A stretch of DNA of 64,000 nucleotides from a virus. Below the pieces are notes generated by a model. That model saw only the letters and a list, made by a program, of their open reading frames with translations, had not been told where the DNA came from and ran no database searches. The stretch lies in the IMG/VR virus record IMGVR_UViG_3300009130_000015. One strand, given 5' to 3'. The position numbers were made by a program, and so were the translations under genes. Below, one piece after another: positions 1 to 64,000 of this stretch. Numbering within the stretch: the first letter of the stretch is position 1; every line of letters begins with the position of its first letter.

Positions 1-397
1 GTGTTTCAGTAGCAGTAGTAGTTCCTTCAGTAACAGTTTCATTTACTGTTTCAGTAGTAGTTTCATCTACTTTTTGAACTAACTTGAAGTACTGAACTCC
101 GTCAACTTCTTGAACACTTGCAACATCGATGTCCCATTCTGTTCCTTCTCCTAAAGCCGAGTTAAGAACTTTGTGTCCAAACGTGTTTTGCTTACTTAAT
201 TTCTTACCACCTTCAGCTACTGCTGCAATCCAGAAAGTCTTAGTTGTAACCTCCCTGTCTAAGAATACTGACTTTTCTTCAGTTAAACCGATAGTTTCGA
301 TTGCTTTTGCACTTAATTTGATTTTTGATGCAGATAACGTTTTTACGTCAAAGTTTTCTATATTCTTCTGTCCTGCTAATCCTTGAAAATTAAACAT
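1..397 (-). CDS. Hypothetical protein with acidic Thr/Glu-rich tail, truncated by the window edge
   Basis: Hand translation from the ATG at 397 gives MFNFQGLAGQKNIENFDVKTLSASKIKLS... with no stop before position 1. Co-directional with the replication module. Not in the supplied ORF track. Confidence 0.75.
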   Translation of the reverse strand, partial: MFNFQGLAGQKNIENFDVKTLSASKIKLSAKAIETIGLTEEKSVFLDREVTTKTFWIAAVAEGGKKLSKQNTFGHKVLNSALGEGTEWDIDVASVQEVDGVQYFKLVQKVDETTTETVNETVTEGTTTATET

Positions 398-433
398 AAT
401 ATTCTATTTTGTAAAGTTAATGATTTTGGGTGT

Positions 434-1162
434 TTATTTATAAACTTTATCCCAGTTGTAAGTGATATTTCCTTCTTTATCAGACTCGGCAATCACAATC
501 TCCTGCCCTCTTAAATGTGCTGGTCTTGCACCACAAATGACACCTTCACTACTGTTGAAGTTAAGGATTGTTTTATTGTCCTTTCTGTAACAGTACGCGA
601 TAGCATCGGCTCTTGCACAAGTCAATGGTGAAATCTTTCCAGTAAGATCTAACTCTTTAGAAGATACTTCTTCACCTTTCTTGTCAATCATCTTATCGGA
701 TAAATGTCCTAAAAGAATGATGTTTGGAGCCCATGTTCTGATGTAATCTAATACCTCAAAGAATGCCTGTCTCATGTACAAGTATCCTGACCCTTTTGGT
801 AAGGTTCTTACGTCAGTTCCTTTCCAGTTAACTCCCATTGGAGCTGCTCTGTATAATGCTGCGGCTCTTGGCATGATAAGTTCTTCCAATTTACTCACAG
901 TATCAACAATAACACCCTCGTAAGGTCTGTCCTTGGCTATGATAGCTTGACCAATCTCGCTAATATCAACAAGGTTCTTAGCCTCCATTGTAGTAGCTGA
1001 TGTAAAGTCTGCACCACCATCTTCAAGTTCTAATAACAACCACTTACCGTTCAAAGTAAGGTCTGCTGTTATTGTAGTTTTCCCACATTTGGGTTTACCG
1101 AAGATTACTAACTCCTTCGGGTTGTCTCTTTTAGCGTCTCGTGGACCAGTTGGTAATTCCAT
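434..1162 (-). CDS. AAA-family P-loop ATPase (AAA_24/Sak4-like) of the crAss-type replication module
   Basis: Walker A IFGKPKCGKTT, Walker B-like GVIVDTVS, and an IILLGH strand. Confidence 0.8.
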   Translation of the reverse strand: MELPTGPRDAKRDNPKELVIFGKPKCGKTTITADLTLNGKWLLLELEDGGADFTSATTMEAKNLVDISEIGQAIIAKDRPYEGVIVDTVSKLEELIMPRAAALYRAAPMGVNWKGTDVRTLPKGSGYLYMRQAFFEVLDYIRTWAPNIILLGHLSDKMIDKKGEEVSSKELDLTGKISPLTCARADAIAYCYRKDNKTILNFNSSEGVICGARPAHLRGQEIVIAESDKEGNITYNWDKVYK

Positions 1163-1163
1163 A

Positions 1164-2321
1164 CTACATGTTTAATGATTGCTGGGGAACAAATGTGCAT
1201 TCTCCAGACTCTAAGTGTTGTTCATGGAGATCTTTAAATATCTCAATATCCATTTCCTCGAAATCAAATCTGTGCAACCTATTCCACATGGGAATGGTTA
1301 TGTCAGGTTCTCCTGATCTATTTTTTACGAGTTCGAAATAAGGTATTTGATACTTTTTATCTCCAATGTGCATCACCGTTGGATACTTAGAAACACCATA
1401 ATCTTTGATGCCCAACTTTGCTGGAATGTGAGAGAATACTATATAATCACAACATTGCTCAATAGAAGATGCACCAAATAGACACGATGTATCTGGCCTA
1501 TGCATCTCCTTATTTGCTATTCTATCAACCTTCCTGATCTCTCTATTCATTTGAGAGAGAACAATACCTACTGAATGACCACCATTTGAAGAGATGTATT
1601 TTTTAACATCTACCAAACGATACATCAAATCATCAATACGTTCTTTTTCATTTTGACCGTTAGCTCCTTTGGTCAATAAAGCATGGTCAATTTCGTACAC
1701 CAATGTTTTACCATGTGGTTGACACTCCGTCTTCCAATAATAAACCAATGAGTTTGCAATAGTTTCTGCTGTATCCGCTGTTTCTATGAAAAAGATGTCT
1801 CTATTCCTTAGTTCATTGTAATACCTCTTCAATTGTTCAAACTCACTATCCGTTAGACTTTCATCTATGGAATATAGTTTATTAAGTGCTTTATTGGACT
1901 TAGTAACTACTGATCTACCAATCTGCTGATGTGCTAACATCTCAAAGTTGAATACATATTGTCTATTCTTGATCTCTTTGTTGAGGTCATATATAGAATC
2001 ACGTAAACATTTAGAAATGGTAGATTTACCAGCACCTGATAATGCAGAGATACAAGTAATAGTATCCAACTCGATTCCACCCATTAACTTCTTATTAAGC
2101 CTGGGAAACTTTGTCGCCAACGATTTGATTAGTCCTTTTCTTCTGTCATCGACATATTTAAGGTTTTTATCTACCACATCATTCGATGAGAACTTCGGTA
2201 GGATTTTTACTTTCTTCTTCGGAGAGCTACCCTGGCTACTAAAGGCCGACTTTCTTGCAGCCGGTTTAGTTTTCTTTGGTGGTTCTCCTCCGAACGCTGG
2301 ATTATCCGAGTGTGGATTCAT
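1164..2321 (-). CDS. DnaB-like replicative helicase
   Basis: Walker A ALSGAGKST, FNFEM, EIDHALL, VLSQMNR and ELVKNRSG motifs typical of DnaB-family helicases. Confidence 0.85.
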   Translation of the reverse strand: MNPHSDNPAFGGEPPKKTKPAARKSAFSSQGSSPKKKVKILPKFSSNDVVDKNLKYVDDRRKGLIKSLATKFPRLNKKLMGGIELDTITCISALSGAGKSTISKCLRDSIYDLNKEIKNRQYVFNFEMLAHQQIGRSVVTKSNKALNKLYSIDESLTDSEFEQLKRYYNELRNRDIFFIETADTAETIANSLVYYWKTECQPHGKTLVYEIDHALLTKGANGQNEKERIDDLMYRLVDVKKYISSNGGHSVGIVLSQMNREIRKVDRIANKEMHRPDTSCLFGASSIEQCCDYIVFSHIPAKLGIKDYGVSKYPTVMHIGDKKYQIPYFELVKNRSGEPDITIPMWNRLHRFDFEEMDIEIFKDLHEQHLESGECTFVPQQSLNM

Positions 2322-2889
2322 TTACAGTTCTTTTTGATTCCGATCTCATCATCTTGATCGAGAGCCAATGCTTCGTTTTGATGTATTTTTCAACACCCAT
2401 TTTAATACAGTCATTATCGATAGCCCATTTTGTAAGTTCATACACTTCTTTGTGCATTTCCGGATTGTTATCAATGGCTTTGATATATGACTCTGCAACC
2501 TCTTCAGCACCTACAGTTACTGCGTTGTAACGTCTTCCCTCCATATAGAAAAAGCGTGGATACATATCCACAATTTCGGAGACCCAAGGTACGACTTTTA
2601 ACGAGAATAAATTCTGATAATTAGGATTTATTTCGAAATAATCGTAGAATACTTTACTACCAGGAGAGTTCAAATCAATGATGATATCTCTCTCCAGTAG
2701 ATCAGCTAATTCCTCATCTGAAAGAGGGCAAACATCTTGAAATTCAAGTGTCATTGCATAACTCTCTCTTCTCCAATCTTTCTCAAGCATGGACGGATTT
2801 TGGTACAACATTTTTACAAACATTAACTGCTTTGGTGTAAGCTTTAACTCCGCACACAATCTAAGATCGTCTTTTACTTTAAACAACAT
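2302..2889 (-). CDS. Hypothetical protein overlapping the helicase start, possibly replication-associated
   Basis: 195-aa ORF with normal composition, coupled to the DnaB-like gene. No recognised motif. Confidence 0.6.
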   Translation of the reverse strand: MLFKVKDDLRLCAELKLTPKQLMFVKMLYQNPSMLEKDWRRESYAMTLEFQDVCPLSDEELADLLERDIIIDLNSPGSKVFYDYFEINPNYQNLFSLKVVPWVSEIVDMYPRFFYMEGRRYNAVTVGAEEVAESYIKAIDNNPEMHKEVYELTKWAIDNDCIKMGVEKYIKTKHWLSIKMMRSESKRTVNESTLG

Positions 2890-2911
2890 TTAAAACAAGT
2901 TTTTGCACCTG

Positions 2912-2919
2912 CAAAGGTA
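2912..2919 (-). promoter_or_regulatory. Bacteroidota sigma-A -7 element (TACCTTTG)
   Basis: Minus strand reads TACCTTTGCA about 20 nt upstream of the ATG at 2889, matching TAnnTTTG. No clear -33 TTTG. Confidence 0.55.
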
Positions 2920-3001
2920 CGTTAATACTAAACATAATGATAGTACCCTGTTAAAATTGTTGAATTAATCTCTTTTAAGCTATCAACGCTGATAACTAAG
3001 T

Positions 3002-4534
3002 TTAATTGAGTCGTCTTTGCCCACGTTTGGTAAGTATGTCATTCAACATAACCTTTAAATCGGAAACATTGTTTACCCATATTACCTTCTCTGGATTTTT
3101 TACCTGACAAGCTCTAAGCTTTTTCTCATCTCGTGAATTAGGAACATTCCAATCTGGAATATATAAGTTCACATAGATTTTTGGTGCATTCCTACCATTA
3201 GGAAGCTTCATGATTCTTGCAACTCTACCAGTCCTTTGTGTATGTTGCGTAGGATTGGTAGAACGTGAACCATCTACTCCCAATTGTACGGTAGGATCGT
3301 CGAAACCTTGGTCTAACTTCTTAGCAGAACATAAAACAGATATTTCATTACGTTCGAACTGACTCATGTGCATGTCTGCAAGTGTATTTGAACCTACTTT
3401 TTTCAGTTTTTTCCATCTTATCGTCATAGCATCCAGGTCAATTTCGACATGACTCACTCCTTCTGTTTTCTCTAACTTTATCTTTCTACTTTGCAACCCT
3501 TTAACTGTCTTATATTCCTTACTTTGGTCAATAAGAATGTCTCTGGATTCCATAGATGAATGGTATAAAGCTGCTCTTTTCCCAAGTCTATTGGCGACTG
3601 CATCTGCAAACTCAGTTGCTTGTGAAAACGTGATAGTCTTGAGATTGAATTCTTCAATTAATTCAACAGCAATATCTATCTTACGCTCGGTAGTCTCTAA
3701 TAAGTTCTTTCTCTCACCGATAGCTTTGATAGCACGAGTAGCCCATTTAACTACTTCGTTTGTCTCATAACCATTAGCTTGAGCGTAGACTTTCGCATTC
3801 ACATTTTGCAAGCATGATAGCATTACATTAAAGTCACCAAATTTCGACATGAAATATCTAATTTCTTTGTTCAATGCTTTTTGTTTCTCTATCTCAGAAC
3901 GAGTTATTGGAACAGCAAGATTAAACTCTATAAAATCAGATATCCATCCTTTTTGGATAGCTTCAACTTGTGTGATAGTATCACATACAGGAGCATACTT
4001 CTTAAGTATAGCTTCTTTTCCATCTAATCTATCCATTGTAGCTGTCAGTCCTAATATCCAAGAATATCGGATACGATCGAATATTCTTGAAAACTTATCT
4101 GCAGCCATTAAATGAATCTCATCTATGACAAGTAAATCGCAATCTCTTCTAAAGTTTTCCCCGAGTGAAACCGTGTTTATTACATGAACTTCTGTGTTCT
4201 TGTTGAGTCCTAAAGAGGACATGGTTTTTTCCCATTGTTTTTTCAGAGGTGTAGTTGGTACTACAACGATCATTCTACCATCATATTTGAGGTTCTTTTT
4301 CAACGTCTCCATTTTAGCTTTAAGTATTAGTGGGAGAGTTGATTTACCAAATCCAGTGGCCGCTTCAAGCGTACCTCTGGCTTTAGTAACTTGTTTCCAA
4401 CGAACAACACTTCGTAGTTGCCGGACATATCGTTCTGTGTCCAGTTTATCTACTGGAATGTTAATCATTGTTTTCATTTGTATTTGGATTGAAGTGTTTG
4501 TTACCCTTGTGATAAGGGTGAGTTCTGTATTCAT
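3002..4534 (-). CDS. Superfamily II DEAD/DEAH-like helicase
   Basis: Motifs AATGFGKS (I), VVVPT (Ia), VIDEIH (II), GLTAT (III), KLDQGFD (V) and QRTGRVAR (VI). The true start may be the internal MKTMINIP. Confidence 0.9.
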   Translation of the reverse strand: MNTELTLITRVTNTSIQIQMKTMINIPVDKLDTERYVRQLRSVVRWKQVTKARGTLEAATGFGKSTLPLILKAKMETLKKNLKYDGRMIVVVPTTPLKKQWEKTMSSLGLNKNTEVHVINTVSLGENFRRDCDLLVIDEIHLMAADKFSRIFDRIRYSWILGLTATMDRLDGKEAILKKYAPVCDTITQVEAIQKGWISDFIEFNLAVPITRSEIEKQKALNKEIRYFMSKFGDFNVMLSCLQNVNAKVYAQANGYETNEVVKWATRAIKAIGERKNLLETTERKIDIAVELIEEFNLKTITFSQATEFADAVANRLGKRAALYHSSMESRDILIDQSKEYKTVKGLQSRKIKLEKTEGVSHVEIDLDAMTIRWKKLKKVGSNTLADMHMSQFERNEISVLCSAKKLDQGFDDPTVQLGVDGSRSTNPTQHTQRTGRVARIMKLPNGRNAPKIYVNLYIPDWNVPNSRDEKKLRACQVKNPEKVIWVNNVSDLKVMLNDILTKRGQRRLN

Positions 4535-4775
4535 CAGGTAATTTAAGACACGATAGTAGTATTTTTTGCATATCCGGTGGTAATTTTAGAAAATCTTTCG
4601 CTGAAATATCTTCAGGTGATTCTTCATTTGATTGCCACCATAGGATTAATGCATCGAGAGCTTCGCTAACTATATCGTAATCTTCAAAGGAAATGCTACC
4701 AAAATCAGTATGTCTCTCTATCAGTTTTTTCTTCATCATCTGATACTCTCTCACATATCTCATCTTCATAATCAT
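4461..4775 (-). CDS. Hypothetical protein
   Basis: 104-aa ORF in the operon, coupled to its neighbours. Confidence 0.55.
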   Translation of the reverse strand: MIMKMRYVREYQMMKKKLIERHTDFGSISFEDYDIVSEALDALILWWQSNEESPEDISAKDFLKLPPDMQKILLSCLKLPDEYRTHPYHKGNKHFNPNTNENND

Positions 4776-4939
4776 ACCTTTTGTAGTTTACCATCAAAAT
4801 ATTCAACAACGTATTTAGCAAACGATGTTAGAACTGGTTTTTCAAAGAACTCAAATTGTTTAAGTTCTTTCTTCACAGCTTCTTCATAAAGCTCTTTAAA
4901 CTTTTTGAAGTTAGCCATACTAAGATTCATATAGTCCAT
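4772..4939 (-). CDS. Small hypothetical protein (55 aa)
   Basis: Hand translation MDYMNLSMANFKKFKELYEEAVKKELKQFEFFEKPVLTSFAKYVVEYFDGKLQKV. Fills the gap between PolB and the next gene, and its stop overlaps the next ATG. Confidence 0.65.
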   Translation of the reverse strand: MDYMNLSMANFKKFKELYEEAVKKELKQFEFFEKPVLTSFAKYVVEYFDGKLQKV

Positions 4940-4949
4940 AGTGGAAAAA

Positions 4950-6791
4950 TTAGAACAATGATAGTTGCCGAGGCTCTATCAAGTCGATTAATTTTCTTGC
5001 TTCACGTATGTAATAGTTATAATTGATCTCGTAATCTTTTATCTTCAACTTCTTATAATCATTGAAAATAGTTACTCCGGAGTCTTTCATAACATGTTTC
5101 TTCTGAAGAGTTTGCTTGTCTACCTTAAATAGGTAACCTGCTGATAGATTGTTACTTGCGTAAAATCTGTTAGTCTTCTGAAGATTCTCACCATTACATA
5201 CTGCTTGGAATTTGGAACTCATCTTTTGCATCATACAAAAATCATATATGTTATCATGATTTTTTATATACTCCTCTACAGGTGTTCCATTGATAAAGTA
5301 TTCAGTTAATGCTTTTTTCACTACAGGTTTATCAAAACCTTTACCAAGTTTTACATCAGATAAGAAGAATCCTTTCTGTTTCATGACTGCATTTCCATCT
5401 TTGTCACGTAAAGGTTTCCCATCTTCATCTGCGTACCAGGCTATGTAAGAATTCACATCTCTCCTGATTACTTTGTAGTAATAAGCGTATTCCAACTCCA
5501 ATTCTGTGTGCTTTTCCCATGCTTTACAGATTTCATAATACTTTGGAAGGTCTTTTTTCTTCAATATTGTGGTGATACCATCTGTATTCAGAGAATCTAC
5601 TTTCATCTCTGCGTCAGTTAGTTGTTCACTTAACATTGAGAGCATAAGCTGTCCATTTAGGGTTATAGTCATTGCAGCCTGGGGATCATACAACCAAGAA
5701 TATTGGTTTATCAGATTTCCATAGGTTCCATTTAATGATAACTTGTAAGTATCAGCAATCAGCATGTTCTTTTCTTTCTTGGCTTTAACTCTCGTATCAC
5801 GAAGCCATTGGTATCTTGGTACAAATATTCCAGCATCTAAGTGTGCTGGACACGCTCCCAATTTAATAAGCAACGAAGGGTATAGTGATGATACATCAGC
5901 ATCGATGTAAATCTCATCATCTCCTCCAGCCATTATAATACCTGCCTTATCTTTAGAATGTATACCACCAGTACCATAAACATGCTTAACACCTCCGTAA
6001 ACTACAGAGTGTTTTAGAGCACCTTTAGTTTCAGTAATACGTTTATTCTTCAGAGTTGTGAGTAGTTCGTTAAACTGCTTAGACTTGAATTGTACTTTGT
6101 CACTAATACAATCAGCCAATTTCATGAACGGACGATGTGTTCTTTGATCTTTGAAGAACTCAGAACCTGTATCATCAGCGTAGAACTTTTTAAACAATTC
6201 TACCCCAGTATTTACATCATCTTTAGATAGACATTTGATGCCGTATTCCTGCTCAATCTTTATTCTTAGATTAAGCTTGTCTTTTGATAGATTAGTGATG
6301 TATTTTGTAACACCAACATCGTTGAAACAGTAATGTTTTACTAATTCAACTTCGTCTTCTCTAACTGGTTCATCGAAAGGTTTTGGTAAGTCTTGAATCT
6401 TTGGGTAATTCACATTTACAGCCAGTTCTTTTAAACTGACACGTTGCATTTTAGAGAATAACATTGACATGATATCGATTGATTCATAGATTTTAGGATA
6501 CCTCCATGCTTTGTAATCATCGTATTCTCCGTGGATTGCTAAGTGTGACATCTTAAACAAATCCGCATTCTTTCTTGGCCATTCAATAATGTAGTTCATG
6601 ATGATATTATCATAACCATTGTTGTTATATCCAATAAGGATATTACCAGTTATGAAGTCAATCATTTTAGATCTATCATCTTGCCATGGTGATATCTCAA
6701 AGTAGTACTTATTATCATTACCGTACTCTTCGAAGCATGCACAAAAGAAATTGGGGAATACCTCAATATCGTAAATAAGTTGTTTTTTCAT
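4950..6791 (-). CDS. polB: Family B DNA polymerase (crAss type)
   Basis: Exonuclease motifs YDIE, GYNNNGYD and YCFNDV. Polymerase motifs DADVSSLYPS, YKLSLNGTYG and SLNTDGI. Start moved to MKKQLIYD. Confidence 0.93.
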   Translation of the reverse strand: MKKQLIYDIEVFPNFFCACFEEYGNDNKYYFEISPWQDDRSKMIDFITGNILIGYNNNGYDNIIMNYIIEWPRKNADLFKMSHLAIHGEYDDYKAWRYPKIYESIDIMSMLFSKMQRVSLKELAVNVNYPKIQDLPKPFDEPVREDEVELVKHYCFNDVGVTKYITNLSKDKLNLRIKIEQEYGIKCLSKDDVNTGVELFKKFYADDTGSEFFKDQRTHRPFMKLADCISDKVQFKSKQFNELLTTLKNKRITETKGALKHSVVYGGVKHVYGTGGIHSKDKAGIIMAGGDDEIYIDADVSSLYPSLLIKLGACPAHLDAGIFVPRYQWLRDTRVKAKKEKNMLIADTYKLSLNGTYGNLINQYSWLYDPQAAMTITLNGQLMLSMLSEQLTDAEMKVDSLNTDGITTILKKKDLPKYYEICKAWEKHTELELEYAYYYKVIRRDVNSYIAWYADEDGKPLRDKDGNAVMKQKGFFLSDVKLGKGFDKPVVKKALTEYFINGTPVEEYIKNHDNIYDFCMMQKMSSKFQAVCNGENLQKTNRFYASNNLSAGYLFKVDKQTLQKKHVMKDSGVTIFNDYKKLKIKDYEINYNYYIREARKLIDLIEPRQLSLF

Positions 6792-6800
6792 ACTTGAGAG

Positions 6801-6830
6801 AAAAAGGGTGTGCAAATATAGTGCACACCC
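6801..6830 (-). terminator. Intrinsic terminator whose loop contains a TATATTTG -7 element
   Basis: Minus strand reads GGGTGTGCA-CTATATT-TGCACACCC-TTTTT: a 9-bp perfect stem followed by a U-tract. Confidence 0.75.
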
Positions 6831-6839
6831 GATTAATAA

Positions 6840-7352
6840 TTAAGCTGTTTGACTTTTTCCAGCTACAAATTCTGGAATTTCTTCCTCTGTTTGGGTGATT
6901 AACTCAACTCTTTCTTCAGTTGCGTGCCCACCATTAAGAAACTGAGCCATAGTCATAGCTGTTGCTTTCTTTACAGGTTGTTCTTTGTAAGAACCAACAA
7001 CTAAGATTGTCTTATTTACCTTAGTACTGAAGAAATTAGTCATCGTTACTTCAAGGATTTCTCCTTTAGCTGGTAAATAATCAACATCTCTTACTGAGAA
7101 TGAAATGTTCTCATTTGCAGATTTATCGAATTGTCCTTGTTGGTAGAAGTTTTGTGACATTTTGTATTGATATACCGTCATTGCGGCCACATTTACAATA
7201 GCAACTTGTTTTCTACCGTTACCTAATTCCTTTTCATAAGGAGTAACTGAGGTAACTCTCATTTCATACTTTCCAGGACCTTCGATGATGTTCTGGAGTT
7301 TAGGTGCTAAAATAGCATCTGTTTGTTCTCTGGATAATTTGTTTTCTTCCAT
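6840..7352 (-). CDS. Hypothetical protein, possibly single-stranded DNA-binding
   Basis: Beta-rich 170 aa with an acidic tail (TEEEIPEF), next to PolB and followed by its own terminator. The SSB role is inferred from position only. Confidence 0.4.
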   Translation of the reverse strand: MEENKLSREQTDAILAPKLQNIIEGPGKYEMRVTSVTPYEKELGNGRKQVAIVNVAAMTVYQYKMSQNFYQQGQFDKSANENISFSVRDVDYLPAKGEILEVTMTNFFSTKVNKTILVVGSYKEQPVKKATAMTMAQFLNGGHATEERVELITQTEEEIPEFVAGKSQTA

Positions 7353-7404
7353 GATAAAATGTATTTGTTTGGTTTATAAATGTGATCAACCATCCCTGAT
7401 TTTT

Positions 7405-7719
7405 CTATAATTTACCTTCCATTTGGAGTTTATTGATTACTCCTCCTGTGATACTATCTACATCAGCAATGATTAAACCTATAGCAAACCCCAACTCTGG
7501 GGTAAGTTCCATATCTACGAACTCAGCAACATGTTGCATAAGTTCTGGTGTTCGATGTGTGAAGTTTATCTTCCCATCATCTATTTCGGCGAACTCCAAT
7601 AAGTCCTCCTCAATTTTTTCAGCGAGTACGCGGTAACAATTGTTCGCTTTCTCTCTTTCTAAGCCCAGGCCATCAAAGAGTGATTCGCCGGTTGGGTCAA
7701 GTATGAATAACTTAGCCAT
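7405..7719 (-). CDS. Hypothetical acidic protein
   Basis: 104-aa ORF coupled to the upstream gene. Confidence 0.6.
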   Translation of the reverse strand: MAKLFILDPTGESLFDGLGLEREKANNCYRVLAEKIEEDLLEFAEIDDGKINFTHRTPELMQHVAEFVDMELTPELGFAIGLIIADVDSITGGVINKLQMEGKL

Positions 7720-8371
7720 CCTTTATACCTTTTGTTATTGTTTTTTTAAATATTTCATTATGAGATTCATCATCAGAATATGATGTACAATTACCACCAT
7801 AAAATCTCACGAATTTGAAACCTTTTAAAAATTTTCTTGGAATTCTCATTTCTGTAATTTCTCTTTTTGATATTCCAGTAAAGTAATGGTACTCGCTTTC
7901 CGTAACCTTTCTTGTCTCTCTACCTAACATGTCATTATACATTACATTCTCATCGAATTCAATTTGTATTTGAATATCGTCCTTTGTAATATATCTCAAT
8001 ACCGCATTACTTCTACCTTTTGAGGGATTTTTAATACTTAAAGAAAATGGACTTGTATTATCTCTTCCTTTACAGTCGGACATTCCTATTTTATAAGGAT
8101 TTGTACCTTCTGGGAATTTTTTTAATACTTTACTTATTATTTCTATAAGTTCTTCTTTTTCTGGCTCTTGATATTTATTATTATGATACTCGTCTAAAAG
8201 GAAAAATACAATACGGGCGTTCGATATTCCAATTTTTCCAAAAGTGAATACTTTTAAAAATCTATTTGAAATTTCGTATGCTTTGCGCTTTAATTTTAAT
8301 GCTTCTAAATCTCTATCTAATTCTTCTTTTTTTTCAGCCTTTACTTCAGCTATTGTTTTTAGTTTTTCCAT
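7712..8371 (-). CDS. Hypothetical protein (219 aa)
   Basis: Start moved to MEKLKTIAEV, which is preceded by the leader TTCACTAAAATCACAATC. Confidence 0.7.
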   Translation of the reverse strand: MEKLKTIAEVKAEKKEELDRDLEALKLKRKAYEISNRFLKVFTFGKIGISNARIVFFLLDEYHNNKYQEPEKEELIEIISKVLKKFPEGTNPYKIGMSDCKGRDNTSPFSLSIKNPSKGRSNAVLRYITKDDIQIQIEFDENVMYNDMLGRETRKVTESEYHYFTGISKREITEMRIPRKFLKGFKFVRFYGGNCTSYSDDESHNEIFKKTITKGIKDG

Positions 8372-8738
8372 GATTGTGATTTTAGTGAATAAAAAATCCT
8401 CAATGTCCTCCAAGTGGCATAAAGTTAGGCAGCTCACGGGTACTATCCCGGAGCACTATCCGCTTTCACACTCCTCTTTACCTGATTTCAAAACCAACAC
8501 ACTTGGTTGTGTTACGGAGTGACTTAGTTTTTTTCTTTACTGGTTCACGCCAGTTGAACACTCTTAGTTTATTCGTCAGCATTGGGGATTTATATTTTAA
8601 ATAGTTGTAGTTCTTATTTATTAGTCAGTCACCCTTCTGTTCTATATGGGGACTTTTTGGAAGTATCTCAACCTGAACTTATTTCAACGCAAACAGCCCA
8701 TTGACCACTCTTGGAAGTTTTTGTATGGCTTTTCCATT

Positions 8739-9101
8739 TTAATAAGATTTGAATTCTTTAAGTTTTTGTTTTGTGTACTCTTCACCAGAATAGTAATCGT
8801 TTAACCTATCATATGGTAACCATAGCCCAGTTTCTTCATCGAAGTACTGCAGACCGACATAATAGCCGGCCGCAGACTTCATCACTAAAGGCTCACTAAT
8901 CCTTGTTTCTTCATCAATGACCACTACCCATTTGAATACGAAGAATATGAAGTAGAAAAATACTGGTACAAAACACCATGCATAAATCCAACCTTGGCTG
9001 AATACTTCAATATCATACTTAAACATTCCTCTGTAGAATATAATATACTCTTCAACATATTGGAATAAGATCTGTAATACTTCTAAAATAAACTGTTTCA
9101 T
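8739..9101 (-). CDS. Hypothetical membrane protein
   Basis: Start MKQFILEV overlaps the upstream stop (ATGA). Hydrophobic segment WIYAWCFVPVFFYFIFFVFKWVVVI, followed by a SAAGYYVG...PYDR segment. Confidence 0.6.
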   Translation of the reverse strand: MKQFILEVLQILFQYVEEYIIFYRGMFKYDIEVFSQGWIYAWCFVPVFFYFIFFVFKWVVVIDEETRISEPLVMKSAAGYYVGLQYFDEETGLWLPYDRLNDYYSGEEYTKQKLKEFKSY

Positions 9102-9253
9102 CTTCTTTTTCTTTTTCTTTTTGGTATATAATTGACTGTTAGTATAAAACACAAGAATGCTAAATGCATTGAGTTTTTTTCAAATGCAAGTCCTAACAAC
9201 AGTCCAGGCATTAATGTTAAACTTGATTCGAACATTTTCTTCTTCTTGTGCAT
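9098..9253 (-). CDS. Small hydrophobic/basic protein (51 aa)
   Basis: Hand translation MHKKKKMFESSLTLMPGLLLGLAFEKNSMHLAFLCFILTVNYIPKRKRKRR. Abuts both neighbours. Confidence 0.5.
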   Translation of the reverse strand: MHKKKKMFESSLTLMPGLLLGLAFEKNSMHLAFLCFILTVNYIPKRKRKRR

Positions 9254-9254
9254 A

Positions 9255-9572
9255 TCAGTCTTCTTTGTTAGTTTGTAATGTTTCTAAAGTTTCTTTGAAT
9301 TGTTTGTTTGACATCAATTCATCATACACTTTACTGATGTTAAAGTTTTTATCTGAAAAGTTGTCATATGCCAGTGTATACTGCCAATATATCTCATTTT
9401 TGATGAACTCATTTTGTTCTGTTTCATCGTCGATTTCCATGATGATAAACCATCTACTGTGCTTTTTATCAAAAGCGATTCTACTTAACATCTTTCTTTT
9501 AAGTAGAATACCGATGGAAATCATTGATACTACTGATAAGAGGAGTAATAATATTACTAACGGGTGCTTCAT
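9255..9572 (-). CDS. Hypothetical protein with N-terminal membrane anchor
   Basis: N-terminus MKHPLVILLLLLSVVSMISIGILL, with a TCACTAA motif in the leader. Confidence 0.65.
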   Translation of the reverse strand: MKHPLVILLLLLSVVSMISIGILLKRKMLSRIAFDKKHSRWFIIMEIDDETEQNEFIKNEIYWQYTLAYDNFSDKNFNISKVYDELMSNKQFKETLETLQTNKED

Positions 9573-9597
9573 TTCTTTGGATTTAGTGAGTTGGTGA

Positions 9598-9723
9598 TTA
9601 GTTTAATGCTTGTATTCTCATTTGAGGGTGAGCCTCTTTTACAATAGCTATTTCAGCTATGCAACGTGTCTGCACAGATAACCATTTGGTATCTCTCAGA
9701 GCATTGATTTCTTTTTCTTTCAT
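9598..9723 (-). CDS. Small hypothetical protein (41 aa)
   Basis: Hand translation MKEKEINALRDTKWLSVQTRCIAEIAIVKEAHPQMRIQALN. Confidence 0.45.
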   Translation of the reverse strand: MKEKEINALRDTKWLSVQTRCIAEIAIVKEAHPQMRIQALN

Positions 9724-9736
9724 GGTTGAATGTTTT

Positions 9737-9765
9737 AAAAAGAGAGGTATTGGAGTACCTCTCTT
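9737..9765 (-). terminator. Intrinsic terminator
   Basis: 10-bp stem AAGAGAGGTA/TACCTCTCTT followed by a T-run on the minus strand. Confidence 0.75.
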
Positions 9766-9784
9766 AAGCGGGAATAAAGAACGT

Positions 9785-9907
9785 CTACTTTTTTAAAAGT
9801 TTCTTATGTGCCTTCTTAGCAGCTTTAACTGCTTGCTTTTCCTTTTCAGTTTTTTGGAATGTCTCCCTGTTTACTTTTGATTGTGGTTGTACTTGTGATA
9901 CTGACAT
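9785..9907 (-). CDS. Small basic protein (40 aa)
   Basis: MSVSQVQPQSKVNRETFQKTEKEKQAVKAAKKAHKKLLKK, preceded by a double TCACTAA leader and followed by a terminator. Confidence 0.6.
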   Translation of the reverse strand: MSVSQVQPQSKVNRETFQKTEKEKQAVKAAKKAHKKLLKK

Positions 9908-9925
9908 CTTTAGTGATTTTAGTGA

Positions 9926-10114
9926 TTAATATTTAGTTATTGCAATTAATGCTTTGATTGTAGTGTCATAGAACTTTCTTGACTCTCTCGCATGTTCAAT
10001 CTTCTCAGTCTTATTGTACTTTTCTCCAAGTTTTTGTGCCATATCTAATGTTTCATTGGATACTGATTTCAACTGTTTAACACTATCTTTTTTAAGCTTT
10101 GATAGTTTGCTCAT
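9926..10114 (-). CDS. Small hypothetical protein
   Basis: 62-aa ORF coupled to the upstream zinc-finger gene. Confidence 0.6.
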   Translation of the reverse strand: MSKLSKLKKDSVKQLKSVSNETLDMAQKLGEKYNKTEKIEHARESRKFYDTTIKALIAITKY

Positions 10115-10637
10115 GATTTTTTATTTTACGATTTATGATTAATTTTTCTCGATATACTTCTATTAATTCAGGTGTAATTTCCTCGCGTTTAATATTAGCA
10201 GAAGATTGTACAATTACTCTTTTCACATATACATCATCGAGAGTATCTCGTTGATTTTGTCCGTAAGCCCTTCTTTTTTGTATTTCTTCTTCAGTTCTTG
10301 GCTTTCTTTCTCTGTACTTTCTTTGCTTTTCATTTACTTTTTCACGATTATTTTTACCCCATTCTGCATTTTGTTTTCGAATAAACTCCGCATATTCAGG
10401 ATCATTCTTTCTTCTTTTTTTATTTATTTTCGAAGACATTGCAATCGCTTTTTTACGATATTCAGGATCATTTTTATACTTTTCTTTACGCCACTCATAT
10501 TGCCTCTCTCGGTTACATTGTTTGCATATATGAGGTATTCTGATTTTAATATATCCTGATTTTAACTTCGCTTTTACCATTTGGTATTCAGATAATTCTT
10601 TATCTTCTCCACACTTTCTACATACTCTAAATCCCAT
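10092..10637 (-). CDS. Zinc-finger (CxxC...CxxC) basic protein with no nuclease motif seen
   Basis: Start moved to MGFRVCRKCG. Contains CRKC and CKQC, a long basic helix, and a C-terminal ITPELIEVYREKL segment. Confidence 0.7.
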   Translation of the reverse strand: MGFRVCRKCGEDKELSEYQMVKAKLKSGYIKIRIPHICKQCNRERQYEWRKEKYKNDPEYRKKAIAMSSKINKKRRKNDPEYAEFIRKQNAEWGKNNREKVNEKQRKYRERKPRTEEEIQKRRAYGQNQRDTLDDVYVKRVIVQSSANIKREEITPELIEVYREKLIINRKIKNHEQTIKA

Positions 10638-10822
10638 AATGATCGTCGTTAAGGTAAATAATACAACATGCCAACACTGTGACACGCTTAGATGAGATGG
10701 ATAATCCACCTGCAGCACCACGAGTTACGTAGTATCTGTTTCCTGGCCCTCTCGATGCCTCTTGAATATAACGTTCAGGTGGCATGTGTGCTACATATCC
10801 TTCGATACGTATTAAATCAACA

Positions 10823-11224
10823 TTAGCCCTTCTTACTTTCATCGTGTATGATTTTACCATCACCTTCAATGAATGCAAATCCTTCGACAGCATTTTTGTT
10901 GAATACTTCAGGTAATGTATCAATGACACGTTGGATTTCTTCTTGGAAATCACCTGCGGGTATATCTTCAGTGAACTGAATGAAACACACTTTATTTGAT
11001 GTGTGTTGATCATAAGGAGTAGTACAACCAGCATGTGCACATCCTACATTTTCACATGTTTCTTTTCCTATTCTACCACTGTGGTGATCGTTAGCATATT
11101 TAATGTGTGCTGGTCCAATAGTATATGGATGTGGATGATGATTTACATCTGCTACATCTTTGATAGTTATTCTATCATCTTGTAACTCTTTTTCAATGAG
11201 TTCTTTGTATTCTTCATTTGACAT
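10823..11224 (-). CDS. Hypothetical Cys/His-rich protein
   Basis: Start moved to MSNEEYKEL, directly after a double TCACTAA leader. Contains HHPHP and CENVGCAHAGC. Confidence 0.7.
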   Translation of the reverse strand: MSNEEYKELIEKELQDDRITIKDVADVNHHPHPYTIGPAHIKYANDHHSGRIGKETCENVGCAHAGCTTPYDQHTSNKVCFIQFTEDIPAGDFQEEIQRVIDTLPEVFNKNAVEGFAFIEGDGKIIHDESKKG

Positions 11225-11247
11225 TAGTGAGTGTGATTTAGTGATTA

Positions 11248-11279
11248 AAAGAAAGCCTGAGATAATTAGTCTCAGGCTT
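11248..11279 (-). terminator. Intrinsic terminator
   Basis: 10-bp perfect stem AAGCCTGAGA/TCTCAGGCTT followed by TCTTTT on the minus strand. Confidence 0.7.
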
Positions 11280-11404
11280 ATATTTGACTGCAGTTTTGGC
11301 ATTTTATACTCTTACCTTGAGTATTCCGAGAATTCTATATCACCAACATAAACAATGCATTGGTCTATCGTTGGTTATTATCGGAACTGCGGTTAAAAAT
11401 TCAG

Positions 11405-11471
11405 TGAGAGACCGGGATTCGAACCCGAATAGCCTTTGTACTTTAGACTATATCTCCCAGAGCACCTCTCT
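11405..11471 (-). ncRNA. tRNA-like element with a canonical T-arm and non-canonical D and anticodon arms
   Basis: Minus strand reads GAGAGG-TG-CTCTGGGAG-AT-ATAGTC-TAAAGTACAAA-GGCTAT-TCGGG-TTCGAAT-CCCGG-TCTCTCA. Acceptor and T stems pair. No CCA end. Confidence 0.5.
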
Positions 11472-11491
11472 TGATAGATGTTTTTCGGTCA

Positions 11492-11629
11492 TCATTTGGG
11501 TAGAGATTTGCATTCTACATTATTAGGTGATAAACATGCAGATCTATTACATACACCTCTAAGCTCACCTTTGTTCTTAGGTGTTGGCTTAGGGCCATCG
11601 TTTTTCTTTTGTATGTTACTCATTCCCAT
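11492..11629 (-). CDS. Small hypothetical protein (45 aa)
   Basis: Hand translation MGMSNIQKKNDGPKPTPKNKGELRGVYNRSACLSPNNVECKSLPK. The start overlaps the upstream stop. Confidence 0.5.
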   Translation of the reverse strand: MGMSNIQKKNDGPKPTPKNKGELRGVCNRSACLSPNNVECKSLPK

Positions 11630-11859
11630 TATGATATTGTTACAAGTTCGTCTTCGTGTAATACTTTGAATGGTGTGTTATTCATTGCAACGCCAGATGT
11701 TACAGTTATTAGCTGTGGATTTACTCCTTGATCAAATAGTTCTTTAACTCTTTTCATTGCTTCAAAGTGACCATCCATTCTCATCTGATTTATCAGCTTT
11801 GTTACTTCTACAGATGACATTTCATCATCTTTGTGTAGTACTATTATTACTTCTTTCAT
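11629..11859 (-). CDS. Hypothetical protein
   Basis: 76-aa ORF with a TCACTAA leader. Confidence 0.65.
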   Translation of the reverse strand: MKEVIIVLHKDDEMSSVEVTKLINQMRMDGHFEAMKRVKELFDQGVNPQLITVTSGVAMNNTPFKVLHEDELVTIS

Positions 11860-11915
11860 TGGATTAGTGTTTTAGTGATTTGCCGGTCTTTCATAGCCCA
11901 GGCTATAAGAGTGTT

Positions 11916-11948
11916 AAAAATGAGGAGAGCGTTCGGTCCACTCTCCTC
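11916..11948 (-). terminator. Intrinsic terminator
   Basis: 8-bp stem GAGGAGAG/CTCTCCTC followed by ATTTTT on the minus strand. Confidence 0.65.
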
Positions 11949-11959
11949 TAAATGATAGG

Positions 11960-12133
11960 TTAGGCTGCAGATGATTCTACTGCTTCGCTAAATAATTCAA
12001 GATTCATTTGATCTTGTATTTCTGATGGTGCGTCACCATCTATGGATGCTAAGTCGAACATGTTAACGTCACGACTACTCTCATTCTTAAGAGTTTCCAT
12101 CCACATCATTTTTCCTAAGTTTCCTTTTACCAT
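11960..12133 (-). CDS. Small acidic protein (57 aa)
   Basis: Hand translation MVKGNLGKMMWMETLKNESSRDVNMFDLASIDGDAPSEIQDQMNLELFSEAVESSAA, with a TCACTAA leader and a downstream terminator. Confidence 0.65.
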   Translation of the reverse strand: MVKGNLGKMMWMETLKNESSRDVNMFDLASIDGDAPSEIQDQMNLELFSEAVESSAA

Positions 12134-12169
12134 GATGTATGTGTTTTTAGTGATTATATTAATTAGTGA

Positions 12170-12454
12170 TTAGTTGTTATTTATTTCTGTAAATGTTCTT
12201 GGACCTTTATAATCATCATTCATGATTATTATAACATTGGTATCCATTGGTAATCTATAAGAATTAAATATTTCATTTACGTTACTTCTTGATAAGTCTT
12301 CATAGTGAAATGTGACTGTTTTTGGTTTGATGTCCATACCATCAATGAAGTGAAATGTATTATGTTTTGGTGAAAACATCCAGAAGGGTTGCTTCACATG
12401 ATCTACTGTTTTAGATAACTCTTCAACAGTTATCATCTTACCTTCAATATCCAT
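12170..12454 (-). CDS. Hypothetical protein
   Basis: Start moved to MDIEGKMIT, immediately after the leader TCACTAATTAATATAATCACT. Confidence 0.65.
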   Translation of the reverse strand: MDIEGKMITVEELSKTVDHVKQPFWMFSPKHNTFHFIDGMDIKPKTVTFHYEDLSRSNVNEIFNSYRLPMDTNVIIIMNDDYKGPRTFTEINNN

Positions 12455-12482
12455 AGTGATTATATTAATTAGTGAGAAATTT

Positions 12483-12668
12483 TTAGCAATACTCTCCACC
12501 GATCATTTCATCAGTGTTTATGGTGTGAATACCATCTACATATCGAGTTAATTGCTCTTTGATTTGTTTTTTACCTCTTTCCAATGCTTTATCAACATCG
12601 TCAGTATCTACATCAACGTCGAACTCAACGTCAATTGTTATTTTTCCTGCTACAAAGTGTGTTGCCAT
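12483..12668 (-). CDS. Small hypothetical protein
   Basis: 61-aa ORF in the early gene array. Confidence 0.6.
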   Translation of the reverse strand: MATHFVAGKITIDVEFDVDVDTDDVDKALERGKKQIKEQLTRYVDGIHTINTDEMIGGEYC

Positions 12669-12686
12669 GATATAATGTTTTAGTTT

Positions 12687-13154
12687 TTATAGTTCATCAG
12701 GATGCATGTATAAATGCTCTGATATTAACTCTCGACCTTTACCTACAGGTGGTGGACCAAAGCGTATTTGACCGTTCATGTTAGCAATTACCCATGCTTC
12801 TTTACGATCAACCCAACGATTGTGAGATGTTAAGAAACCTTGATGTTTCCTGTCTTCAGTATACATTTGCATTGCTTCCTTGGATGTGTGTTCTTCGCAT
12901 TGCGACTGTAGTTCTTCACAGTCAGCGTGTCTATAACCAGGATAGACTCTGTTACCTATCTTGTTAGCTGCACATACAATGAACTCAGTTGTGAAACCAA
13001 GTGGTTCATACTTATGACTTATTCTCACGAACTCATCATAAGTAACACCTGTTCCATCAGAGTCTGGTTGTGATGGCGGACGTACATCCGACTCATCATC
13101 ATACCATTTAACTACTTTTAGTAGTGATTTAACATCTTTTAATATTCCCATCAC
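12687..13154 (-). CDS. Conserved phage hypothetical protein (GYRH...QGFLTS...DRKEAW...SEHLY pattern)
   Basis: The motif pattern resembles a recurrent phage family of unknown function (recalled, not searched). Confidence 0.7.
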   Translation of the reverse strand: MMGILKDVKSLLKVVKWYDDESDVRPPSQPDSDGTGVTYDEFVRISHKYEPLGFTTEFIVCAANKIGNRVYPGYRHADCEELQSQCEEHTSKEAMQMYTEDRKHQGFLTSHNRWVDRKEAWVIANMNGQIRFGPPPVGKGRELISEHLYMHPDEL

Positions 13155-13423
13155 TTAACTTCTTTAAAGTTATAGTAAACGTAGTCTGCATCGGGTTGTA
13201 TCTCAATGATACCTCCCATATAGTTCACATATTTCAGTGCATCTTTGTGAAAGATATACTCTTCTCCATCAAGGTTGATGAACACTTTATCAGCATCTTG
13301 GTTTATACCATGAGTGATAGTTAATACTGGTTGCTCAATCTCTTGATCATATAAGAACAGAGAGAGTAGTGTGAACGCTACACCTACTAAGGTGCCAAAT
13401 AACATGTTTGTTAGGTTTTTCAT
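13151..13423 (-). CDS. Hypothetical protein with N-terminal membrane anchor
   Basis: Start moved to MKNLTNMLFGTLVGVAFTLLSLFLY. The region upstream is hairpin-rich and looks non-coding. Confidence 0.65.
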   Translation of the reverse strand: MKNLTNMLFGTLVGVAFTLLSLFLYDQEIEQPVLTITHGINQDADKVFINLDGEEYIFHKDALKYVNYMGGIIEIQPDADYVYYNFKEVK

Positions 13424-13465
13424 TAGTAAGAAATTTTTATGGTTTGTTTGGTTTAATTCAGTTTT

Positions 13466-13498
13466 AAAAGAAACCCTGCATATTTCATCAGGGTTTCT
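13466..13498 (-). terminator. Intrinsic terminator
   Basis: 10-bp perfect stem AGAAACCCTG/CAGGGTTTCT followed by TTT on the minus strand. Confidence 0.6.
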
Positions 13499-13673
13499 AT
13501 GTTGTAATGATCTTTGAGGATTGTCCCTCTCAATCTTGTCTATTAGTGTGATCAATACACTGATGTTCGGCAAATACTGTGATTTACACGTCTTACGTTG
13601 CCTGTAACCCTCATGTGATGATGAACACCTTTACATCACGAGGTCGTGTCATTTAAGAGGACACGTCACTATT

Positions 13674-13946
13674 TTAAATGTCTTTTACATATCTCTGTAC
13701 AACTGGTAATTGTTTGGCTTTAGTGATAGCCATACCAAGTGGTAACAACATACCGCCATTTAATACGGCATTGTATTGTTCAATAGCAACATTAAGACCA
13801 GATGTGTAGTCTGGCCCATTACTACTGTGTCTTGCGACGAAATTTAATAGTTTATCATCTGCAATACAGATGTATAAATCATATTCTTTCCATCGATCTA
13901 AAAATATGCACGCATCACAGTCGTGCTCGTATCTCTTTGTATTCAT
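13674..13946 (-). CDS. Conserved phage hypothetical protein (HDC..C.FL...DLY.C pattern)
   Basis: Contains YEHDCDACIFL, YDLYIC and ARHSSNGPDYTSG. Confidence 0.7.
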   Translation of the reverse strand: MNTKRYEHDCDACIFLDRWKEYDLYICIADDKLLNFVARHSSNGPDYTSGLNVAIEQYNAVLNGGMLLPLGMAITKAKQLPVVQRYVKDI

Positions 13947-14022
13947 TTAAAAAGTCTTCCCAGGTTAATGTTGATTGAGTCATCCACTTTTTGTAGAGGT
14001 TGATGTAGTATTGTAATCCCAT
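13915..14022 (-). CDS. Possible micro-protein (35 aa)
   Basis: Hand translation MGLQYYINLYKKWMTQSTLTWEDFLNEYKEIRARL. Overlaps the next gene by 32 nt. Confidence 0.35.
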   Translation of the reverse strand: MGLQYYINLYKKWMTQSTLTWEDFLNEYKEIRARL

Positions 14023-14118
14023 AGTAGTTAGATTAAAAAAGGTCCTAAAAATACAAGAACATCAAGCCCTACTGTTATAAGTAGAACTTGTATCTTAGTG
14101 ATTTTAGTGATTTAGTGA

Positions 14119-14283
14119 TAAAATATAGGCTACCAACTCCTATTGTTGCTCGATATCTTAGCAGATCTGACGTAAGTTAATTACTCTTACTGGACCAACA
14201 CTCATGGGGTTGGTGGTTACCGTTCAGCCGGTTCACGCTTGTACAACTTGGTTTGAGATGTGTTGTACAACACCTATATTTTA
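14119..14283 (-). ncRNA. Candidate multibranch structured non-coding RNA
   Basis: An 11-bp perfect inverted repeat (TAAAATATAGG/CCTATATTTTA) closes a region with internal stems of 9, 3, 6, 5 and 4 bp. No useful ORF. Strand inferred from the flanking genes. Confidence 0.55.
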
Positions 14284-14299
14284 ATTCGGAAACTCCGAT

Positions 14300-14470
14300 T
14301 TAAGGCATTGGTGCAAGGATTAATAAATCCTCATACATCTCTTCATTGTTATGGAGATCACATGAGTCTACCATCAGGTTACCAACAAACATCTCAAGAT
14401 GATGAGTGTGTGTCTTAAAGATAACTGGTATGTCAGCAGGTAATGGTTTGTATTTTCTTAAACTTAGCAT
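14300..14470 (-). CDS. Small hypothetical protein (56 aa)
   Basis: Hand translation MLSLRKYKPLPADIPVIFKTHTHHLEMFVGNLMVDSCDLHNNEEMYEDLLILAPMP, with an A-rich leader. Confidence 0.5.
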   Translation of the reverse strand: MLSLRKYKPLPADIPVIFKTHTHHLEMFVGNLMVDSCDLHNNEEMYEDLLILAPMP

Positions 14471-14700
14471 GATAATAGGTTTTACAAGGCAATAACGATG
14501 ATGTTTTATGCCGGTTGGTTTAGTGTGTATATGGTGTACTTTTCTCTTTTACTATAGCTCATGGATTTATGAGTGATATGGCGAAATGATGGAATTGAGA
14601 GTTATGTGGGCTGTCCAACACCTTCTACCTCACACAGTTATGACACCAAAAGCATGTATGCTTCGGCTTAGACTGGAGGCTTCTGCTTAGATAGGCTGTT

Positions 14701-14727
14701 TTAAAAAGAGGAGACCCGAAGGTCTCC
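14701..14727 (-). terminator. Intrinsic terminator with a UUCG tetraloop
   Basis: Minus strand reads GGAGACC-TTCG-GGTCTCC-TCTTTTT, just after the stop of ORF 14734-14988. Confidence 0.85.
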
Positions 14728-14733
14728 GTCTGA

Positions 14734-14988
14734 TTAAGCTGTTAGCCACTTGAACGTTCTCATGACACCTGTTTCAGGGTCAACTGTCTGTGATTCTCTG
14801 ATACCGAATGCCGATATGTCGAATTCCTTCGGACATGGCCCAACCTCTGCTTGCTCTGCAAGTTCGATGTAGTACCAATCCTTCTGGATTGACTTGAAAC
14901 CACCAACCTCAACAACTGAGTTTTTAGCGATTGTTGTGATGAATGTTCCTTGTTCTGTTTTTTCTGATTTCGTGATTGCGAATTCCAT
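14734..14988 (-). CDS. First leftward early gene, hypothetical
   Basis: 84-aa ORF with a TCACTAA leader and its own terminator. Confidence 0.75.
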   Translation of the reverse strand: MEFAITKSEKTEQGTFITTIAKNSVVEVGGFKSIQKDWYYIELAEQAEVGPCPKEFDISAFGIRESQTVDPETGVMRTFKWLTA

Positions 14989-15092
14989 GATACTTTTGTT
15001 TGATTAGTGAATGGGGGTACACCGTGTTCCCGCCAATGCATAGGGGGAGGTTTGATAAAGGACTCCAACACTGAATACCCCGCACAAAAAAT

Positions 15093-15593
15093 ATGAAAAA
15101 AAATATATACACAAGTTTGGTGTACAAGAAAGTTTACCATATCTTTGGGATGTACAAAACGTACAATATGGGGACAGAATCGAACTACATCATGAAGGCA
15201 CTATACCGTAAGGACAAGTTTATCAAGGACTTACCCTCTTCTGATATGTATCGAAGACTTCTCTATAATGACGACTACACCAACGAGGAAATCATACTCT
15301 TTGAGGCAATACTACAACTCAAGAGGATACATGGGAACGGTTTCACATACGCATTCTCTCTCTTCAATCGATTGACACGTTTATCCAGAAGGAAGTTCGA
15401 AAGAGCCAGACAAGGACTCGTGGATCGATTAATCATAGAGGTAGAAGATGGTGGTTTCAAACAGCCGAACAAATACACTGTTAGAACCGCTACAATATGT
15501 GCCAACCTGCACAGGGTATATGATCTCCGAAAACTGGATAAGAAGGATGTGGCTTTTGTTTCTCACGATATCAGAGACTGGCTAACTACCTGA
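15093..15593 (+). CDS. Winged helix-turn-helix DNA-binding protein (replication-initiator or regulator-like)
   Basis: The segment FSLFNRLTRLSRRKFERARQGLVDRLIIEVEDGGFKQPNKYTV fits an HTH plus wing. The true start is probably downstream (15150, 15168 or 15192). Confidence 0.65.
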   Translation: MKKNIYTSLVYKKVYHIFGMYKTYNMGTESNYIMKALYRKDKFIKDLPSSDMYRRLLYNDDYTNEEIILFEAILQLKRIHGNGFTYAFSLFNRLTRLSRRKFERARQGLVDRLIIEVEDGGFKQPNKYTVRTATICANLHRVYDLRKLDKKDVAFVSHDIRDWLTT

Positions 15594-15695
15594 TAATCCA
15601 CATGGTGTACAAAACGTACAACACGTTGTACAAAATGTACAGCATAGTTAATATATATTTTACTTACATCTAACTATAATGTACAAAACGTACAA
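15151..15695 (+). repeat. Dispersed direct repeats TGTACAAAACGTACAA (three exact copies, one variant)
   Basis: Exact copies at 15151-15166, 15606-15621 and 15680-15695. Variant TGTACAAAATGTACA at 15627-15641. Half-site TGTACAA at 15121. Confidence 0.85.
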
Positions 15696-16146
15696 CATGG
15701 AGAAGGAAAGAGGAATAATGATGTTAAAAGAAACACTTGGATATTACACACCTGAACTTGAAGAGTTCCATATGGGATTCGAATACGAGATGTATATCCC
15801 TGGAACAAACTTCCTGTATAGCAAAGAAGTGTTCCGCCCACTACTTGTGAATGGTGTAGTTAACACATTTGACAGAGGTCTTCAGAAAGGGTGGTTGAGG
15901 GTGAAGTGTTTCGATAAGGATGATGTGACTGATCTCGGATACCCACTTGATGAATGGTTTCCAGGTAAGGGGAAATATGGTGGTACTTACATGATACACG
16001 TTACACCATCTATGCGAATTACAGTGTCCATCAAGGATATCATGAGAAATGGTTCGGGTGACTTCAAGAAGTTGGATATCATCTACCGACTTAAACTGAA
16101 GAATAAGTCAGAGCTAAAAAAACTTTTAAAACAATTGGGAATATGA
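15679..16146 (+). CDS. Hypothetical protein
   Basis: Contains YYTPELEEFHMGFEYE and RVKCFDKDDVTDLG. The first codons overlap the repeat, so the true start is probably 15697 or later. Confidence 0.7.
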   Translation: MYKTYNMEKERGIMMLKETLGYYTPELEEFHMGFEYEMYIPGTNFLYSKEVFRPLLVNGVVNTFDRGLQKGWLRVKCFDKDDVTDLGYPLDEWFPGKGKYGGTYMIHVTPSMRITVSIKDIMRNGSGDFKKLDIIYRLKLKNKSELKKLLKQLGI

Positions 16147-16577
16147 ATAACAAAGATTTTGAAGAGTTAGGATTTAGTAATATAGCTGGGTGGAGTGCGC
16201 CTGGCATGCAAACTATCAACGAGTATAAGAAGGATAACTTCAAACTGACTCACTCAATGCCAGATGACTGTGTATTGATTTCCGTAGACGAACGCACTCA
16301 CCATATTGGTGTCTTTAAATCGAAGATTAGTTTAGAGACTAAATTGTCTGACATGCAGTATTTAGTTAGACCGAGTAATCAACTACATGTTGCGATTGAA
16401 CTTAAACCAGATCAAAGATTCCTTGCGGGAGACCTTTGGAGATACAAGTTCACCCACCATGGTAAGTTGAAGTTGGTAAGCAATATAAATGTGGAGTACT
16501 ATTGCGACACACTTGAAGAAGCACAAAAATCATACGATCCATTGGAGATTGTATCAGTTCAAATTAAAAAGATATGA
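16143..16577 (+). CDS. Hypothetical protein
   Basis: 144 aa, ATGA-coupled at both ends. Confidence 0.65.
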   Translation: MNNKDFEELGFSNIAGWSAPGMQTINEYKKDNFKLTHSMPDDCVLISVDERTHHIGVFKSKISLETKLSDMQYLVRPSNQLHVAIELKPDQRFLAGDLWRYKFTHHGKLKLVSNINVEYYCDTLEEAQKSYDPLEIVSVQIKKI

Positions 16578-17149
16578 TAAAGAAGATAACAGCAGTAATC
16601 GTAAAGGGTGTAAGAATTCCCATGGAGGAGTTTAACCCTGCGCTCCTTCTTGTAGCCGAGGGAGTAGAAGTGACATATAAACCGGAAGTGAATAATTTCA
16701 AATTCACGGTTTTGGATACGAGTAAGAAGCCAACTGTATTGGACATACTTGTAAAGGGACTTGAAAAATTTCCCAAAAATGATAATGAATACGATTGGAA
16801 TTTAGCAGCAGTAGGTAACATGAACAGAATACAACTTATAAAAGTAGTGGTAGATATACGCGATGATAAAGATTTATCTACACCATTGAAGATTAGAAAA
16901 CTATCGGAGTATAAATACAATGCACACGAACACGCAAGTGAAGAGGTAGATATCCCATTTCTTGAGACTATCGCACTGGATGCAATCAAAGACTTGAAGA
17001 TGGCAGTTGTTTCTTGTAAGATCGAAGGTTGCTCGGGTACTTATTACCCAAATCACCCAGCATATAAAGAAGGTGCAAACAACACCATGCAGCAGATATA
17101 CCTGAAGTCAATTCGTACGTGGATCCAAATTGGCCGACGAGAAAGTTGA
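16574..17149 (+). CDS. Hypothetical protein; its last ~50 codons may belong to the adjacent Tad1-like gene
   Basis: 191-aa ORF overlapping the Tad1-like frame. See findings. Confidence 0.55.
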   Translation: MIKKITAVIVKGVRIPMEEFNPALLLVAEGVEVTYKPEVNNFKFTVLDTSKKPTVLDILVKGLEKFPKNDNEYDWNLAAVGNMNRIQLIKVVVDIRDDKDLSTPLKIRKLSEYKYNAHEHASEEVDIPFLETIALDAIKDLKMAVVSCKIEGCSGTYYPNHPAYKEGANNTMQQIYLKSIRTWIQIGRRES

Positions 17150-17339
17150 GAAAAGAGAAGGTACTCTTCATGAGCATTTATTATCAGCAATGATCGCTGA
17201 TTTGAAGTTCAAACATCAATTGGTTCCATCGAAAGAACGAGCAGTAGCAATCACTAAACTCGAGGAAGCAAGAATGTGTATGCAAGAAAGACAAATTAAC
17301 AGAATTGAAGCGGGTACGCTTGGAACTTACAAAAAGTAA
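17130..17339 (+). CDS. tad1-like: Tad1-like (Acb2/Tad1 hairpin-type) immune-signal sponge, C-terminal part
   Basis: GTLHEHLL...PSKERAVAITKLEEARMCMQERQINRIEAGTLGTYKK matches the recalled Tad1 C-terminal pattern (G..x..LL...S[RK]E.A.A[LI]T..EEA.M.M..R...RIE...LGT..K). TTG start. The in-frame Tad1-like SQFVRGSK lies upstream of that start. Confidence 0.75.
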   Translation: MADEKVEKREGTLHEHLLSAMIADLKFKHQLVPSKERAVAITKLEEARMCMQERQINRIEAGTLGTYKK

Positions 17340-17347
17340 AAAGAATT

Positions 17348-18367
17348 ATGGAAGCAGTAAAATTAACACCTTACGTAGGTGTAAAGTCGATCAAAGCATC
17401 GGCACCAATGACAAAGAAAGAGTATTGTGAAATTCGCGGATGGGTTGTACCAGCTAACGAGGATTCAAATGAAATGGTAGTGTTGGTTGAATACCCACTT
17501 GAACCAGGAAAGATTGCTAATGTCCCAGGCTATGATGGATACGTTTCCATGTCTCCACTATCTGTGTTCGAGAAAGCATATGCTGAAGTTACTGGTGATA
17601 CAGAGGAGCCTGCATTATCTGAGATTATCGAAAGAAACTACAATGGTAAAGCCATCACTGATGGATACCACACTCGTGGGGAATTGTATGATTTCAGAAA
17701 GATGTACAATTGTGCGTTATTCAACGAATGGGCAGCTCAAGGGAAATACCAAGTTCACAAGTCTAAGAAACACCACGATGGTGAGGATTGTTTCGGTGGT
17801 GGATGGTTCATCGTAGTTGCAGTATTACCAACAGGACAGATCAGTAACCACTACAAGTTAGAGGATTGGAATCTTTTCAATGTGCCAACTGCCGAGAAAG
17901 CCATGTTCGAATTTGATGGACACACTCCAGAAGATGTATTAGCAAGACTTGAGTACTTAACTAAATCTAAACCTGTGAAATTGGATCCAAAAGAAAACAG
18001 TGCTCCACAAGAAGCACAACCAGTTGCGAAATCTTTAGGAAACACTGACGCAAATGGTGCGAAGAAGAATGTTAAAGATATCAAGTTCTGGGGTAATGGT
18101 GACACATTCAAGTTGATCTCAAAAGCATCTTCTGCAGCAGAAGGATGGATGAAGTCTACTAAAGCAATGGAAATCCCATTTGTAGGATGTGTAATTCAAG
18201 TAACCACTCAACAGGGAGATAATGTTTCTGAAGCTGTCACTTTTGTACCAGGGGTTAAAATCGTAGAGAAGATTGAGAATGAAATTGTGGTAGAGAGAAA
18301 GATAATATCAATACATGATAGAATTGAAGACATCCACAAGAAATTGGAAAAAGAGTATTTAGGTTAA
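17348..18367 (+). CDS. Three-domain fusion protein, candidate anti-defence: Y.G.K/SP..FE..Y domain, WDGH-type domain and EGWMKSTKAM domain
   Basis: aa 6-80: YVGVKSIKA.PMT...RGW...VEY...GY.S.SP..VFEKAY. aa 101-204: ITDGYHT..ELY...GWF...LPTGQIS.HY...FDGHT. aa 227-322: GNGDTFKLISKASS..EGWMKSTKAMEIP.VGCVIQVTTQQ. The domains are separated by charged or Pro-containing linkers. Confidence 0.7.
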   Translation: MEAVKLTPYVGVKSIKASAPMTKKEYCEIRGWVVPANEDSNEMVVLVEYPLEPGKIANVPGYDGYVSMSPLSVFEKAYAEVTGDTEEPALSEIIERNYNGKAITDGYHTRGELYDFRKMYNCALFNEWAAQGKYQVHKSKKHHDGEDCFGGGWFIVVAVLPTGQISNHYKLEDWNLFNVPTAEKAMFEFDGHTPEDVLARLEYLTKSKPVKLDPKENSAPQEAQPVAKSLGNTDANGAKKNVKDIKFWGNGDTFKLISKASSAAEGWMKSTKAMEIPFVGCVIQVTTQQGDNVSEAVTFVPGVKIVEKIENEIVVERKIISIHDRIEDIHKKLEKEYLG

Positions 18368-18376
18368 TAAATAATG

Positions 18377-18404
18377 GAGGAGTTCTAAAATGAGCTCCTC
18401 TTTA
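18377..18404 (+). terminator. Intrinsic terminator closing the 15.1-18.4 kb unit
   Basis: GAGGAGTTC-TAAAAT-GAGCTCCTC-TTTT. Confidence 0.75.
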
Positions 18405-18494
18405 CTTTCATGTCATGATAAACAAAGTAGCAATCATATCACTTGTAGTAATCGTTATTATTCGTATTTTAACGAACTGAAAAAATTCTAACCA

Positions 18495-18674
18495 ATGGGT
18501 AGCCCACACGAGAAGTATCTTAATGCATTCCAAGGATTGAAGAAAAAGAAGGTTAATAAACCAGGGTTCAAACCGATGACTTTTTCAGAGATTCAAGAAT
18601 CCATGATTAATGCAGAAAGAAAGGGCCAAAGAAGGGCCAAAGGAACATGTACATTCTTCAATGACCTGTTTTAA
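18495..18674 (+). CDS. Small basic protein (59 aa)
   Basis: Hand translation MGSPHEKYLNAFQGLKKKKVNKPGFKPMTFSEIQESMINAERKGQRRAKGTCTFFNDLF. Confidence 0.55.
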   Translation: MGSPHEKYLNAFQGLKKKKVNKPGFKPMTFSEIQESMINAERKGQRRAKGTCTFFNDLF

Positions 18675-18924
18675 TATCTTCTATTAAATGTTTGAGTAAC
18701 TTATTCTCACCCTTTAGACGTTCATTCTCCCTGATGTACTCAAACTTAAACTCTGTGAAATCTTTCACATGTTTCGCCTGATCTTCTTTCAGCTTTATCA
18801 TTTGAACTTCCATGTTCTCTTCACGATCATCTATCCCATCCACTTTGTAGTATAATCCACCTGCGGTAAAGATTAATCCTATCATAACTGTGATGTTACT
18901 CTTAAATATTTCTCCGACATTCAT
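18658..18924 (-). CDS. Lone antisense membrane-anchored coiled-coil protein
   Basis: Transmembrane-like segment ITVMIGLIFTAGGLYY followed by a charged helical tail. Confidence 0.6.
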   Translation of the reverse strand: MNVGEIFKSNITVMIGLIFTAGGLYYKVDGIDDREENMEVQMIKLKEDQAKHVKDFTEFKFEYIRENERLKGENKLLKHLIEDIKTGH

Positions 18925-19012
18925 AACGATTCACAAGATACCAAAAAAGCTCACCCTCTCAAAGCCTGGGTTCATATATACGACATACTCGTAATTTTTA
19001 TATCTACATTGC

Positions 19013-19044
19013 TTTGGTGTATATATAAATTATACATACCTTTG
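19013..19044 (+). promoter_or_regulatory. Bacteroidota sigma-A promoter (TTTG-N20-TACCTTTG)
   Basis: TTTG at 19013-19016 and TACCTTTG at 19037-19044 with a 20-nt spacer, matching the -33/-7 consensus. Confidence 0.75.
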
Positions 19045-19048
19045 ATGT

Positions 19049-19387
19049 ATGAAAGCATTTAATCTAAAGTCATTATTGGTCAAAGGTGGTCAAGGTGACA
19101 TCGAAGTATTAGTAGAAGTAGATGGTAAATTGTTAGCAACAACAGGTGTTGAAACTGTTGATGGTAAGAGAATCATCAAGACAAAAGAAATCGAAGTTGT
19201 TGAAGAAGAAGTTGTTGAGGAAGTGGAAGAAACTCCAGCTCCAACTCCGGCTCCTGAAGCTCCAGTTGATGAAGATAAAACTGAAACTGTAGTTGAAGGT
19301 GATGATACAACTGAAACTGGAACTGAAACTGGAGACGGTGAGGGAGAAGGTCTTCCATCAACATCTCCTGCAGCAGGTGAAGAGTAA
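19049..19387 (+). CDS. Hypothetical protein with a long acidic, Pro/Thr-rich tail
   Basis: Short beta-rich N-terminus followed by E/T/P/G low-complexity sequence. Confidence 0.7.
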   Translation: MKAFNLKSLLVKGGQGDIEVLVEVDGKLLATTGVETVDGKRIIKTKEIEVVEEEVVEEVEETPAPTPAPEAPVDEDKTETVVEGDDTTETGTETGDGEGEGLPSTSPAAGEE

Positions 19388-19408
19388 ACGAATTGGGGAA
19401 GATATTTC

Positions 19409-19657
19409 ATGGCGAGGACACCAAGAAAAATAAAGAAGGCTGCTAAATCAGTAAGAGTTATTTACGATATTTCAGCATTGCCAATGGGATCAGATGTAGA
19501 TCAAGTATTCTACGTTTACCATAAAACTGGGGTTTTATTCTATGATTCCAAGAGAGGGGAAGCCCCTAAATTTCAGTATAACAATAAAAGAACCAGAATT
19601 CGTGACACCAGTAAAGTAATGGGTGCTTACGATTTCGGCCGTAAACAAAGACTATGA
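19409..19657 (+). CDS. Hypothetical basic protein
   Basis: 82 aa, ATGA-coupled to the next gene. Confidence 0.6.
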   Translation: MARTPRKIKKAAKSVRVIYDISALPMGSDVDQVFYVYHKTGVLFYDSKRGEAPKFQYNNKRTRIRDTSKVMGAYDFGRKQRL

Positions 19658-19869
19658 GTTCATTTATTCCACAATTCCCACAGTATAGACAAGCTATCCT
19701 GGAGTATGAAAACGATAAAGGTGTAATTGCAACACGAGTTACATGTAGCACCAACTTGAATAATACTATAATCACTAAGCATTACAGAGTTAGTGAGGAT
19801 TCAGATGAAGCATTGGCTGTGGTGGACGTGGAGTTTAATAACCATGTAAAATCATTACAAGATGAGTGA
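19654..19869 (+). CDS. Hypothetical protein
   Basis: 71 aa, coupled on both sides. Confidence 0.6.
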   Translation: MSSFIPQFPQYRQAILEYENDKGVIATRVTCSTNLNNTIITKHYRVSEDSDEALAVVDVEFNNHVKSLQDE

Positions 19870-20278
19870 GGAAAAACAAGAAGAAAAAGAAGACTTGGGG
19901 AAGTCGTTATTTCCGAAATACAAAGTTAGTGTTGATGAAAATCCACTTGAAAGTAAGATTAACATAACTTTTAAATCCCACGATGGGAAGGGAAATGAAT
20001 TCGAAGATACGGTTGAACACGATGGTGATCAAAGTACAATGACGAAGGAAATAGGAGCTAAGATGGCTAAAGAATATGGAATCAAAGCCAAAGCTTTTTT
20101 CGACTCATTGTTACCAATTAGGTTTGAAGTTATCACTGGGAACACACAGTTTGAATTTGAAGATGCTATTGCAACATATGTTGAGAATGGCTGGGAAGTA
20201 CAGGGTGGAATGAGTATTTCACCTGAAGGATTGTTTTGTATATTAATGTTTAAAGAGAATAAAAAAGATGGGAAGTAG
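19862..20278 (+). CDS. Hypothetical protein with a C-terminal DUF1737-like domain
   Basis: C-terminal EFEDAIATYVENGWEVQGGMSIS...ILMFK fits the recalled DUF1737 pattern. Confidence 0.5.
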   Translation: MSEEKQEEKEDLGKSLFPKYKVSVDENPLESKINITFKSHDGKGNEFEDTVEHDGDQSTMTKEIGAKMAKEYGIKAKAFFDSLLPIRFEVITGNTQFEFEDAIATYVENGWEVQGGMSISPEGLFCILMFKENKKDGK

Positions 20279-20609
20279 TGCATTACCGTTTATACCGTAC
20301 GCAGGATTAATAGCGTTAGCGGTTCCAGAAAGTATGTATCCAGACACAGAAGCTCCAATGACGAAGGAAGCTTGGATGGAAGAATTAGAGAAAAAAGCAC
20401 CAGAGATTGTAACAGGTGAATTAGTTGTTGCAGGAATCGGAAGTGGTGTTAGTTTTGTTAAAGTTGGAGATGTAGTATCTCTACAGTCACACGTTAGAGT
20501 TCAGAGAATTGAAATCGATGGTGATAAACCAGACAATCCAAAATTAGTATGGATTGTTAGAGAGTCTGAAATCTTAGTCAAGCATGACAAGGCTAAAGAT
20601 GGAGAATAG
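20268..20609 (+). CDS. GroES-like co-chaperonin
   Basis: VVAGIGSGVSFVKVGDVVSL and WIVRESEILVK follow the GroES pattern (VvAVG.g...vkvGD.V ... i+rEsdIla). Confidence 0.65.
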   Translation: MGSSALPFIPYAGLIALAVPESMYPDTEAPMTKEAWMEELEKKAPEIVTGELVVAGIGSGVSFVKVGDVVSLQSHVRVQRIEIDGDKPDNPKLVWIVRESEILVKHDKAKDGE

Positions 20610-20714
20610 TTTTATATATGAGGGTGCTTTCTTCTGTTACGATGAGAGCTCCCTCTATATATTCAATGGGGAAATGGGAGGGCTTGTTCCCATAACTACA
20701 ATAAAACCGATAGA

Positions 20715-21095
20715 ATGAAGATCGTTAAAAAAGTAAAGGATCGGGAAGACTTGTATTTGACAGTCTTTCGTCATCTTAATACATCAGGGCAGATACGAGG
20801 TATTGATATCAAGACATACACATTAATGTGCATGGAGGCGATGGAAAATGGAAACCTACGTATATCAAAAACATTACGTGATACGTTACAGGAGAAGTTG
20901 CAAATGTCAACGCAATCTCTAACAAATTCAATAACCAGGCTTAGAGAGAACTCGGTTCTAACTGGACAACGTGGAGTATATGTTCTTAAACCTGAAGTAC
21001 TTTGGGATGGAGATGAAGAGTCTCGCAAGAAGTTCTTATCGGAAGATGGTAGTTTCGAAATATTCATTGAAACAATTATCGAGGGAAATAAATAA
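20715..21095 (+). CDS. RepL-like winged-helix DNA-binding protein
   Basis: LQMSTQSLTNSITRLRENSVLTGQRGVYVLKPEVLW: HTH plus wing ending in a P..lW motif. Confidence 0.6.
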   Translation: MKIVKKVKDREDLYLTVFRHLNTSGQIRGIDIKTYTLMCMEAMENGNLRISKTLRDTLQEKLQMSTQSLTNSITRLRENSVLTGQRGVYVLKPEVLWDGDEESRKKFLSEDGSFEIFIETIIEGNK

Positions 21096-21102
21096 AATAA
21101 CT

Positions 21103-21468
21103 ATGGAGTTGAAATTGAAGACAGATGCCCAAGACCACATTGACAAATACCTACGTGTTTGGAATGGTTTAATGGGACTAACGAAAAAGGAATTCAGTGC
21201 TGCGAAAGCTCTCATCTCACTTCACACTGAGTTGAAAAACGCTGGTATATCAGAACCTTACTTATCTGAGATGGTTTTCTCAAGTAGTAAGTTGAAGAAG
21301 ATTAAAGAGGATCTTGGTTTGAATAATAGTGCTTGGTATACGATTAAGAAATCGTTGATTGCTAAAAAGGTAATTCGTGAAAGCGAAGAAGCACTTGAGA
21401 TTAATCCAAGAATGATTCCTCAAGAAGTATTAACGTTTAAATTTGAGATTGTAGATGGATCCGAATAA
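21103..21468 (+). CDS. Winged-helix-type DNA-binding protein
   Basis: Start moved to MELKLKT. Contains IKEDLGLNNSAWYTIKKSLIAKKVI...EINPRMIP. Confidence 0.55.
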   Translation: MELKLKTDAQDHIDKYLRVWNGLMGLTKKEFSAAKALISLHTELKNAGISEPYLSEMVFSSSKLKKIKEDLGLNNSAWYTIKKSLIAKKVIRESEEALEINPRMIPQEVLTFKFEIVDGSE

Positions 21469-21739
21469 ACACACAGAACAACTCGAAAAATTGGCAGCAG
21501 AAGATCCAGAAGGATCGTTTGAAGCCAAGAAGGTTGAGGATATGAATCGCGCTGAAAGAAGGAGTCGCGGTAAGTATTACAAGGATTTATATAAAAAACA
21601 CATCAAGGCTAAACCAAGTGTTAACCTTGAGTTGGAGGGTCAGGAAGCATACGATCAACAGATGAAAATGCAAGCATGGGCTACTCGATATGGAATCCTG
21701 ATGAAGAAATTAAGTGAACTTGGAGTTAAGATAAAATGA
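21455..21739 (+). CDS. Hypothetical protein
   Basis: 94 aa containing MNRAERR, coupled to its neighbours. Confidence 0.6.
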   Translation: MDPNKHTEQLEKLAAEDPEGSFEAKKVEDMNRAERRSRGKYYKDLYKKHIKAKPSVNLELEGQEAYDQQMKMQAWATRYGILMKKLSELGVKIK

Positions 21740-21981
21740 GTCTAAAACACGTAGTACAAGGATATTCGAATAGTGCACTCGATAGTGTAGGTAAACTCTC
21801 ATCTGTTAAGAAAAAGATAGCAGACGAGAGAATGGGAATTTGCAAGAAGTGCCCTATATTTGATTCAAGCACAAACATTTGTCAAAAGGATCAAGGGGGT
21901 TGTGGTTGCCTGATGACTAAAAAAGTTTATGCTATGGACGCATCGTGTCCCCAGAAAAAATGGAAACCAGCAAACATATAA
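21736..21981 (+). CDS. Small Cys-rich (zinc-binding) protein
   Basis: RMGICKKC...C...CGC...K......CPQKKW. Confidence 0.7.
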   Translation: MSLKHVVQGYSNSALDSVGKLSSVKKKIADERMGICKKCPIFDSSTNICQKDQGGCGCLMTKKVYAMDASCPQKKWKPANI

Positions 21982-21983
21982 CA

Positions 21984-22154
21984 ATGCAAGATTTAAAAAC
22001 AGCGTGTGAAACTAAGAATGATTTTAGAAAACTTGAAGATATCGATATTCAGATAGCACACGCTCCAGGATACGATGAATCATTTGAAGGAGAAGCAATA
22101 ACAGAAAAGACAGAATATGGGAAGAGTAGTGACAAATCTGGAATTGGCGGGTGA
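21984..22154 (+). CDS. Small hypothetical protein
   Basis: Start moved to MQDLKTAC, just after the previous stop. Confidence 0.4.
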   Translation: MQDLKTACETKNDFRKLEDIDIQIAHAPGYDESFEGEAITEKTEYGKSSDKSGIGG

Positions 22155-22701
22155 GAATATTTGGGATATTCATCCATCATTGGCATTAGCCGGACCAATC
22201 AAAGATTTATATAAATCTGACAAATCACCAAATAAAGCACACTCATCAAGATTGATGTGGACAGTTGCGTTGATTTGGGATAGGGATTCTAAGTTTTATA
22301 ATCTACCTGAAACAGGAGAGGACTCTAAGATAACACTACTGTTTGAGGATATTTACGGAGACAAAAGTTATTACACAAACAATAAACCGAAGGTTAATAA
22401 GTTGAGAGACTTTTACCTGAAGTTACAGGAAACCACAGCTCGTAGATCATTACGTGAGATTGAAGCAAAATTGGACCAACGTTCTGCATTCTTAAAAGAG
22501 ACAGATTACGAACTTGGTATATGTAATGAGAAAGGACAGTGGGTTGGTAACACTGCTGGTATGTTAGATAAGATGCTTGCAGACACCAAAAAGATTTATG
22601 ATCTTTATGATCAAGCACTTAAAACAGTGTCCAACGAAGTTAACGATGAAGTTGCTAAAGGTGGAGGTCAGGAATCATTATCTGATAGAGGGGAGATATG
22701 A
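22117..22701 (+). CDS. Conserved protein upstream of terminase, candidate terminase small subunit
   Basis: 194-aa helical protein two genes upstream of TerL. The role is inferred from position only. Confidence 0.4.
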   Translation: MGRVVTNLELAGENIWDIHPSLALAGPIKDLYKSDKSPNKAHSSRLMWTVALIWDRDSKFYNLPETGEDSKITLLFEDIYGDKSYYTNNKPKVNKLRDFYLKLQETTARRSLREIEAKLDQRSAFLKETDYELGICNEKGQWVGNTAGMLDKMLADTKKIYDLYDQALKTVSNEVNDEVAKGGGQESLSDRGEI

Positions 22702-22949
22702 GTAGTCCACACCATGATAAATATAAAAAGCTATCTGACGATTATGGTATTCCCATACACGTCATTAAAGCAATGGTGGAATCTCAATTTGCTTTCACAC
22801 GCAGTGTCATCTTAAGTGGAACTGACGAACCTGTTAGATTACAGTCGTTGGGGAAGTTTGAAGTGAAACCTGGTAAACGTGACAGAGTTCGTATTCATCA
22901 GGAATGGGCAAAGAAAATGAGGGATGAAAAAAATAGACAGAAAAAATGA
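22698..22949 (+). CDS. HU/IHF-like DNA-binding protein
   Basis: LSDDYGIPIHVIKAMVESQF...VRLQSLGKFEVKP matches the HU/IHF fold pattern. Confidence 0.7.
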   Translation: MSSPHHDKYKKLSDDYGIPIHVIKAMVESQFAFTRSVILSGTDEPVRLQSLGKFEVKPGKRDRVRIHQEWAKKMRDEKNRQKK

Positions 22950-25227
22950 TGAAACGTCCTATAAGGACGAAGGCAAACATTCTAAGTTTGTATCCAATGT
23001 GCACTTCCTGCACGATATAATCGATTTGAACCCACTATCGATTAAGTATAAAAAATACTGGAAAGATATAAAGCGAAGATGCATGGAGGGTTACTGGCAC
23101 GAGGGGAAATGGATGCCGGGTCCACTTTATTGGTATGTCAATCTATGTAAGATTCGTTTGAACAAGAGTGAATTCTCCACTACCAAAATATTAGCTCGTC
23201 CTTTCTTAAGAGATCTTGAGTGGGAGAAGGCGTACGTCATAATGGAAGCCAGAGGGTTTTCTGGGTTTACCGACGACAATGATGTTACCTGTTGTCATGC
23301 AGTGGCTGCCTTTCTCAAAGCCAGGGAAGAAGATCCGTCTGTAGATATTAGCAAATACAGAATTCCAAGTAATTGTTTCAAGGAGAATGGAATGTTGAAG
23401 AGATATGAGCACCCAAGAAAATACATGAGGAAAATACATACTCAGAATTTGGGAAAGCCTTTATTCTTCAATGAAGCCCGCAACGTAATTGACATTGAGT
23501 GTCGAGGGGGTGGTAAATCATTCTGGGGTGCTAACGGATTAGCATCTCACACATATCACATGGATGGTATGTATGACTACGATGAATTCCAGGCGTTAAG
23601 AGATTCAGGTCAGCCTGCTGTAGTTGAGGTAATGATTGGAGCGATTGATCAGAAATATACAGTCGATCTTTTGGATAAGGTATTACTTGGTATGGATAAT
23701 CTTGCCGGTGATAAGTATTTGGGAAATGCATACTACAGATGTCCTCTTTACAAGAAAGGTACGGGATCATGGTTTTCAGGTAAAAAGTTTATCGAAAACA
23801 AATATGATGTAAAAGTCGGTGGTGACTGGCAGAAGAGGGGTTCTGGATCCAAGATGTATCATAGGACATTTAGAGATAATCCAGAAGCAGGGAATGGTAT
23901 TCGTACATCACTTGCCCTACTGGAGGAGGTTGGTTTCCAAGATAACTTGAGAGATTCACTGGCATCTATGAAGGATACCACATACAACGGACCTCGTAAA
24001 TTCGGAACTATATACATGTTTGGAACAGGTGGTAACATGGAAGCAGGTAAGTCTGAAGAAGCCATGGAGGTTTTCAACGATCCTGAAAGTTATGACTGTC
24101 TGTGTTTCCAGGATACATGGGAGGATTCCGGAGACATTGGTTTCTTTGTCCCGTATGAACTCGGTCTGAATGAATTCAAAGATGAAGAGGGGAATACAGA
24201 CATGGAATCCGCAACTGCGTATGTGGATGAGAAAAGAGCAACTTTGGCAAAAGGTAAATCTAAACAACCGCTATATAAGGAAATGCAGAATAACCCGAGA
24301 TATCCATCGGAAGCATTCCTTATCACAGAGTCTAATATTTTCCCAGTTGGAGAATTGAAAGAACACCTGAATTGGTTGAAGGCCAACCAACATGATGGTT
24401 TTGTTAAAGGTCAAAATGGTGAATTGGTTTTCTCACAAGGGGAAGGTCAGGAGAAACCAGATTTAAAATGGGTTCCGGATTTAAAAGGAAAGCTTACGCC
24501 AACCTGGTATAAGATGAAGAAATCTGATGACACAACTGGATGTATTCAAATATGGGAACATCCATATATGGAGAACGGTTCAGTTCCATGGGGATTATAC
24601 GTTGCTGGAACCGATCCATATGATCAGGATCAATCTGTAGCAACAGCTTCGTTGGGGTCGACATATATCTATAAGACCTTCTATACACGCGATGGAATAT
24701 ATGAATGGCCTGTAGCTGAATATACAGCGAGACCTTCAACTGCTGCCGAGCATCACGAAAACATACGTAAACTTCTACTCTACTATAATTGCTTGGATCT
24801 CTATGAGAATGAGAGAAATACGCTTAAGATGCACTTTGAACACAAAAATTCTCTATATTTGTTAGCAAAGACTCCGACGATACTTAAAGCAACAGAGGGG
24901 TCTAAGGTAAATAGAACCTACGGTACTCACATGACTGATCATATTAAAGATGAGTTAGAGATATACACGAGGGACTGGTTACTGAAAGACGCGGGGGACG
25001 GTAAGTTAAACTTACACAAGATATACAGTATACCTTTAATCGAGGAGTTGATTTACTATAACCGTGTAGGTAACTTTGACCGGGTGATCGCGTTTATGTT
25101 GACGATATGTCACAGACTGATGAATTATCAATTCAAAGTCAAAGAAGTCAGTAAGGAAGATAGTGGTAGACTTATCGACACGGATGACTTCATGAAAAGG
25201 GCTATGAATGGATCATTCTTTAATTAA
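22924..25227 (+). CDS. terL: Terminase large subunit (crAss type)
   Basis: Walker A CRGGGKSF, Walker B LLEEVG, motif III FGTGG, nuclease AGTDPYDQD and FDRVIAF. Confidence 0.92.
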   Translation: MKKIDRKNDETSYKDEGKHSKFVSNVHFLHDIIDLNPLSIKYKKYWKDIKRRCMEGYWHEGKWMPGPLYWYVNLCKIRLNKSEFSTTKILARPFLRDLEWEKAYVIMEARGFSGFTDDNDVTCCHAVAAFLKAREEDPSVDISKYRIPSNCFKENGMLKRYEHPRKYMRKIHTQNLGKPLFFNEARNVIDIECRGGGKSFWGANGLASHTYHMDGMYDYDEFQALRDSGQPAVVEVMIGAIDQKYTVDLLDKVLLGMDNLAGDKYLGNAYYRCPLYKKGTGSWFSGKKFIENKYDVKVGGDWQKRGSGSKMYHRTFRDNPEAGNGIRTSLALLEEVGFQDNLRDSLASMKDTTYNGPRKFGTIYMFGTGGNMEAGKSEEAMEVFNDPESYDCLCFQDTWEDSGDIGFFVPYELGLNEFKDEEGNTDMESATAYVDEKRATLAKGKSKQPLYKEMQNNPRYPSEAFLITESNIFPVGELKEHLNWLKANQHDGFVKGQNGELVFSQGEGQEKPDLKWVPDLKGKLTPTWYKMKKSDDTTGCIQIWEHPYMENGSVPWGLYVAGTDPYDQDQSVATASLGSTYIYKTFYTRDGIYEWPVAEYTARPSTAAEHHENIRKLLLYYNCLDLYENERNTLKMHFEHKNSLYLLAKTPTILKATEGSKVNRTYGTHMTDHIKDELEIYTRDWLLKDAGDGKLNLHKIYSIPLIEELIYYNRVGNFDRVIAFMLTICHRLMNYQFKVKEVSKEDSGRLIDTDDFMKRAMNGSFFN

Positions 25228-25236
25228 AGATAAAAC

Positions 25237-27681
25237 ATGAGCGATTACTCGACTAACCACATCTCAGCAACCCTTCCGCCACAGAAGTTGGCGTTCTCTA
25301 AGAAGGGTGATAAATGGAAAGAACAATGTGTTGAATCAATCTCCATGATGGGTAACTCCAGGATGGCGAATGGTAGAACTACTTGGGAGAGAAAGCAGAC
25401 CAATTATGATCTTGTGAATTCCATTACTAATCCTAATGATTTCAAGTATGTATTGGATCCTTACGGTTTAGGTAGTAAGAACAAAGGTAGTCAGGCTCAG
25501 ATGAGGGACATAAACCTAATCGTCAATAAGATGAACAGGTTGAAAGGTGAGGAAATGGATCGTCCATTTAATTACCATGTTATGGCAACTGGAGGGAACG
25601 CTGTTACAGCCAAGGATGAACAAGAGCTTGATATGTTACTTTTCGTAAGTCAATCTAAACTTGCTGAACAACTTGGTATTCCTCAAGAAGAGTTAATCAA
25701 TCCTGATACAGGTGAAGCTGAACCACCTAAGACATTCCCACAAGTAGAGAAGTGGAAGAATGCTGATATGAAAGATATCAGAGAAAGATGGGGTAGTGAC
25801 ATATTGACATATTTAAAACACGAACAATCTCTACCATCTAAGTTCAATGCTGGATGGGAGCACGGTCTTACTGTTGCTGAAGAGTATTACTATGTTGGTA
25901 TTTCAAATAACCAACCTATTGTTCGTACATGTAATCCACTCAATTGTGAGTTCGATAGAAATCCTGACAATCCAAACATCGAAGATGGTGATTGGTTCCG
26001 TGAGGATAGAAGTATGACTGTCGGACAAATTTTAGATGAGTACGGTGAATATATGACCGATGCTCAAATCAAGAAATTAGATCAAGGTGATTTAAGACAA
26101 AGTTTATCCAACCAGATGTTCCCTGAGTTTGCGTACACGCAACATGACATGAATAAGTACGAAAGGAACGGAAGTACTGGTGGAGGAACTCGTTCTAATT
26201 CAACTCACCATATAGTTAGCCACGTTGTTTGGAAGTCAATGAAGAAAGTAGGTTTTGTTACTTTTGTTGATGAAAACGATGAGGAGGAAGAAATCTTAGT
26301 TGATGAGCAATTTAAGCTTACTCCGGAAATGGAAGCTGCAGGTTATGAACTTGAGTGGACATGGATTCCTGAAGTATGGCACGGTACTAAAATTGCAGAG
26401 TCATTCTACGTTAACATTGAGCCGATGCCTAATGCATCAAGATCAATGGATAACCCAAGACAGGTTAAACTTCCATATATTGGAAAGGTATATAACTGTA
26501 CAAACACAATTCAAACATCACTTGTTGATTTATTAAAACCTCATCAGTATTTATACAATATCGTATGGTATCGTTTAGAAACTGAACTTGCTAAAGCGAA
26601 AGGTAAGAAGATGGTTATGGATATCGCACAGATTCCAAGATCAGAAGGTATTGATTTGGATAAGTGGATGTACTTCTTCGAAAATGTAGGTCTTGCATTT
26701 GTAAACTCATTTGAAGAAGGTAAAGAGAAGTTCCAAGGTAAAACTTCACAGTTCAACCAATTCTCCAATATTGATATGGGATTATCCCAAGCAGTTGGTC
26801 AGTACATTACTATCCTGTCGAAGATTGAATCTTTAATGGATAGAATCGTAGGTATTGGTCCAGAAAGAGAAGGTGATATCAAAGCCAGTCAAACTGCAAC
26901 AGGGGTTCAAACAAGTGTTGAACAATCGAGTTATATTACAGAACCATGGTTCTACGTACATAACGAAATCAAAACTAATGTTCTTTCAGCATTACTTGAA
27001 ACGGCTAAGTTTGCATATCCCGGTCAGAAGAAACTACACTTTATCACAGATGATGTACTTCGTATATCTACCACTGTTGATATGGATAAGTTCTCAGATT
27101 CAGATTATGGTGTGTTTGTTACCAACTCAAGTAGGGAAACTAAGATCTTTGCTAAACTGGAACAACTTGCAGATAGAGCGATGGCTTCTGGAACTGCAGT
27201 GTTCTCAGATGTTATTAAGATGTTCAAGTCTAATTCCATCTCTGAATTATCTATGTTGATTGAGGAGTCAGAAACTAAGCAACAAGCGAGAGATTCTGAA
27301 CTTAAACAAATGGAGCAGAAAATGCAGCAAGATTCACTTAGAGCCGCAGCGGAAGAGAAGGATAAAGAAAGAGCATTCCAACAGGAAGAAAACAGACTTG
27401 ATAGAGAGAATGATATTAGGAAAGCTGTTATCAGCAGTATGGGATTCGATGAAGACATCCAGGGTAATGAGGTCAACGACATGGTTGCCTATGGTAATCT
27501 TGCCCTTAGCGAACTTGAAGCCGAAAGAAGAAACAACTTGGAGAATAGAAAACTATCACAAGAAACTTCCGAGAAGGCAAAAGATCGACAACTTAAAGAG
27601 AAGGAGATCGCATCAAAGGAAAGAATCGAAAAGCTCAAGGCGAAGACGGCTTTAAAGAATAAAGTACCAGGTGAGAAATAA
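25237..27681 (+). CDS. Portal protein
   Basis: 814 aa directly after TerL. LPPQKL...KWKEQC N-terminus, SLVDLLKPHQYLYNIVWYRLE motif and a long C-terminal coiled coil. Confidence 0.85.
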   Translation: MSDYSTNHISATLPPQKLAFSKKGDKWKEQCVESISMMGNSRMANGRTTWERKQTNYDLVNSITNPNDFKYVLDPYGLGSKNKGSQAQMRDINLIVNKMNRLKGEEMDRPFNYHVMATGGNAVTAKDEQELDMLLFVSQSKLAEQLGIPQEELINPDTGEAEPPKTFPQVEKWKNADMKDIRERWGSDILTYLKHEQSLPSKFNAGWEHGLTVAEEYYYVGISNNQPIVRTCNPLNCEFDRNPDNPNIEDGDWFREDRSMTVGQILDEYGEYMTDAQIKKLDQGDLRQSLSNQMFPEFAYTQHDMNKYERNGSTGGGTRSNSTHHIVSHVVWKSMKKVGFVTFVDENDEEEEILVDEQFKLTPEMEAAGYELEWTWIPEVWHGTKIAESFYVNIEPMPNASRSMDNPRQVKLPYIGKVYNCTNTIQTSLVDLLKPHQYLYNIVWYRLETELAKAKGKKMVMDIAQIPRSEGIDLDKWMYFFENVGLAFVNSFEEGKEKFQGKTSQFNQFSNIDMGLSQAVGQYITILSKIESLMDRIVGIGPEREGDIKASQTATGVQTSVEQSSYITEPWFYVHNEIKTNVLSALLETAKFAYPGQKKLHFITDDVLRISTTVDMDKFSDSDYGVFVTNSSRETKIFAKLEQLADRAMASGTAVFSDVIKMFKSNSISELSMLIEESETKQQARDSELKQMEQKMQQDSLRAAAEEKDKERAFQQEENRLDRENDIRKAVISSMGFDEDIQGNEVNDMVAYGNLALSELEAERRNNLENRKLSQETSEKAKDRQLKEKEIASKERIEKLKAKTALKNKVPGEK

Positions 27682-27687
27682 TAAGTT

Positions 27688-28125
27688 ATGAAAAACAAAC
27701 GAGTAATAAAGACACCAAAGAGATACTTCGCGGGATTAGCGAATATGGCTGGTGCAATGGGTAAAGCAGGTGGTATGATGTCAGGAGCATCTAACATCGG
27801 AGGTGTTGCCGCACAAGCTGTGGGTCTTTACGGATCTGTTATGGGTGATGAAAAAGCATCTAAGGTTGCGAATGTTTTGAATAATGTTTCAGGTACACTT
27901 GGTACAATGGGAGGATCTTTCAATAAGTACGCCCAAAATCAGCCAGACCTTAAGCAGCCTGGGGAAGAAACCGTGGGAGCTGAGACGGAATTCGATGAGA
28001 ACAAAGGATACCGTTTTGGTAGAAGTGCTTCAAACATGTACGCTAAGTACGGAATGAGGTTTACAGGTAACGGTAGAGCAGACGTTAAAAAGGTTCCCAA
28101 GAAAAAAGTATGCTTTAAAAAGTAA
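27688..28125 (+). CDS. Gly/Ala/Met-rich small protein, possibly a minor ejected or virion protein
   Basis: Amphipathic G/A-rich helix and a KYGM motif like the RYGM motif of the cargo protein at 40938. Confidence 0.5.
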   Translation: MKNKRVIKTPKRYFAGLANMAGAMGKAGGMMSGASNIGGVAAQAVGLYGSVMGDEKASKVANVLNNVSGTLGTMGGSFNKYAQNQPDLKQPGEETVGAETEFDENKGYRFGRSASNMYAKYGMRFTGNGRADVKKVPKKKVCFKK

Positions 28126-28212
28126 ACTTTTCTCCTGGTGTATAAAACTTTTTACATATAGCGTGTATATTTATTAACTATCATATATAAACAAAAAAAG
28201 TATATTTGAATT

Positions 28213-29397
28213 ATGGGACAAGAAAGTAAGACAGAAAACTCTTCGTTCGTTGACATTTTTGAACTTGACCACGATAAGTACACAGACGAAGGTTCTGTGG
28301 AAGAAGTGGCAGTGGAAACAGTTTCAGAGGGACATGGGGATGTTACCGATGTAACTAAGCAAAACGAAGAAGAAGCCGCTGCAGCAGAAGCTGCAGAAGT
28401 TGCTGAGAATGCGGAAGACGCATCGTTGGAAGAAAAAGGCGCAGGGAAACAGGCCGAGGAAGAAGAGGAGGCTGGTAAAACAGCAAGTAAGGAAGATGCC
28501 CCTGATACAAACGATGGAACTCAACCGGATAGCAACCAGGCTGAAGAAGTAACAGGAGTTCAAGAAATGATGCAGTCGTTGGCTGACAATGACGTTCTTT
28601 TATTTGATGAAGATTCGGAATACGAACCGACTGAACAAGGACTACAAACCTTGATCGAAGAAACCGTAGAAAAGCGAACTCAAACTGCGTTTGAAGATCT
28701 TAAGAAAAGTTTACCAGAACAAGCATCAGCATTACTTGATGTTCTTGAGAAGGGTGGAACTTTAGAAGATTTCAACGCTATGAATTCTCAGATTGACTTT
28801 AGTAAGGTTAACGTAGCTAATGAAAAGAATCAAGGGTACTTGGTTGAAGATTGGTTGAAGTTACAAGGTTACGAAGATGCAGATATCAGAGAGCGATTAG
28901 ATGATTTAAAATCAGCAGGATTACTTGAGAAGGAAGCTAAGATGGCTCAGAAGAAGCTTGCAGAAAACCAAGAAAAGTCAAACCAAGAAAGGATGGCTAA
29001 GATGGAATCTGATAAGAAGGCTGCTGAGGAATTACAACAGAAAGAAGCTGATGAGTTTAAGGAAAGAGTCCTTAATACAACATCGATAAAGGATTTCCCA
29101 ATATCGAAAAAGAAAGCTCAGAAGTTGTATGATTTCATCACTAACCCAGGAGAGGATGGTAAAACAGGATTCCAGAAAATGGATACTGAAGAAAACCGTT
29201 TATTATACGCTATGATGGCGATGGATGGGTTCGATAAGTCTAAGTTAAGTAAAGCGGAAGCTACTAAACAGACTATCAAGTTAAAGAAGAAGTTGAATAA
29301 CTTCAAAGATCAGCAGGCTAATCCGAAAGGATCTGCAGTTCGAAGAAGTACAGGAAACAATGACGGCGGGAAAGTAAACATCCCATGGTCGATGTAA
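28213..29397 (+). CDS. Capsid scaffolding-like protein
   Basis: Highly acidic N-terminal half and helical C-terminal half, immediately upstream of the major capsid gene. Confidence 0.7.
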   Translation: MGQESKTENSSFVDIFELDHDKYTDEGSVEEVAVETVSEGHGDVTDVTKQNEEEAAAAEAAEVAENAEDASLEEKGAGKQAEEEEEAGKTASKEDAPDTNDGTQPDSNQAEEVTGVQEMMQSLADNDVLLFDEDSEYEPTEQGLQTLIEETVEKRTQTAFEDLKKSLPEQASALLDVLEKGGTLEDFNAMNSQIDFSKVNVANEKNQGYLVEDWLKLQGYEDADIRERLDDLKSAGLLEKEAKMAQKKLAENQEKSNQERMAKMESDKKAAEELQQKEADEFKERVLNTTSIKDFPISKKKAQKLYDFITNPGEDGKTGFQKMDTEENRLLYAMMAMDGFDKSKLSKAEATKQTIKLKKKLNNFKDQQANPKGSAVRRSTGNNDGGKVNIPWSM

Positions 29398-29425
29398 AAA
29401 GATTTAAAAGTTAAAATTTCATATT

Positions 29426-30895
29426 ATGTCAAGTAAAACAAATGTATCACCATTACAGGTCTATCAAACGAGAGACTTTAATGGTCTGTCAGAGTCAAAC
29501 CACTTGTCTAATGCATACCTTACTGAACCTGAAAAAGTTGGTTCTGTATTAGCTTACGCTTTCGGTATTCAGGAGAACAACGTTTTATCTCTGTTAACAG
29601 GAGGTATTGGAAATACTCTTTACGTAAACAATAGAGAGTACGAATGGGACCTTCACGCTCAATCAGAGAAAGCGATTGAATGTGCAATTGATTCACCGGA
29701 TGCGTCTACGCAGATGCCAGGTTACGGAAGTCAACCTTTCAAGTTAGTATTAGCTGAGAAATGGTTTGATGTTTCTGATAACTTAGTAGCGGATGATGCG
29801 AGAACTCAAGTTCACGTTTTATCAGAGCCTTACCAGTCTGGAAACGGATGGGTATATACTGTACAATTAACTGATCCTAATCCAAAAGTATTCTGTAACC
29901 CAGAGTTCTTAAAGACAGGAGCAAGATGGTCTAAGGATTGGTCTTCAGTTGAGGAATACTCAAACAAAGGTGGTGGTCACGGGTACTCAACTCCGTACAA
30001 ATTACAAAACCAATTAACTACTTTAAGAAAGACTTACAAAGTTTCTCGTGAGGCAGCTAAAGCGGTTATGGTAATCGAGTTGTATGATCCTGCTGACGAA
30101 AGCAAGAAAACTAAACTTTGGACTAAATTAGCTGAGTGGACTGCTATGGCTAAGTGGTACAGAGAAATCGATAGATCATTTATCTACTCGAAGTATAACA
30201 AGGACAAGCAAGGATATGTTAAGCTTCAGGGTGAGAACAAAAGACCTATCTACCATGGTGCAGGTTTCAGAGAGCAAATCTCTCCAGCAAACAAGCGTTA
30301 CTACACTAAATTAAGCTACGAAATCTTAGATGAGTTCTTATTAGACTTATCTTACGCAGCTTCGAAGTGGGGTGGTGATCACAAGTTTGTTGCCTTAACT
30401 GGTAAGATGGGTATGAGAGAGTTCGATAGAGCTATCAAAGAATACACAAGAGGTAACAACATCACTGTTACAGATCACGGAACTTTCATCACAGGAAAGG
30501 GTGCTGAATTAGGATTCACTGGATACTTCAGAACGGTAACGTTCATGAACGGTATTGAGTTGACTGTTAAGGAATTCCCTCCATACGATGATATCGTGAG
30601 AAACAGAGAGTTACACCCAATCACTAAAAAGCCAGTTGAGTCTTACAGATTCACTATCTTAAACTTCGGTAGAAAGAAGGGAACTGCTAACATCCGTAAG
30701 GTTGCTATGAAGGACTCGGATATGGCTATGTGGCACGTTTGTGGTTCAACTGATCCTTTCGGAGGAGTTGCTCAATCGATCAACATCCAAAGATCAAGTG
30801 GTATTGACGGATACGAAGTTCACTTCTTATCGCAGTGTGGTATCATGGTTGAAGATCCAACATCGTGTGGTGAGCTTATTTTGAGAGTAGTTTAA
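29426..30895 (+). CDS. Major capsid protein (crAss type)
   Basis: 489 aa after the scaffold, with strongly biased codon usage, a terminator downstream, and a C-terminal DGYEVHFLSQCGIMVEDP motif. Confidence 0.88.
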   Translation: MSSKTNVSPLQVYQTRDFNGLSESNHLSNAYLTEPEKVGSVLAYAFGIQENNVLSLLTGGIGNTLYVNNREYEWDLHAQSEKAIECAIDSPDASTQMPGYGSQPFKLVLAEKWFDVSDNLVADDARTQVHVLSEPYQSGNGWVYTVQLTDPNPKVFCNPEFLKTGARWSKDWSSVEEYSNKGGGHGYSTPYKLQNQLTTLRKTYKVSREAAKAVMVIELYDPADESKKTKLWTKLAEWTAMAKWYREIDRSFIYSKYNKDKQGYVKLQGENKRPIYHGAGFREQISPANKRYYTKLSYEILDEFLLDLSYAASKWGGDHKFVALTGKMGMREFDRAIKEYTRGNNITVTDHGTFITGKGAELGFTGYFRTVTFMNGIELTVKEFPPYDDIVRNRELHPITKKPVESYRFTILNFGRKKGTANIRKVAMKDSDMAMWHVCGSTDPFGGVAQSINIQRSSGIDGYEVHFLSQCGIMVEDPTSCGELILRVV

Positions 30896-30909
30896 TAAAC
30901 ATTCTATAT

Positions 30910-30935
30910 GAGGGAGGTTTTTCCTCCCTCTTTTT
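30910..30935 (+). terminator. Intrinsic terminator after the major capsid gene
   Basis: GAGGGAGG-TTTTT-CCTCCCTC-TTTTT. Confidence 0.85.
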
Positions 30936-30969
30936 ATATCTTTATTGGGAAATTAAAGGAAGACAGAAA

Positions 30970-31782
30970 ATGATTGTTACAGTAAAAAAACACTTTGCGG
31001 AAGTGTCATGGGGAGCTAAAGACTCCAAGGGAAATGTAAAACCGCAGTATGATAACACAGCAACCAAGTGGGTTCCTGGTTTGAATAAAAAAACAGGTCA
31101 GTTAAGAACTGGTCTAAAAAATGGTCAAGAGGAAGCTCGTTTTGAAAAGGAGTTGGGTCTTGAGAAAGGTTCTTTGAGAGCAAGTGGTTCATTTTGGGAC
31201 ACGTTTTTCGTTATCATTCCAGAGGATGGATTGGAACTTGATTTGAGTGTACCGATGAACGAATTGCAGTATATGACATTAAAAGCAGATCCAACGATCG
31301 CCACTACAGAAAAAGAGTCTAAGATGGCAGGAATGGAATTCATTATGACAAGTGCATCTGATGATGCTAAGGCTAAGAATAACGAACGTGATGTAATCAT
31401 GAAAGCGTTCTCTAAGTTTGCAACTATGTCGCAGGATGAAGTTATCGATGCTTTATATATGTTAGGTGAGTATCCTAAATCAACTGATCCAGAGATTTGC
31501 AGAAATGCATTAGGAGATATTGTTGAGAATAACCCAGCGAAGTTTGTATCACATGTAGTTGATCCTTTCTTCAGCGATAAAGTTTGGCTTATCAAACTTA
31601 CTCGTAAGGGGATTGTTCAGAAGGACGGGGTTGGAAAAGGATTCAACTTACCATTGAGATTTAACGATGTGATGTTAGGTGAGTCAATTGATGCAGCCGT
31701 TGCATATCTTAAAGCTCCCGAGAATCAAAATATTTTGATAGGATTAAAAAAGGCCGAAGAGGCAATAAATAAAGGAGAATAA
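30970..31782 (+). CDS. Conserved capsid-module protein
   Basis: 270 aa at the position directly after the major capsid gene in crAss-type gene order. Confidence 0.6.
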   Translation: MIVTVKKHFAEVSWGAKDSKGNVKPQYDNTATKWVPGLNKKTGQLRTGLKNGQEEARFEKELGLEKGSLRASGSFWDTFFVIIPEDGLELDLSVPMNELQYMTLKADPTIATTEKESKMAGMEFIMTSASDDAKAKNNERDVIMKAFSKFATMSQDEVIDALYMLGEYPKSTDPEICRNALGDIVENNPAKFVSHVVDPFFSDKVWLIKLTRKGIVQKDGVGKGFNLPLRFNDVMLGESIDAAVAYLKAPENQNILIGLKKAEEAINKGE

Positions 31783-32519
31783 TGGTCATTGCTGAGATGC
31801 ATACTGAGTTTAAAGTATTTCGTGACGGAATTGATTCCAACACGTATCCTGAGTTGCAACCTGCAGAGATCGATATTATCTTAAATGAGGCGATGGATAG
31901 ATTTACCAAAACCCGTTATGGAGGTAACAATCCACAACGTAAAGGTTTTGAAGGTGTTCAAAAGAGGACCGACGACCTTAAGGTTTTGACCAAATCTAAA
32001 TTCGCAGCAGTAACAAGCGTTCCTTACTATAATGCAATAGGTGAAGCTATCTACAGGGCTGATCTCGATGATTTATTCGATGATGATGCTCAGACTATTC
32101 CTTCTACTGATGAATATATGATTTATATCAAATCAGTAGTTGATAGTTGTACAGATAACACTGAATCATGCTGTGGTTGGAAAAGGGTAAACCTACAACA
32201 GCAGGACGATCTTTCTCCAATAGCCGAGGATCCATTCAACAAACCACTCGCTTCAAGACCAGTAGTGTTTTTTGAAGATGGTGACTTATTTGTTTGGACT
32301 GAAGATGGAGGTGTTATCAGAAATGTTTTAGTTACCTTTATTAAGAAACCGATTAGAATGCACCTTGGAACATATGGAGGTGTTACTACACCGGTTGATT
32401 GCGAACTTAGTGAGTACACTCATAAGGAAATAGTTCAGTTGGCAGTTGATATCTCACTTGAGAATCTACAGTCACCAAGAGTTGCTACCAATGAGGAGAA
32501 CGTACAGGAAATGGAATAA
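31782..32519 (+). CDS. Tail ring (adaptor) protein
   Basis: MHTEFKVFRDGIDSNTYPEL...EIDIILNEA N-terminus and CELSEYTHKEIVQLAV C-terminus, typical of crAss ring proteins. Confidence 0.7.
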   Translation: MVIAEMHTEFKVFRDGIDSNTYPELQPAEIDIILNEAMDRFTKTRYGGNNPQRKGFEGVQKRTDDLKVLTKSKFAAVTSVPYYNAIGEAIYRADLDDLFDDDAQTIPSTDEYMIYIKSVVDSCTDNTESCCGWKRVNLQQQDDLSPIAEDPFNKPLASRPVVFFEDGDLFVWTEDGGVIRNVLVTFIKKPIRMHLGTYGGVTTPVDCELSEYTHKEIVQLAVDISLENLQSPRVATNEENVQEME

Positions 32520-32555
32520 GGATTTTATTATTATAAACTTTAAAATTTAGAAGTT

Positions 32556-33836
32556 ATGTCTAATTACAACAATGTAAATAGAGTATTGATCGGAGATGGT
32601 TCTAATGCTGGAGCTATCACTCACATTTCAGGGATCCAAAAAGGAGACTTGTTTTTAATCGACGAAAAGAATCAAGTAGTAGCGAATGTAGCAGCAGCTC
32701 AGGCGTTACCAAGATTTGAAAAAGTATATGTTGCTGCCGGTATCGACAGCGGTGTAGCGATTCTGTCTTCCCCAATTCAAGGCAACACTGCTTCGAAGTA
32801 CGAAGGTAAAGCCTTTGTAGCACCTTCGGAGCAGGTTGTCCTTTTAGGATACAACGGGAATTCATCTACTGGTATCAGTATAACTGCTGACACTGAGTAC
32901 AGATTGAGAGTATTAATCAAAGACAAAGTTCGTGTGAACGGTCAACGTCCAACTTTATCGGATGTTAACTACACTGCTGGTGCTTCTGATGATGCTGCTT
33001 CAGTTGCGTACAAAGTTGCTGCTTTATACGGTCAAACTGACTTAGGTCATTCTTACATGGGTGATAAGGTTAAGTTAGAGAGAGTATCAGATGGAACTTT
33101 CGCTGCATTATCAAACGACATCGCGGTAGTTAAAGGGTCTGACCTTGCAGTATCAACTGCTCACGGTTTAGGTTCAGCGGGTGCAACTGGATTCATCAGA
33201 ATTGGTGGTACTGGTGCTCAAGCTCCTGTTTATGGTTTCACTGTAGTTGATGCAAACACTATTAAGTTAGATGTTGCCTACGTTGGAGAAACTGCAACAG
33301 TACTTGCTGCTAACGTTGGTGGTTTAACTACAATCGCAGAATGGGGATTCAAATTAACAGGTATTGCTCAAAACTCTAATATTAGCAGAGCTGCTAATGA
33401 GCCACTTGACACGTACACTTGGATTAATTTTGATTCTGTATTCTCAACGGCTGATGATTTATCATCTAACCAAGAGGCTGCAACTTTCACTGAAGTATCT
33501 GCTGTAAATCCTGGACAAGGATTCTGGAAGCAAGTTGCTGATAGAGAAGAAGCTGCTAAAGGTTACTTAGGTGATACTTCAAAGAGACGTTACTACGATA
33601 AGAGAATTAATTCTGTAGTTGATGAGACTGCAACTTATGGTTCTATCGTAATTACTCACGAAGCTGATCAAAAAGGAGATTTCCAAGGAAATTACCAAGC
33701 TCCGTTACAAACTGAAGTTTACATCCCAACTGGGTCTGCTCAAGGTGATGATACTCCAGGTAACAACGAGTTCTTGGCAATTCTTAACGGTTTCTTCTCT
33801 GATGTTTTAGGATTCACTGCAATCTCAGCATTATAA
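32556..33836 (+). CDS. Abundant structural protein, probably an auxiliary capsid protein
   Basis: 426 aa, beta/Ala/Gly-rich, with highly biased codon usage and its own terminator. Confidence 0.6.
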   Translation: MSNYNNVNRVLIGDGSNAGAITHISGIQKGDLFLIDEKNQVVANVAAAQALPRFEKVYVAAGIDSGVAILSSPIQGNTASKYEGKAFVAPSEQVVLLGYNGNSSTGISITADTEYRLRVLIKDKVRVNGQRPTLSDVNYTAGASDDAASVAYKVAALYGQTDLGHSYMGDKVKLERVSDGTFAALSNDIAVVKGSDLAVSTAHGLGSAGATGFIRIGGTGAQAPVYGFTVVDANTIKLDVAYVGETATVLAANVGGLTTIAEWGFKLTGIAQNSNISRAANEPLDTYTWINFDSVFSTADDLSSNQEAATFTEVSAVNPGQGFWKQVADREEAAKGYLGDTSKRRYYDKRINSVVDETATYGSIVITHEADQKGDFQGNYQAPLQTEVYIPTGSAQGDDTPGNNEFLAILNGFFSDVLGFTAISAL

Positions 33837-33865
33837 GAATCGATAGTATTTAGGAGAAAAGAAGG

Positions 33866-33893
33866 AAAGGGGGCCAATGTGTCCCCTTTTTTT
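33866..33893 (+). terminator. Intrinsic terminator
   Basis: AAAGGGGGC-CAATGT-GTCCCCTTT followed by TTTT. Confidence 0.75.
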
Positions 33894-33923
33894 ATACAAC
33901 AACTTTAAGTATATTTACCAGGT

Positions 33924-34622
33924 ATGTTAGCATCTGAAATCATATACAATATCAAAAACCTTATAGGAGGTGGTGATCAGTCTGATGATATGACACTATC
34001 CGATAGACAGGTTATGTTCATTGTAGACTATTATAGAGCCAGGCTTGCAAAGCAGGACCAGGAAAAAGGAATCTACAACGCATCTATGTATGTCCAAAAC
34101 CTTGGATGTGTATCGGTTATTCAAACTGATAAGAATGAGAAGTGTGAGGTAGATGATTGTATCTTAAGAACTGAGCACAAAATACCAGCTCCATTATTCA
34201 ACAGTAACAACATTACGTTCGTTGGTAAATCAAATGGTACTCCATTTCAACGCAAAGAACACAATGCAATGCATTGGAAACGTGCAGCAAAGTGGACAGG
34301 TAGAGAACCAGCATGGTATGACCAGGCACATTACATTTATTTGGTAGATCCACCAACAATGATGCTTTCAGATATTAACGTACAAGGTATTTTCGAAAGA
34401 CCATCTGATGCATTAAAGTTTAGAACTTGCGATTGTCCTGCTAATGGTGAGGATTGTTTTGATTCATTTGACTTCGAATATCCAATGCCAATGCATCATA
34501 CAGATGTTGTTGTTAAAATGATAGCTGAAACAGAGCTTAGAATCTTAACTTCAATTCCTGTAGATAATGCAAACAACAGTATTAATCAGTTAGCTGAATT
34601 ATTGAATGCCGGAAGTAAGTAA
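33924..34622 (+). CDS. Tail ring protein
   Basis: EIIYNIKNL...SDD..LSDRQV.F.VDYYRARL N-terminus, NVQGIFERP and FEYPMP motifs. Confidence 0.7.
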   Translation: MLASEIIYNIKNLIGGGDQSDDMTLSDRQVMFIVDYYRARLAKQDQEKGIYNASMYVQNLGCVSVIQTDKNEKCEVDDCILRTEHKIPAPLFNSNNITFVGKSNGTPFQRKEHNAMHWKRAAKWTGREPAWYDQAHYIYLVDPPTMMLSDINVQGIFERPSDALKFRTCDCPANGEDCFDSFDFEYPMPMHHTDVVVKMIAETELRILTSIPVDNANNSINQLAELLNAGSK

Positions 34623-35049
34623 AGGATATAGCTTATCACATGCTTGGAAATTCTACAAAGACAAGTATTATTCGAAGGGTGAGCAGTATAAGATAAGTAA
34701 GAAGGCATATAGAGATATATGTGTAGACTTCAACAAGATGTTAGTTGAAGACGGTTTTGAAGGACGTATTGTAAAGCTACCTCATAATCTTGGAACCATC
34801 CGTATTAAAAAGTACGAGTTGAAATACAGTAAGCTGAAGGTTGATATACAAAAGACACATGAAACTGGAGAGACACATTACTTACTGAAGCTCCCAGAGG
34901 ATGGTTATTTAGCTAAGTGGGTTTGGAACAAACTCAGATGTACAACAGTAAATATTAAGTATTACTCGTTTAGTCCTACTTGGACTAACGCAAGAAGATT
35001 AAGGACCTTCATTAAAAAGAAAGACTCACATAAAAGATTCATGTCATGA
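34606..35049 (+). CDS. Second HU/IHF-like protein
   Basis: YRDICVDFNKMLVEDGFEGRIVKLPHNLGTIRIKK and a C-terminal YYSFSP. Confidence 0.65.
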   Translation: MPEVSKGYSLSHAWKFYKDKYYSKGEQYKISKKAYRDICVDFNKMLVEDGFEGRIVKLPHNLGTIRIKKYELKYSKLKVDIQKTHETGETHYLLKLPEDGYLAKWVWNKLRCTTVNIKYYSFSPTWTNARRLRTFIKKKDSHKRFMS

Positions 35050-35909
35050 TTCACAACTTAAACTCCATAGATAGAATAATCAACAAGATCATTACGGATC
35101 TTGGTTTAGGTCATCAAGAAGTACCATATCAATCATTTATTGAATGGATTGCTGATGCACTTGAACATATTGGTAGTTACTACCAATTCGAGGAGAAAGC
35201 ATGTGAGATTTTGATTCAGGATTACGATGGTATGTTACCTTGTGATTTCCATAAGCCAATCAAGCAGTTCCTTAAAAATGGATGTGAGATTGTCCCAGGT
35301 CCTGGAGGATTCTATGGTGGGTCATTAACACATACGTTGAATCAATGTGGGGTTGACTATGAGAGTCTACCTGCGTATGAAAGATTTAAGCTCATTGCGG
35401 TCCCAGGCTTACAGAGAACGAACGTAACTGATACGATTGACGGTATTGTTGATAGACTTCAGTTCAATAAGAATCTAATTGGAGATCCGAGAGTTAGTAA
35501 GTTTACTGACATGGATTGGAATATAAACTTCAATAAGATTACTACATCATTTAGATATGGTGTTATTTCCATCCAATATTTAGCAATGCCTACTGATGAT
35601 AGAGGTTTCCCATTAGTTCCAGATGATGTTTCTTTCAGAGATGCTTTATTCTGGAAGTGTGCAATGCATATTTGTATGCTAAATCCTTCGTTGATAAAGA
35701 ACCCACAACTTCGTAACTATGAAGCATGTGAAAGTAGATGGTTGAAGTACTGTGCTCAAGCAAGAGCAAGTGCTAATATGCCTGATCTTGAAATGCTTGA
35801 GAGATTGAAGAACAACTGGTTGAGATTACACAACGATGTTGGGTTTGATAGAAATGATTACAAAGAGAACGGTAAGCCTCAATACTTAAACTTAGACGGT
35901 AGATACTAA
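35046..35909 (+). CDS. Tail ring protein
   Basis: FIEWIADALEHIG and ISIQYLAMPTDDRGFPLVPDDVSFRDALFW motifs of crAss ring proteins. Confidence 0.7.
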   Translation: MIHNLNSIDRIINKIITDLGLGHQEVPYQSFIEWIADALEHIGSYYQFEEKACEILIQDYDGMLPCDFHKPIKQFLKNGCEIVPGPGGFYGGSLTHTLNQCGVDYESLPAYERFKLIAVPGLQRTNVTDTIDGIVDRLQFNKNLIGDPRVSKFTDMDWNINFNKITTSFRYGVISIQYLAMPTDDRGFPLVPDDVSFRDALFWKCAMHICMLNPSLIKNPQLRNYEACESRWLKYCAQARASANMPDLEMLERLKNNWLRLHNDVGFDRNDYKENGKPQYLNLDGRY

Positions 35910-38900
35910 TGGAAGCAAATACGTTTTTAGGTGGGATGGATACTAATTCACATCCTAAGAAGCAAAAAGAACATACAACACGAGAAGTTATAAACTTCGT
36001 ACCATTATCTGAAGATGGAAACTTGTTCAGTGTCACCAACGAAAGTGGCACACTTCAAGTTACTGCATCTTTTCCTGCTGGTTTTAGACCTATTGGACAC
36101 ACCGTTCTTGGTAGTGAGATTATTGTCATCATTGCTGATTCATCTGGTAACAACCAAGTTGGATACATCATTGAGGACAATAACCCAGATCCTACATATG
36201 GTTTCTACCACCCGGTAGCACCATTGGATCCTGGTACGGGTAATGTACCTGTTAACAACAGTGAATTTGGATTTACACAAGCACATCCAGTTGATTGTGT
36301 TAGTAGAAAGTTGATCAATGGACATCGTGTATTATACTTCACAGATAATAATGTACCATACGGTAGAGTTGATTTAGACAGTCCCCCTGAAGTAGGCAGT
36401 GTTGAAGATGAGGTGAAACTTACTTTCAATCAGTCAATTCCCGATATTAATATCACAGGTATTGTAGAAGGGGTGCAGAGTACTATACAGCCTGGGATCG
36501 TTCAGTTCATAACTCGTTATGTTACTCCAACTGGAGGTGAGACGGTATTTGGAATTCCAACACAACCATTGCCAATGGTGCCTTCAGATAGAGCTGATGG
36601 TGCAAATAATTATGCTGGTGAATTCTATGAGTATGGTACAATTAACAAGAATGTTCGATTGGAGATCACCAATGTCGATACTAAGTTTGCTGAACTTGAG
36701 ATAGTTGCAATATACTATGAGGGTTCACAATCAGTATTTAAGTCATCTGTTGTTGGTCAAATTCCAATCACTTCAGATACCATAAACTTCACATATACAG
36801 GTCCAGATACTGAGACTGAGATAACTTTGACTCGTGAGGAGTTGAGGAAAATATTGATTTCCTATACTCATGCCAAGTGTATTGAGCAGAAGGACAACAC
36901 ACTGTATTTATCAAATCTTAGAGATGGTAGATCTGGATACAATGAAGTTTTACAAGAGATAGCCAATAAGGTTCGTATTAAATATAGAACTCAAGAGGTT
37001 CAGTTTTCAGGTAGAGGTGATGATGCAACTACTACCGAATTGGCATTTACAGCAATTGGTAATCCATACATTACAAGTATTTTCACATTGGTTCTTCCAA
37101 TGTCAGAGGACGTGGACCCAATAACAGGTGGTGTAACTGGTACTTACGAGCTATCTCGTCCTGGTGAAGTTGCTTCTGCTGATATTACAATTGTAGATTT
37201 CTCTCAGATTGGAGATGGTGACACAATTATCATTGATACTTCTACTGGTGGAGGTGGTTTGACACAAACTACAGTTACATTTACAGCGAGAAACAGTCCG
37301 ACATTACCCGATGAGTTTGCAATTGGAACCGATAATGACTCGACTGCGGCCAACTTAATCGATGCGATAAACAGTTCGGTTAATGTTATTGATTATGTGG
37401 CTGTACCTGGTGCAACTACAGATGTTGTCACGCTTTTATGGTCTACTATAGACTTGGATGCAAATGGTGTTTCTGTTACTTATTCAGGATTACCCGCTGC
37501 AATAACTACTACAAACTTCACTGGTGCAAATACCACACCAACAACTGTACCTGCAACTGCAGCGGTTGTTTCTGGTAGTAATGTTTCAATATCTTTTGGT
37601 TCTCCAATTAGTACTGCTGATTCATTACTTGTTTTAGCACCTGGTATTAATAACACAGAAACACCTGCTGAAAACTTTACACTATCTGCTACAGGGTTAC
37701 CTTTAGTTATTGATGCTCCACAAGGGAGCAGTACTGCAGGATCAAGTCCTGGATTCACAGATTATACCAATGAGATATTAACTGTAACATCGAAAGGGTA
37801 TAGGAGAGATGAGGTTTATTCATTAGCGTTCACTCTTCTGTTTAAAGATGGTACGACTACGAATGCATTCCATATTCCTGGCTATGCTGGCTATGTTGAT
37901 GATGCTACATTTGGCGCAGGTCAAAATAGATTTGCTCCTACAGGTTTGGACGCTTGGCCCTCTTTCAGCCAGGTTAATAACTCTAACTATTTCGTTGGTA
38001 CATATGTTTCAGAAACAGTATACCCAACGGAGCAAGATTATCCAGGAGATCAACCTGGAGATGATAATACAGAACAAGGTCCTGGTGTCAATACAGCTCG
38101 TAACGTTAGACATCACTTGATGCCTAAACTTGAGAACGAACCACATTATAGAAATGACAATGGTACAGAGTTTGTAAGAATTTTATCATTGGACTTTGAA
38201 TTCGTTGTTCCAATTCCAGCATTCATATTAAACGAAGTACAGGAAATCATCTTCTTAAGAGAAAGAAGAAGCAATAGTACTAATAGATCTGTAGTGTCCC
38301 AAGGACTTACCAACAATACAATGATCAATGCAGATAGCTTTGATAATGATGGTAAGGTTCAAGGTGCTATAATAGATGGGGGTACAGGTGTTTACAAAGA
38401 CATGAAGGCTGGTTATATGGTTGCGGAGAACATCTTCTTTGGTGGTGAAACATCATTGGAAGTTGCAGATAACTATGAGGAGAATGGAGCTCGTGTTGAT
38501 GCGGGTCAGTGTTATCCAAATTTCCCAACAGCAGGTTACGCTTCACCTAACTATAGTAATGGTTTTAGATTAAACTCTGAAATATTCAAAGATCAAGTTA
38601 GATACCACAGTCCTGAGACAAACCTACTTACAGGATTTAGATTTGAAGCAGGTTCCATTGAAGGAGCTACTTTAGATCCGGTATTACTATTGAAAGGTAG
38701 AATTGATAAAGCTGTTAATTTCCATGAGGATATCCAAGTTGGTGATTCTGGAACATTTCAGTTAAATCAGAACTACATTAAGACTTACATGTATGCAGAT
38801 TTCTTCTGTAACTACAATGATTACGATACTGTTGTTGCTATTCCAACCCCAAGAATTATAGATGAAGCAAGGTATTTAGATGCTAATGTTAAGAGGGTTG

Positions 38901-40936
38901 ATTCAATTCGTATCAATGAGCCAGGCTTGAAGAGTACAACTCGATTCAACCAAGGTGGACTTGAGATATTAGCTGATCAGGATTTACCTGATGTTCCGAA
39001 CATTACTGATTTCAAGATATATAATGATTTTGATCGTAAAGGTGATGGGGATTTAGATACAGGACAAGGGCTTGCAAGTAGAATGTTTGAGAATAACTCA
39101 GGGTTAAACTTAAAATGGAACGGTGTAGATTGTGAAAGATACCTGTATAACATTAAGGTAAATAATATCAATCAGTATGGACAACTAACTCTTGCAAGTT
39201 TCATACCAGTTGAAAGAGAAGAGATATTGAATCCAGGTGGTGGATTTAGAACTACATATAATGGGATATTTGGTGGTGATACCTTCATTACTAAATATGC
39301 ATTCAACAATGGACATGTTGTTCCTTACGATCCTTTTGACGAGGATGGAAACAATACGATCAATGGTAATGGTAGATCTACTTCAGCAAGAGGGTATGCT
39401 AATATCGATGGTCTTGATCAGGGAGGTAAGGCACATGGGTGGGATTTCCGAACATGTACATACTACTTTGTAGAGTCAAACATCAATACATACTATCGTC
39501 ACAGACCTGAAGAAGAAACTAAGCAGGATTATTTCCCAAATCAAAGTGATTTGAGTATTCTATTGAATGATTACTTTGCTACATTAGGTAATATCAGAGC
39601 TTACAACACTCAGTATTCATACGAGAATAATGTTCGTGAATACTTTGTTAGAGGTTCTTTGGATACTGCTATTACAGATTTCGAAAACAGAACAATTTAT
39701 TCAGAACAAGCTGCGGAAGACGATACGTTGGATGCATATAGATCTTTCTTACAGAATGACTTTTACGATTTACCTTCGGAAGGGGGTCCAATATGGGATA
39801 CATTTGTTGAGTATAATACTCTTTTTATGCATACTCCTAAGTCCCTTTGGAGAACTTTTGCAGAACCTGCAGCCACGATCAGCGGTGGGAACATTTCAGA
39901 TGCGGTACTTGGGACCGGCCGTTTATTTGCGAGACCTTCTACTGAAGTCCTTGAGACCGAAGGGGGTTATGGAGGTAGTATTTCACAGTTTGCTGGAGCT
40001 CATTCGAAGATTGGTTATATATTCCCGGACGTATTACAAGGGAAAGTTTTTGTACTTGCGATTGGTAAAGGCGGGCCGTTCCTTAAAGAACTTAGTAAAG
40101 AAGGACTCTCAACGTTTATGCACAAGAACCTTGAGTTAGGTTTGACGAGATTTGCAGGTCAGTTTGATCTTTCTAAAGTTACTACAGCGGATTCCCATTT
40201 GATAGATAATCCATATATTGGAATCGGACTTGTTGGTGGATATGATTATAAACTCGATAGATATTTCCTTGTTAAGTTCCCAGTGGACGGTGAAACAGAT
40301 GGATTTACTGTTACGTTTGTGAAGGATACTAACAACTGGTTTAGTTATCATTCGTATAAACCTAATGTTATTATTCCTTATGATAACAGAGTCGTGTTTT
40401 TAAGGAATCAGGATAACGCAGGTAATTTAATTGATGGTGAAGTTCACGAAATGAATGTTGGTCCTAAAGGGTCATACTTCGGAACTGTTTATGATTCAGA
40501 GTTAACATATGTTACTGTTGCAAAAGACAAGGCTAATATCTATAACAACTTGGTAATCAACTCAGAAAGTGTAGATAGAACAACAGGAATTAAACAGAGA
40601 GATGATAACTTCTATGAACTTCAGGTTTACAATGAGAGAAATAACACAGGTAACTATACATTAGTTCCTGATAATGATTTCGGTACTGTTATAAATGCAG
40701 GTGAAACATCTATCAAGTTTAGAAATGATGAATACAGAGTTGCTATTCCAAGAGATTCTGTAGTTGATAACTCTGGTGATATATTTGATCCAGGTAACTT
40801 AGATAACGTAAACCCACCAATCCGTGAAAGGATTAAAGGTAGATACGCTATCGTTAAATTAAAGTACGATAATACTAACGATATAGAGTTTGTTTTAAAC
40901 CACATAAAAACTATCTTTATAAACAACTTCAGATAA
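35909..40936 (+). CDS. Tail muzzle/stabilisation protein with an internal beta-rich insertion
   Basis: 1675 aa. N-terminal NTFLGGMDT, GYRRDEVYSLA, GGDTFITKY, and a C-terminal RIKGRYAIVKLKYDN. Lies between the ring and cargo genes. Confidence 0.8.
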   Translation: MEANTFLGGMDTNSHPKKQKEHTTREVINFVPLSEDGNLFSVTNESGTLQVTASFPAGFRPIGHTVLGSEIIVIIADSSGNNQVGYIIEDNNPDPTYGFYHPVAPLDPGTGNVPVNNSEFGFTQAHPVDCVSRKLINGHRVLYFTDNNVPYGRVDLDSPPEVGSVEDEVKLTFNQSIPDINITGIVEGVQSTIQPGIVQFITRYVTPTGGETVFGIPTQPLPMVPSDRADGANNYAGEFYEYGTINKNVRLEITNVDTKFAELEIVAIYYEGSQSVFKSSVVGQIPITSDTINFTYTGPDTETEITLTREELRKILISYTHAKCIEQKDNTLYLSNLRDGRSGYNEVLQEIANKVRIKYRTQEVQFSGRGDDATTTELAFTAIGNPYITSIFTLVLPMSEDVDPITGGVTGTYELSRPGEVASADITIVDFSQIGDGDTIIIDTSTGGGGLTQTTVTFTARNSPTLPDEFAIGTDNDSTAANLIDAINSSVNVIDYVAVPGATTDVVTLLWSTIDLDANGVSVTYSGLPAAITTTNFTGANTTPTTVPATAAVVSGSNVSISFGSPISTADSLLVLAPGINNTETPAENFTLSATGLPLVIDAPQGSSTAGSSPGFTDYTNEILTVTSKGYRRDEVYSLAFTLLFKDGTTTNAFHIPGYAGYVDDATFGAGQNRFAPTGLDAWPSFSQVNNSNYFVGTYVSETVYPTEQDYPGDQPGDDNTEQGPGVNTARNVRHHLMPKLENEPHYRNDNGTEFVRILSLDFEFVVPIPAFILNEVQEIIFLRERRSNSTNRSVVSQGLTNNTMINADSFDNDGKVQGAIIDGGTGVYKDMKAGYMVAENIFFGGETSLEVADNYEENGARVDAGQCYPNFPTAGYASPNYSNGFRLNSEIFKDQVRYHSPETNLLTGFRFEAGSIEGATLDPVLLLKGRIDKAVNFHEDIQVGDSGTFQLNQNYIKTYMYADFFCNYNDYDTVVAIPTPRIIDEARYLDANVKRVDSIRINEPGLKSTTRFNQGGLEILADQDLPDVPNITDFKIYNDFDRKGDGDLDTGQGLASRMFENNSGLNLKWNGVDCERYLYNIKVNNINQYGQLTLASFIPVEREEILNPGGGFRTTYNGIFGGDTFITKYAFNNGHVVPYDPFDEDGNNTINGNGRSTSARGYANIDGLDQGGKAHGWDFRTCTYYFVESNINTYYRHRPEEETKQDYFPNQSDLSILLNDYFATLGNIRAYNTQYSYENNVREYFVRGSLDTAITDFENRTIYSEQAAEDDTLDAYRSFLQNDFYDLPSEGGPIWDTFVEYNTLFMHTPKSLWRTFAEPAATISGGNISDAVLGTGRLFARPSTEVLETEGGYGGSISQFAGAHSKIGYIFPDVLQGKVFVLAIGKGGPFLKELSKEGLSTFMHKNLELGLTRFAGQFDLSKVTTADSHLIDNPYIGIGLVGGYDYKLDRYFLVKFPVDGETDGFTVTFVKDTNNWFSYHSYKPNVIIPYDNRVVFLRNQDNAGNLIDGEVHEMNVGPKGSYFGTVYDSELTYVTVAKDKANIYNNLVINSESVDRTTGIKQRDDNFYELQVYNERNNTGNYTLVPDNDFGTVINAGETSIKFRNDEYRVAIPRDSVVDNSGDIFDPGNLDNVNPPIRERIKGRYAIVKLKYDNTNDIEFVLNHIKTIFINNFR

Positions 40937-40937
40937 T

Positions 40938-43061
40938 ATGGCACAAGGTAATGTATACGGGGTTCAGAAATTAGAAGAGACAGATGTAAGAAGTGACTTA
41001 GATATGGCAATGGGTGCCACGAGCGCAATGGCACAAGGTGCTCAAATTGGTTCACAATTTGGACCATGGGGTACAGCAGCAGGAGCTGTAGGAGGTCTTG
41101 CACTTGGAGTAGCTGGACAGAAGAAAGGATTACGTCTGGAAGAAGAACGCAAAGTCATTACCGATAGTCAGAGAGAATTCGTTGATAATCTTGAAGGTCG
41201 TGATTTTCGTGAGAATACTTTAGTTAGAGCCCAGGCTCGTTATGGTATGAACAAAAAAGGTAGATACGACAATGTTGAATCTGCAGAGGTTGTTGAGATC
41301 GAAGGTGATGGATCTGGTTCCCCAAATGGTATTGGTGAGATCCATGTCGATAAAAACTATAACATTAAGAATATAGCAAAAGGAAGCCAACGTCATGAGG
41401 ACGGTGGACATGTTGTTAATAATCTTGAGAAGGATGATATCATCTTTCCAACTCAGAATAGTGAGAAAGAATACAATAGAATTATGGGAGCAATCAAGAA
41501 GTATAAACTAAATGGGGATTCCCGAGCTAAAAAGTATTTAGATAAGAAGAGAGACAAACTTCCTACTGATGAGGATTATGGTTACAATAGTGATACGAAT
41601 AAAGAATACCCTGATGGATTTAAAGGTGGCGAAGCCGACAATCCAAAAGCACAACTTAAGCAGTTGATGGAAACATCAGGTATTAATTTATCTCGTAGGC
41701 AGTTAAGAAGGATGACAGATACAGAAGCAATGGACATGGTTCATTCTTTTGCTGATGATCCAACTATTACTGCAGCCAATCCAAATATCTATAGAGTACC
41801 TGTTAGTGATGAGAATCCAGCAGAAGCTGCTGCTGACATAGGTAAGAACACACAAGGTCAAACTGGTTCAGTTGTGACTGGTAGTGGTTCAATGCAACAG
41901 AAGAAAGATGGTGCACCTGATATAAATCAAGGTAGTGCATGGGATGTATTATTCGATAGAGGTAAATCTTGGGATGAAGATACTATCAAGAAATATGCTG
42001 AAGAGAATAACTTAAAATTTACAGATGTTTCTAAAGAAGCTGAAGCGAGAGGTATTGATATCCCAGAGGGTTCTCTTGGAAAAGGTGATTCAGATCGTAG
42101 TGTTAATTGGGGTCCTAAAACGGCTGCATTCTTTTCTGCCACGGAAACTGACACAACTCCAAAAGTTCAACCACAACACCCTACACATCAACCGATTGCA
42201 GACAAATCCGCTGTGACAAATACTCCACAGGTAAGGCAGTACGAAGCATCACCAAGTGAGGTTCTCTCTCCTGAAGCCCAGGAACAATTCGATCCACTTA
42301 GAAATGGAACGTTAGGAGATGATGGTTCTACTGTTTATGATGATTCTGGAAATGTAAAAGGATACATTGATCCGGAAACTGGAGAATATACTGCAGGTGA
42401 GAGGGAAAAGGAACCAACGGAGGCTGAGTTGAGAAGTGCCGAGGCTTGGGAAGAAATTCACAACATAGACGAGCATAATAATCCATTGAAGTATGCATCG
42501 GTTGCTAATAAAATAGCTAAGGGTTCTGAAGCTATAGATCCTGTTGAGAGACGTTTCTATACTCCAGATCGTTATGAGTACGAAGATAGATCTGCATCAG
42601 ATCGTCGTGCAACCACTGAGCAAAGAAATTATGCAACTCAACAACTTAGAGGTAAAGGATTATCTGTTGGTCAACAACAAGCATATCAAAATCAGATAGG
42701 TAGTAGATACTTAAACCAAATGGAAGGTATCAACGAAAGAGAAGCTCAACGTCAAGATAATGTAGATGCTCAGAATGTAGCACTTATGAATCAAGCAGAA
42801 ATGAGTAACTTGCAACTTGCTAATCAATATGATACTTTCGACGATCAAGCTGAAGCTGCGAGACAAAGATATATGGATGAAGCAATGTCCGATGTTAGTA
42901 AGTTTGCTCAACTGGACGAACAGAAACGTTATATGATGGATCGTGATAAAAAGCGAAACATGATGCAAATGGGAACTGTTGGTATGGTTGGAACAGGTGA
43001 TTTCGGATATGACCCTAACAATCCTTTTGTTGGAGTTAAGTACAAGAACTATAAAAAATAA
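40938..43061 (+). CDS. Ejected cargo protein with an N-terminal Gly-rich membrane-like segment
   Basis: GAQIGSQFGPWGTAAGAVGGLALG, VEIEGDG...RHEDGG motif, and a Gln-rich C-terminus. Confidence 0.7.
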   Translation: MAQGNVYGVQKLEETDVRSDLDMAMGATSAMAQGAQIGSQFGPWGTAAGAVGGLALGVAGQKKGLRLEEERKVITDSQREFVDNLEGRDFRENTLVRAQARYGMNKKGRYDNVESAEVVEIEGDGSGSPNGIGEIHVDKNYNIKNIAKGSQRHEDGGHVVNNLEKDDIIFPTQNSEKEYNRIMGAIKKYKLNGDSRAKKYLDKKRDKLPTDEDYGYNSDTNKEYPDGFKGGEADNPKAQLKQLMETSGINLSRRQLRRMTDTEAMDMVHSFADDPTITAANPNIYRVPVSDENPAEAAADIGKNTQGQTGSVVTGSGSMQQKKDGAPDINQGSAWDVLFDRGKSWDEDTIKKYAEENNLKFTDVSKEAEARGIDIPEGSLGKGDSDRSVNWGPKTAAFFSATETDTTPKVQPQHPTHQPIADKSAVTNTPQVRQYEASPSEVLSPEAQEQFDPLRNGTLGDDGSTVYDDSGNVKGYIDPETGEYTAGEREKEPTEAELRSAEAWEEIHNIDEHNNPLKYASVANKIAKGSEAIDPVERRFYTPDRYEYEDRSASDRRATTEQRNYATQQLRGKGLSVGQQQAYQNQIGSRYLNQMEGINEREAQRQDNVDAQNVALMNQAEMSNLQLANQYDTFDDQAEAARQRYMDEAMSDVSKFAQLDEQKRYMMDRDKKRNMMQMGTVGMVGTGDFGYDPNNPFVGVKYKNYKK

Positions 43062-43066
43062 TAAGC

Positions 43067-46000
43067 ATGGGTAAGGGTATCAATAGATTTGAGAGTCCGG
43101 TTAAAGATCAATACGTTCAAACATATGTTGATCAATATGTTCCTGCTCCTTTTGAACTAATGCAGCGTAAAGCTGAAGCTGAACAAAAGAAGTTTGACAC
43201 AGTTCAGAACAACTGGGATGTTTTAAATCAGAAGATGGGTGAGAGGTTATTGAAGGCTGATAATCCATTGATGGCGGAACAAATGGGTACTATTCAGACT
43301 ACTGTTGATAATGCCTTGAAGGAAGCTGACGGTGATTGGCGTAAGTTAAATCGTGAAATCGTTAATGCTTCAGGTGCTTATAATAAGTGGATCAAGACAG
43401 GTCTTGGTGCAGAAGCTCTTGTTCAAAAGAAGAAGATGGCTGATAACTTGAAAGCAATCCAGGATTCTAAGATGGGCGGTGACATGAAAGTCGCGTGGGC
43501 TAATAAACTTGAAGATGATTACAACACAATTGGTGGTGTTGTTCATGGTGGTCAAGTGGGAGATCCTATTTTATATGATGTTTCAGAGCTCCAAAAGACA
43601 GCTCAAACTATGATATCCCAGTTGAAACTGGATAAAGATTCTAACGCTTATGTTAATATTGATGATAAGCAAGGATTACTTATAACAGGATTTGAAGATA
43701 AAGGAGATGTTTCTAAGGAAAGAATTCGTCAGCTTTCAGGTATGATGAAAAATCATCCTGAGTTCCAAGCTATGGTTGAATCCGAGTATGCTGTAAAGCA
43801 ACCAAACATGACTAAACAAGATTTTGCAGATTATAGATTTGCTCAAATGTTTAGTGGATTGGATGCGAATGCATACGTGGAGGAAAAGAATAGAATCAAA
43901 GCCAAAGAGACAACTGCTGCAAAAGAGAAAGCAAAGAAGAAAAAGAAGTACACTCCTGTTACTCCTAAGATATCTAAGATGGATTCTTTCCAATACGATC
44001 CGAATGCGGAATTCGTAGACGAAGATAAAGATATTGTAGATGATCCATTGAATACCATAATGACTAACAATGCCAATGAAGGTAAAAACTTAGTTAATGG
44101 TACACTTAAAGATATCTACTTCAAGAATAATGTACCACATGGTACAACTGCTGAGAATAAAGAAGCTTTTGAATCCAATATTGCCAAGTGGATGACAGAT
44201 CATGGTGTTGAAGTTGGTAAGGATGGCAAACCTACAGATGAGAATTATAATGATTTCATCAAGTTCGTAGCGACCGCAGATGACATTAGCTCTACCAATT
44301 CACTATTTAATGGTAACTCAGCGCAACAAAAGATATTCAGAGATAAGGCTAAAGCTTCATATAAGAATATCCTTAGACGAAACCAGTTGTTTGAGGAGGC
44401 AGAACAACAACTTAAGTCTGCAGGTATTGTTGTAGCATCAGAGAATGCAGTTAAGCAAAATGAAACAGGATTGATCAATGCAATCGATGCGTATTACGCT
44501 AAGAAGCATGAAGGTATGGAGATTGATGCTGATTATATGACTGATTTAAAGCAGATTATATTTGAAGACGATCCTACTTTCTTCACAGCAGGCGGTAAGA
44601 ACTATAAGGCCAAGCAGGTGTTGAATGAAATCAAACATTACAACGCCAGTGATGATAAATCTAAGTTCACAAAATCACCTGAGTTCATTAAGATGGCTGA
44701 GATGTTTGAGAACTTAGAGAGTAGTAGAGATATACTTGGCAAGAAGGGAGATGATGATTATTACAAGAATAAGATAAACGCAATCCTTACAAACAGGATG
44801 AAGGGTGGATCTATTTCTATACCTGAGAGTAATCAAACTAATGTTAAGGTTTATAACCGTGATACTGGTAAATACGAAGATGGTATATTATCATCTGATA
44901 AGTTATACAAAGACTTCTTAAAACCTAAAGCTGAGGCTGTTGCAAACATGAAAATGTTAGATGGTACAGGTAAGGAAGTTAGACTTGGTGATTATATCAC
45001 AAAGACATATGGTAAATTAAAACCAAACGAAGTAGAGGGTATCAAAGCCGGTATCTTAAAGTCTGGTATGTTTACAGATGTTGTTGATCCTGTTACTGGT
45101 AACATGGAAGTGGTATTCTCTGATTCTAAAACAGGTAAGAAGTTTAGAATGCCTATCAATATTGGAGGTAAGGGTACTGAAAATACTTTAGGTATAGGTG
45201 AAGGTGAGCTTAAATTGACTAAGACTCAGCAAGCTAAGATGAAATTATGGGGTGATGTTCAAGCAGCTAAGATGGGATACCTGGAGTACGCTCCGGCTGG
45301 TGATCCTGAATTAGGTGTTTCCATTCATAGTAAAAAGAGAGGTTTAATGGATGATGATGGTGCAACATTCGATGATGCATTAGCTACAAATGGAAACTAC
45401 AATGTTTCTATTAACCCACGTAAATTGGGACTTTATATCCCAGGCCCTAAAGGAAATACCACTCTTGATAGGATTGAGATTCCAAATGATCAGGCTGCGA
45501 ATGTTCTTTTAACATACCAGTCTATTCTTGACGGTAATATTTCGGAAGCTCAAAAGCAAAAGTACGCAGGTATGTCTAACCATGACATTGCCAAATTGTA
45601 TTTAAGACGTAAGGTTGAATCAATCCAAAGAGTTGGTGCACCTCAACAAGAGTCTAAACCATTCACTATGGAAACTGGTGGAATGGGTCGGACAGATGAT
45701 CCGGTAGGTAGTGATGCTTATACTAAAAAGAAAGAAGCTGAAGAAGCTTTAAAAAAAAAAAGTAATGAACAAGTAATCTATAAGGATGCTAAGTTCACTA
45801 CTGTTCCCATTAAAGATTTCTATGGGAATGATGTAAAGCTAAAGAAACCAGTTGCTGATGCATTGATTGTTGCTAACACTAAGTTGAAAGACCAGGGTGT
45901 TGATATCAAGATTGCAGATAACTATGTTTCTTCAGATGTTAAAGTTAAAGCATACAATGAGTACAAGGCTCAGTTAAAAGAGTACAACTCAAAGGGTTAC

Positions 46001-46219
46001 TACACGAAGAACGGTCAGAAGATTAAATCAAAACCCCCAAAGCAAGCGGGTTCTAAATCTTTCCACTCACATGGTCAAGCAATTGACTTACAGCAGATTG
46101 CTTCTATGAAGAATGAGGTTGTTTTCCAAGCGTTGAGAGATGCTGGATTTAAACAACACCCGAACGAATGGTGGCATTGGTCGATTGGTGAGTTTACTCA
46201 CGATCATGATCATGGTTGA
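43067..46219 (+). CDS. Cargo protein with a C-terminal M15 (VanY-like) Zn peptidoglycan peptidase domain
   Basis: N-terminal YVDQYVPAPFELM. C-terminal SFHSHGQAIDL (H...D zinc ligands) and EWWHWS (E-x-x-H). Confidence 0.8.
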   Translation: MGKGINRFESPVKDQYVQTYVDQYVPAPFELMQRKAEAEQKKFDTVQNNWDVLNQKMGERLLKADNPLMAEQMGTIQTTVDNALKEADGDWRKLNREIVNASGAYNKWIKTGLGAEALVQKKKMADNLKAIQDSKMGGDMKVAWANKLEDDYNTIGGVVHGGQVGDPILYDVSELQKTAQTMISQLKLDKDSNAYVNIDDKQGLLITGFEDKGDVSKERIRQLSGMMKNHPEFQAMVESEYAVKQPNMTKQDFADYRFAQMFSGLDANAYVEEKNRIKAKETTAAKEKAKKKKKYTPVTPKISKMDSFQYDPNAEFVDEDKDIVDDPLNTIMTNNANEGKNLVNGTLKDIYFKNNVPHGTTAENKEAFESNIAKWMTDHGVEVGKDGKPTDENYNDFIKFVATADDISSTNSLFNGNSAQQKIFRDKAKASYKNILRRNQLFEEAEQQLKSAGIVVASENAVKQNETGLINAIDAYYAKKHEGMEIDADYMTDLKQIIFEDDPTFFTAGGKNYKAKQVLNEIKHYNASDDKSKFTKSPEFIKMAEMFENLESSRDILGKKGDDDYYKNKINAILTNRMKGGSISIPESNQTNVKVYNRDTGKYEDGILSSDKLYKDFLKPKAEAVANMKMLDGTGKEVRLGDYITKTYGKLKPNEVEGIKAGILKSGMFTDVVDPVTGNMEVVFSDSKTGKKFRMPINIGGKGTENTLGIGEGELKLTKTQQAKMKLWGDVQAAKMGYLEYAPAGDPELGVSIHSKKRGLMDDDGATFDDALATNGNYNVSINPRKLGLYIPGPKGNTTLDRIEIPNDQAANVLLTYQSILDGNISEAQKQKYAGMSNHDIAKLYLRRKVESIQRVGAPQQESKPFTMETGGMGRTDDPVGSDAYTKKKEAEEALKKKSNEQVIYKDAKFTTVPIKDFYGNDVKLKKPVADALIVANTKLKDQGVDIKIADNYVSSDVKVKAYNEYKAQLKEYNSKGYYTKNGQKIKSKPPKQAGSKSFHSHGQAIDLQQIASMKNEVVFQALRDAGFKQHPNEWWHWSIGEFTHDHDHG

Positions 46220-46279
46220 TTAATATGATAACAATGCATTTTTGAGTATATTAGTGTCCTACACTTAAAAATATTCAAT

Positions 46280-49200
46280 ATGCCAATTCACGGTGATCAA
46301 TCTTTAGGAGAATCTCAAGGTATAAACGCAGCCCAAGAAGTTAACGAATTCGAATCTGGAGTTAAGGAATCATTAGATGCTACTCCCCAGGAAGATTTCT
46401 CGGTAGACTTTGATACTAAGGAGATTACAGATGCTCAATTTAAGGAGGCTGAATCCCATGGAGTTAGAGATATAGACTTACTTGATACTTCCACTGATGT
46501 TAATCAGGAGATTGAAGCAAACCAAGAATGGTATGAATCTGCATATCGTGCGGTGGAAGGTGGTATTGCTAAAGGTACAATGACTTTCCTTGAGAATGTT
46601 GGGTACTTAGCTGACATTCCTCAATGGTTTGGATACACTAATTCTTTCGAAGAAGGGTACACTAACATGTTATCCGAATGGGCATCTGAGAAAAAGAAAG
46701 AGTACGACGAATACAATCCAATTTATGGTGATAGTGCGTGGGCACAATCAATGAGAGGTCTTCAAGGACTTGTTGATTCTACAGTTGGTTTTGCTGGTAT
46801 TGGTGCTGGTGCTGGTCAAGTTATTGGTAGAGGTACTGCATTGTTAAACTCTATGGTTAAAGCAGGTCATATTACTGAAGCTGCTATTGCTCGCATTGGT
46901 ACTGCCGCTGCAACTAACTATGCTGAATCTACAATGATGGCTGCAGAGTTACATGAGAATGTAATGAATGATGCGTTGAGAAATGGATTAGATAATGCAG
47001 AAGCGTTACGTATTGCAGACAGAGAGTCTAAAGATTTCATCAGACAGAACAAGATAAACATTGCAACTGACATGTTCACATTAAGATCTATGGCTAAAGG
47101 TCAGGGAATTCTTAGTGGGGCAATGGATAAATCGAAGCGGGAGATTCTCAAAGCCGGGGTAATGGATGCGGCAGGTGAAGCTTTTGAAGAAGTATCTGCA
47201 GGTTTCTTACAGAAAGAAAATGAAAGAGATGGTTCATTAGAGATCGGTAGTATTGTTGAAGATGATTCATCTTACATTGGTAGAGCTGCCGAATATGCAA
47301 CTTCAGAAGAAGGAATCACTGAAGGAATCATGGGTGCTATTGGAGGTCCATTCCAACACATGACAGTGAAGGCATTCAATAAAGGAATCGAAGCAGGTAA
47401 GAAGAAGTTTGGATTGATCGATCCTGTAAATGACCCAGGTGAGTTTACTGAGGAGAGACCTGAGTTTACTGAAACTCCATCTGAACCTGTTGGTAGAAAA
47501 CCATTAGATCCTGTTGAAAGATATGTTAAGATTAACGCTAACACATCTAAGGAGGAAGCGGAGAAGTATGTAACGGAAGAGGACTGGGAGAACTATAGGA
47601 AAGAAGTTCAGGAATGGGCAAGAGGTTCTATGAGTGATGCTGAATACGAGAAGTCTAAAGAAAAGCACGAGAAAGAGGTTGAGCTTTATGAGCAAAGAAA
47701 ATCTGCTCACGAACTTGAGAAGAAAAAATACGAGGAGTACGTCTACCAGAAAAAAATGGGAGGTCGTGACCAGGCTAAGAAAGACGTGGAAGAATTCTTG
47801 AAGAATGACCACGAACTTAGAAAGAAATATAACAAAGCCGTATTGGATGGTGATCAAGCTGCAATTGCAGATATTGAGAATCAAAGGTTTGAAGGATTAT
47901 TCTTGAGGTATGCCCAAAGAGGTATGACTGAAGGATTAGAGGAACAACTTAATGAGATTAGAGACAACTCTGAGTCTACTGATGAGCAACGTAAGTTTGC
48001 TGAGAAGCACCTTAAGAAAATGGATGAGTACAAAGCTCAATACATGAAGGAGTTCAACAAGCACGGTAGACAGAAGGGTGAAGAGTTATTTAGATTAAGA
48101 AGTAGAGTTGAGAGCACTAAGGAAGCTCTATCTGATATCGATAAACAAGTCGATGAGGCAGGAATGAAGCTTGCTCAGGAAATGAAAGATGTTGAAGGTA
48201 AGATGGTTAATCCACTTCAGACTGAGAGAATGTCTTTGAATTCACTTAAAGGTGCACTCGAACATATCGAGAATAAACTTTCATTAAATGATAATGCGGT
48301 TATTGAATCGGAGTTATCAAAGAAGAAAGCAGATATAGAAAAAAGAATTGCTGAGATTGATAAGGAGTTTACAACTGGTAAACTTTCTGATTCTGAAATC
48401 AAAGCACTTGATGGTTATGAAGAGTTTGAAGCTCAGTCTAAGAAGAAAGCAGATGCGTGGTTGACTTACCTTGGATACAAGAAGTCATACGATTACCAAT
48501 CTTCACCCGCTTTTGAGAAAGACTTACAGAAGAAAAACTACGAGTACTTAAATGATCAGATTGTTAATAACACATTTAACGATCAGGATGTTGCTGTTAA
48601 CATGGCAATGATTACTCATTTAAACTTGAGCAATAAGCAGAAGAAGGAAATCTTAAAAGAGTTAGATAAAGTCGCTTCCAATATTGAAAACGAAGAGATT
48701 GAAACTGCTGCCGAGTATGAAGATTTACAGAGAAGAAAGAAGCAGTATGACGCTATGTATGAGGAGGTTACTCAATCATCACTTGACGCTTTAAGTGAGG
48801 TTATTCGTCGTCAGAAGAATAAGTTCACTAAGGAAGATGAAGTAATTGAGGCTGCGAGAAGAAACTATCATTCTGCTCAACAGAAAGTTCATACAACATT
48901 AGATCCTAAGTTCCAAAATGCTAACGTTGAAAGTTTACGTCAGCAATACCAAGAGGCTACAGATAAAGCGTGGGAAGAATATCAGGCTTCTAAGAAAGCT
49001 AAAGAACAAGCAATTAAGGACAACACGCAGAGGATTCATGATCTTAAGAAACAAATGGAAGCTAACAAGCAGCAAAGAAAGCGTATTGTTAGTTTACGTA
49101 ACACTGTAGATTCAAGACTTGAGGCTAATGACAAGTTCATTGGTAACAATGCAATGGAGTTTGAAGCAGATAGATACTTAAACAAGCTGAATGAAACTTT

Positions 49201-52200
49201 AAGTAATGAAACAACTCCGCCTCCATCACCAATGTCACAACCAGAACCATCGGCTCCTACCAGAGGAATTGGTGCGGTTGTAGGTGGTACTTCTAAAAAG
49301 AAGACACCACCATCTACTGTAGTTCAAGATGTTGAAGAGAACAAAGGTGAGAATACAGTACAGCAAGTTGAATCTAAACCAAAGTCAAAAAACACAAGAG
49401 GTGTTAGAGCACCTCACCCATACATTGATAAGTTAAATCAAGCAAGACAACCTAAAGGTCAAGACGGTGTTACTCCTCCACCATTGACAGAAGCAGATGC
49501 TCCAAGAGATCAAGGTCCAGCACCAACATTTCAGGAAGCTCCATCTCCTATGTCATTCGATGGTGTTACTCCTCCAGATTATTCTGAAGCAGATAGTCCT
49601 ACACCACCTTTACCCGAGAATGCAACACCTGAGCAACTTCAGGCTGCAGCTCAAGCAATGCGTGATATGAAAGATGAAGATTCTGAAGCATTAGCTTCAT
49701 CTTTATCTCACATGTCAAGTGCTGAAGTGTCTACTAAGGGTAAAGAGTTAGGTGAGATAGTTCCTACTGATTTTGATAACTCGGACGTAATCCCTCCAGT
49801 ATCTCCAGCTTTTAATGAACATGAGAGTAGGTTAAATTCTGAATGGGAATGGTCTTTCTCATACCAATCTACATCAGATGGTATTGGCGATGAGAATGAT
49901 AGCGGTTTAGTAGATTGGCTTGAGACTACAACGGATTTAGATAAGCGAGGTTATACGGTTAGATACGAGATTGACAAAGGTGATTTGTCTTTTGATTTCA
50001 AAGGATCCAAAGCAGCTTTAACTAAATACTTAAATGGTGAGACGTTAACTGATGCTGAACTTGCTGAACTTCCAATAAGAACTGTTGTGTACAAAGCCGA
50101 TGGTACTAAACTTATCCATGGTGGAAAAGAAGTATATGGGTGGTTGAAGCGTTCAAGTTACAACTTCATTGATAACAATGGTGAGAAGGGTGAAAGCTTA
50201 CTTAAAGCTCGTAGAGATATAGTGAACATTGCAAAAGACGGAGGTTACTTTGAAAGTAAAATACGTAAAGTAGGTAGTGGTAAATTAAAGTCTGAACCAA
50301 CGAGAAGAGAAGATCCTCGTCAGTTTTTAGATAAGGTTAAGCTCTTAGTATCAGATGGTCCTACTCTTATTGACCAAGATAAATCAATAGATGATGATTT
50401 TGGATCTGTTGGTAATAGAGGTTTTGTATTCTTAAAAACAGTGGATGCAAATGGTAGACCGTTCCCACTTAAAATGAATTCAAGAAGATTGGATCCAGAT
50501 GAAGTTAAAACAATACTTAATGTTCTTGTAAACTACTCAAGAGATGATGATCATAATAGCCCTGCTATAACTGAACATGTTTCAGGTCTTACTAATGGTG
50601 AGCTTATGAGCTTGTTGGTGTACGAAGGTAAAGCTTCATTGCTAAACGAATACCCTTTAAACGCTGACTTGAAAGCAGGTACATTGACTTTTGGTAAAAA
50701 GACTATACCGTTAAGTAAGGTTGAAGAGAATGCTCAGGAGGTTTCTGAATACCTTGCAACAATGTGGAGAACTACAAACGTTAGAATGCTCAACTCTAAA
50801 ATGGATAAGACATTCGGTAAAGACTTCACTTGGTTTGGGCAGGACATATCTGTTAGTGATATGAACTACAATGATTTCTTATTCAATGACGAAGCGTTGT
50901 CAACTAATGCGTCTTTCCCTAATGGTAGATTGTTCATCAATCCTCATGTTATAACTAATAAAGCTGAAGAGTGGAATAAGGTTATGCCAAAGAAGATGTA
51001 CAATGAAAAGGATGTTGCTGTTGTTAGAAGGGAGGCCGCTAAACTTGGATACGAAGCTGAGATGGTTGGTGAGTTATATCAATTAACACACCCTACTGAA
51101 AATAAGACAATCAAGACAAAGATGGTTGTTAAATCGTTCTTAAACCAAAAAGCCAAAGAGAAGGGTATAACTTTAGACTTCTCTCAAGGGAAGGTTGATA
51201 CTAAGGAAGTTACACCTCCAATTGTAGATGAGAAATCATCTACTACGATATTCGATCAAGGTCCAGATCCATTGGATTCTGTATTTGGAGAAGAAAAACC
51301 AGACTGGAGAGATCTTGGTGGAGATCCTGATTCCTCTCAAAGCCCGGGAGTTCAAACGAACGTAAACATGGATATGTTCAGAAGTAACTCTAATAAAGCT
51401 ACTGGTAAAGATTCTGCAGATGAGTCTAATAAAGACGGAAAAACCAAGAGGGTAAGAAAAAGAAAAAAGGACGGTGGAAATAAACCTGACAATTTTGATA
51501 CTAAAGGGCCTGATGCTCCTAAGTATTCTGAAATCACAATTGCTCGTCGACAAGTTAATGTAGAGAAGGAAATAAAAACTCTTAGAAAGATGCTTCCAAA
51601 TGTTCCTGTTAATATAATCAACGGTCTTATAAATGTACCAAGAGGTGGTGTTGCTGAAGGTAAGTTCTATAATGGTGTTGTAAGTATCTCAGACATGGGT
51701 AACGAAGGTGTTGCTTTCCATGAAGGTTTCCATGCGGTACTTGATGGTTACTTGAGTTATGAAGAACGCAAGGAGTTATTTAATGAGGCGAGAAATAGAT
51801 TTGGTAAGAACGAAAGTGATTTACAAGTTGAAGAGTTATTAGCTGAAGAATTCAGAGAGTACATGTTGAGCAGAGGTGAGCTTAAAGTCCCATCTATGTT
51901 TAAGAAACTATATAACATGTTAATGGATATTGTTGATTTGTTTAGAAGTAACAAGTCCAATAAAGTATTCTCCAGAATTAGAAGAGGTAGATTTGATTAC
52001 ACTCCTAACTTCTCAAGATCGAAGCAGGTTCTTTATAGTGAATTGAACGGAGTTCCATCTCAAGCTATGGTGAGAGATGCGGTAAGTACAATTGCATATA
52101 GAGTTGTTTCTTTCTCAGGTGTTAGATCAATGGATGATACAGCAAAAGCATATGACAATTTAGAGAGTGTATTCAATGATGTATACAACTCATTGTTAGA

Positions 52201-55200
52201 TGACGCAGATAGAGCTGAAGAAGCTGGACAGGATGAGATTGTTGAAAACATTGATATCATCACACATGAAGATTTCGACAACTGGGATAAGATTGTTCAA
52301 CTTACAATGGATGAGTTGAGTGCTTATGATTTAACAGAACGTAAAGATGATACAGATGTATCAGAAGAGAACGAAGAAATCTCAGGTGAGTTAAACATCA
52401 AACCTGCTTTATTGTATTCAGGTAAAGATAATGCTTCCAATAACACTAAGTTGATGGTTGCAATGTTGAGAGAACCTGGTGCGAAATCACAGTTCTTTGG
52501 CCCAGGCTTTGAGAAACTGGCAAACTTTGCAACGTCATGGAGACTGCTTGAAGACAACCTTGCTGGTATTGTTACCACTCAATCTAAAACAGAGATGGAA
52601 GGTATGCTTGAAGCCCTTGAAGGTTTAGCTGCTAAACATCCTGAGTTCAATGAGTTGTTATCTCAACTTAAAGCTGATGAGAGTGTTGTACCTCAATACA
52701 AGAAGACTCAATTCTATAAAGCATTCTCTAAACAATCTGTTTTATACAACAATGCAATCGTTACTATTAGTGGTAAGGATTACACTTGGAAGATTGGTAA
52801 TGCAGATGGTCAGAGTCATGCTAAGTTATTGAGAGCTGAATGGAATGAGGATTTCAAGAATCAGTTTACATATGGTGACCAGGTTGTAAAGAAGAAAGCA
52901 TTAAGAAATACTTTAGATAGATTTAAGAAGTTGAGACAACATACTACGAACGATATATCTGCTAAACAGAGATTGGATCCTCGTAGTTATAGAATACTTT
53001 CGGATATCTTTTCTGATTTAGGTATGGATATCTCCCCTGAGTCTTTCAAGTTGTTTGTTTCATCACAAAAAGGTAGAACTGAACAGCAGAAATTCTATAC
53101 GGCACTTGAGAAATCTATTACTCCTACGTTGTTGAATACTCCTAAGAATCCAAGTACACCACTTGAAGCAATGCTTAATGATGGTTATAAATATGATGGT
53201 GAGAATAACTTCATTACAGATTATTCTCAATTCAATCAACTTGCTTTAAACGAAGGGTTTACAAAGAAGGAAACATTAGAGAACATGGTAATGGGACCTG
53301 ATGGAAACTTATACTGGACTAAATCTCTTAACAACAGTATTACTAAAACTGTTTCTTTATGGAAGCAAGATCCTTCTGAGATGAATGGTTTATGGCAATC
53401 TCAATACCACAAGAAGTCGAGATGGCTTAATAGATTCATGGGATCTGATTTAGATGAGAGTGTTTATTCAGAAGGTGATCTTACTAAGAAAACAAGAGAG
53501 AGGCTTGAGCAATTTAGTGTTGAGGTATTCTTATCCAATCGTGTAGATGATGGTGAAGATACTGGTACAAGCTATACTGACCTGAATAAAATCGATGCAC
53601 CCATTGATTCTATAAATAGGACTCTAAATGGTGTTAAGAATAAATCAGGATTAGGATCTGTATTCTCTCCATTAACCCTTGCAGATAAGAGTTCTTTCTA
53701 CATGTTCTCAGGAATTCCTGTAGAAAAATTTAACATATCTAAGAACGGATATGGTAATGCTACTAATGTTATGCTTGAGTATTTCTTAGCTGAAGCTGAA
53801 AGAATTGCTGTTAACGTTGATAATGATGTAAACGTTGATTACTATGATGGTGCTTCCAAAAAGATGTTCTGGTTCCCAGAGTTATCTATTGGAACCCCTC
53901 TTGCTAAGAAGTTAAATATGTATACCAAGGATGGTCGTGTTAAGCTGGATAGTAATGAAGTGATGAATGCTGTTAAAGAACACATCTCAGATTCTATCAT
54001 AAAAAGAACTGCAGAGTTCGGACAGGAGATGAGAGAAAGAGGTATCATTGTTAAAAACGACAAAGGTGTTGAGATATTTAATGGTATTGATTCTGGTATC
54101 ATGAATTATTATGAAAACAATACAGTTGTAGAAAGTAAGATGACTCCAATTGATGAATTACTTACTGATTATGTTGTTAACTCTATGATATCAAACATTG
54201 AGTTTACTATGTTATTTGCAGGTGATCCGGCATTCTATAAGGATTTATCTAAGAGAACACCATCTACAATTGCAACAGGTGATGACTTAATGCATGTAGA
54301 AGGACAACCTAAAACATTTAATGTTGCTGTAGTTGGTGATATCAGTCATGACTCCAGTTTATATAAAGATTATTTAGCTGCGTTTGAAAAAGCAGGTGTT
54401 AAAAATCCAAAGACTGTACTTAAATCTTATTTAGGTATGGACTTAGCGGATGCTCAGGCATACATTACTCCTGAGAGATTTAAGTCTCTTATGATAATGT
54501 CAGGTAAATGGGAACCAAAACACGATGCTGTATTTGAAAGATTACAAAATGGAGAGGATGTAAACCCAGAGGACCTTTTGGTTATGCAACCATTAAAAGG
54601 TCAACACCATGAGCTACGTTCAGGTATCGATCAAATAAAAGTTCCTACATACTTAAAGTATTCTCAAGCTGTACTATGGGATAGTTTAGTTAAGGGTACT
54701 AAGAATGAGAAGGTTCTTAAACAAATGAGAGAGAACGAAGTCGATGAACTTGTTTTCAAATCAGGTATCAAGGTCGGAGCAATGGATGTTTCAGATATCG
54801 AATCTGTATACAATGGTGAAGGTAGTTTCACTCCATTTACATTAACAAATGCCAACTGGAAGTTACAACAAGATTTACCAGCCAAATATGAGAAGAAAGA
54901 AAAAGCATTACTTGGATCTCAAGTTCGTAAGAACATTAAAGCAAACATTCAAGATAGAGCATTCCTTGTTGGAGGTAAAGAGATTGATGGTTCTAAGTTA
55001 GCGGAAATGATTGACGATGTTGAAGTTGAATTATCTGACTTAGGTAAGAAAGAGTTCAATAAGAAGTACGGAGTTGTAGATGGTAAGATTACAAACATCG
55101 AACCTATCTATCGTCACCTTGAGGATAAATTCAAGAAAGACAGAGTGGATAACAACGTACTTGGACAGCTTGAAGCTAAAGTTGATCTTGATTTGATTTT

Positions 55201-58200
55201 CCAATACAAGGAAAAGATTGAACAAGAGTTATTTGCAGAGTTGAATAAAGCGACAGTAAAGCTTACATCTCCTGGTGGATCATTCATCCAGATTTCTGGA
55301 GCAGGATTCACAGGACTTAAGAAGTTCGATGCGGGACAGATTAATAGAAACGGTATTATTCCACTTCAGGATATTGATTCATTCCAAGGTCCTCGAAAAG
55401 GGAAGGATGGAACAATTGCTGCCGATGTTATGATTCCATTTAAAGCTGTTAGAAATATTCCAGGTTGGGAGAAGATGTCTTCTGATCAACTTAAAGATGC
55501 ATTGGGCGATACTGTGCAAAACTTAATAGGGTATCGTATTCCTAACCAGGGTATGTCATCTATTGATTTACTGAATGTAGTTGGGATTCTCCCTCCTTCA
55601 GCCGGGGATAGTATGGTCGTTTATGATGAAATCACTGGTAAAACAGGTTCCGATTTCGACATTGATAAGATGTATGTCATGATGCACCATACGGCTTGGA
55701 ATAAGAATACTAAGAAGCTTGAGAGAATTACGGATGAAAACTTGAATCATTTCCCAGGCGTTAAGAAGGACTACGCATCTTTCCAGAAGAAAGCATTAGA
55801 GAATAAGAGAATGGAATTATGGGGAGCTGTACTTAGTTCACCGGATACATTCATTGATTTAGTAACTCCTTTAGATTCAGAGTGGTTTAAGAATGATGCA
55901 TACTACGTGAGTCTTTTAGGTAATCCAGAAGATCATGATGAGTTCTTGGAGTTCTCAGGTGTACCTTCTATGGAGTCATACATTGAGCAAAGCAACACTT
56001 CCAAATATGAGATGGCTGCTAAGTTCTATAAGAATAAGAAAGGTTCAAGTTTAGAATTCGCTTCTCCACTTACTCAGTTATTGATTAAAGAACAGAACAC
56101 TGCAGGTAATGCAGGGGTTGGTCAAACAGCAAACCATTTAGCTCACCATATTTTATTACAACAAGTTGGTGAGGCAATGACGTTAAACCAAAATGGAGAT
56201 AAGATTACTGAAGTTATTTCTGCATGGTTGAATGCATACGTTGATAATGCGAAGGAACCATACATCTCTTTAATCAACAATAACACGTTTACTGCTAACA
56301 CGGTATTCTATATGTTGAGACAAGGTTATGATCCTAAGTTTGTTAACAGATTGATGTCTCAACCAATCATTAAAGAGTATGTTGGAAATCATTTCAATAG
56401 TGAGAGTAAGTTAGTTAAGCCTACTTGGAGAAAACAGAAGTATACTTCTTATAGTTTTAAGGTTGACGATACTGAGAACATTAGCTACAAGGAAAATAAA
56501 GCAAGTGTTATTATTAAACCTAAGCATGGTCAGACTGGTATTGTTAATGCTTTTGACAAGACGATTCTTGATAGAGGTTATAGTATCTCTAAGAAGCCAA
56601 TGCATTTAAACTTGAGTGCTTTAAACGAATACACAGTTGAAGATCTTGAGAAGTCATTGTTATCTGAGAATGAGAACGACCAAATTGGATTGTTATTGAT
56701 GTTTGAAGGTATTCGTCAGAATGCTAAACAATTCAATGATATGGTAAGAGCTTCTAAGTTTGATACAGATGGAGCCGGTTCAAGTAATGTTGAGAACTTC
56801 ACAACTCGTATGCTGGTTGACAAAGTTATCAATGAGAATAAGAATGCTCAGGCATACGAGAAGATAATCAAGGATACATTTGTTGGTGGTATGATGAAGA
56901 ATTCACATAGAACTGCAAATGATATCTTCGGAGATTTATTTATGTCAGGATCCAAAGCAGCGGTTAATAACCTTACAGTTATCAATTCGATGATTGGAGG
57001 AGATGGTACTAACCTGGATGTGAATAGTAAGATTGTTAAAGACTTCTATTCATACGTTTATTCGGGAGCAATGGGTGATTCTAATATCACTAACATGTTC
57101 TATGGTAATAAATCTATGGCACACAAGGTTAGAATGTTCAAAGACAAGTACCCATCTAACAAGTTATTATCTAAACTTCGTACTATACTTAATACTAAGG
57201 AAGGTCCATCATTTGTTACTTTCCCATCTTCTAAGAAGAAGGATAGAAGTGAGATCGATGACCTTTGGTTATCTTGGGAAGAGTTACTTACTGATGAGAC
57301 TTCTTTTACAAATAAAGCTGGAGAAACTTACACTACAAAACAGTTCGCTGAAGATTTAGTTAAGTATGCATTTGCAGCATCTGGGTTTAACAAGAATATA
57401 AACTCATTCTTCGACTTGATTCCTCACACATACATGAGAGGTGACTTAGGAAGCGGTCCTTCTTTCAATGGTATTATGAATTCTATCAAGAAGGATCTTA
57501 ATAAACATGCAATGCAATCTTCTTTCATCGATCAGTTCTTCAGACACAATTGGATGAATAAAGATATAGTTCCTTCTTATTCAAGTGAGAACAACGATAT
57601 GTTTAGAACAATTTCTTCAAAGTATCCTAAGACCCATGGTTTTAGAATCGATGCTGATAAAACACCTTCTTCAATGATGGTTAAAAACATCGAAGGTGAT
57701 TTGGATCCTAAACAATATGTTAGATTGAACTTCAAGAAAGGAGCTAAGAATCTTTACAAGTATGCAGGTAGAAAAGGAGATGACCTTTATTTCGAAAGAG
57801 TTACACCTCTTGGAATGTCTGAGAAAGGGAACGTAATCAAAGAGTATTCGTACGATAATCAAGTTGGAGAGAGTCATGTTAATACTTCACATTCATTTGA
57901 TACTTCTAAGATGAAGTCTGAGTTGAAGTTAGATACTCAAGCTGTTTATTATGGTGTTAATTTTGGTGTTGCAAATACTGTTAATATTGGTGAGGAAACT
58001 TCGGAAGGTTTCAAGGTGAGAGATACTCAATACCTTGATAATGAATTCGTTGTTGAAGAGTACACGAATAACAGAGGTGAAGCCAAATATAAAGTCGTAT
58101 CTTACACAAACCGAGGAACAGAGAATGAGAAATCAAGAACTGTAGTACGTGAATTTGATACTAAAGAAGAAGCATTAGCATCCGCAAAAGGAGTAGTTGG

Positions 58201-58249
58201 TTCTATGACTAAAGTGGATTTATTATTAGCTTTGAGTTCAGAATGTTAA
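46280..58249 (+). CDS. Virion-packaged DNA-dependent RNA polymerase fused to a zincin protease-like domain and a long N-terminal region
   Basis: Catalytic GSDFDIDK (DFDID at 55652-55666) preceded by YRIPNQG. Zincin HEGFH (51719-51733) followed by EELLAEEF. Pro-rich linker at about 49200-49650. Confidence 0.9.
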   Translation: MPIHGDQSLGESQGINAAQEVNEFESGVKESLDATPQEDFSVDFDTKEITDAQFKEAESHGVRDIDLLDTSTDVNQEIEANQEWYESAYRAVEGGIAKGTMTFLENVGYLADIPQWFGYTNSFEEGYTNMLSEWASEKKKEYDEYNPIYGDSAWAQSMRGLQGLVDSTVGFAGIGAGAGQVIGRGTALLNSMVKAGHITEAAIARIGTAAATNYAESTMMAAELHENVMNDALRNGLDNAEALRIADRESKDFIRQNKINIATDMFTLRSMAKGQGILSGAMDKSKREILKAGVMDAAGEAFEEVSAGFLQKENERDGSLEIGSIVEDDSSYIGRAAEYATSEEGITEGIMGAIGGPFQHMTVKAFNKGIEAGKKKFGLIDPVNDPGEFTEERPEFTETPSEPVGRKPLDPVERYVKINANTSKEEAEKYVTEEDWENYRKEVQEWARGSMSDAEYEKSKEKHEKEVELYEQRKSAHELEKKKYEEYVYQKKMGGRDQAKKDVEEFLKNDHELRKKYNKAVLDGDQAAIADIENQRFEGLFLRYAQRGMTEGLEEQLNEIRDNSESTDEQRKFAEKHLKKMDEYKAQYMKEFNKHGRQKGEELFRLRSRVESTKEALSDIDKQVDEAGMKLAQEMKDVEGKMVNPLQTERMSLNSLKGALEHIENKLSLNDNAVIESELSKKKADIEKRIAEIDKEFTTGKLSDSEIKALDGYEEFEAQSKKKADAWLTYLGYKKSYDYQSSPAFEKDLQKKNYEYLNDQIVNNTFNDQDVAVNMAMITHLNLSNKQKKEILKELDKVASNIENEEIETAAEYEDLQRRKKQYDAMYEEVTQSSLDALSEVIRRQKNKFTKEDEVIEAARRNYHSAQQKVHTTLDPKFQNANVESLRQQYQEATDKAWEEYQASKKAKEQAIKDNTQRIHDLKKQMEANKQQRKRIVSLRNTVDSRLEANDKFIGNNAMEFEADRYLNKLNETLSNETTPPPSPMSQPEPSAPTRGIGAVVGGTSKKKTPPSTVVQDVEENKGENTVQQVESKPKSKNTRGVRAPHPYIDKLNQARQPKGQDGVTPPPLTEADAPRDQGPAPTFQEAPSPMSFDGVTPPDYSEADSPTPPLPENATPEQLQAAAQAMRDMKDEDSEALASSLSHMSSAEVSTKGKELGEIVPTDFDNSDVIPPVSPAFNEHESRLNSEWEWSFSYQSTSDGIGDENDSGLVDWLETTTDLDKRGYTVRYEIDKGDLSFDFKGSKAALTKYLNGETLTDAELAELPIRTVVYKADGTKLIHGGKEVYGWLKRSSYNFIDNNGEKGESLLKARRDIVNIAKDGGYFESKIRKVGSGKLKSEPTRREDPRQFLDKVKLLVSDGPTLIDQDKSIDDDFGSVGNRGFVFLKTVDANGRPFPLKMNSRRLDPDEVKTILNVLVNYSRDDDHNSPAITEHVSGLTNGELMSLLVYEGKASLLNEYPLNADLKAGTLTFGKKTIPLSKVEENAQEVSEYLATMWRTTNVRMLNSKMDKTFGKDFTWFGQDISVSDMNYNDFLFNDEALSTNASFPNGRLFINPHVITNKAEEWNKVMPKKMYNEKDVAVVRREAAKLGYEAEMVGELYQLTHPTENKTIKTKMVVKSFLNQKAKEKGITLDFSQGKVDTKEVTPPIVDEKSSTTIFDQGPDPLDSVFGEEKPDWRDLGGDPDSSQSPGVQTNVNMDMFRSNSNKATGKDSADESNKDGKTKRVRKRKKDGGNKPDNFDTKGPDAPKYSEITIARRQVNVEKEIKTLRKMLPNVPVNIINGLINVPRGGVAEGKFYNGVVSISDMGNEGVAFHEGFHAVLDGYLSYEERKELFNEARNRFGKNESDLQVEELLAEEFREYMLSRGELKVPSMFKKLYNMLMDIVDLFRSNKSNKVFSRIRRGRFDYTPNFSRSKQVLYSELNGVPSQAMVRDAVSTIAYRVVSFSGVRSMDDTAKAYDNLESVFNDVYNSLLDDADRAEEAGQDEIVENIDIITHEDFDNWDKIVQLTMDELSAYDLTERKDDTDVSEENEEISGELNIKPALLYSGKDNASNNTKLMVAMLREPGAKSQFFGPGFEKLANFATSWRLLEDNLAGIVTTQSKTEMEGMLEALEGLAAKHPEFNELLSQLKADESVVPQYKKTQFYKAFSKQSVLYNNAIVTISGKDYTWKIGNADGQSHAKLLRAEWNEDFKNQFTYGDQVVKKKALRNTLDRFKKLRQHTTNDISAKQRLDPRSYRILSDIFSDLGMDISPESFKLFVSSQKGRTEQQKFYTALEKSITPTLLNTPKNPSTPLEAMLNDGYKYDGENNFITDYSQFNQLALNEGFTKKETLENMVMGPDGNLYWTKSLNNSITKTVSLWKQDPSEMNGLWQSQYHKKSRWLNRFMGSDLDESVYSEGDLTKKTRERLEQFSVEVFLSNRVDDGEDTGTSYTDLNKIDAPIDSINRTLNGVKNKSGLGSVFSPLTLADKSSFYMFSGIPVEKFNISKNGYGNATNVMLEYFLAEAERIAVNVDNDVNVDYYDGASKKMFWFPELSIGTPLAKKLNMYTKDGRVKLDSNEVMNAVKEHISDSIIKRTAEFGQEMRERGIIVKNDKGVEIFNGIDSGIMNYYENNTVVESKMTPIDELLTDYVVNSMISNIEFTMLFAGDPAFYKDLSKRTPSTIATGDDLMHVEGQPKTFNVAVVGDISHDSSLYKDYLAAFEKAGVKNPKTVLKSYLGMDLADAQAYITPERFKSLMIMSGKWEPKHDAVFERLQNGEDVNPEDLLVMQPLKGQHHELRSGIDQIKVPTYLKYSQAVLWDSLVKGTKNEKVLKQMRENEVDELVFKSGIKVGAMDVSDIESVYNGEGSFTPFTLTNANWKLQQDLPAKYEKKEKALLGSQVRKNIKANIQDRAFLVGGKEIDGSKLAEMIDDVEVELSDLGKKEFNKKYGVVDGKITNIEPIYRHLEDKFKKDRVDNNVLGQLEAKVDLDLIFQYKEKIEQELFAELNKATVKLTSPGGSFIQISGAGFTGLKKFDAGQINRNGIIPLQDIDSFQGPRKGKDGTIAADVMIPFKAVRNIPGWEKMSSDQLKDALGDTVQNLIGYRIPNQGMSSIDLLNVVGILPPSAGDSMVVYDEITGKTGSDFDIDKMYVMMHHTAWNKNTKKLERITDENLNHFPGVKKDYASFQKKALENKRMELWGAVLSSPDTFIDLVTPLDSEWFKNDAYYVSLLGNPEDHDEFLEFSGVPSMESYIEQSNTSKYEMAAKFYKNKKGSSLEFASPLTQLLIKEQNTAGNAGVGQTANHLAHHILLQQVGEAMTLNQNGDKITEVISAWLNAYVDNAKEPYISLINNNTFTANTVFYMLRQGYDPKFVNRLMSQPIIKEYVGNHFNSESKLVKPTWRKQKYTSYSFKVDDTENISYKENKASVIIKPKHGQTGIVNAFDKTILDRGYSISKKPMHLNLSALNEYTVEDLEKSLLSENENDQIGLLLMFEGIRQNAKQFNDMVRASKFDTDGAGSSNVENFTTRMLVDKVINENKNAQAYEKIIKDTFVGGMMKNSHRTANDIFGDLFMSGSKAAVNNLTVINSMIGGDGTNLDVNSKIVKDFYSYVYSGAMGDSNITNMFYGNKSMAHKVRMFKDKYPSNKLLSKLRTILNTKEGPSFVTFPSSKKKDRSEIDDLWLSWEELLTDETSFTNKAGETYTTKQFAEDLVKYAFAASGFNKNINSFFDLIPHTYMRGDLGSGPSFNGIMNSIKKDLNKHAMQSSFIDQFFRHNWMNKDIVPSYSSENNDMFRTISSKYPKTHGFRIDADKTPSSMMVKNIEGDLDPKQYVRLNFKKGAKNLYKYAGRKGDDLYFERVTPLGMSEKGNVIKEYSYDNQVGESHVNTSHSFDTSKMKSELKLDTQAVYYGVNFGVANTVNIGEETSEGFKVRDTQYLDNEFVVEEYTNNRGEAKYKVVSYTNRGTENEKSRTVVREFDTKEEALASAKGVVGSMTKVDLLLALSSEC

Positions 58250-58259
58250 AAAGATAAAT

Positions 58260-61200
58260 ATGTCGCATTGTCCGAATATAAATTCCCCAGAATGGAAGAA
58301 GTTAGTAGAAAGCGTAGGTGAGTTAGAAGCCTACGCAGCCTACATAAAAAATGGTTATGATATTCCCGCAGTTGACGCTGATGGGAATTATTCTATAGAT
58401 GATAAACCATCATCTGACATTGATCTTACTCAAGATGACGCGGAAGCCGATAACTTGAAACAACTTACTAAGAATAGAAATAAGATTCTAAATGCACTTA
58501 AAACCAAGTATGAAATATATGAAGGTTCTAAGAAGCAAGAGAGTGTTAAGAAGTTGAAGAAACTTATCGAAGATTTCGAACAGGCTGATATATCTCGTTC
58601 ACTTGTCATTTACATGAACAGTGTGGACAAGAATATAACAGAGCTTACTGCTCGTATGGACAAGGGAGGTAATCTTGCATTCGTTAAGTTACTTCATGAT
58701 TTCTCAGGTACTTTTGCAATGATTAAGGATGTATCCAAAATGATGCAAACAAGATCTGATATCTCTCAAGCAAGTAAGGATAAGGTTGCTGCACTGGTAG
58801 GTAGAGTTGATGCTTTCAACGACATGTACCTTGCTAAGTCAAAAGACATTATGGTGAATGAGTTGGCAGCGCAGTCTTCCATAGCCAGGGCCAAAGCTAA
58901 GAAGAAATATGCAAGAGAGTACGAGGAGAATCACCCTCGTTCAAAAAGCTCAATGTCCAAGAAAGAATACGATGCTGCGAAAAAGGAGTATGTGAAAAAC
59001 ATGCTTAATGAGAATCGTGCTCAAATATTAAGGAATGAGAAAACATATGTCAGAGAGTTGTTGAACACAGCACCTCAAGATATTAGTTCATTCACATACC
59101 ACTTAATCGATCCTCGTGGTGTAAACGATCATATTATCCAACTTGCAGTTAAGCAGTTGGATAAGGCTGACTTTGCAGTAAAAGAACAGTTCATCAAAGA
59201 TCGTAGAGAAGCGATGGAAGTTTTTGATAACTACAAGAAGTCCCGTAAAGGTATCCTTGTCACAGATCAAAAGAAGTTTTATGAAGGTATTATTGAGAAA
59301 GTAGATGGTAAAGAGACAGGGTTTTATGTTCGTCCTTTTTATTCCCATTACTACAAAGCTTTAAATGAAAAGAATAGAGCTGTTGAAGCAACTGATGTTG
59401 CTATAGAAAGAGCTAAGATTATAAAGGAGTTTCAAAAGAAGTATCAGGTTAGAGATCCTAAAACAAACAAGTGGACTGCTAAACCTGAGTATGTAAATAA
59501 GCAATACAAAGAGTTAGATTCTAAACCGGAAACTAAAGCAATGTATGAATACCTGGTTAACTTCAACAAGAAGTCAGATACTATGGTTGCTTCAAAGATG
59601 AGACTTGGTTATAGATTACCTTCTATGACGAAGAATTTAACAGAGACTGCTACTGATAATGGTATCGTAGATACTGCTACCCGGGCTTGGAAAGATGCGG
59701 TTAGCATTCAGAAGGATGATTACCAATATGGTGAGATTCAAGATGAAGATGGTGTTGTTAAAGTTATTACCGATGAACATGGTAATGCTTTACGTAGAGT
59801 TATGGTTCCATTTAGAAACAGGGTTGATATTAAAGATCAATCATTCTCTCTAATGGAGATGGCTTTAAGTAATCGATTTGCATCCATCAACTATCAGGAA
59901 AAGAATGAGATTAAGACTGAACTTGAAGTTCTTGAGAATATCATGAAAGAACGTGATGTTGTTCAGAATAAGAACGGTAAGAAGATGGTACGTAAAATGC
60001 GTGACATGTTTGGAGTTGAGGAAGATGAGCACCAGGAATTATTGTCGAAAGGTATCAATTCGAACGCATACAAGCTAATGCATGATATTATGGAAGATCG
60101 TTTATATGGTCGACGTAATGTTAAAGGTGGTGAATTCTTAGGTATCAGTGTTGACAAGGTTGCTGAAAAAGCAATCCAATTCTCATCAAACAATATGCTT
60201 ATTGCAAACTACCTTGGAGGTACAGCCAACGTTTTAGCAGGTAAGGTTATGAACTTTTTAGAAGGTACTCGAAAGATGCATTACTCTCGAAAAGATTTAA
60301 GAGCTGCAGAAGGGAAGTACATAAATGATTTCAGAGGTTGGTCTTCAGATGTTGGGAAAGTAGGTAGACCTACATCTAAAACAAACATGTTAGTTGAAAA
60401 GTTCATCGATACTTCTATGGATTTCTCAGGTATGTCGAATGATTTATCTAAGGATACAAAGTTCAAACAATTATTCCAGGTTAAAACACTCCATGGTATA
60501 AACAGTGCTGCAGAACACTATATTCAGTCTACACTTGTATATGCAGTTCTGAATAACACAAAAGTTACCAATAAGAAAGGTGAGTTTATTGATAAGGATG
60601 GTAATATTACTAAAGACCGTGACAAAGCTATGACTATGGATCAAGCTTACGAAGCTGGTAAGGACGGACTTGTTTGGAAGAATAAGGATTGGACTATTGA
60701 AGGTTTTGAAAAGTTCGACGGAGATGTTGAATTTGTCATCTCAAGGAAGTTAAAAGATATCACCGCAGATTTACAAGGTAACTATGACGATACTAATAGA
60801 GCTCAGGTTCAAAGATATTGGTATGGTAAGCTTGGTTTCTTCTTACGTAAATGGATGGTACGTGGTGTTCAGAGAAGATGGAGAGGTATTGGGAATGTTA
60901 AAGAAGGTAACATTGAAGATCACGCATTTTATTCTGAAGGACAAGGTGAGTTCAAAGAAGGTACTTATGCATCTGCAGCGAGATATTTGAGGAATGTATA
61001 TATGGAGGGTAAGATGATCCAGGCCCAAATATATTCACAAGAGTGGAATAAGTTATCTGATGTAGAGAAGTCTAATATCGTATCGACTGCTTATGAGTTT
61101 GGTTTCATGATGGCAACTCTAACAGCCTCGGTTCTATTAGCAAAACTTGCAAAAGGTGCTGACTCAGATGAGGAAGAAGAGAGATTATATACTGCTGCTT

Positions 61201-61502
61201 ATTTATTAAGAAGGCAATATGGTGAACTTTTATTTTACACTCCTGTTAATCCTGCAGAGCTATCGAGAGTTATGAGAACTCCAACTGCTGCTCTATCGAC
61301 AGTTGAACTTGGAACAAAATTAGCTGTTCAATTGCTTGAGGATGCAGGTAGTGCAGAATTGGAAGTATATCAATCTGGTAGACATAAAGGTGAGTACAAG
61401 TCAGATGTATTGATGAATAGAATGTTTAACCCGTTCTATAAGAACTTCACTGATAAAGAAGTGAAGGAATCGTACGAATATCACACAAATATTAGGCAAT
61501 AA
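58260..61502 (+). CDS. Large helical cargo protein
   Basis: N-terminal CPNINSPEWKKLVESVGELEAY motif and a C-terminal hydrophobic helix (FGFMMATLTASVLLA). Follows the RNA polymerase gene. Confidence 0.7.
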   Translation: MSHCPNINSPEWKKLVESVGELEAYAAYIKNGYDIPAVDADGNYSIDDKPSSDIDLTQDDAEADNLKQLTKNRNKILNALKTKYEIYEGSKKQESVKKLKKLIEDFEQADISRSLVIYMNSVDKNITELTARMDKGGNLAFVKLLHDFSGTFAMIKDVSKMMQTRSDISQASKDKVAALVGRVDAFNDMYLAKSKDIMVNELAAQSSIARAKAKKKYAREYEENHPRSKSSMSKKEYDAAKKEYVKNMLNENRAQILRNEKTYVRELLNTAPQDISSFTYHLIDPRGVNDHIIQLAVKQLDKADFAVKEQFIKDRREAMEVFDNYKKSRKGILVTDQKKFYEGIIEKVDGKETGFYVRPFYSHYYKALNEKNRAVEATDVAIERAKIIKEFQKKYQVRDPKTNKWTAKPEYVNKQYKELDSKPETKAMYEYLVNFNKKSDTMVASKMRLGYRLPSMTKNLTETATDNGIVDTATRAWKDAVSIQKDDYQYGEIQDEDGVVKVITDEHGNALRRVMVPFRNRVDIKDQSFSLMEMALSNRFASINYQEKNEIKTELEVLENIMKERDVVQNKNGKKMVRKMRDMFGVEEDEHQELLSKGINSNAYKLMHDIMEDRLYGRRNVKGGEFLGISVDKVAEKAIQFSSNNMLIANYLGGTANVLAGKVMNFLEGTRKMHYSRKDLRAAEGKYINDFRGWSSDVGKVGRPTSKTNMLVEKFIDTSMDFSGMSNDLSKDTKFKQLFQVKTLHGINSAAEHYIQSTLVYAVLNNTKVTNKKGEFIDKDGNITKDRDKAMTMDQAYEAGKDGLVWKNKDWTIEGFEKFDGDVEFVISRKLKDITADLQGNYDDTNRAQVQRYWYGKLGFFLRKWMVRGVQRRWRGIGNVKEGNIEDHAFYSEGQGEFKEGTYASAARYLRNVYMEGKMIQAQIYSQEWNKLSDVEKSNIVSTAYEFGFMMATLTASVLLAKLAKGADSDEEEERLYTAAYLLRRQYGELLFYTPVNPAELSRVMRTPTAALSTVELGTKLAVQLLEDAGSAELEVYQSGRHKGEYKSDVLMNRMFNPFYKNFTDKEVKESYEYHTNIRQ

Positions 61503-61605
61503 TGTTTTAATTATGTTTCTATGTAGTATTTTCGTATCTTGGCATATATGTACAAGATACGTTAGTTGTTTTGAGGAAACAGAGGAACTAAAAAAAACTA
61601 ACAAG

Positions 61606-62178
61606 ATGAAATTTAAAGACATAACAAGTATAGATGTAATAGGTCTCATTGAGAACGCATCTACTTTGTTTAGATTGCAGAAGTATAAGTCTAAAAAATA
61701 TGTAGAAAACTACATCGGTTTGGGCTTGGCGAGATCAGGGTTCTATGGAACAACCGATGGAGAGAATGCAAGGGCATTAGATCGAGGATTTACAACATTT
61801 GACACAAGTGAGGATGTTATACTTTTAATTGAAGGTGTTGTTGTGCTTGAAAAAACACCTGAGAATGTTGGATCTGGTGGTCTGGCTATTACAGGTTACG
61901 GTGTTGTTGAAGTGGATGGAACTATTGTTTACAATGGGGTGAATCCGTCAACATCAACCTTGAGAATACCATCTATTGAAAAGGCGACTATTGCGGGAAC
62001 ATCCACACAGGGGGTTGTTGGGTTGTCATTATTGATATTTTCAGATGATGCTACAATAGATGGTGTTACTGTGCCAAATGGTTTTTCAATATCTTATAAT
62101 GCCAACGAGTCAAATACAGTTGACTCTATTTCGTATGATCCTGGTGCTGGTTTTATTATTCTAACTTATTTAACTTAA
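61606..62178 (+). CDS. Probable tail-associated structural protein
   Basis: Start moved to MKFKDITSID. The C-terminal ~65 aa are paralogous to the next gene. Confidence 0.6.
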   Translation: MKFKDITSIDVIGLIENASTLFRLQKYKSKKYVENYIGLGLARSGFYGTTDGENARALDRGFTTFDTSEDVILLIEGVVVLEKTPENVGSGGLAITGYGVVEVDGTIVYNGVNPSTSTLRIPSIEKATIAGTSTQGVVGLSLLIFSDDATIDGVTVPNGFSISYNANESNTVDSISYDPGAGFIILTYLT

Positions 62179-62182
62179 CACA

Positions 62183-62413
62183 ATGGGAGTATCAACTAAA
62201 ACACCTCAGATTGTAGAGGTATCTACTCCTGGGACCACTACGGCTGGAGTTGTTGGGTTATCATTACTCATACAGTCGGATGATGCAAGTGTGGATGGTG
62301 TCGATATACCCAATGGTACACCGTTGGTGTATAACGCAACCGGACAAGACACAGTGGATTCAATACAATACAATCCGGGATCAGGTAAGATTCTAATAAC
62401 TTATTTAACTTAA
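62183..62413 (+). CDS. Small beta-rich structural protein, paralogue of the upstream C-terminal domain
   Basis: GVVGLSLLIQSDDASVDGVDIPNG...DTVDSIQYNPGSGKILITYLT versus GVVGLSLLIFSDDATIDGVTVPNG...NTVDSISYDPGAGFIILTYLT. Confidence 0.75.
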   Translation: MGVSTKTPQIVEVSTPGTTTAGVVGLSLLIQSDDASVDGVDIPNGTPLVYNATGQDTVDSIQYNPGSGKILITYLT

Positions 62414-62419
62414 ATTGAT

Positions 62420-62611
62420 ATGTTGGTTTTGAAAGCAGACGTAGATGTAGATGTTCATTATGTCATTACGGAGTCTGATGGTAAATTTATTACAGATGGT
62501 GTTATCTTTAAAGATACTACCACAGAAGTTGCTACTAAAAATGGGAGAATTATTGAAACGTTTGATAGTGAACTTCTTAGATTAAATCGTGTAGAAGAAC
62601 TTAAAGTATAA
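62420..62611 (+). CDS. Small hypothetical protein
   Basis: 63 aa in the tail gene cluster. Confidence 0.55.
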   Translation: MLVLKADVDVDVHYVITESDGKFITDGVIFKDTTTEVATKNGRIIETFDSELLRLNRVEELKV

Positions 62612-62615
62612 TGAT

Positions 62616-64000
62616 ATGGGTGAAGTGTACGCAAGTATAGGTGGTGGAGTTAACGCTTTTAACCCGAGAGGTGTGAGTTGGAAAAAAACACTTACCTCCA
62701 TTGATGCGTCGTTGTTTTCGTTTCAAGTTGATACTATCTTGGGTGGTACAAACTCTTTTGATTTAAAAATTGATTTTACTGGAGAAATTACAGTTGATTG
62801 GGGCGATGGGAACCAAACAATAACAACGGATGAAAATGATATACTTTTAAGCCATACTTATAATGATTCGGGTGTATATGATGTTACGGTGAGTGAAAAT
62901 TTAACTTACTTTAAAATGTTTGAATCTACTACAAAGAGTTCTTTAGTGGATGTTAAGCAATGGGGGGCTTGTACTTTTACAAGTATGAACTCAGCTTTTA
63001 TAGGTTGTTCTAATTTAAAAATAACCGCAACAGATACGCCTGATTTATCCTTATTAACGAATATGAATGAAACCTTTGAAGGTTGCCATTCTTTAGAAAA
63101 TGAAACTTTAAGTGGGTGGGATATTTCAACAATAACAACTTTTTATCAAACCTTTAAAGGTTGTATTAATTATAACGGGGCTCTTGATTGGGATCTTAGC
63201 AACGCTAACGATTTTAGGGAAATGTTTAGTGGTTGTGTTAATTTCAACCAGCCATTAACGGGTTATGTTTGGAATGGTACTATGCAAAGTACTTTCTTTA
63301 ACTGTAATTCATTTAATCAAGATTTATCAAGTTGGGACGTTTCAGGGGTTACTTCTTTATCAAGTACTTTTAACGGTTGTGATAATTTTGAGGGGTTAGG
63401 CTTGGATTCTTGGAATATAAGTAATTCTTTAACAAGTTTACAATCTACATTTAATTTATGTTCTTTGTTCAATGCTGATATAGATTCATGGGACACTTCA
63501 AACGTTACAGCTTTTTATAGAACTTTTTATAGTTGTTCAAATTTCAATAAAAATTTATCAAATTGGAACACTGCTAATGGTTCAGATTTTAGAGGGACCT
63601 TTCAAAATGCTACTATATTTAACCAAAATCTCAACTGGGCTTTATCGGGGCAGTGTCAATCGTTTTTAAAATCAACGGCTTTTAATCAAGATGTTTCTCT
63701 ATGGACAACAACAGGGGTGACAACCGTTTCAGGCATGTTCTCGGGAACTCCCTTTGTTGGTTTGGGTATTGAGAATTTTGATGTTTCCCAAGTAACTGAG
63801 TTCAATAGTACTTTCGAGAACTGTACTTCATTTAACGGAAATATAAGTGGATGGGATTTATCAAGCTGCACAGGGATGTATAAGGCGTTTAGGGGTTGTT
63901 CTTCGTTAAATCAAGATTTATCCGCTTGGAACACAAGCAATATAACTGATTTTAGACATACATTTGAATTATGTTCAGTATTTGAAGGTGACGGCTTGGA
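62616..64000 (+). CDS. BspA-like/DUF285 repeat protein with a PKD-like domain, probable receptor-binding adhesin, truncated by the window edge
   Basis: Hand translation is open to the window end. Contains TVDWGDG...SHTYNDSGVYDVTV and DVKQWG, then repeats such as FNQDLSSWDVSGVTSLSSTFNGC and FNADIDSWDTSNVTAFYRTFYSC. Not in the supplied ORF track. Confidence 0.85.
   Translation, partial: MGEVYASIGGGVNAFNPRGVSWKKTLTSIDASLFSFQVDTILGGTNSFDLKIDFTGEITVDWGDGNQTITTDENDILLSHTYNDSGVYDVTVSENLTYFKMFESTTKSSLVDVKQWGACTFTSMNSAFIGCSNLKITATDTPDLSLLTNMNETFEGCHSLENETLSGWDISTITTFYQTFKGCINYNGALDWDLSNANDFREMFSGCVNFNQPLTGYVWNGTMQSTFFNCNSFNQDLSSWDVSGVTSLSSTFNGCDNFEGLGLDSWNISNSLTSLQSTFNLCSLFNADIDSWDTSNVTAFYRTFYSCSNFNKNLSNWNTANGSDFRGTFQNATIFNQNLNWALSGQCQSFLKSTAFNQDVSLWTTTGVTTVSGMFSGTPFVGLGIENFDVSQVTEFNSTFENCTSFNGNISGWDLSSCTGMYKAFRGCSSLNQDLSAWNTSNITDFRHTFELCSVFEGDGL

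Follow-up and report, generated by a model that had tools for sequence, protein, structure and literature searches.

A truncated Tad1-family sequence beside a Lockin-domain gene in a marine crAss-like phage

An open stretch at positions 17106-17339 of the window (the whole 64,000 nucleotides of IMG/VR virus record IMGVR_UViG_3300009130_000015) is, as judged from its sequence, a Tad1-family homologue by descent, of which only the last two-thirds are present, the N-terminal third with its beta-sheet being missing. We lean, with about evenly balanced confidence, to the view that it is a recently broken Tad1 remnant rather than a new kind of sponge. Tad1 is a homo-hexamer (a trimer of dimers) that binds 1''-3'/1''-2' gcADPR and inhibits Thoeris. 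The initial annotation described the locus as a "Tad1-like sponge", of which the Tad1 homology holds, on the basis of PDB and profile matches, but not the implied whole Tad1, as there is no sheet, an in-frame stop and no credible start. The word sponge is therefore used here for ancestry and a putative function, because the copy is incomplete, and the 69-aa ORF called from a TTG codon is not a complete sponge.

The coordinates of the features discussed below are collected in Table 1. When 16950-17339 is translated, the open stretch reads SQFVRGSKLADEKVEKREGTLHEHLLSAMIADLKFKHQLVPSKERAVAITKLEEARMCMQERQINRIEAGTLGTYKK, followed by TAA at 17337-17339. The peptide runs S-Q-F-V-R-G-S-K-L-A-D-E-K, through the two stretches quoted in the initial annotation, to the final L-G-T-Y-K-K; these stretches, the M-C-M motif and the LGTYKK tail are all found as they were originally written. 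In terms of Tad1 structure the stretch covers the end of the last beta-strand, a loop, helices alpha1 and alpha2 and the C-terminal LGT lid, and according to the profile search it is the only Tad1-like locus of the whole 64-kb window. Its first position is simply that of the first codon past the in-frame TGA and has no start-codon identity, and no start codon is present between this TGA and the FVRGSK codons. The ORF call begins at 17130 because the TTG there is the first ATG, GTG or TTG past the stop; a DNA alignment with the genes of three relatives identifies it as the family's conserved Leu codon, written TTG, CTG or TTA in the relatives. The 69-aa ORF shares 20 nt with the end of the upstream ORF.

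Table 1. Features of the Tad1-like locus and its surroundings, in positions of the window
Feature	Position	Strand	Basis or remark
Upstream ORF, 191 aa	16574..17149	+	Other frame; TGA stop 17147-17149
In-frame TGA stop	17103..17105	+	Two codons 5' of FVRGSK; separates the Tad1 frame from upstream sequence
Tad1-homologous open stretch	17106..17339	+	77 codons + TAA; HMM, PDB and profile matches
F-V-R-G-S-K codons	17112..17129	+	Intact; near-invariant in 33 close relatives (K -> R in 2)
Mechanical ORF, 69 aa, TTG start	17130..17339	+	ORF finder
Phe, equivalent to CbTad1 F82 (gcADPR/cGAMP pocket)	17208..17210	+	Alignment
K-E-R, equivalent to CbTad1 R90-E91-N92	17232..17240	+	Alignment
Thr, equivalent to CbTad1 T97 (trinucleotide site, hexamer contact)	17253..17255	+	Alignment
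Cys (TGT) at the family Trp (CbTad1 W105 / CmTad1 W103, hexamer interface)	17277..17279	+	Alignment
Two Arg, equivalent to CbTad1 R109 and R113 (pocket)	17289..17303	+	Invariant in 33 close relatives
L-G-T of the C-terminal lid (CbTad1 L119-G-T)	17319..17327	+	Alignment
Downstream gene, 339 aa, WDGH + Lockin domains	17348..18367	+	PF25311 E 1.4e-33; PDB 9p8l E 1.1e-18
Terminator-like hairpin 3' of the Lockin gene	18376..18401	+	Consensus scan only

Concerning the relationship to Tad1, a phmmer search with the stretch alone against 177,635 PDB sequences returned Tad1 chains exclusively (E 3.5e-4). A profile built from 33 relatives plus the window sequence, run against the same PDB set, matched CbTad1 at E 8e-10 and CmTad1 at 1.3e-7, with the next match after the Tad1 chains at E 0.04. 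The CbTad1 alignment spans profile positions 25-113 (89 positions), i.e. CbTad1 39-123, and includes the strand before the helices. Neither PDB search yielded an Acb2 chain at E up to 10, which rules out an Acb2 identity for the stretch. Scored with an HMM of the 33 relatives, the stretch reaches 124.5 bits (E 3e-40) over profile positions 36-115 only, and it also matches PHROG 2428 at E 2.4e-13, again in the second half of the profile only (68-131 of 131). The Pfam family PF24729, which describes the Acb2/Tad1 hairpin, gives the window ORF 20.2 bits, below the gathering score of 27, and with the Pfam copy used the full-length relatives also score 18-25 bits; precomputed PF24729.3 matches in the protein collection list most relatives and mark the window protein as "weak".

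The AF2 model of the 69-aa ORF contains two helices (residues 12-31 and 35-61) and no strand, with pLDDT 93-95 over residues 21-50. All of its top 20 Foldseek matches are Tad1 hairpins, at 33-42% identity (40% over 60 columns for CbTad1), and the E-values are weak (0.14) because the hairpin is short, as expected for any short hairpin.

What a complete member of the family looks like can be seen in 33 relatives with 57-72% identity, all 112-120 aa long, obtained from a search of 5.8 billion proteins. They carry about 40 extra N-terminal residues, which form a beta-sheet closing with the near-invariant FVRGSK, followed by the helical hairpin. The model of one of them (P0003, built from 81 sequences, pLDDT 95.4) shows three strands and then two helices, and its 20 highest-ranking matches in the PDB are all Tad1 (E 7e-6 to 9e-3, TM 0.56-0.69), after which the structure matches drop sharply, to E 0.35. 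Measured against this fold, i.e. a sheet plus two helices, the window encodes the helices and not the sheet.

Searched exhaustively with a profile, a set of 1.84 billion representatives yields 1,103 members of the family at E up to 1e-3. Most of the longer forms retain the sheet, their additional residues lying either at the N-terminus, as an extension, or in an insertion that separates the third strand from FVRG. A few short forms (49-99 aa) occur among the best 150 representatives; those traced to their contigs, which are 554-1,783 bp long, proved to be singletons, and one shares its cluster with a 112-aa member, so that among these 150 no robust natural precedent for a working hairpin-only Tad1 was found. 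A scan of IMG/VR with the family alignment gave four distant loci only, at 56-62% identity.

The missing third was looked for directly. Positions 1-35 of the profile of the 33 relatives have no match in any forward frame of 16500-17400, and no recognisable coding for the beta-sheet is found in any frame upstream of the stretch. The place of the sheet codons is filled by the last ~50 codons of the upstream ORF, which reads 14 codons into the Tad1 sequence in another frame. This 191-aa ORF found only itself in a large protein collection, has no similarity to the 150 family representatives, many of which have N-terminal extensions, and gives a poor Atlas model (pLDDT 0.49); the idea that it is a fusion partner shared with other family members is unsupported, as no homologues were found. 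Recoding of the in-frame TGA can be ruled out: the phage uses TGA as a normal stop, with 7 of its 27 large ORFs ending in it and ATGA overlaps of stop and start at 16143 and 16574, and the peptide obtained by reading through it does not resemble Tad1. The FVRGSK codons lie intact 5' of any start, and this we take as the signature of a recently cut gene.

The part that is retained appears to be without visible decay. Its 75 residues score 135.0 bits with the HMM of the family C-terminus, compared with 143.6 +/- 5.4 (minimum 124.8) for the relatives in a leave-one-out comparison, and 26 of the 27 positions that are invariant in the close relatives are kept. To examine individual positions, the window residues were mapped onto CbTad1, for which the published numbering equals the chain index minus 1 (checked with eight named residues). 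In CbTad1, F82, N92, R109 and R113 belong to the gcADPR/cGAMP pocket and R90 and T97 to the trinucleotide site, residues 116-122 form the C-terminal lid, and Q8 and L13 touch the cGAMP guanine (bioRxiv 10.1101/2023.11.15.567273). In CmTad1, M102, W103 and K106 make up the hexamer interface, and hexamer formation is a prerequisite for the binding of cyclic trinucleotides (cA3) by Tad1 (Li et al., bioRxiv 10.1101/2023.11.15.567273). The window has equivalents of F82, T97, R109, R113 and the L119-G-T lid residues. The R90 equivalent is Lys, as in 6 of the 33 relatives, while the N92 equivalent is Arg, at a position where the relatives show Thr, Ser or Gly and where Arg is not among the six commonest residues of the 150 representatives. 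Nothing in the window corresponds to the contacts made by Q8 and L13 at the N-terminus.

The hexamer-interface motif M-W-x-x-K reads M-C-M-Q-E in the window. The alignment of the 33 relatives, every one of which has Trp, confirms the earlier remark of a Cys at the usual Trp position, the Trp being near-invariant in the family; in the wider set Cys is found in 6 of the 150 representatives, all full length. The further suggestion, that this Cys might alter the ligand range, fares less well: the substitution is real, but the residue is not one of the pocket and, given those six representatives, not unique. Because the Trp sits in the hexamer interface and not in the pocket, its replacement by Cys would bear on assembly and on trinucleotide binding, and not on the specificity of the pocket. 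Prediction of a two-copy complex of the 69-aa ORF gave a score of 0.22, with the mark at 0.42, and is evidence neither way.

The arrangement is the same wherever the phage was encountered. Four runs of a single marine/seawater study, two of which are possibly the source of the DNA itself, yielded Logan contigs that span the site without a mismatch or a gap, and the same allele is present on one ENA contig and in two other JGI metagenomes. One of the JGI contigs shows 100% identity across 1,799 bp; the 11 sites at which the second differs all fall in the upstream ORF, at 16673-16703, and leave the Tad1 stretch unchanged. Since several data sets carry the same allele, a one-off assembly error is unlikely, and the broken arrangement is the sole allele in every data set with this phage.

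Concerning the genomic context, the phage is crAss-like, in agreement with the initial assignment: its major capsid protein has about 43% identity, over 98% of the length, to those of crAss-like phages of Bacteroides, Flavobacterium and Cellulophaga. The window also has matches to PHROG families for terminase, portal and head proteins, and a 3989-aa ORF at 46280-58249 was taken as the giant virion RNA polymerase ORF. A search for tRNA genes came up empty, and a megablast of 14000-22000 against phage records gave no match. The closest phage relatives (L009-L012, with a terminase 82% identical, and G001, 80% complete) gave no Tad1-like or WDGH/Lockin match, which has no bearing on the ancestral state because those relatives are fragments.

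The gene that follows the Tad1 stretch starts 8 nt past its stop and carries an intact Lockin domain at residues 228-303 of its product. Lockin is a sponge for 3'cADPR and blocks Thoeris of types I and II (bioRxiv 10.1101/2025.07.12.664507). The presence of this domain in the next gene makes plausible the earlier proposal that the host uses nucleotide-signalling defence. In a consensus scan, no terminator-like site on the + strand separated the Tad1 stretch from the ORF before it or from the Lockin gene after it, and one 5-pair stem, at 17771-17783, falls within the latter gene.

These data suggest the following course of events. Through a recent deletion or recombination the Tad1 gene may have lost its 5' third and become fused out of frame to the upstream ORF, which is unrelated to it. 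The remnant is probably co-transcribed with its neighbours, because it lies in the same rightward gene block, and most likely no working hexameric sponge is produced from it; protection from TIR/Thoeris signals would come more plausibly from the intact Lockin-domain protein next to it, and the hairpin would still look functional since too little time has elapsed for decay. Speaking for a remnant are the truncation itself, the TGA stop, a TTG that is no other than the conserved Leu codon and the intact FVRGSK before any start, together with the recurrence of one allele in several data sets and the fact that the short forms of the family are only singletons or cluster with a 112-aa protein. The unusual substitutions (W -> C and T/S/G -> R) and the redundancy with the neighbouring Lockin domain point in the same direction. 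Against it stand the undecayed state of the retained part, the single allele in every data set holding the phage, the Cys found at the Trp position in six intact family representatives, and the 20-nt overlap with the upstream stop, which would permit translational coupling at the TTG. A closer relative with the Tad1 gene intact was not found, so that the deletion is a proposal whose "before" state has not been observed.

Several of these counter-arguments are at the same time what recommends the best surviving alternative, namely that the 69-aa ORF is a working "mini-Tad1", translated from the TTG at 17130 by coupled re-initiation at the upstream stop (17147-17149), which would fold as a hairpin, self-assemble like the all-helical Acb2 and sequester gcADPR or cyclic nucleotides. 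We regard this as rather unlikely. The equivalents of F82, T97, R109, R113 and L119-G-T that it would need are kept, the score of the retained part lies among those of intact relatives, the allele is fixed in all samples, the hairpin is modelled confidently, Pfam treats the hairpins of Acb2 and Tad1 as one domain (PF24729) and the ORF adjoins another anti-Thoeris gene. However, its start codon is merely the conserved Leu codon, the FVRGSK codons would be untranslated and yet intact, and the family offers no robust natural short forms. The product would moreover lack the entire beta-sheet and counterparts of Q8 and L13, and would have Cys at the interface Trp and Arg at the N92 position. If such a protein did work, the beta-sheet of Tad1 would be dispensable, the minimal functional unit of Tad1 would be defined and a natural architectural intermediate between Tad1 and Acb2 would be at hand; the mini-Tad1 would sequester TIR or cGAS-type signals and might cooperate with the neighbouring Lockin fusion.

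Less probable still, and in our estimation quite improbable, is a +1 frame change, by mutation or programmed slippage near 17106-17111, that splits one longer gene. In this case the sheet would be encoded in the frame of the upstream ORF, from an ATG at 17000 or as a fusion with the whole ORF, and the hairpin in the next frame, to give a Tad1-type protein of 112 aa or roughly 254 aa, or else two assembling chains. The upstream frame is indeed open through the exact location expected for the sheet, and reading TCAA as one step (a skip near 17108) joins ATG 17000 to the hairpin in 112 aa, the length typical of the family. MAFFT aligns some N-terminal residues (G-T-x-Y, P-x-Y and L-K), pairwise comparison with the N-termini of 130 family members gives slightly elevated scores (z about 1.7), and members of the family often carry an N-terminal extension or an insertion ahead of the last strand. 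However, the HMM search of the frames gave no N-terminal match; the score with an N-terminal sub-HMM was equalled or beaten by 232 of 1000 shuffles; 16-20 of 300 shuffles match the pairwise scores, with a control frame at z about 1.1-1.3; and read-through adds only 2.6-3.7 bits to the whole-profile score, as it does in 18-24% of shuffles. With N-terminal homology not significant in these four tests, rescue by frameshift appears unsupported at the level of sequence. In addition, the upstream ORF is unlike all 150 family representatives, the site has no slippery or stop-stimulated motif, and the frame break is identical in all data sets. A model with a 1-nt deletion was also rejected, as its upstream part falls in a frame with two stops. 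Finally, the notion that the resemblance to the Tad1 C-terminus is mere chance or convergence of a generic helical hairpin, to which the PF24729 score below the gathering score and the weak Foldseek E-values of the 69-aa model would lend themselves, is practically negligible and effectively refuted by the CbTad1 profile match over 89 positions, PDB matches to Tad1 only, the 40% identity to CbTad1 and the modelled Tad1 fold of the full-length relatives.

With regard to significance, one more Tad1 homologue is not news, because 1,587 non-redundant ones are already catalogued in IMG/VR (PMC12393519). To our knowledge, the stretch is a truncated member of a known family in a phage group apparently without earlier mention of Tad1; a search of publications on Tad1 in crAss-like phages gave irrelevant matches only. 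What makes it of interest is that the accessory region of this marine crAss-like phage has a Tad1-type gene with a Lockin-domain gene next to it, since the two together imply TIR/Thoeris-type signalling in the presumed Bacteroidota host population. If the stretch is indeed a remnant, a counter-defence gene would have been caught just after truncation beside its possible replacement, an instance of turnover in anti-defence islands. For annotators it carries a warning, as the 69-aa ORF, with its weak PF24729 match, stands in public collections and is an incomplete sponge.

Compared with the known Tad1 structures (CbTad1, PDB 7UAV/7UAW/8SMD/8KBE-H; CmTad1, PDB 8KBB-D), the stretch is homologous from the motif of the last beta-strand to the LGT lid. 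It differs from them in having no N-terminal antiparallel sheet, no true start and an in-frame stop, as well as in the replacement of the interface Trp by Cys, of R90 by Lys and of N92 by Arg, and its function is putative.

The closest isolate homologues are the gp072 proteins of Cellulophaga phages phi17:2 and phi4:1, with 61% identity over the retained 75 residues. Like the stretch, gp072 has the FVRGS(K/R) motif, the same helix and a GTYKK tail, and it comes from marine phages that infect Flavobacteriia. In contrast to the stretch it is complete, with 114 aa, the beta-sheet and the Trp, and is annotated as "hypothetical protein". The phages that carry it are Lightbulbvirus of about 145 kb (taxonomy as given in the record) and not crAss-like; more distant isolate homologues are found in large Bacillus phages.

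Acb2 (T4 Vs.4, PDB 7UQ2), a small all-helical sponge whose hairpin Pfam groups with that of Tad1, provides the precedent for a hexameric sponge devoid of a sheet, and its structural match to the 69-aa model is weak (7UQ2 at rank 43, rmsd 6.9 A). Lockin (PDB 9p8l) acts on the same class of signal (3'cADPR) and is encoded in the same gene block, with an unrelated, mostly beta fold; its gene serves here as context only and might functionally replace Tad1.

In many Tad1 homologues, as exemplified by the family representatives P0045, P0047, P0055, P0057, P0061, P0063, P0066 and P0085, a variable insertion of about 20-90 residues separates the third strand (..DGKGI) from the FVRG motif, at exactly this boundary, so the junction at which the window's Tad1 gene is cut is a recurrently remodelled site in the family. 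Other representatives (P0037, P0039 and P0128) show N-terminal extensions of 50-130 residues. In P0105 (197 aa) and P0127 (189 aa) a different N-terminal region is fused to the C-terminal part of Tad1 only: the family profile match of the former is limited to positions 52-115, while in the latter an unrelated stretch of ca. 55 residues runs straight into QFVRGDK. Both may represent natural domain swaps.

The gene directly following the Tad1 remnant encodes a 339-aa protein that, according to its domain matches, is an anti-Thoeris fusion (see table). Terminator-like hairpins are enriched around this locus, a consensus scan yielding 8 in window 15000-19000 vs 1.9 +/- 1.6 in shuffles. Further downstream, the RepL match of a 126-aa ORF scores 24.1 bits, above the cut-off of 20.3 (E 2.9e-5).

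Concerning strain differences, the L014 contig (JGI metagenome 3300013116), which carries the same locus, differs from the window at 11 positions, all inside 31 bases (16673-16703) that correspond to codons 34-44 of the ORF upstream of the remnant, and mostly non-synonymous. This patch, which sits 14-44 bases from the end of the L014 contig, is either a hypervariable stretch or a contig-end artefact.

Features of the window and the full-length relative (L004)
Feature	Position	Strand	Match or remark	E
339-aa gene	17348-18367	+	directly after Tad1 remnant	
N-terminal module	residues 5-95 of 339-aa protein		phrog_872	
WDGH domain	residues 102-202 of 339-aa protein		PF25311	1.4e-33
Lockin sponge domain	residues 228-303 of 339-aa protein		PDB 9p8l	1.1e-18
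Weaker 5-pair terminator-like site	17771-17783	+	within Lockin gene	
10-pair terminator-like hairpin	18376-18401	+	just 3' of Lockin gene	
126-aa ORF	20715-21095	+	Pfam RepL (PF05732), Firmicute plasmid replication protein	
Cellulophaga phage phi17:2 gp072	NC_021798.1 85135-85479		database label 'hypothetical protein'	

A complete Tad1-family homologue of 114 aa, displaying 61% identity to the window stretch, is gp072 of Cellulophaga phage phi17:2, and a homologue of the same type is also present in Cellulophaga phage phi4:1. Phage phi17:2 and its host constitute a cultured Bacteroidota pair, usable for testing Tad1 function.

Follow-up and report, generated by a model that had tools for sequence, protein, structure and literature searches.

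Which of the three domains joined in one 339-aa phage protein act against bacterial immune signalling, and how would they do so together? Whether an infection can be halted by Thoeris, CBASS, Pycsar and similar systems depends on phage sponges and signal-cleaving enzymes. The gene considered here, in a 64,000-nucleotide stretch of viral DNA analysed as a whole (IMG/VR record IMGVR_UViG_3300009130_000015, hereafter the window), had been read in an earlier note as a fusion of anti-immune-signalling modules, its unassigned domains therefore being suspects by association. That first reading is partly supported.

A three-domain gene in a crAss-like phage

The open reading frame encodes a single 339-aa protein, as the earlier note had proposed; it lies on the + strand and begins with ATG. 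The same product, letter for letter, is called on 7 contigs that derive from assemblies of ENA, Logan and JGI. The fusion is therefore not an assembly artefact, and the three-domain fusion is a real gene. Precomputed Pfam labels on the protein are PF25311 (WDGH) and PF26760 (Lockin). The locus is laid out as follows.

17130..17339, + strand: upstream 69-aa ORF, Tad1/Acb2 C-terminal helical hairpin only; context, outside the fusion
17348..18367, + strand: whole gene (P0001), D1–WDGH–Lockin fusion, 339 aa; ATG start, stop codon included
17354..17629, + strand: domain 1 (D1), RyR Tad N-domain family; HMM envelope aa 3–94, conserved core aa 6–81; no Pfam model
17591..17647, + strand: linker 1 (aa 82–100), acidic, VTGDTEEPALSEIIERNYNG; read from sequence, overlapping the D1 envelope at its weakly conserved end
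17639..17983, + strand: domain 2 (aa 98–212), WDGH, PF25311; Pfam match aa 102–202, own-HMM envelope aa 98–212
17954..18028, + strand: linker 2 (aa 203–227), Lys/Pro-rich, YLTKSKPVKLDPKENSAPQEAQPVAKS; read from sequence
18029..18364, + strand: domain 3 (aa 228–339), Lockin sponge domain with C-terminal tail; PDB 9p8l_A match, PF26760 label
18376..18411, + strand: terminator-like hairpin with T-rich tail; 10-pair stem, 6-nt loop

The domains had been placed nearly exactly (D1 core 6–81, WDGH 102–202, Lockin match 228–303), the linkers between them are charged or Pro-containing as described, and the listed motifs are all present: DGYHT at 105–109, HHDG at 142–145, NHY at 167–169, FDGH at 189–192 and GNGDTFKLISKASS..EGWMKSTKAM. 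In the structural models, pLDDT drops to 66–69 across aa 81–98, the linker 1 stretch of the D1 model, and to 54–71 where the WDGH model ends, on the side of linker 2. The terminator that had been noted after the gene corresponds to a hairpin (18376–18401 for the hairpin proper) that starts 9 nt past the stop codon and runs into the T-rich tail.

The Tad1-like gene described 8 nt upstream keeps its position but only part of its name. The stop codon of the 69-aa ORF (TAA, 17337–17339) does leave an 8-nt gap to the ATG of the fusion gene, and the ORF matches PDB Tad1 chains (8kbh, 8kbg and 7uav) with an E-value of 6e-4, but it does so over Tad1 residues about 61–123; its match to Pfam PF24729 (E 6.7e-4) falls under the cut-off of that family, and it aligns to positions 68–131 of the 131 in phrog_2428. 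The full Tad1 architecture, an N-terminal sheet domain followed by a C-terminal hairpin, is not found in the 69-aa ORF, which has the hairpin half only. A 191-aa ORF (16574–17149) was considered as the missing N-terminal half of Tad1 and rejected, as it has no Tad1 similarity.

The fusion gene lies within a + strand block that starts after a strand switch near 14 kb, and a Pfam run on the window's own neighbour genes gave a weak RepL match only. The gene belongs to a crAss-like (Crassvirales) phage, and the Lockin domain stands on a long crAss-like contig (up to about 88 kb). In a related phage, whose contig keeps the gene order seen here as far as the terminase, a D1+WDGH+Tad2-like gene is followed by a stand-alone Tad2. 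Related phages show module swapping, with Lockin here and Tad2 in the relative.

The Lockin sponge and the RyR Tad-like domain

Domain 3, which the earlier note had listed as a conserved domain without known function and predicted to be a sponge, now has a name: it is Lockin (PF26760), shown in 2025 to be a sequesterer of 3'cADPR and His-ADPR. Residues 228–303 align to LockinA (PDB 9p8l_A) with an E-value of 1.1e-18 and about 54% identity (phmmer). All six ligand-contact residues of LockinA are kept, K259, K269, S270, T271, K272 and Q284 corresponding to LockinA K35, K45, S46, T47, K48 and Q59 when the alignment is read against the paper. Judged by this alignment, the C-terminal module is a member of the Lockin family. 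This family of sponges is characterised by a ring of six identical chains, in which closed pockets lie between protomers, by uptake and release of the two Thoeris signals, and by protection of phages from type I/II Thoeris (Tal et al., bioRxiv 10.1101/2025.07.12.664507); in the crystal structure 3'cADPR is bound by LockinA K35, K45, S46, T47, K48 and Q59, and activity is lost or weakened in K45 and K48 mutants (bioRxiv 10.1101/2025.07.12.664507).

Among the 80 nearest Lockin loci, 64 encode a stand-alone Lockin of about 100 aa and 5 a D1+Lockin fusion. Identity to the query is 59–77% at 79 of these loci and 52% at one; the Lockin part is 71% identical to that of protein P0058. The published survey of INPHARED complete phage genomes found no Lockin (bioRxiv 10.1101/2025.07.12.664507), and our own search of INPHARED complete phage genomes likewise found none. 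In IMG/VR, longer Lockin ORFs have N-terminal extensions that match no Pfam model, and some of these ORFs may be over-called starts.

Domain 1 belongs to a family for which we collected 707 representatives at E<=1e-3. Its near-invariant residues (alignment A2) are G11, K13, M21, Y26, R30, G31, W32, P35, E38, V47, E48, Y49, N58, G64, Y65, S67, S69, P70, F74 and Y78. Aligned to aa 2–71 of CB1 gp68 by hhalign, D1 gives a probability of 97.2% and an E-value of 3e-11 over 70 aligned columns; this profile comparison makes it a homologue of the N-terminal domain through which RyR Tad (CB1 gp68) dimerises. That domain is a strand-swapped dimer with a five-stranded sheet in the crystal, and gp68 aa 1–86 alone has no activity against type I Thoeris (bioRxiv 10.64898/2026.06.04.730250). 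The AF2 model of D1 (pLDDT 90.6) shows an extended N-terminal segment, aa 1–15 with pLDDT 93, that has no partner within the chain, an arrangement compatible with a strand swap.

Searches of D1 against the PDB by profile, Foldseek and VIA gave no match; the nearest fold, DUF1653 (PDB 3be3, VIA Z 3.4; Atlas TM 0.50/0.68), was too weak to be accepted. The tentative label of Acb4 for D1 does not hold, as PF13876 gives no match even at E 10 and no profile or fold match is found in the PDB, and Acb4 is a separate gene beside the D1–Tad2 fusion in phages Huey and N4. TadIV-1 (T4 Vs.3, a helical dimer, Straboviridae only) was rejected by description for both D1 and WDGH. The statement that D1 often occurs fused to DUF2829/Tad2 was correct: in the set of the 149 best D1 proteins, Sequestin is a partner in 48, Tad2 in 44, Acb4 in 18 and the Acb2/Tad1 hairpin in 4. 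Stand-alone D1 clusters of 66–93 aa are also seen.

The WDGH domain and its company

Domain 2, recognised by its WDGH pattern, matches Pfam PF25311 with 115.5 bits against a gathering cut-off of 27 (E 1.4e-33). Conserved residues of the family are D105, H108, R117, N121, N126, W128, H137, K138, S139, H142, D144, E146, C148, N167, H168, Y169, W174, D190, H192, T193 and R200, and all 23 invariant columns of a 116-sequence alignment (A1) are present in the domain. The motif that names the family reads F189-D-G-H192 here, as in most close relatives.

The AF2 model of WDGH has a pLDDT of 91.1. Its fold gives no Foldseek match in the PDB at E<=0.001, no match by VIA among 48,161 chains (best Z 4.0), and other WDGH clusters or noise only in the ESM Atlas. 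No home was found for it among known signal cleavers, the Acb1-type 2H phosphoesterases and Apyc1-type MBL enzymes, since it shares no fold with a solved structure; deposited structures exist for both types. Bes1 and Bes2 were rejected by description, Bes1 being RuvC-like and Bes2 modelled with low confidence (WDGH pLDDT 91). WDGH is predicted to form a homodimer, with a score of 0.66 against 0.01 for the best control, a value reached by 20 of 30 solved one-chain pairs and 1 of 23 solved single chains (approximate counts, as our own alignment was used). The predicted interface includes the conserved residues H108, E112, Y114, R117, N121, N126 and W128.

WDGH proteins are mostly stand-alone and number in the thousands in phages, including Listeria phage P100 and Salmonella phage epsilon34, and clustering at 90% identity gives over 5,000 groups for the short proteins alone (67–212 aa, mostly 110–140 aa). 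Phages of Listeria, Bacillus, Salmonella, Streptococcus and Lactococcus are their main carriers, and they are seen in P100-like Listeria, Tsamsa-like Bacillus, P22-like Salmonella, streptococcal, lactococcal and crAss-like phages; Acb5 is found mainly in Streptomyces and Mycobacterium phages, which counts indirectly against Acb5 as a home for WDGH. The 120 best-scoring matches, all metagenome-derived, are 65–79% identical to the query. A literature search on WDGH, PF25311 and PF26760 found nothing relevant, and a published structure-guided sponge screen did not report WDGH.

The suspicion that fell on WDGH by association is upheld by its fusions to Tad2, Tad3, Sequestin and Lockin, but not by the neighbourhoods of its stand-alone genes. 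Natural fusions comprise D1+WDGH+Tad2, Lockin+WDGH, Sequestin+WDGH+Tad2 and WDGH+Sequestin, and ESM Atlas clusters join it to Tad2 (246 and 56 members) and Tad3 (117 members). Most WDGH proteins are fused to no known sponge, and some carry DUF551 or long Pro/Ala-rich repeats instead. In phages Nate and P100 and on three long contigs, Pfam identified no known anti-defence gene beside stand-alone WDGH. Such genes are surrounded by anonymous small early genes or by replication and nucleotide genes (ThyX and helicase, for example); in phage Nate a NADAR gene adjoins WDGH, and P22-like phages carry WDGH as a moron flanked by the coat gene and the gp4 gene.

Proposed action and comparison with known systems

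Taken together, the protein probably acts against Thoeris through its Lockin module and carries a second, putative anti-signalling module, which would make it an instance of modular phage counter-defence. After infection, its Lockin parts would form a hexameric ring and lock the TIR-made Thoeris signals, 3'cADPR and perhaps His-ADPR, in pockets between protomers, so that the ThsA effector would never be switched on. D1 would pair by strand swap, as in RyR Tad, and WDGH as a symmetric dimer, the whole particle forming a trimer of dimers. WDGH would supply a second activity against immune signalling by binding or cleaving a nucleotide-derived signal. Its site may lie at or beside the dimer interface, with the His-Thr motifs H108-T109 and H192-T193, near a conserved His/Asp/Lys/Ser cluster. 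We lean slightly towards cleavage over binding because five histidines are conserved in the family and two of these are invariant. D1 would serve chiefly as an oligomerising scaffold that raises the local valency of the sponge, possibly with a ligand of its own. The multi-specificity proposed in the earlier note is a putative property of the fusion protein.

Against the assembly model, the 227-residue N-terminal cargo could hinder formation of the Lockin ring. Other observations count against the explanation as a whole: stand-alone Lockins are the majority at the nearest loci (64 of 80); the sole assayed relative of D1, gp68 aa 1–86, is inactive against type I Thoeris; stand-alone WDGH genes have no recognised anti-defence neighbours, and most WDGH proteins are not sponge-fused; and WDGH is missing from the published structure-guided sponge screen.

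The first alternative, in which Lockin is the sole anti-defence module and D1 and WDGH serve as inert scaffolds for oligomerisation or solubility with neither ligand nor target, we regard as unlikely. Such a role would fit the inactivity of gp68 aa 1–86 on its own together with its part in dimerisation, the predicted pairing of WDGH via a conserved helical interface, and the lack of anti-defence neighbours around stand-alone WDGH genes. However, each module is commonly found by itself (D1 of 66–93 aa, WDGH in more than 5,000 clusters), which weakens this alternative because a mere scaffold would not persist alone. Both also conserve many polar and aromatic residues beyond the needs of packing. 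Furthermore, the negative result for gp68 may not transfer to D1, because gp68 is without the near-invariant R30-G31-W32, E48 and N58 of the D1 family.

There is a slim chance that WDGH is a protein-binding inhibitor like Tad3–Tad8, blocking an immune protein of the ThsB/ThsA type and not a small molecule. The 117-member Atlas cluster that joins WDGH to Tad3 (PF25185), a ThsB-binding inhibitor, speaks for this, and the 65–79% identity among the 120 best matches would suit a conserved protein target; but Lockin, a true sponge, is similarly conserved (59–77% at 79 of the 80 nearest loci, 52% at one), the other known partners of WDGH are mostly small-molecule sponges, and its conserved His, Asp, Lys, Ser and Cys residues form a cluster more like a ligand or catalytic site. 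It is very improbable that WDGH is unrelated to immune signalling, for example a nucleotide-metabolism or DNA accessory enzyme whose fusions reflect early-gene shuffling: ThyX, helicase and similar neighbours, the moron position in P22-like phages and the DUF551 or Pro/Ala-rich partners would agree with it, but WDGH is joined repeatedly to members of four independent anti-Thoeris families (Tad2, Tad3, Sequestin and Lockin) and also to D1, a fifth recurring partner with ties to the other four, and the fusion reasoning that discovered Sequestin would have predicted Lockin here.

Within the preferred reading of a Lockin-based protein with a second anti-signalling module, the Lockin module is already known and WDGH is the novel lead, a good candidate for a new phage route to disarm bacterial immune signalling. 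A bolder proposal, to which we give a little less than even weight, is that WDGH is a new phage counter-defence family, a symmetric homodimer of unseen fold that binds or cleaves a nucleotide-derived immune signal at a site of His-Thr motifs and His/Asp residues, and that D1 in its canonical, RGW/E/N-bearing form (that of N4 gp49) may itself be a small sponge and more than a handle for dimerisation. An October 2026 review counts seven sponge families only. Sequestin was found earlier by reasoning from fusions, and that reasoning is borne out again because domain 3 proved to be Lockin. With a known sponge covalently joined to two modules, WDGH becomes a concrete and cheap target; it is abundant, highly conserved and present in model phages that can be cultured (P100, epsilon34, phage L, Tsamsa and 1706), and coliphage N4 gp49 offers a canonical D1 for testing.

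Each domain has a known counterpart in a different setting. LockinA, also a phage protein, aligns with the C-terminal module and has the same six 3'cADPR contacts, but it is a stand-alone protein of about 100 aa, whereas the Lockin here makes up the last third of a 339-aa fusion in a crAss-like phage and ends in a longer tail (aa 304–339). RyR Tad (Pectobacterium phage CB1 gp68; Fedorova et al., bioRxiv 10.64898/2026.06.04.730250) has a domain homologous to D1 as the N-terminal partner of a gcADPR sponge; that partner is an RyR-repeat sponge, in place of which WDGH and Lockin are found here. Escherichia phage N4 EPNV4_gp49 and phage Huey CDS0064 have a canonical D1, with all conserved residues, N-terminal to a sponge, but the partner is Tad2 and both WDGH and Lockin are absent. 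Listeria phage P100 gp128 and Salmonella phage epsilon34 gp06 contain the same WDGH domain, whose alignment-invariant residues are all present here, although those proteins are stand-alone or have other extensions.

As a whole, the protein most resembles the known two-sponge fusions, Acb4–Tad2 (Pasteurella phage Pm86), Acb4–Sequestin (Pseudomonas phage Ab09 gp59) and Tad2–Sequestin, in which independent anti-signalling modules are likewise joined by short linkers in one polypeptide and encoded in an early or accessory region. It differs in having three modules, only one of them of a kind with proven activity, and in its implied symmetry: those fusions join tetramer to tetramer, whereas the present one would combine a hexamer with dimers.

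The fusion gene and its phage

The 339-aa ORF, its quoted motifs and its two linkers, acidic at aa 82–100 and Lys/Pro-rich at aa 203–227, are as the earlier note described them when the sequence is read again, as are the 8-nt gap to the upstream ORF and the terminator after the gene.

17130–17339, + strand: 69-aa ORF 5′ of the fusion gene, stop codon at 17337–17339, 8 nt before the fusion ATG
17348–18367, + strand: fusion ORF, 339 aa, ATG start
18376–18401, + strand: terminator-like hairpin of 10 pairs, then a T-rich tail, 3′ of the fusion stop codon

Independent assemblies (ENA, Logan and JGI) give an identical protein on seven contigs, so the three-domain fusion is genuine.

Matches of the terminase, portal and major head protein to crAss PHROGs mark the phage as crAss-like. 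The head protein is approximately 43% identical to that of crAss-like phages of Bacteroides, with Flavobacterium and Cellulophaga phages among the weaker matches. Coding switches from − to + near 14 kb of the window, at which point the GC skew reverses sign as well. The fusion gene belongs to the first block of small + strand genes, and the structural genes lie downstream of it. A single 3,989-aa ORF in the late region (46280–58249, + strand) may be a giant virion RNA polymerase or an ejected protein, as is typical for crAss-like phages. A 155-aa ORF (12687–13154, − strand) has a precomputed match to PF26092 ‘T4_Y16D’ in a public collection and none in a separate Pfam search, and a 126-aa ORF (20715–21095, + strand) resembles RepL (PF05732, E 2.9e-5, scoring above the cut-off).

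Flanking domains and the upstream ORF

Domain 3 is, by its sequence, a Lockin domain whose ligand site is intact. In a PDB sequence search, aa 228–303 match 9p8l_A ‘Lockin’ at E 1.1e-18, with approximately 54% identity counted in that alignment, and PF26760 Lockin is the newer Pfam label on this region in the public collection. Lockin proteins block type I Thoeris, type II Thoeris or both. LockinA binds and releases 3′cADPR as a hexamer that holds six ligands in pockets formed between its protomers; the ligand is contacted by K35, K45, S46, T47, K48 and Q59, and mutants of K45 or K48 lose activity or are weakened (Tal et al., bioRxiv 10.1101/2025.07.12.664507). All six contacts are conserved in the 9p8l_A alignment, as K259, K269, S270, T271, K272 and Q284 of the fusion; the match and these retained residues bear out the earlier prediction that domain 3 is a sponge. 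Relatives of domain 3 are encoded by 447 IMG/VR stretches, and among the 80 nearest loci are 64 stand-alone ORFs of 92–123 aa and 5 D1+Lockin fusions; none of the 80 bears WDGH. A search of INPHARED gave no record covering the Lockin part of the fusion, in agreement with the authors’ remark that Lockin is absent from complete phage genomes there (Tal et al., bioRxiv 10.1101/2025.07.12.664507).

Domain 1 (D1) had been tentatively labelled Acb4, which is ruled out: a Pfam search of aa 1–100 returned nothing even at E 10, and Acb4 is a separate gene in Escherichia phages Huey and N4. By profile comparison, D1 belongs to the RyR Tad N-domain family, with the D1 profile (146 sequences) matching aa 2–71 of Pectobacterium phage CB1 gp68 at an hhalign probability of 97.2% (E 3e-11). 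In gp68, or ‘RyR Tad’, gcADPR is sponged by the C-terminal RyR-like domain; the N-domain crystallized as a strand-swapped dimer and, expressed alone, was inactive against type I Thoeris (Fedorova et al., bioRxiv 10.64898/2026.06.04.730250). Several residues near-invariant in D1 (R30-G31-W32, E48, N58 and Y78) are missing from gp68, so the inactivity of its N-domain need not extend to canonical D1. AF2 models D1 (pLDDT 90.6) with an extended, confident N-terminal segment; against the PDB, Foldseek gave no match at E ≤ 0.001 and the best VIA hit, a DUF1653 protein (Z 3.4), is unconvincing.

Exhaustive phmmer searching yielded 707 representative D1 proteins at E ≤ 1e-3. Partners among the best 149 full-length proteins, approximately 10 of which are of stand-alone size (73–98 aa), are Sequestin (PF21825, 48), Tad2 (PF11195, 44), Acb4 (PF13876, 18) and the Acb2/Tad1 hairpin (4), counts that may overlap, as a single protein can bear more than one partner; the Tad2 figure upholds the association with DUF2829/Tad2 given in the earlier note. 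Atlas clusters give the same picture, triple fusions included. Huey CDS0064 (L001:2501–2998) is D1+Tad2; its ‘anti-CRISPR’ annotation presumably reflects the relationship of AcrIIA7 to DUF2829/Tad2. In the model coliphage N4, EPNV4_gp49 (L003:1989–2468) is a canonical D1+Tad2 protein and the preceding gene, gp48, is Acb4 (PF13876).

The upstream gene had been read as Tad1-like, which holds for one part only: the 69-aa ORF aligns to the Tad1/Acb2 C-terminal helical hairpin (Tad1 residues ~61–123; PDB 8kbh, 8kbg and 7uav, E 6e-4; phrog_2428 positions 68–131; PF24729 below cut-off), and the rest of Tad1 is unmatched. Instead of a full Tad1, it may be a minimal sponge made of the hairpin alone; the preceding 191-aa ORF, which overlaps its start, has no detectable Tad1 similarity. 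The locus acts as an exchange point for anti-signalling modules, because a related phage (the contig of P0002, ENA ERZ4119665), which shares the window's gene order from here downstream to the terminase, has a 273-aa D1+WDGH+Tad2-like protein (4250–5071), followed at once by a stand-alone 112-aa Tad2 (5071–5409).

The WDGH domain

Domain 2, from its sequence a canonical WDGH domain, matches PF25311 over aa 102–202 (115.5 bits). An alignment of 116 sequences has 23 invariant and approximately 40 near-invariant columns, with five conserved histidines (H108, H137, H142, H168 and H192) in addition to D105, D144, E146, D190, K138, S139, C148, R117, R200 and three tryptophans. The AF2 model (pLDDT 91.1) consists of a long helix, a short strand (domain residues 41–45), two longer strands and a C-terminal helix. 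For this fold, Foldseek gave no PDB match at E ≤ 0.001, the best VIA Z against 48,161 chains is 4.0, and a profile search of the PDB returned nothing. The homodimer prediction scores 0.66 against 0.01 for the best control. Among proteins with structures solved as one-chain pairs, 20 of 30 attain that mark, as does 1 of 23 solved as single chains; these counts are only approximate here, because an alignment of our own was used. The predicted interface comprises both helices and residues adjoining both His-Thr motifs, and would include the conserved H108, E112, Y114, R117, N121, N126 and W128.

WDGH is a very large family: at E ≤ 1e-10 it has 5,153 clusters of 67–212 aa, most of them 110–140 aa stand-alone proteins (65–79% identity to the query in the 120 best-scoring hits), and a further 1,209 at 186–593 aa, the two size windows overlapping and sharing some proteins. 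INPHARED has 193 records with the domain, among them Listeria P100 gp128, Bacillus Tsamsa, Salmonella epsilon34 gp06, phage L, ST64T, Lactococcus 1706 and streptococcal prophages. Of 119 WDGH matches from one search, query included, 8 also contain D1.

WDGH fusions read from sequence (database proteins)
D1+WDGH+Tad2: P0007, P0013
D1+WDGH+weak Tad2-like tail: P0002
Lockin+WDGH: P0003, P0004
Sequestin+WDGH+Tad2: P0029
WDGH+Sequestin: P0107
D1+WDGH: P0005

Atlas adds, under automatic labels, Tad2+WDGH clusters (246 and 56 members) and a Tad3+WDGH cluster (117 members). A different, polyvalent-protein-like context is that of P0051 (411 aa) and P0102 (538 aa), with WDGH amid long Pro/Ala/Gln-rich repeats (‘YTTPPAAQQEPVA...’) and DUF551 also present in one of the two. 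P22-like phages carry a 186-aa WDGH protein as a moron within the late structural operon, where it is flanked by the coat gene and head-completion gene 4 (epsilon34 gp06, L005:2309–2869; phage L; ST64T orf-186).

Possible role and relation to known sponges

Early in infection, the Lockin ring would sequester Thoeris signals, with D1 and WDGH dimerising to give a trimer of dimers. WDGH may add a second activity, binding or cleaving a nucleotide-derived signal; cleavage is slightly ahead, because of the His/Asp cluster and of the two His-Thr motifs that adjoin the predicted two-fold axis. That WDGH is a new counter-defence family we hold tentatively, at a little under an even chance. The rival that its function is unrelated to defence draws on the stand-alone genes, which sit among small anonymous genes, close to ThyX or a helicase, and have no recognised counter-defence gene beside them, the NADAR gene of Bacillus phage Nate excepted. 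In Nate (gp134–gp135, L006:2839–4039), the WDGH gene overlaps the start of the NADAR-family gene; the NADAR domain is associated with NAD and ADP-ribose. Alternatively, D1 and WDGH could serve only as scaffold for the Lockin ring, or WDGH could inhibit a protein directly.

Lockin and sponge fusions are already published, and the D1 fold has been described once, without function (Fedorova et al., bioRxiv 10.64898/2026.06.04.730250). Our searches found no second protein with the D1–WDGH–Lockin architecture, a literature search turned up no relevant paper on WDGH, PF25311 or PF26760, and the WDGH family is absent from reviews of October and November 2026. WDGH is abundant and lacks a fold match, and the way it is fused resembles the pattern from which Sequestin was discovered.

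Follow-up and report, generated by a model that had tools for sequence, protein, structure and literature searches.

P0001, a 339-aa phage protein in which an unnamed small domain (D1), a WDGH domain and a Lockin sponge domain share one chain, is a new architecture among fused anti-signalling sponges. We found no description of the D1-WDGH-Lockin order, and the exact order was met once among the proteins sampled; two-module versions (D1-WDGH, WDGH-Lockin and D1-Lockin) recur elsewhere. The part of P0001 that is already known is Lockin, and the new part is the architecture with D1 and WDGH. We consider it probable that P0001 is a modular counter-defence protein consisting of a Lockin sponge and two further immune-signalling modules. 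The more specific proposal, that D1 and WDGH are large families that sequester or destroy immune messengers and that P0001 is a three-in-one hexameric inhibitor, we put forward tentatively, at somewhat less than even weight. D1 and WDGH are strong candidates for counter-defence modules.

The window (the whole stretch of DNA analysed, 64,000 nucleotides of IMG/VR virus record IMGVR_UViG_3300009130_000015) is a phage genome. Replication genes, for a DnaB-like helicase, a second helicase and a DNA polymerase, occupy the minus strand up to ~14 kb; a rightward block of small unknown ORFs starts at ~15 kb and is followed by genes for the large terminase subunit (22924), the portal (25237) and the major head protein (29426), with very large ORFs, the longest of 3,989 aa, 3' of the head genes. 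The features of the P0001 region are:

16574..17149, plus strand: 191-aa ORF upstream, function unknown (ORF listing)
17106..17339, plus strand: Tad1-like C-terminal hairpin (homology to Tad1 PDB chains, phrog_2428 and gp072)
17348..18367, plus strand: P0001, D1-WDGH-Lockin fusion protein, 339 aa (ORF listing and translation)
17366..17587, plus strand: domain 1 (D1), unnamed small alpha/beta domain, about aa 7-80 (phrog_872, E 8e-15)
17651..17953, plus strand: domain 2, WDGH, function unknown, aa 102-202 (Pfam PF25311)
18029..18313, plus strand: domain 3, Lockin sponge domain, aa 228-322 (PDB 9p8l, PF26760)
18314..18364, plus strand: C-terminal tail, 17 aa, charged, probably helical (beyond the Lockin core)
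18376..18411, plus strand: terminator-like hairpin and T-rich tail, directly 3' of the P0001 gene (consensus scan)

The ORF listing and translation confirm the ORF at 17348-18367, which a first-pass annotation, made from the letters alone, had described as a fusion of three domains joined by charged or Pro-containing linkers. Local HMMs, the Pfam match, the alignment to PDB 9p8l and AlphaFold2 (AF2) models show that the domain limits proposed there were nearly exact, and the linkers (acidic at aa 81-101, Lys/Pro-rich at aa 203-227) both coincide with drops in pLDDT. All of the motifs quoted for the three domains are present: Y9.G11.K13, P20-M-T22, V47-E-Y49, S67.S69-P70 and F74-E..A-Y78 in domain 1; DGYHT (105-109), HHDG (142-145), NHY (167-169) and FDGH (189-192) in WDGH; and GNGDTFKLISKASS..EGWMKSTKAM (aa 249-274) in domain 3. 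The gene layout is likewise as described, with an 8-nt gap between the stop of the upstream ORF at 17339 and the start of P0001 at 17348, and with a terminator-like hairpin after the P0001 gene, at 18376-18401, that has a 10-bp stem with 5 G-C pairs followed by TTTACTTTCAT; the terminator consensus scan of the region gave 11 sites observed vs. 3.2 expected.

P0001 is called identically on 7 public contigs. The segment 16574-18367 is matched over the whole overlap (1,778-1,794 nt) in four public assemblies, three of them without difference and one with a single mismatch, and we therefore conclude that the arrangement is not a one-off assembly artefact. Megablast of positions 15000-19000 against 50,697 phage records matched nothing, and in NCBIfam and PADLOC neither P0001 nor the five neighbours upstream of it had a meaningful match.

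Domain 3 matches Lockin. A phmmer search against all PDB chains returned one strong match, 9p8l_A (E 1.1e-18, aa 228-303); a local Lockin HMM spans aa 227-322; and the precomputed Pfam annotation of P0001 contains PF26760 (Lockin). The Lockin family dates from 2025, when Tal et al. (bioRxiv 10.1101/2025.07.12.664507) described a sponge that forms hexamers and sequesters 3'cADPR, and some members also inhibit type II Thoeris, the signal of which is His-ADPR (10.1101/2025.07.12.664507). The published ligand-contact residues of LockinA, K35, K45, S46, T47, K48 and Q59, align to K259, K269, S270, T271, K272 and Q284 of P0001, such that six of six are kept; mutation of K45 or K48 weakens LockinA (10.1101/2025.07.12.664507). 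Domain 3 of P0001 is, by sequence, a Lockin domain and very probably acts as a Thoeris sponge, which is biology already known. The first-pass annotation, which had presented this domain as a phage domain of no known function and as a candidate new sponge, was thus right in its guess of a sponge but not in regarding it as undescribed, since Lockin has a crystal structure and a Pfam family. The alignment covers the whole Lockin core (E 1e-18), and the expected mechanism of domain 3 would be that of LockinA, namely a hexamer sequestering 3'cADPR or, as in some members, His-ADPR. P0001 differs from the described Lockins in that these are stand-alone proteins of about 90-125 aa, whereas here Lockin makes up only the C-terminal third of 339 aa and is followed by an additional tail of 17 aa, which lies outside both the 9p8l alignment and the local Lockin HMM. 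Lockin is found fused at either end, as Lockin-WDGH in P0003 and P0004 and as D1-Lockin in P0058 and P0176.

D1 belongs to an unnamed family, matches phrog_872 and recurs on the N-terminal side of phage sponges. Its limits are aa 7-86 by local HMM and extend to about aa 80 in the confident part of the AF2 model (pLDDT 90.5). A Pfam search with aa 1-100 gave no match even at E 10, an NCBIfam search gave none, neither the D1 sequence nor the D1 profile found any PDB chain, Acb4 chains included, and a word-indexed homologue search with D1 alone returned no candidates. When 1.84 billion representatives were searched with a full HMMER profile (E ≤ 1e-3), the D1 family came to 4,280 clusters at 50% identity, the best 148 of which form our partner census. 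Pfam places a Tad2-like domain in 38 of these best 148 relatives, Sequestin (PF21825) in 38 and PF13876 (Acb4) in 22, in each case adjoining D1 and not overlaying it. With local HMMs the same 148 resolve into 37 D1-Tad2, 30 D1-Sequestin, 14 D1-Acb4, 5 D1-Tad1/Acb2 and 1 D1-Lockin architectures and several triple fusions; overall, 98 of the best 148 carry a known sponge module (Tad2, Sequestin, Acb4, Tad1/Acb2 or Lockin), and the remaining 50 have no detected partner, 24 of them with fewer than 35 residues beyond D1. The ESM Atlas clusters nearest to D1 in structure, most of them viral, consist of Tad2, Sequestin and Acb4 fusions. The results bear out the earlier remark that domain 1 is often fused to DUF2829/Tad2 domains; Tad2 partners D1 in P0002, P0007 and P0013, among other relatives, and PF11195 (Tad2/DUF2829) itself was not matched anywhere in P0001 by the Pfam scan. 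Of 25 conserved columns, D1 of P0001 differs from its family at 4, one of which is a near-invariant Trp that P0001 and its sub-group replace with Met (M68).

The suggestion, made with hesitation in the first-pass annotation, that domain 1 is itself Acb4 did not hold. PF13876 does not match D1 and occurs as a separate module of the same proteins, C-terminal and sometimes N-terminal of D1. D1 and Acb4 (PF13876, SPO1 Acb4, PDB 9E4W) are alike in being drawn from the same module pool and in often being fused to each other, but they occupy different segments of the chain. The paper on Acb4 remarks only that some homologues have 'additional extensions'. Searches of the PDB with the D1 model (Foldseek, VIA-align 2) gave weak rows only, the best being DUF1653 with Z 3.8; Acb4 chains are absent from these lists, an absence that does not exclude an Acb4 fold. 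Prediction of a two-copy D1 complex gave a score of 0.33 (mark 0.42), which we count neither for nor against oligomerisation. Identity of either D1 or WDGH with TadIV-1, which is T4 Vs.3, a Straboviridae-restricted dimer (PDB 9WIW), was rejected on finding no PDB sequence match.

Domain 2 is a member of the WDGH family, as had been read from its motifs: the match to PF25311 has E 1.4e-33 and 115.5 bits (cut-off 27) and covers profile positions 2-95 of 97. WDGH is chiefly a stand-alone protein of 110-140 aa (1,820 WDGH proteins have 66-210 aa), and it is unusually conserved, with 65-79% identity to the domain of P0001 in hundreds of proteins from metagenomes. Within about 100 residues it has five conserved His and six conserved Asp/Glu, and no conserved polar residue is lost in P0001, which keeps D105, H108, T109, N121, N126, H137, K138, S139, H142, D144, E146, C148, N167, H168, Y169, D173, D190, H192, T193, D196 and R200. 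An AlphaFold2 model built on 119 relatives (pLDDT 92.1) has the order helix, three strands, two helices, and each of the two 'DG(Y)HT' motifs, read from the secondary-structure string, lies just before a predicted helix, possibly a phosphate-binding or catalytic arrangement. Comparison of the WDGH model with the PDB gave no Foldseek row at E ≤ 0.001 and a best VIA-align Z of 3.8; the weak PDB rows for WDGH and D1 are not proof of new folds. An ESM Atlas feature search for WDGH that skipped PF25311 gave no usable match, and a literature search covering open-access PMC and bioRxiv found no relevant paper on WDGH, PF25311, PF26760 or the PHROG numbers. WDGH is not Acb5, being unrelated to the sequences tabulated for Acb5A and Acb5B in the preprint. 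Conserved His and Asp and an anti-signalling context make the type of activity of the signal-degrading enzymes Acb1, Apyc1 and Acb5 a candidate for WDGH, which shows no sequence or fold similarity to them.

WDGH occurs beside and fused to sponges. Fusion to D1, Tad2, Sequestin, Lockin or Tad1/Acb2 is seen in 12 of 119 WDGH proteins of 186-594 aa. The same local HMMs were run on 80 WDGH loci from IMG/VR and, as controls, on 116 viral loci drawn at random by means of an arbitrary 14-mer. A known sponge module is fused to WDGH or lies within 5 kb of it (≤5 kb) in 15 of the 80 loci, or 13 of 72 after de-replication, and in 1 of the 116 controls (Fisher p 1.8e-5 vs. 13/72), an enrichment of about 25-fold over random viral DNA, the size of which is approximate because the controls were not matched for accessory-gene regions. 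The sponge genes at WDGH loci lie on the same strand as WDGH without exception, and in eight loci the nearest sponge module is within about 350 nt; about 80% of WDGH loci have no known sponge nearby. On two contigs related to the source phage (L015 and L017) the modules form an unfused islet of a WDGH gene, an Acb2/Tad1-hairpin gene (PF24729, 34.5 bits) and a Lockin gene. These results substantiate, for WDGH, the guilt by association that the first-pass annotation had proposed. Its view of P0001 as a three-domain fusion built from a phage pool of anti-signalling modules is supported too.

The gene immediately upstream of P0001 had been taken for a Tad1-like sponge. That assignment stands for the C-terminal helical hairpin, which matches Tad1, but not for a whole Tad1: the gene is 5'-truncated, as read from its alignments. 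The listed ORF, 17130-17339, begins at a TTG at 17130 and encodes 69 aa. It matches Tad1 PDB chains at E 6e-4 over the C-terminal helical hairpin only, corresponds to positions 68-131 of 131 in phrog_2428 (E 2.4e-13), and scores 20.2 bits against PF24729, where the cut-off is 27. Among annotated relatives, gp072 of Cellulophaga phage phi17:2 (114 aa) comes closest, with 61% identity over 76 aa (gp072 residues 39-114); Cellulophaga phages as best relatives are a sequence-based hint of a marine Bacteroidota host. An in-frame TGA at 17103-17105 closely precedes the start of homology at 17109, and a tblastn search for the N-terminal part found no match in any frame upstream of the hairpin. Since homology begins at gp072 residue 39 directly after the TGA and no N-terminal part precedes it, we conclude that the gene is truncated, lacking about 38 N-terminal aa relative to gp072 and about 60 aa relative to Tad1 (PDB 7UAV, 8KBH). 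If expressed from the TTG at 17130, the ORF would yield the hairpin alone. Two ways of restoring a longer product were rejected: a +1 frameshift that would fuse the hairpin to the 191-aa ORF at its 3' end, because the by-eye alignment is unsupported by BLASTP and tblastn; and read-through by recoding of the TGA at 17103-17105, because code 11 leaves ORFs as long as 3,989 aa open. The 191-aa ORF, which shares 20 nt with the Tad1-like frame but is read in a different one, has no fitting Pfam, PHROG, NCBIfam or PADLOC family and no relatives in the viral-contig search.

According to the mechanism that we propose, in which we infer hexamer formation, ligand binding and the activities of D1 and WDGH, P0001 would consist of three independently folding modules strung on one chain. 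By homology to LockinA, the Lockin domain would assemble into a cog-like hexamer and bury 3'cADPR (1''-3' gcADPR), or in some members His-ADPR, in pockets between protomers, thereby depriving the ThsA effector of its activator. The hexamer would at the same time display six copies each of D1 and WDGH. D1 would most likely be another small-ligand sponge, as it is small, is rich in invariant aromatic and basic residues, and also occurs alone; WDGH could be either a sponge or a signal-processing enzyme. Several observations weigh against these roles: neither domain is similar to a solved nucleotide-binding fold, WDGH is chiefly a stand-alone protein with no known sponge near about 80% of its loci, it also occurs in long multi-domain proteins and among the head genes of P22-like phages, and D1 of P0001 deviates from its family at conserved columns. 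One early-operon gene might in this way blunt several signalling defences at once, in the manner of the Tad2-Acb4 fusion.

Fusions of this type have precedents. Tad2-Acb4 fusions cancel both Thoeris and CBASS (10.1101/2025.07.12.664507). Tad2-Acb4 (Pasteurella phage Pm86), Tad2-Sequestin and Sequestin-Acb4 are like P0001 in carrying independent anti-signalling modules, with flexible linkers, on one chain, and block of more than one defence, shown for Tad2-Acb4, is proposed for Tad2-Sequestin and Sequestin-Acb4. They differ in that they join two characterised sponges, whereas P0001 joins one characterised domain and two uncharacterised ones. A second comparison is with the polyvalent proteins of phages and conjugative elements, in which small counter-defence domains are reportedly strung together as mosaics with low-complexity linkers between them. 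Some of the WDGH proteins of 400-540 aa have a similar make-up; P0001 differs in being short and in having each of its modules from a sponge-associated pool.

We weighed three other readings of the data. The one that fares best, to which we give roughly one chance in five, is that only Lockin acts on a signal and that D1 and WDGH are anti-defence modules of another sort, either protein binders that block a sensor or effector, or modules that tune the assembly, stability or timing of the sponge; as protein binders they could act as Tad3-Tad8 act on ThsB/ThsA. Sponges form dimers, tetramers and hexamers (PMC13712596), and D1 is attached to sponges of all three states, as expected of a generic helper or an independent binder; PDB fold searches, moreover, gave the D1 and WDGH models no likeness to a solved nucleotide-binding fold. 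Set against these points, both D1 and WDGH occur in large numbers as free-standing small proteins, which argues that they act on their own, and the 65-79% identity of WDGH persists across hundreds of unrelated metagenomic phage contexts, which fits a universal small-molecule target better than it fits fast-evolving host proteins.

A further alternative, less likely again in our estimate, is that WDGH is a metal-dependent enzyme acting on nucleotides, NAD or nucleic acid and not on immune messengers, carried as cargo of mosaic proteins and accessory islands. Its many conserved His, Asp and Cys residues would suit such an enzyme, as would its occurrence within multi-domain proteins of 400-540 aa that contain DUF551 and unannotated domains, and its occurrence in P22-like phages as a moron among the head genes, where it sits between the coat gene and gene 4. 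The functions brought together in anti-defence islands are many, and location in such an island is compatible with this alternative as well. It accounts poorly, however, for the fusion to or same-strand adjacency with five sponge families (Tad2, Sequestin, Lockin, Tad1/Acb2 and the D1 partner) and for the enrichment over random viral DNA. Finally, it is highly improbable that the fusion as a whole has no selected function, being either an inert or decaying chimera or an artefact of assembly: truncation of the Tad1-like neighbour does show an islet being remodelled, and the three-module order was met only once, but the sequence recurs in four assemblies from several samples, the frame is intact, all conserved WDGH residues and all Lockin contact residues are kept, and the pairwise fusions recur.

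We favour, on balance, the reading of P0001 as a modular counter-defence protein, and its main value lies in two large, testable candidate families and in three modules on one protein. Sequestin was discovered by the logic of fusion to a known sponge (10.1101/2025.07.12.664507); that search used Pfam families, and D1, which has no Pfam family, was therefore invisible to it. Seven sponge families are counted in reviews of October and November 2026, which include neither D1 nor WDGH. If both do sequester or destroy signals, D1 and WDGH, with confident models and no detectable PDB relative, would add new folds to the seven known sponge families, and P0001 would counter Thoeris and as many as two other signalling defences. 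Which bacterial immune signals matter in nature can be learned from phage sponges and signal-cleaving enzymes, and D1 and WDGH may reveal new inhibitors, possibly for signals without a known sponge.

In contigs related to the phage of the window, WDGH (domain 2 of P0001, the 339-aa D1-WDGH-Lockin fusion protein) is preceded by another N-terminal domain, approximately 85 aa in length and terminating in ...GE.YPCKP[DE]IFE.TY (L015 3788-4375 and L017 3800-4426). The end of this domain resembles the end of D1, domain 1 of P0001 (...SWSPK.VFE.AY), and the N-terminal domain of the L015 and L017 WDGH proteins and D1 may be distantly related. The D1 + Tad2-like fusion of Escherichia phage Huey (L001 1501-2001) is annotated in its record as 'anti-CRISPR protein', a label that presumably was transferred from AcrIIA7/DUF2829 and that probably is misleading.

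Upstream of the hairpin-only Tad1-like ORF, a 24-aa segment of the overlapping 191-aa ORF (16574-17149), EHASEEVDIPFLETIALDAIKDLK (window 16925-16996), shows a weak likeness to the helix that opens the hairpin of the Tad1-like protein. Identity is 42%, with an E of 0.026 from a very small search space, and the likeness could be a remnant or could be chance. By-eye comparison suggests counterparts of one Cys-rich small ORF of the window in Cellulophaga phage phi17:2 (gp073, directly upstream of that phage's Tad1-like gene; L007 1746-2369) and in the related contig L017 (5775-6182):
21736-21981, +, Cys-rich small ORF (CxxC...GCGC...CP.KKW)

Three copies of a 16-30 nt motif, TGTACAAAACGTACAA..., lie at or shortly upstream of the starts of two neighbouring small ORFs of the window; the motif may be a promoter or operator for the early block of small ORFs:
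15150-15179, motif copy
15605-15634, motif copy, a partial palindrome
15679-15708, motif copy

Downstream of the head genes lie four ORFs of more than 1,000 aa, which may encode giant virion or ejected proteins:
35909-40936, ORF, >1,000 aa
43067-46219, ORF, >1,000 aa
46280-58249, +, ORF, 3,989 aa
58260-61502, ORF, >1,000 aa

WDGH is also contained in 'Orf186' (186 aa) of Salmonella phage BTP1 (L009 1309-1869), phages L and ST64T, and others; in these P22-like phages the protein is encoded by a moron inserted after the coat gene and before gene 4, the gene for the head-tail adaptor. Immediately upstream of the unfused WDGH / Acb2-like / Lockin islet of L015 is a SegE-like GIY-YIG homing endonuclease (L015 2886-3323; PF19835, E 4e-20), a position that is noteworthy because homing endonucleases have been reported to spread anti-defence genes.
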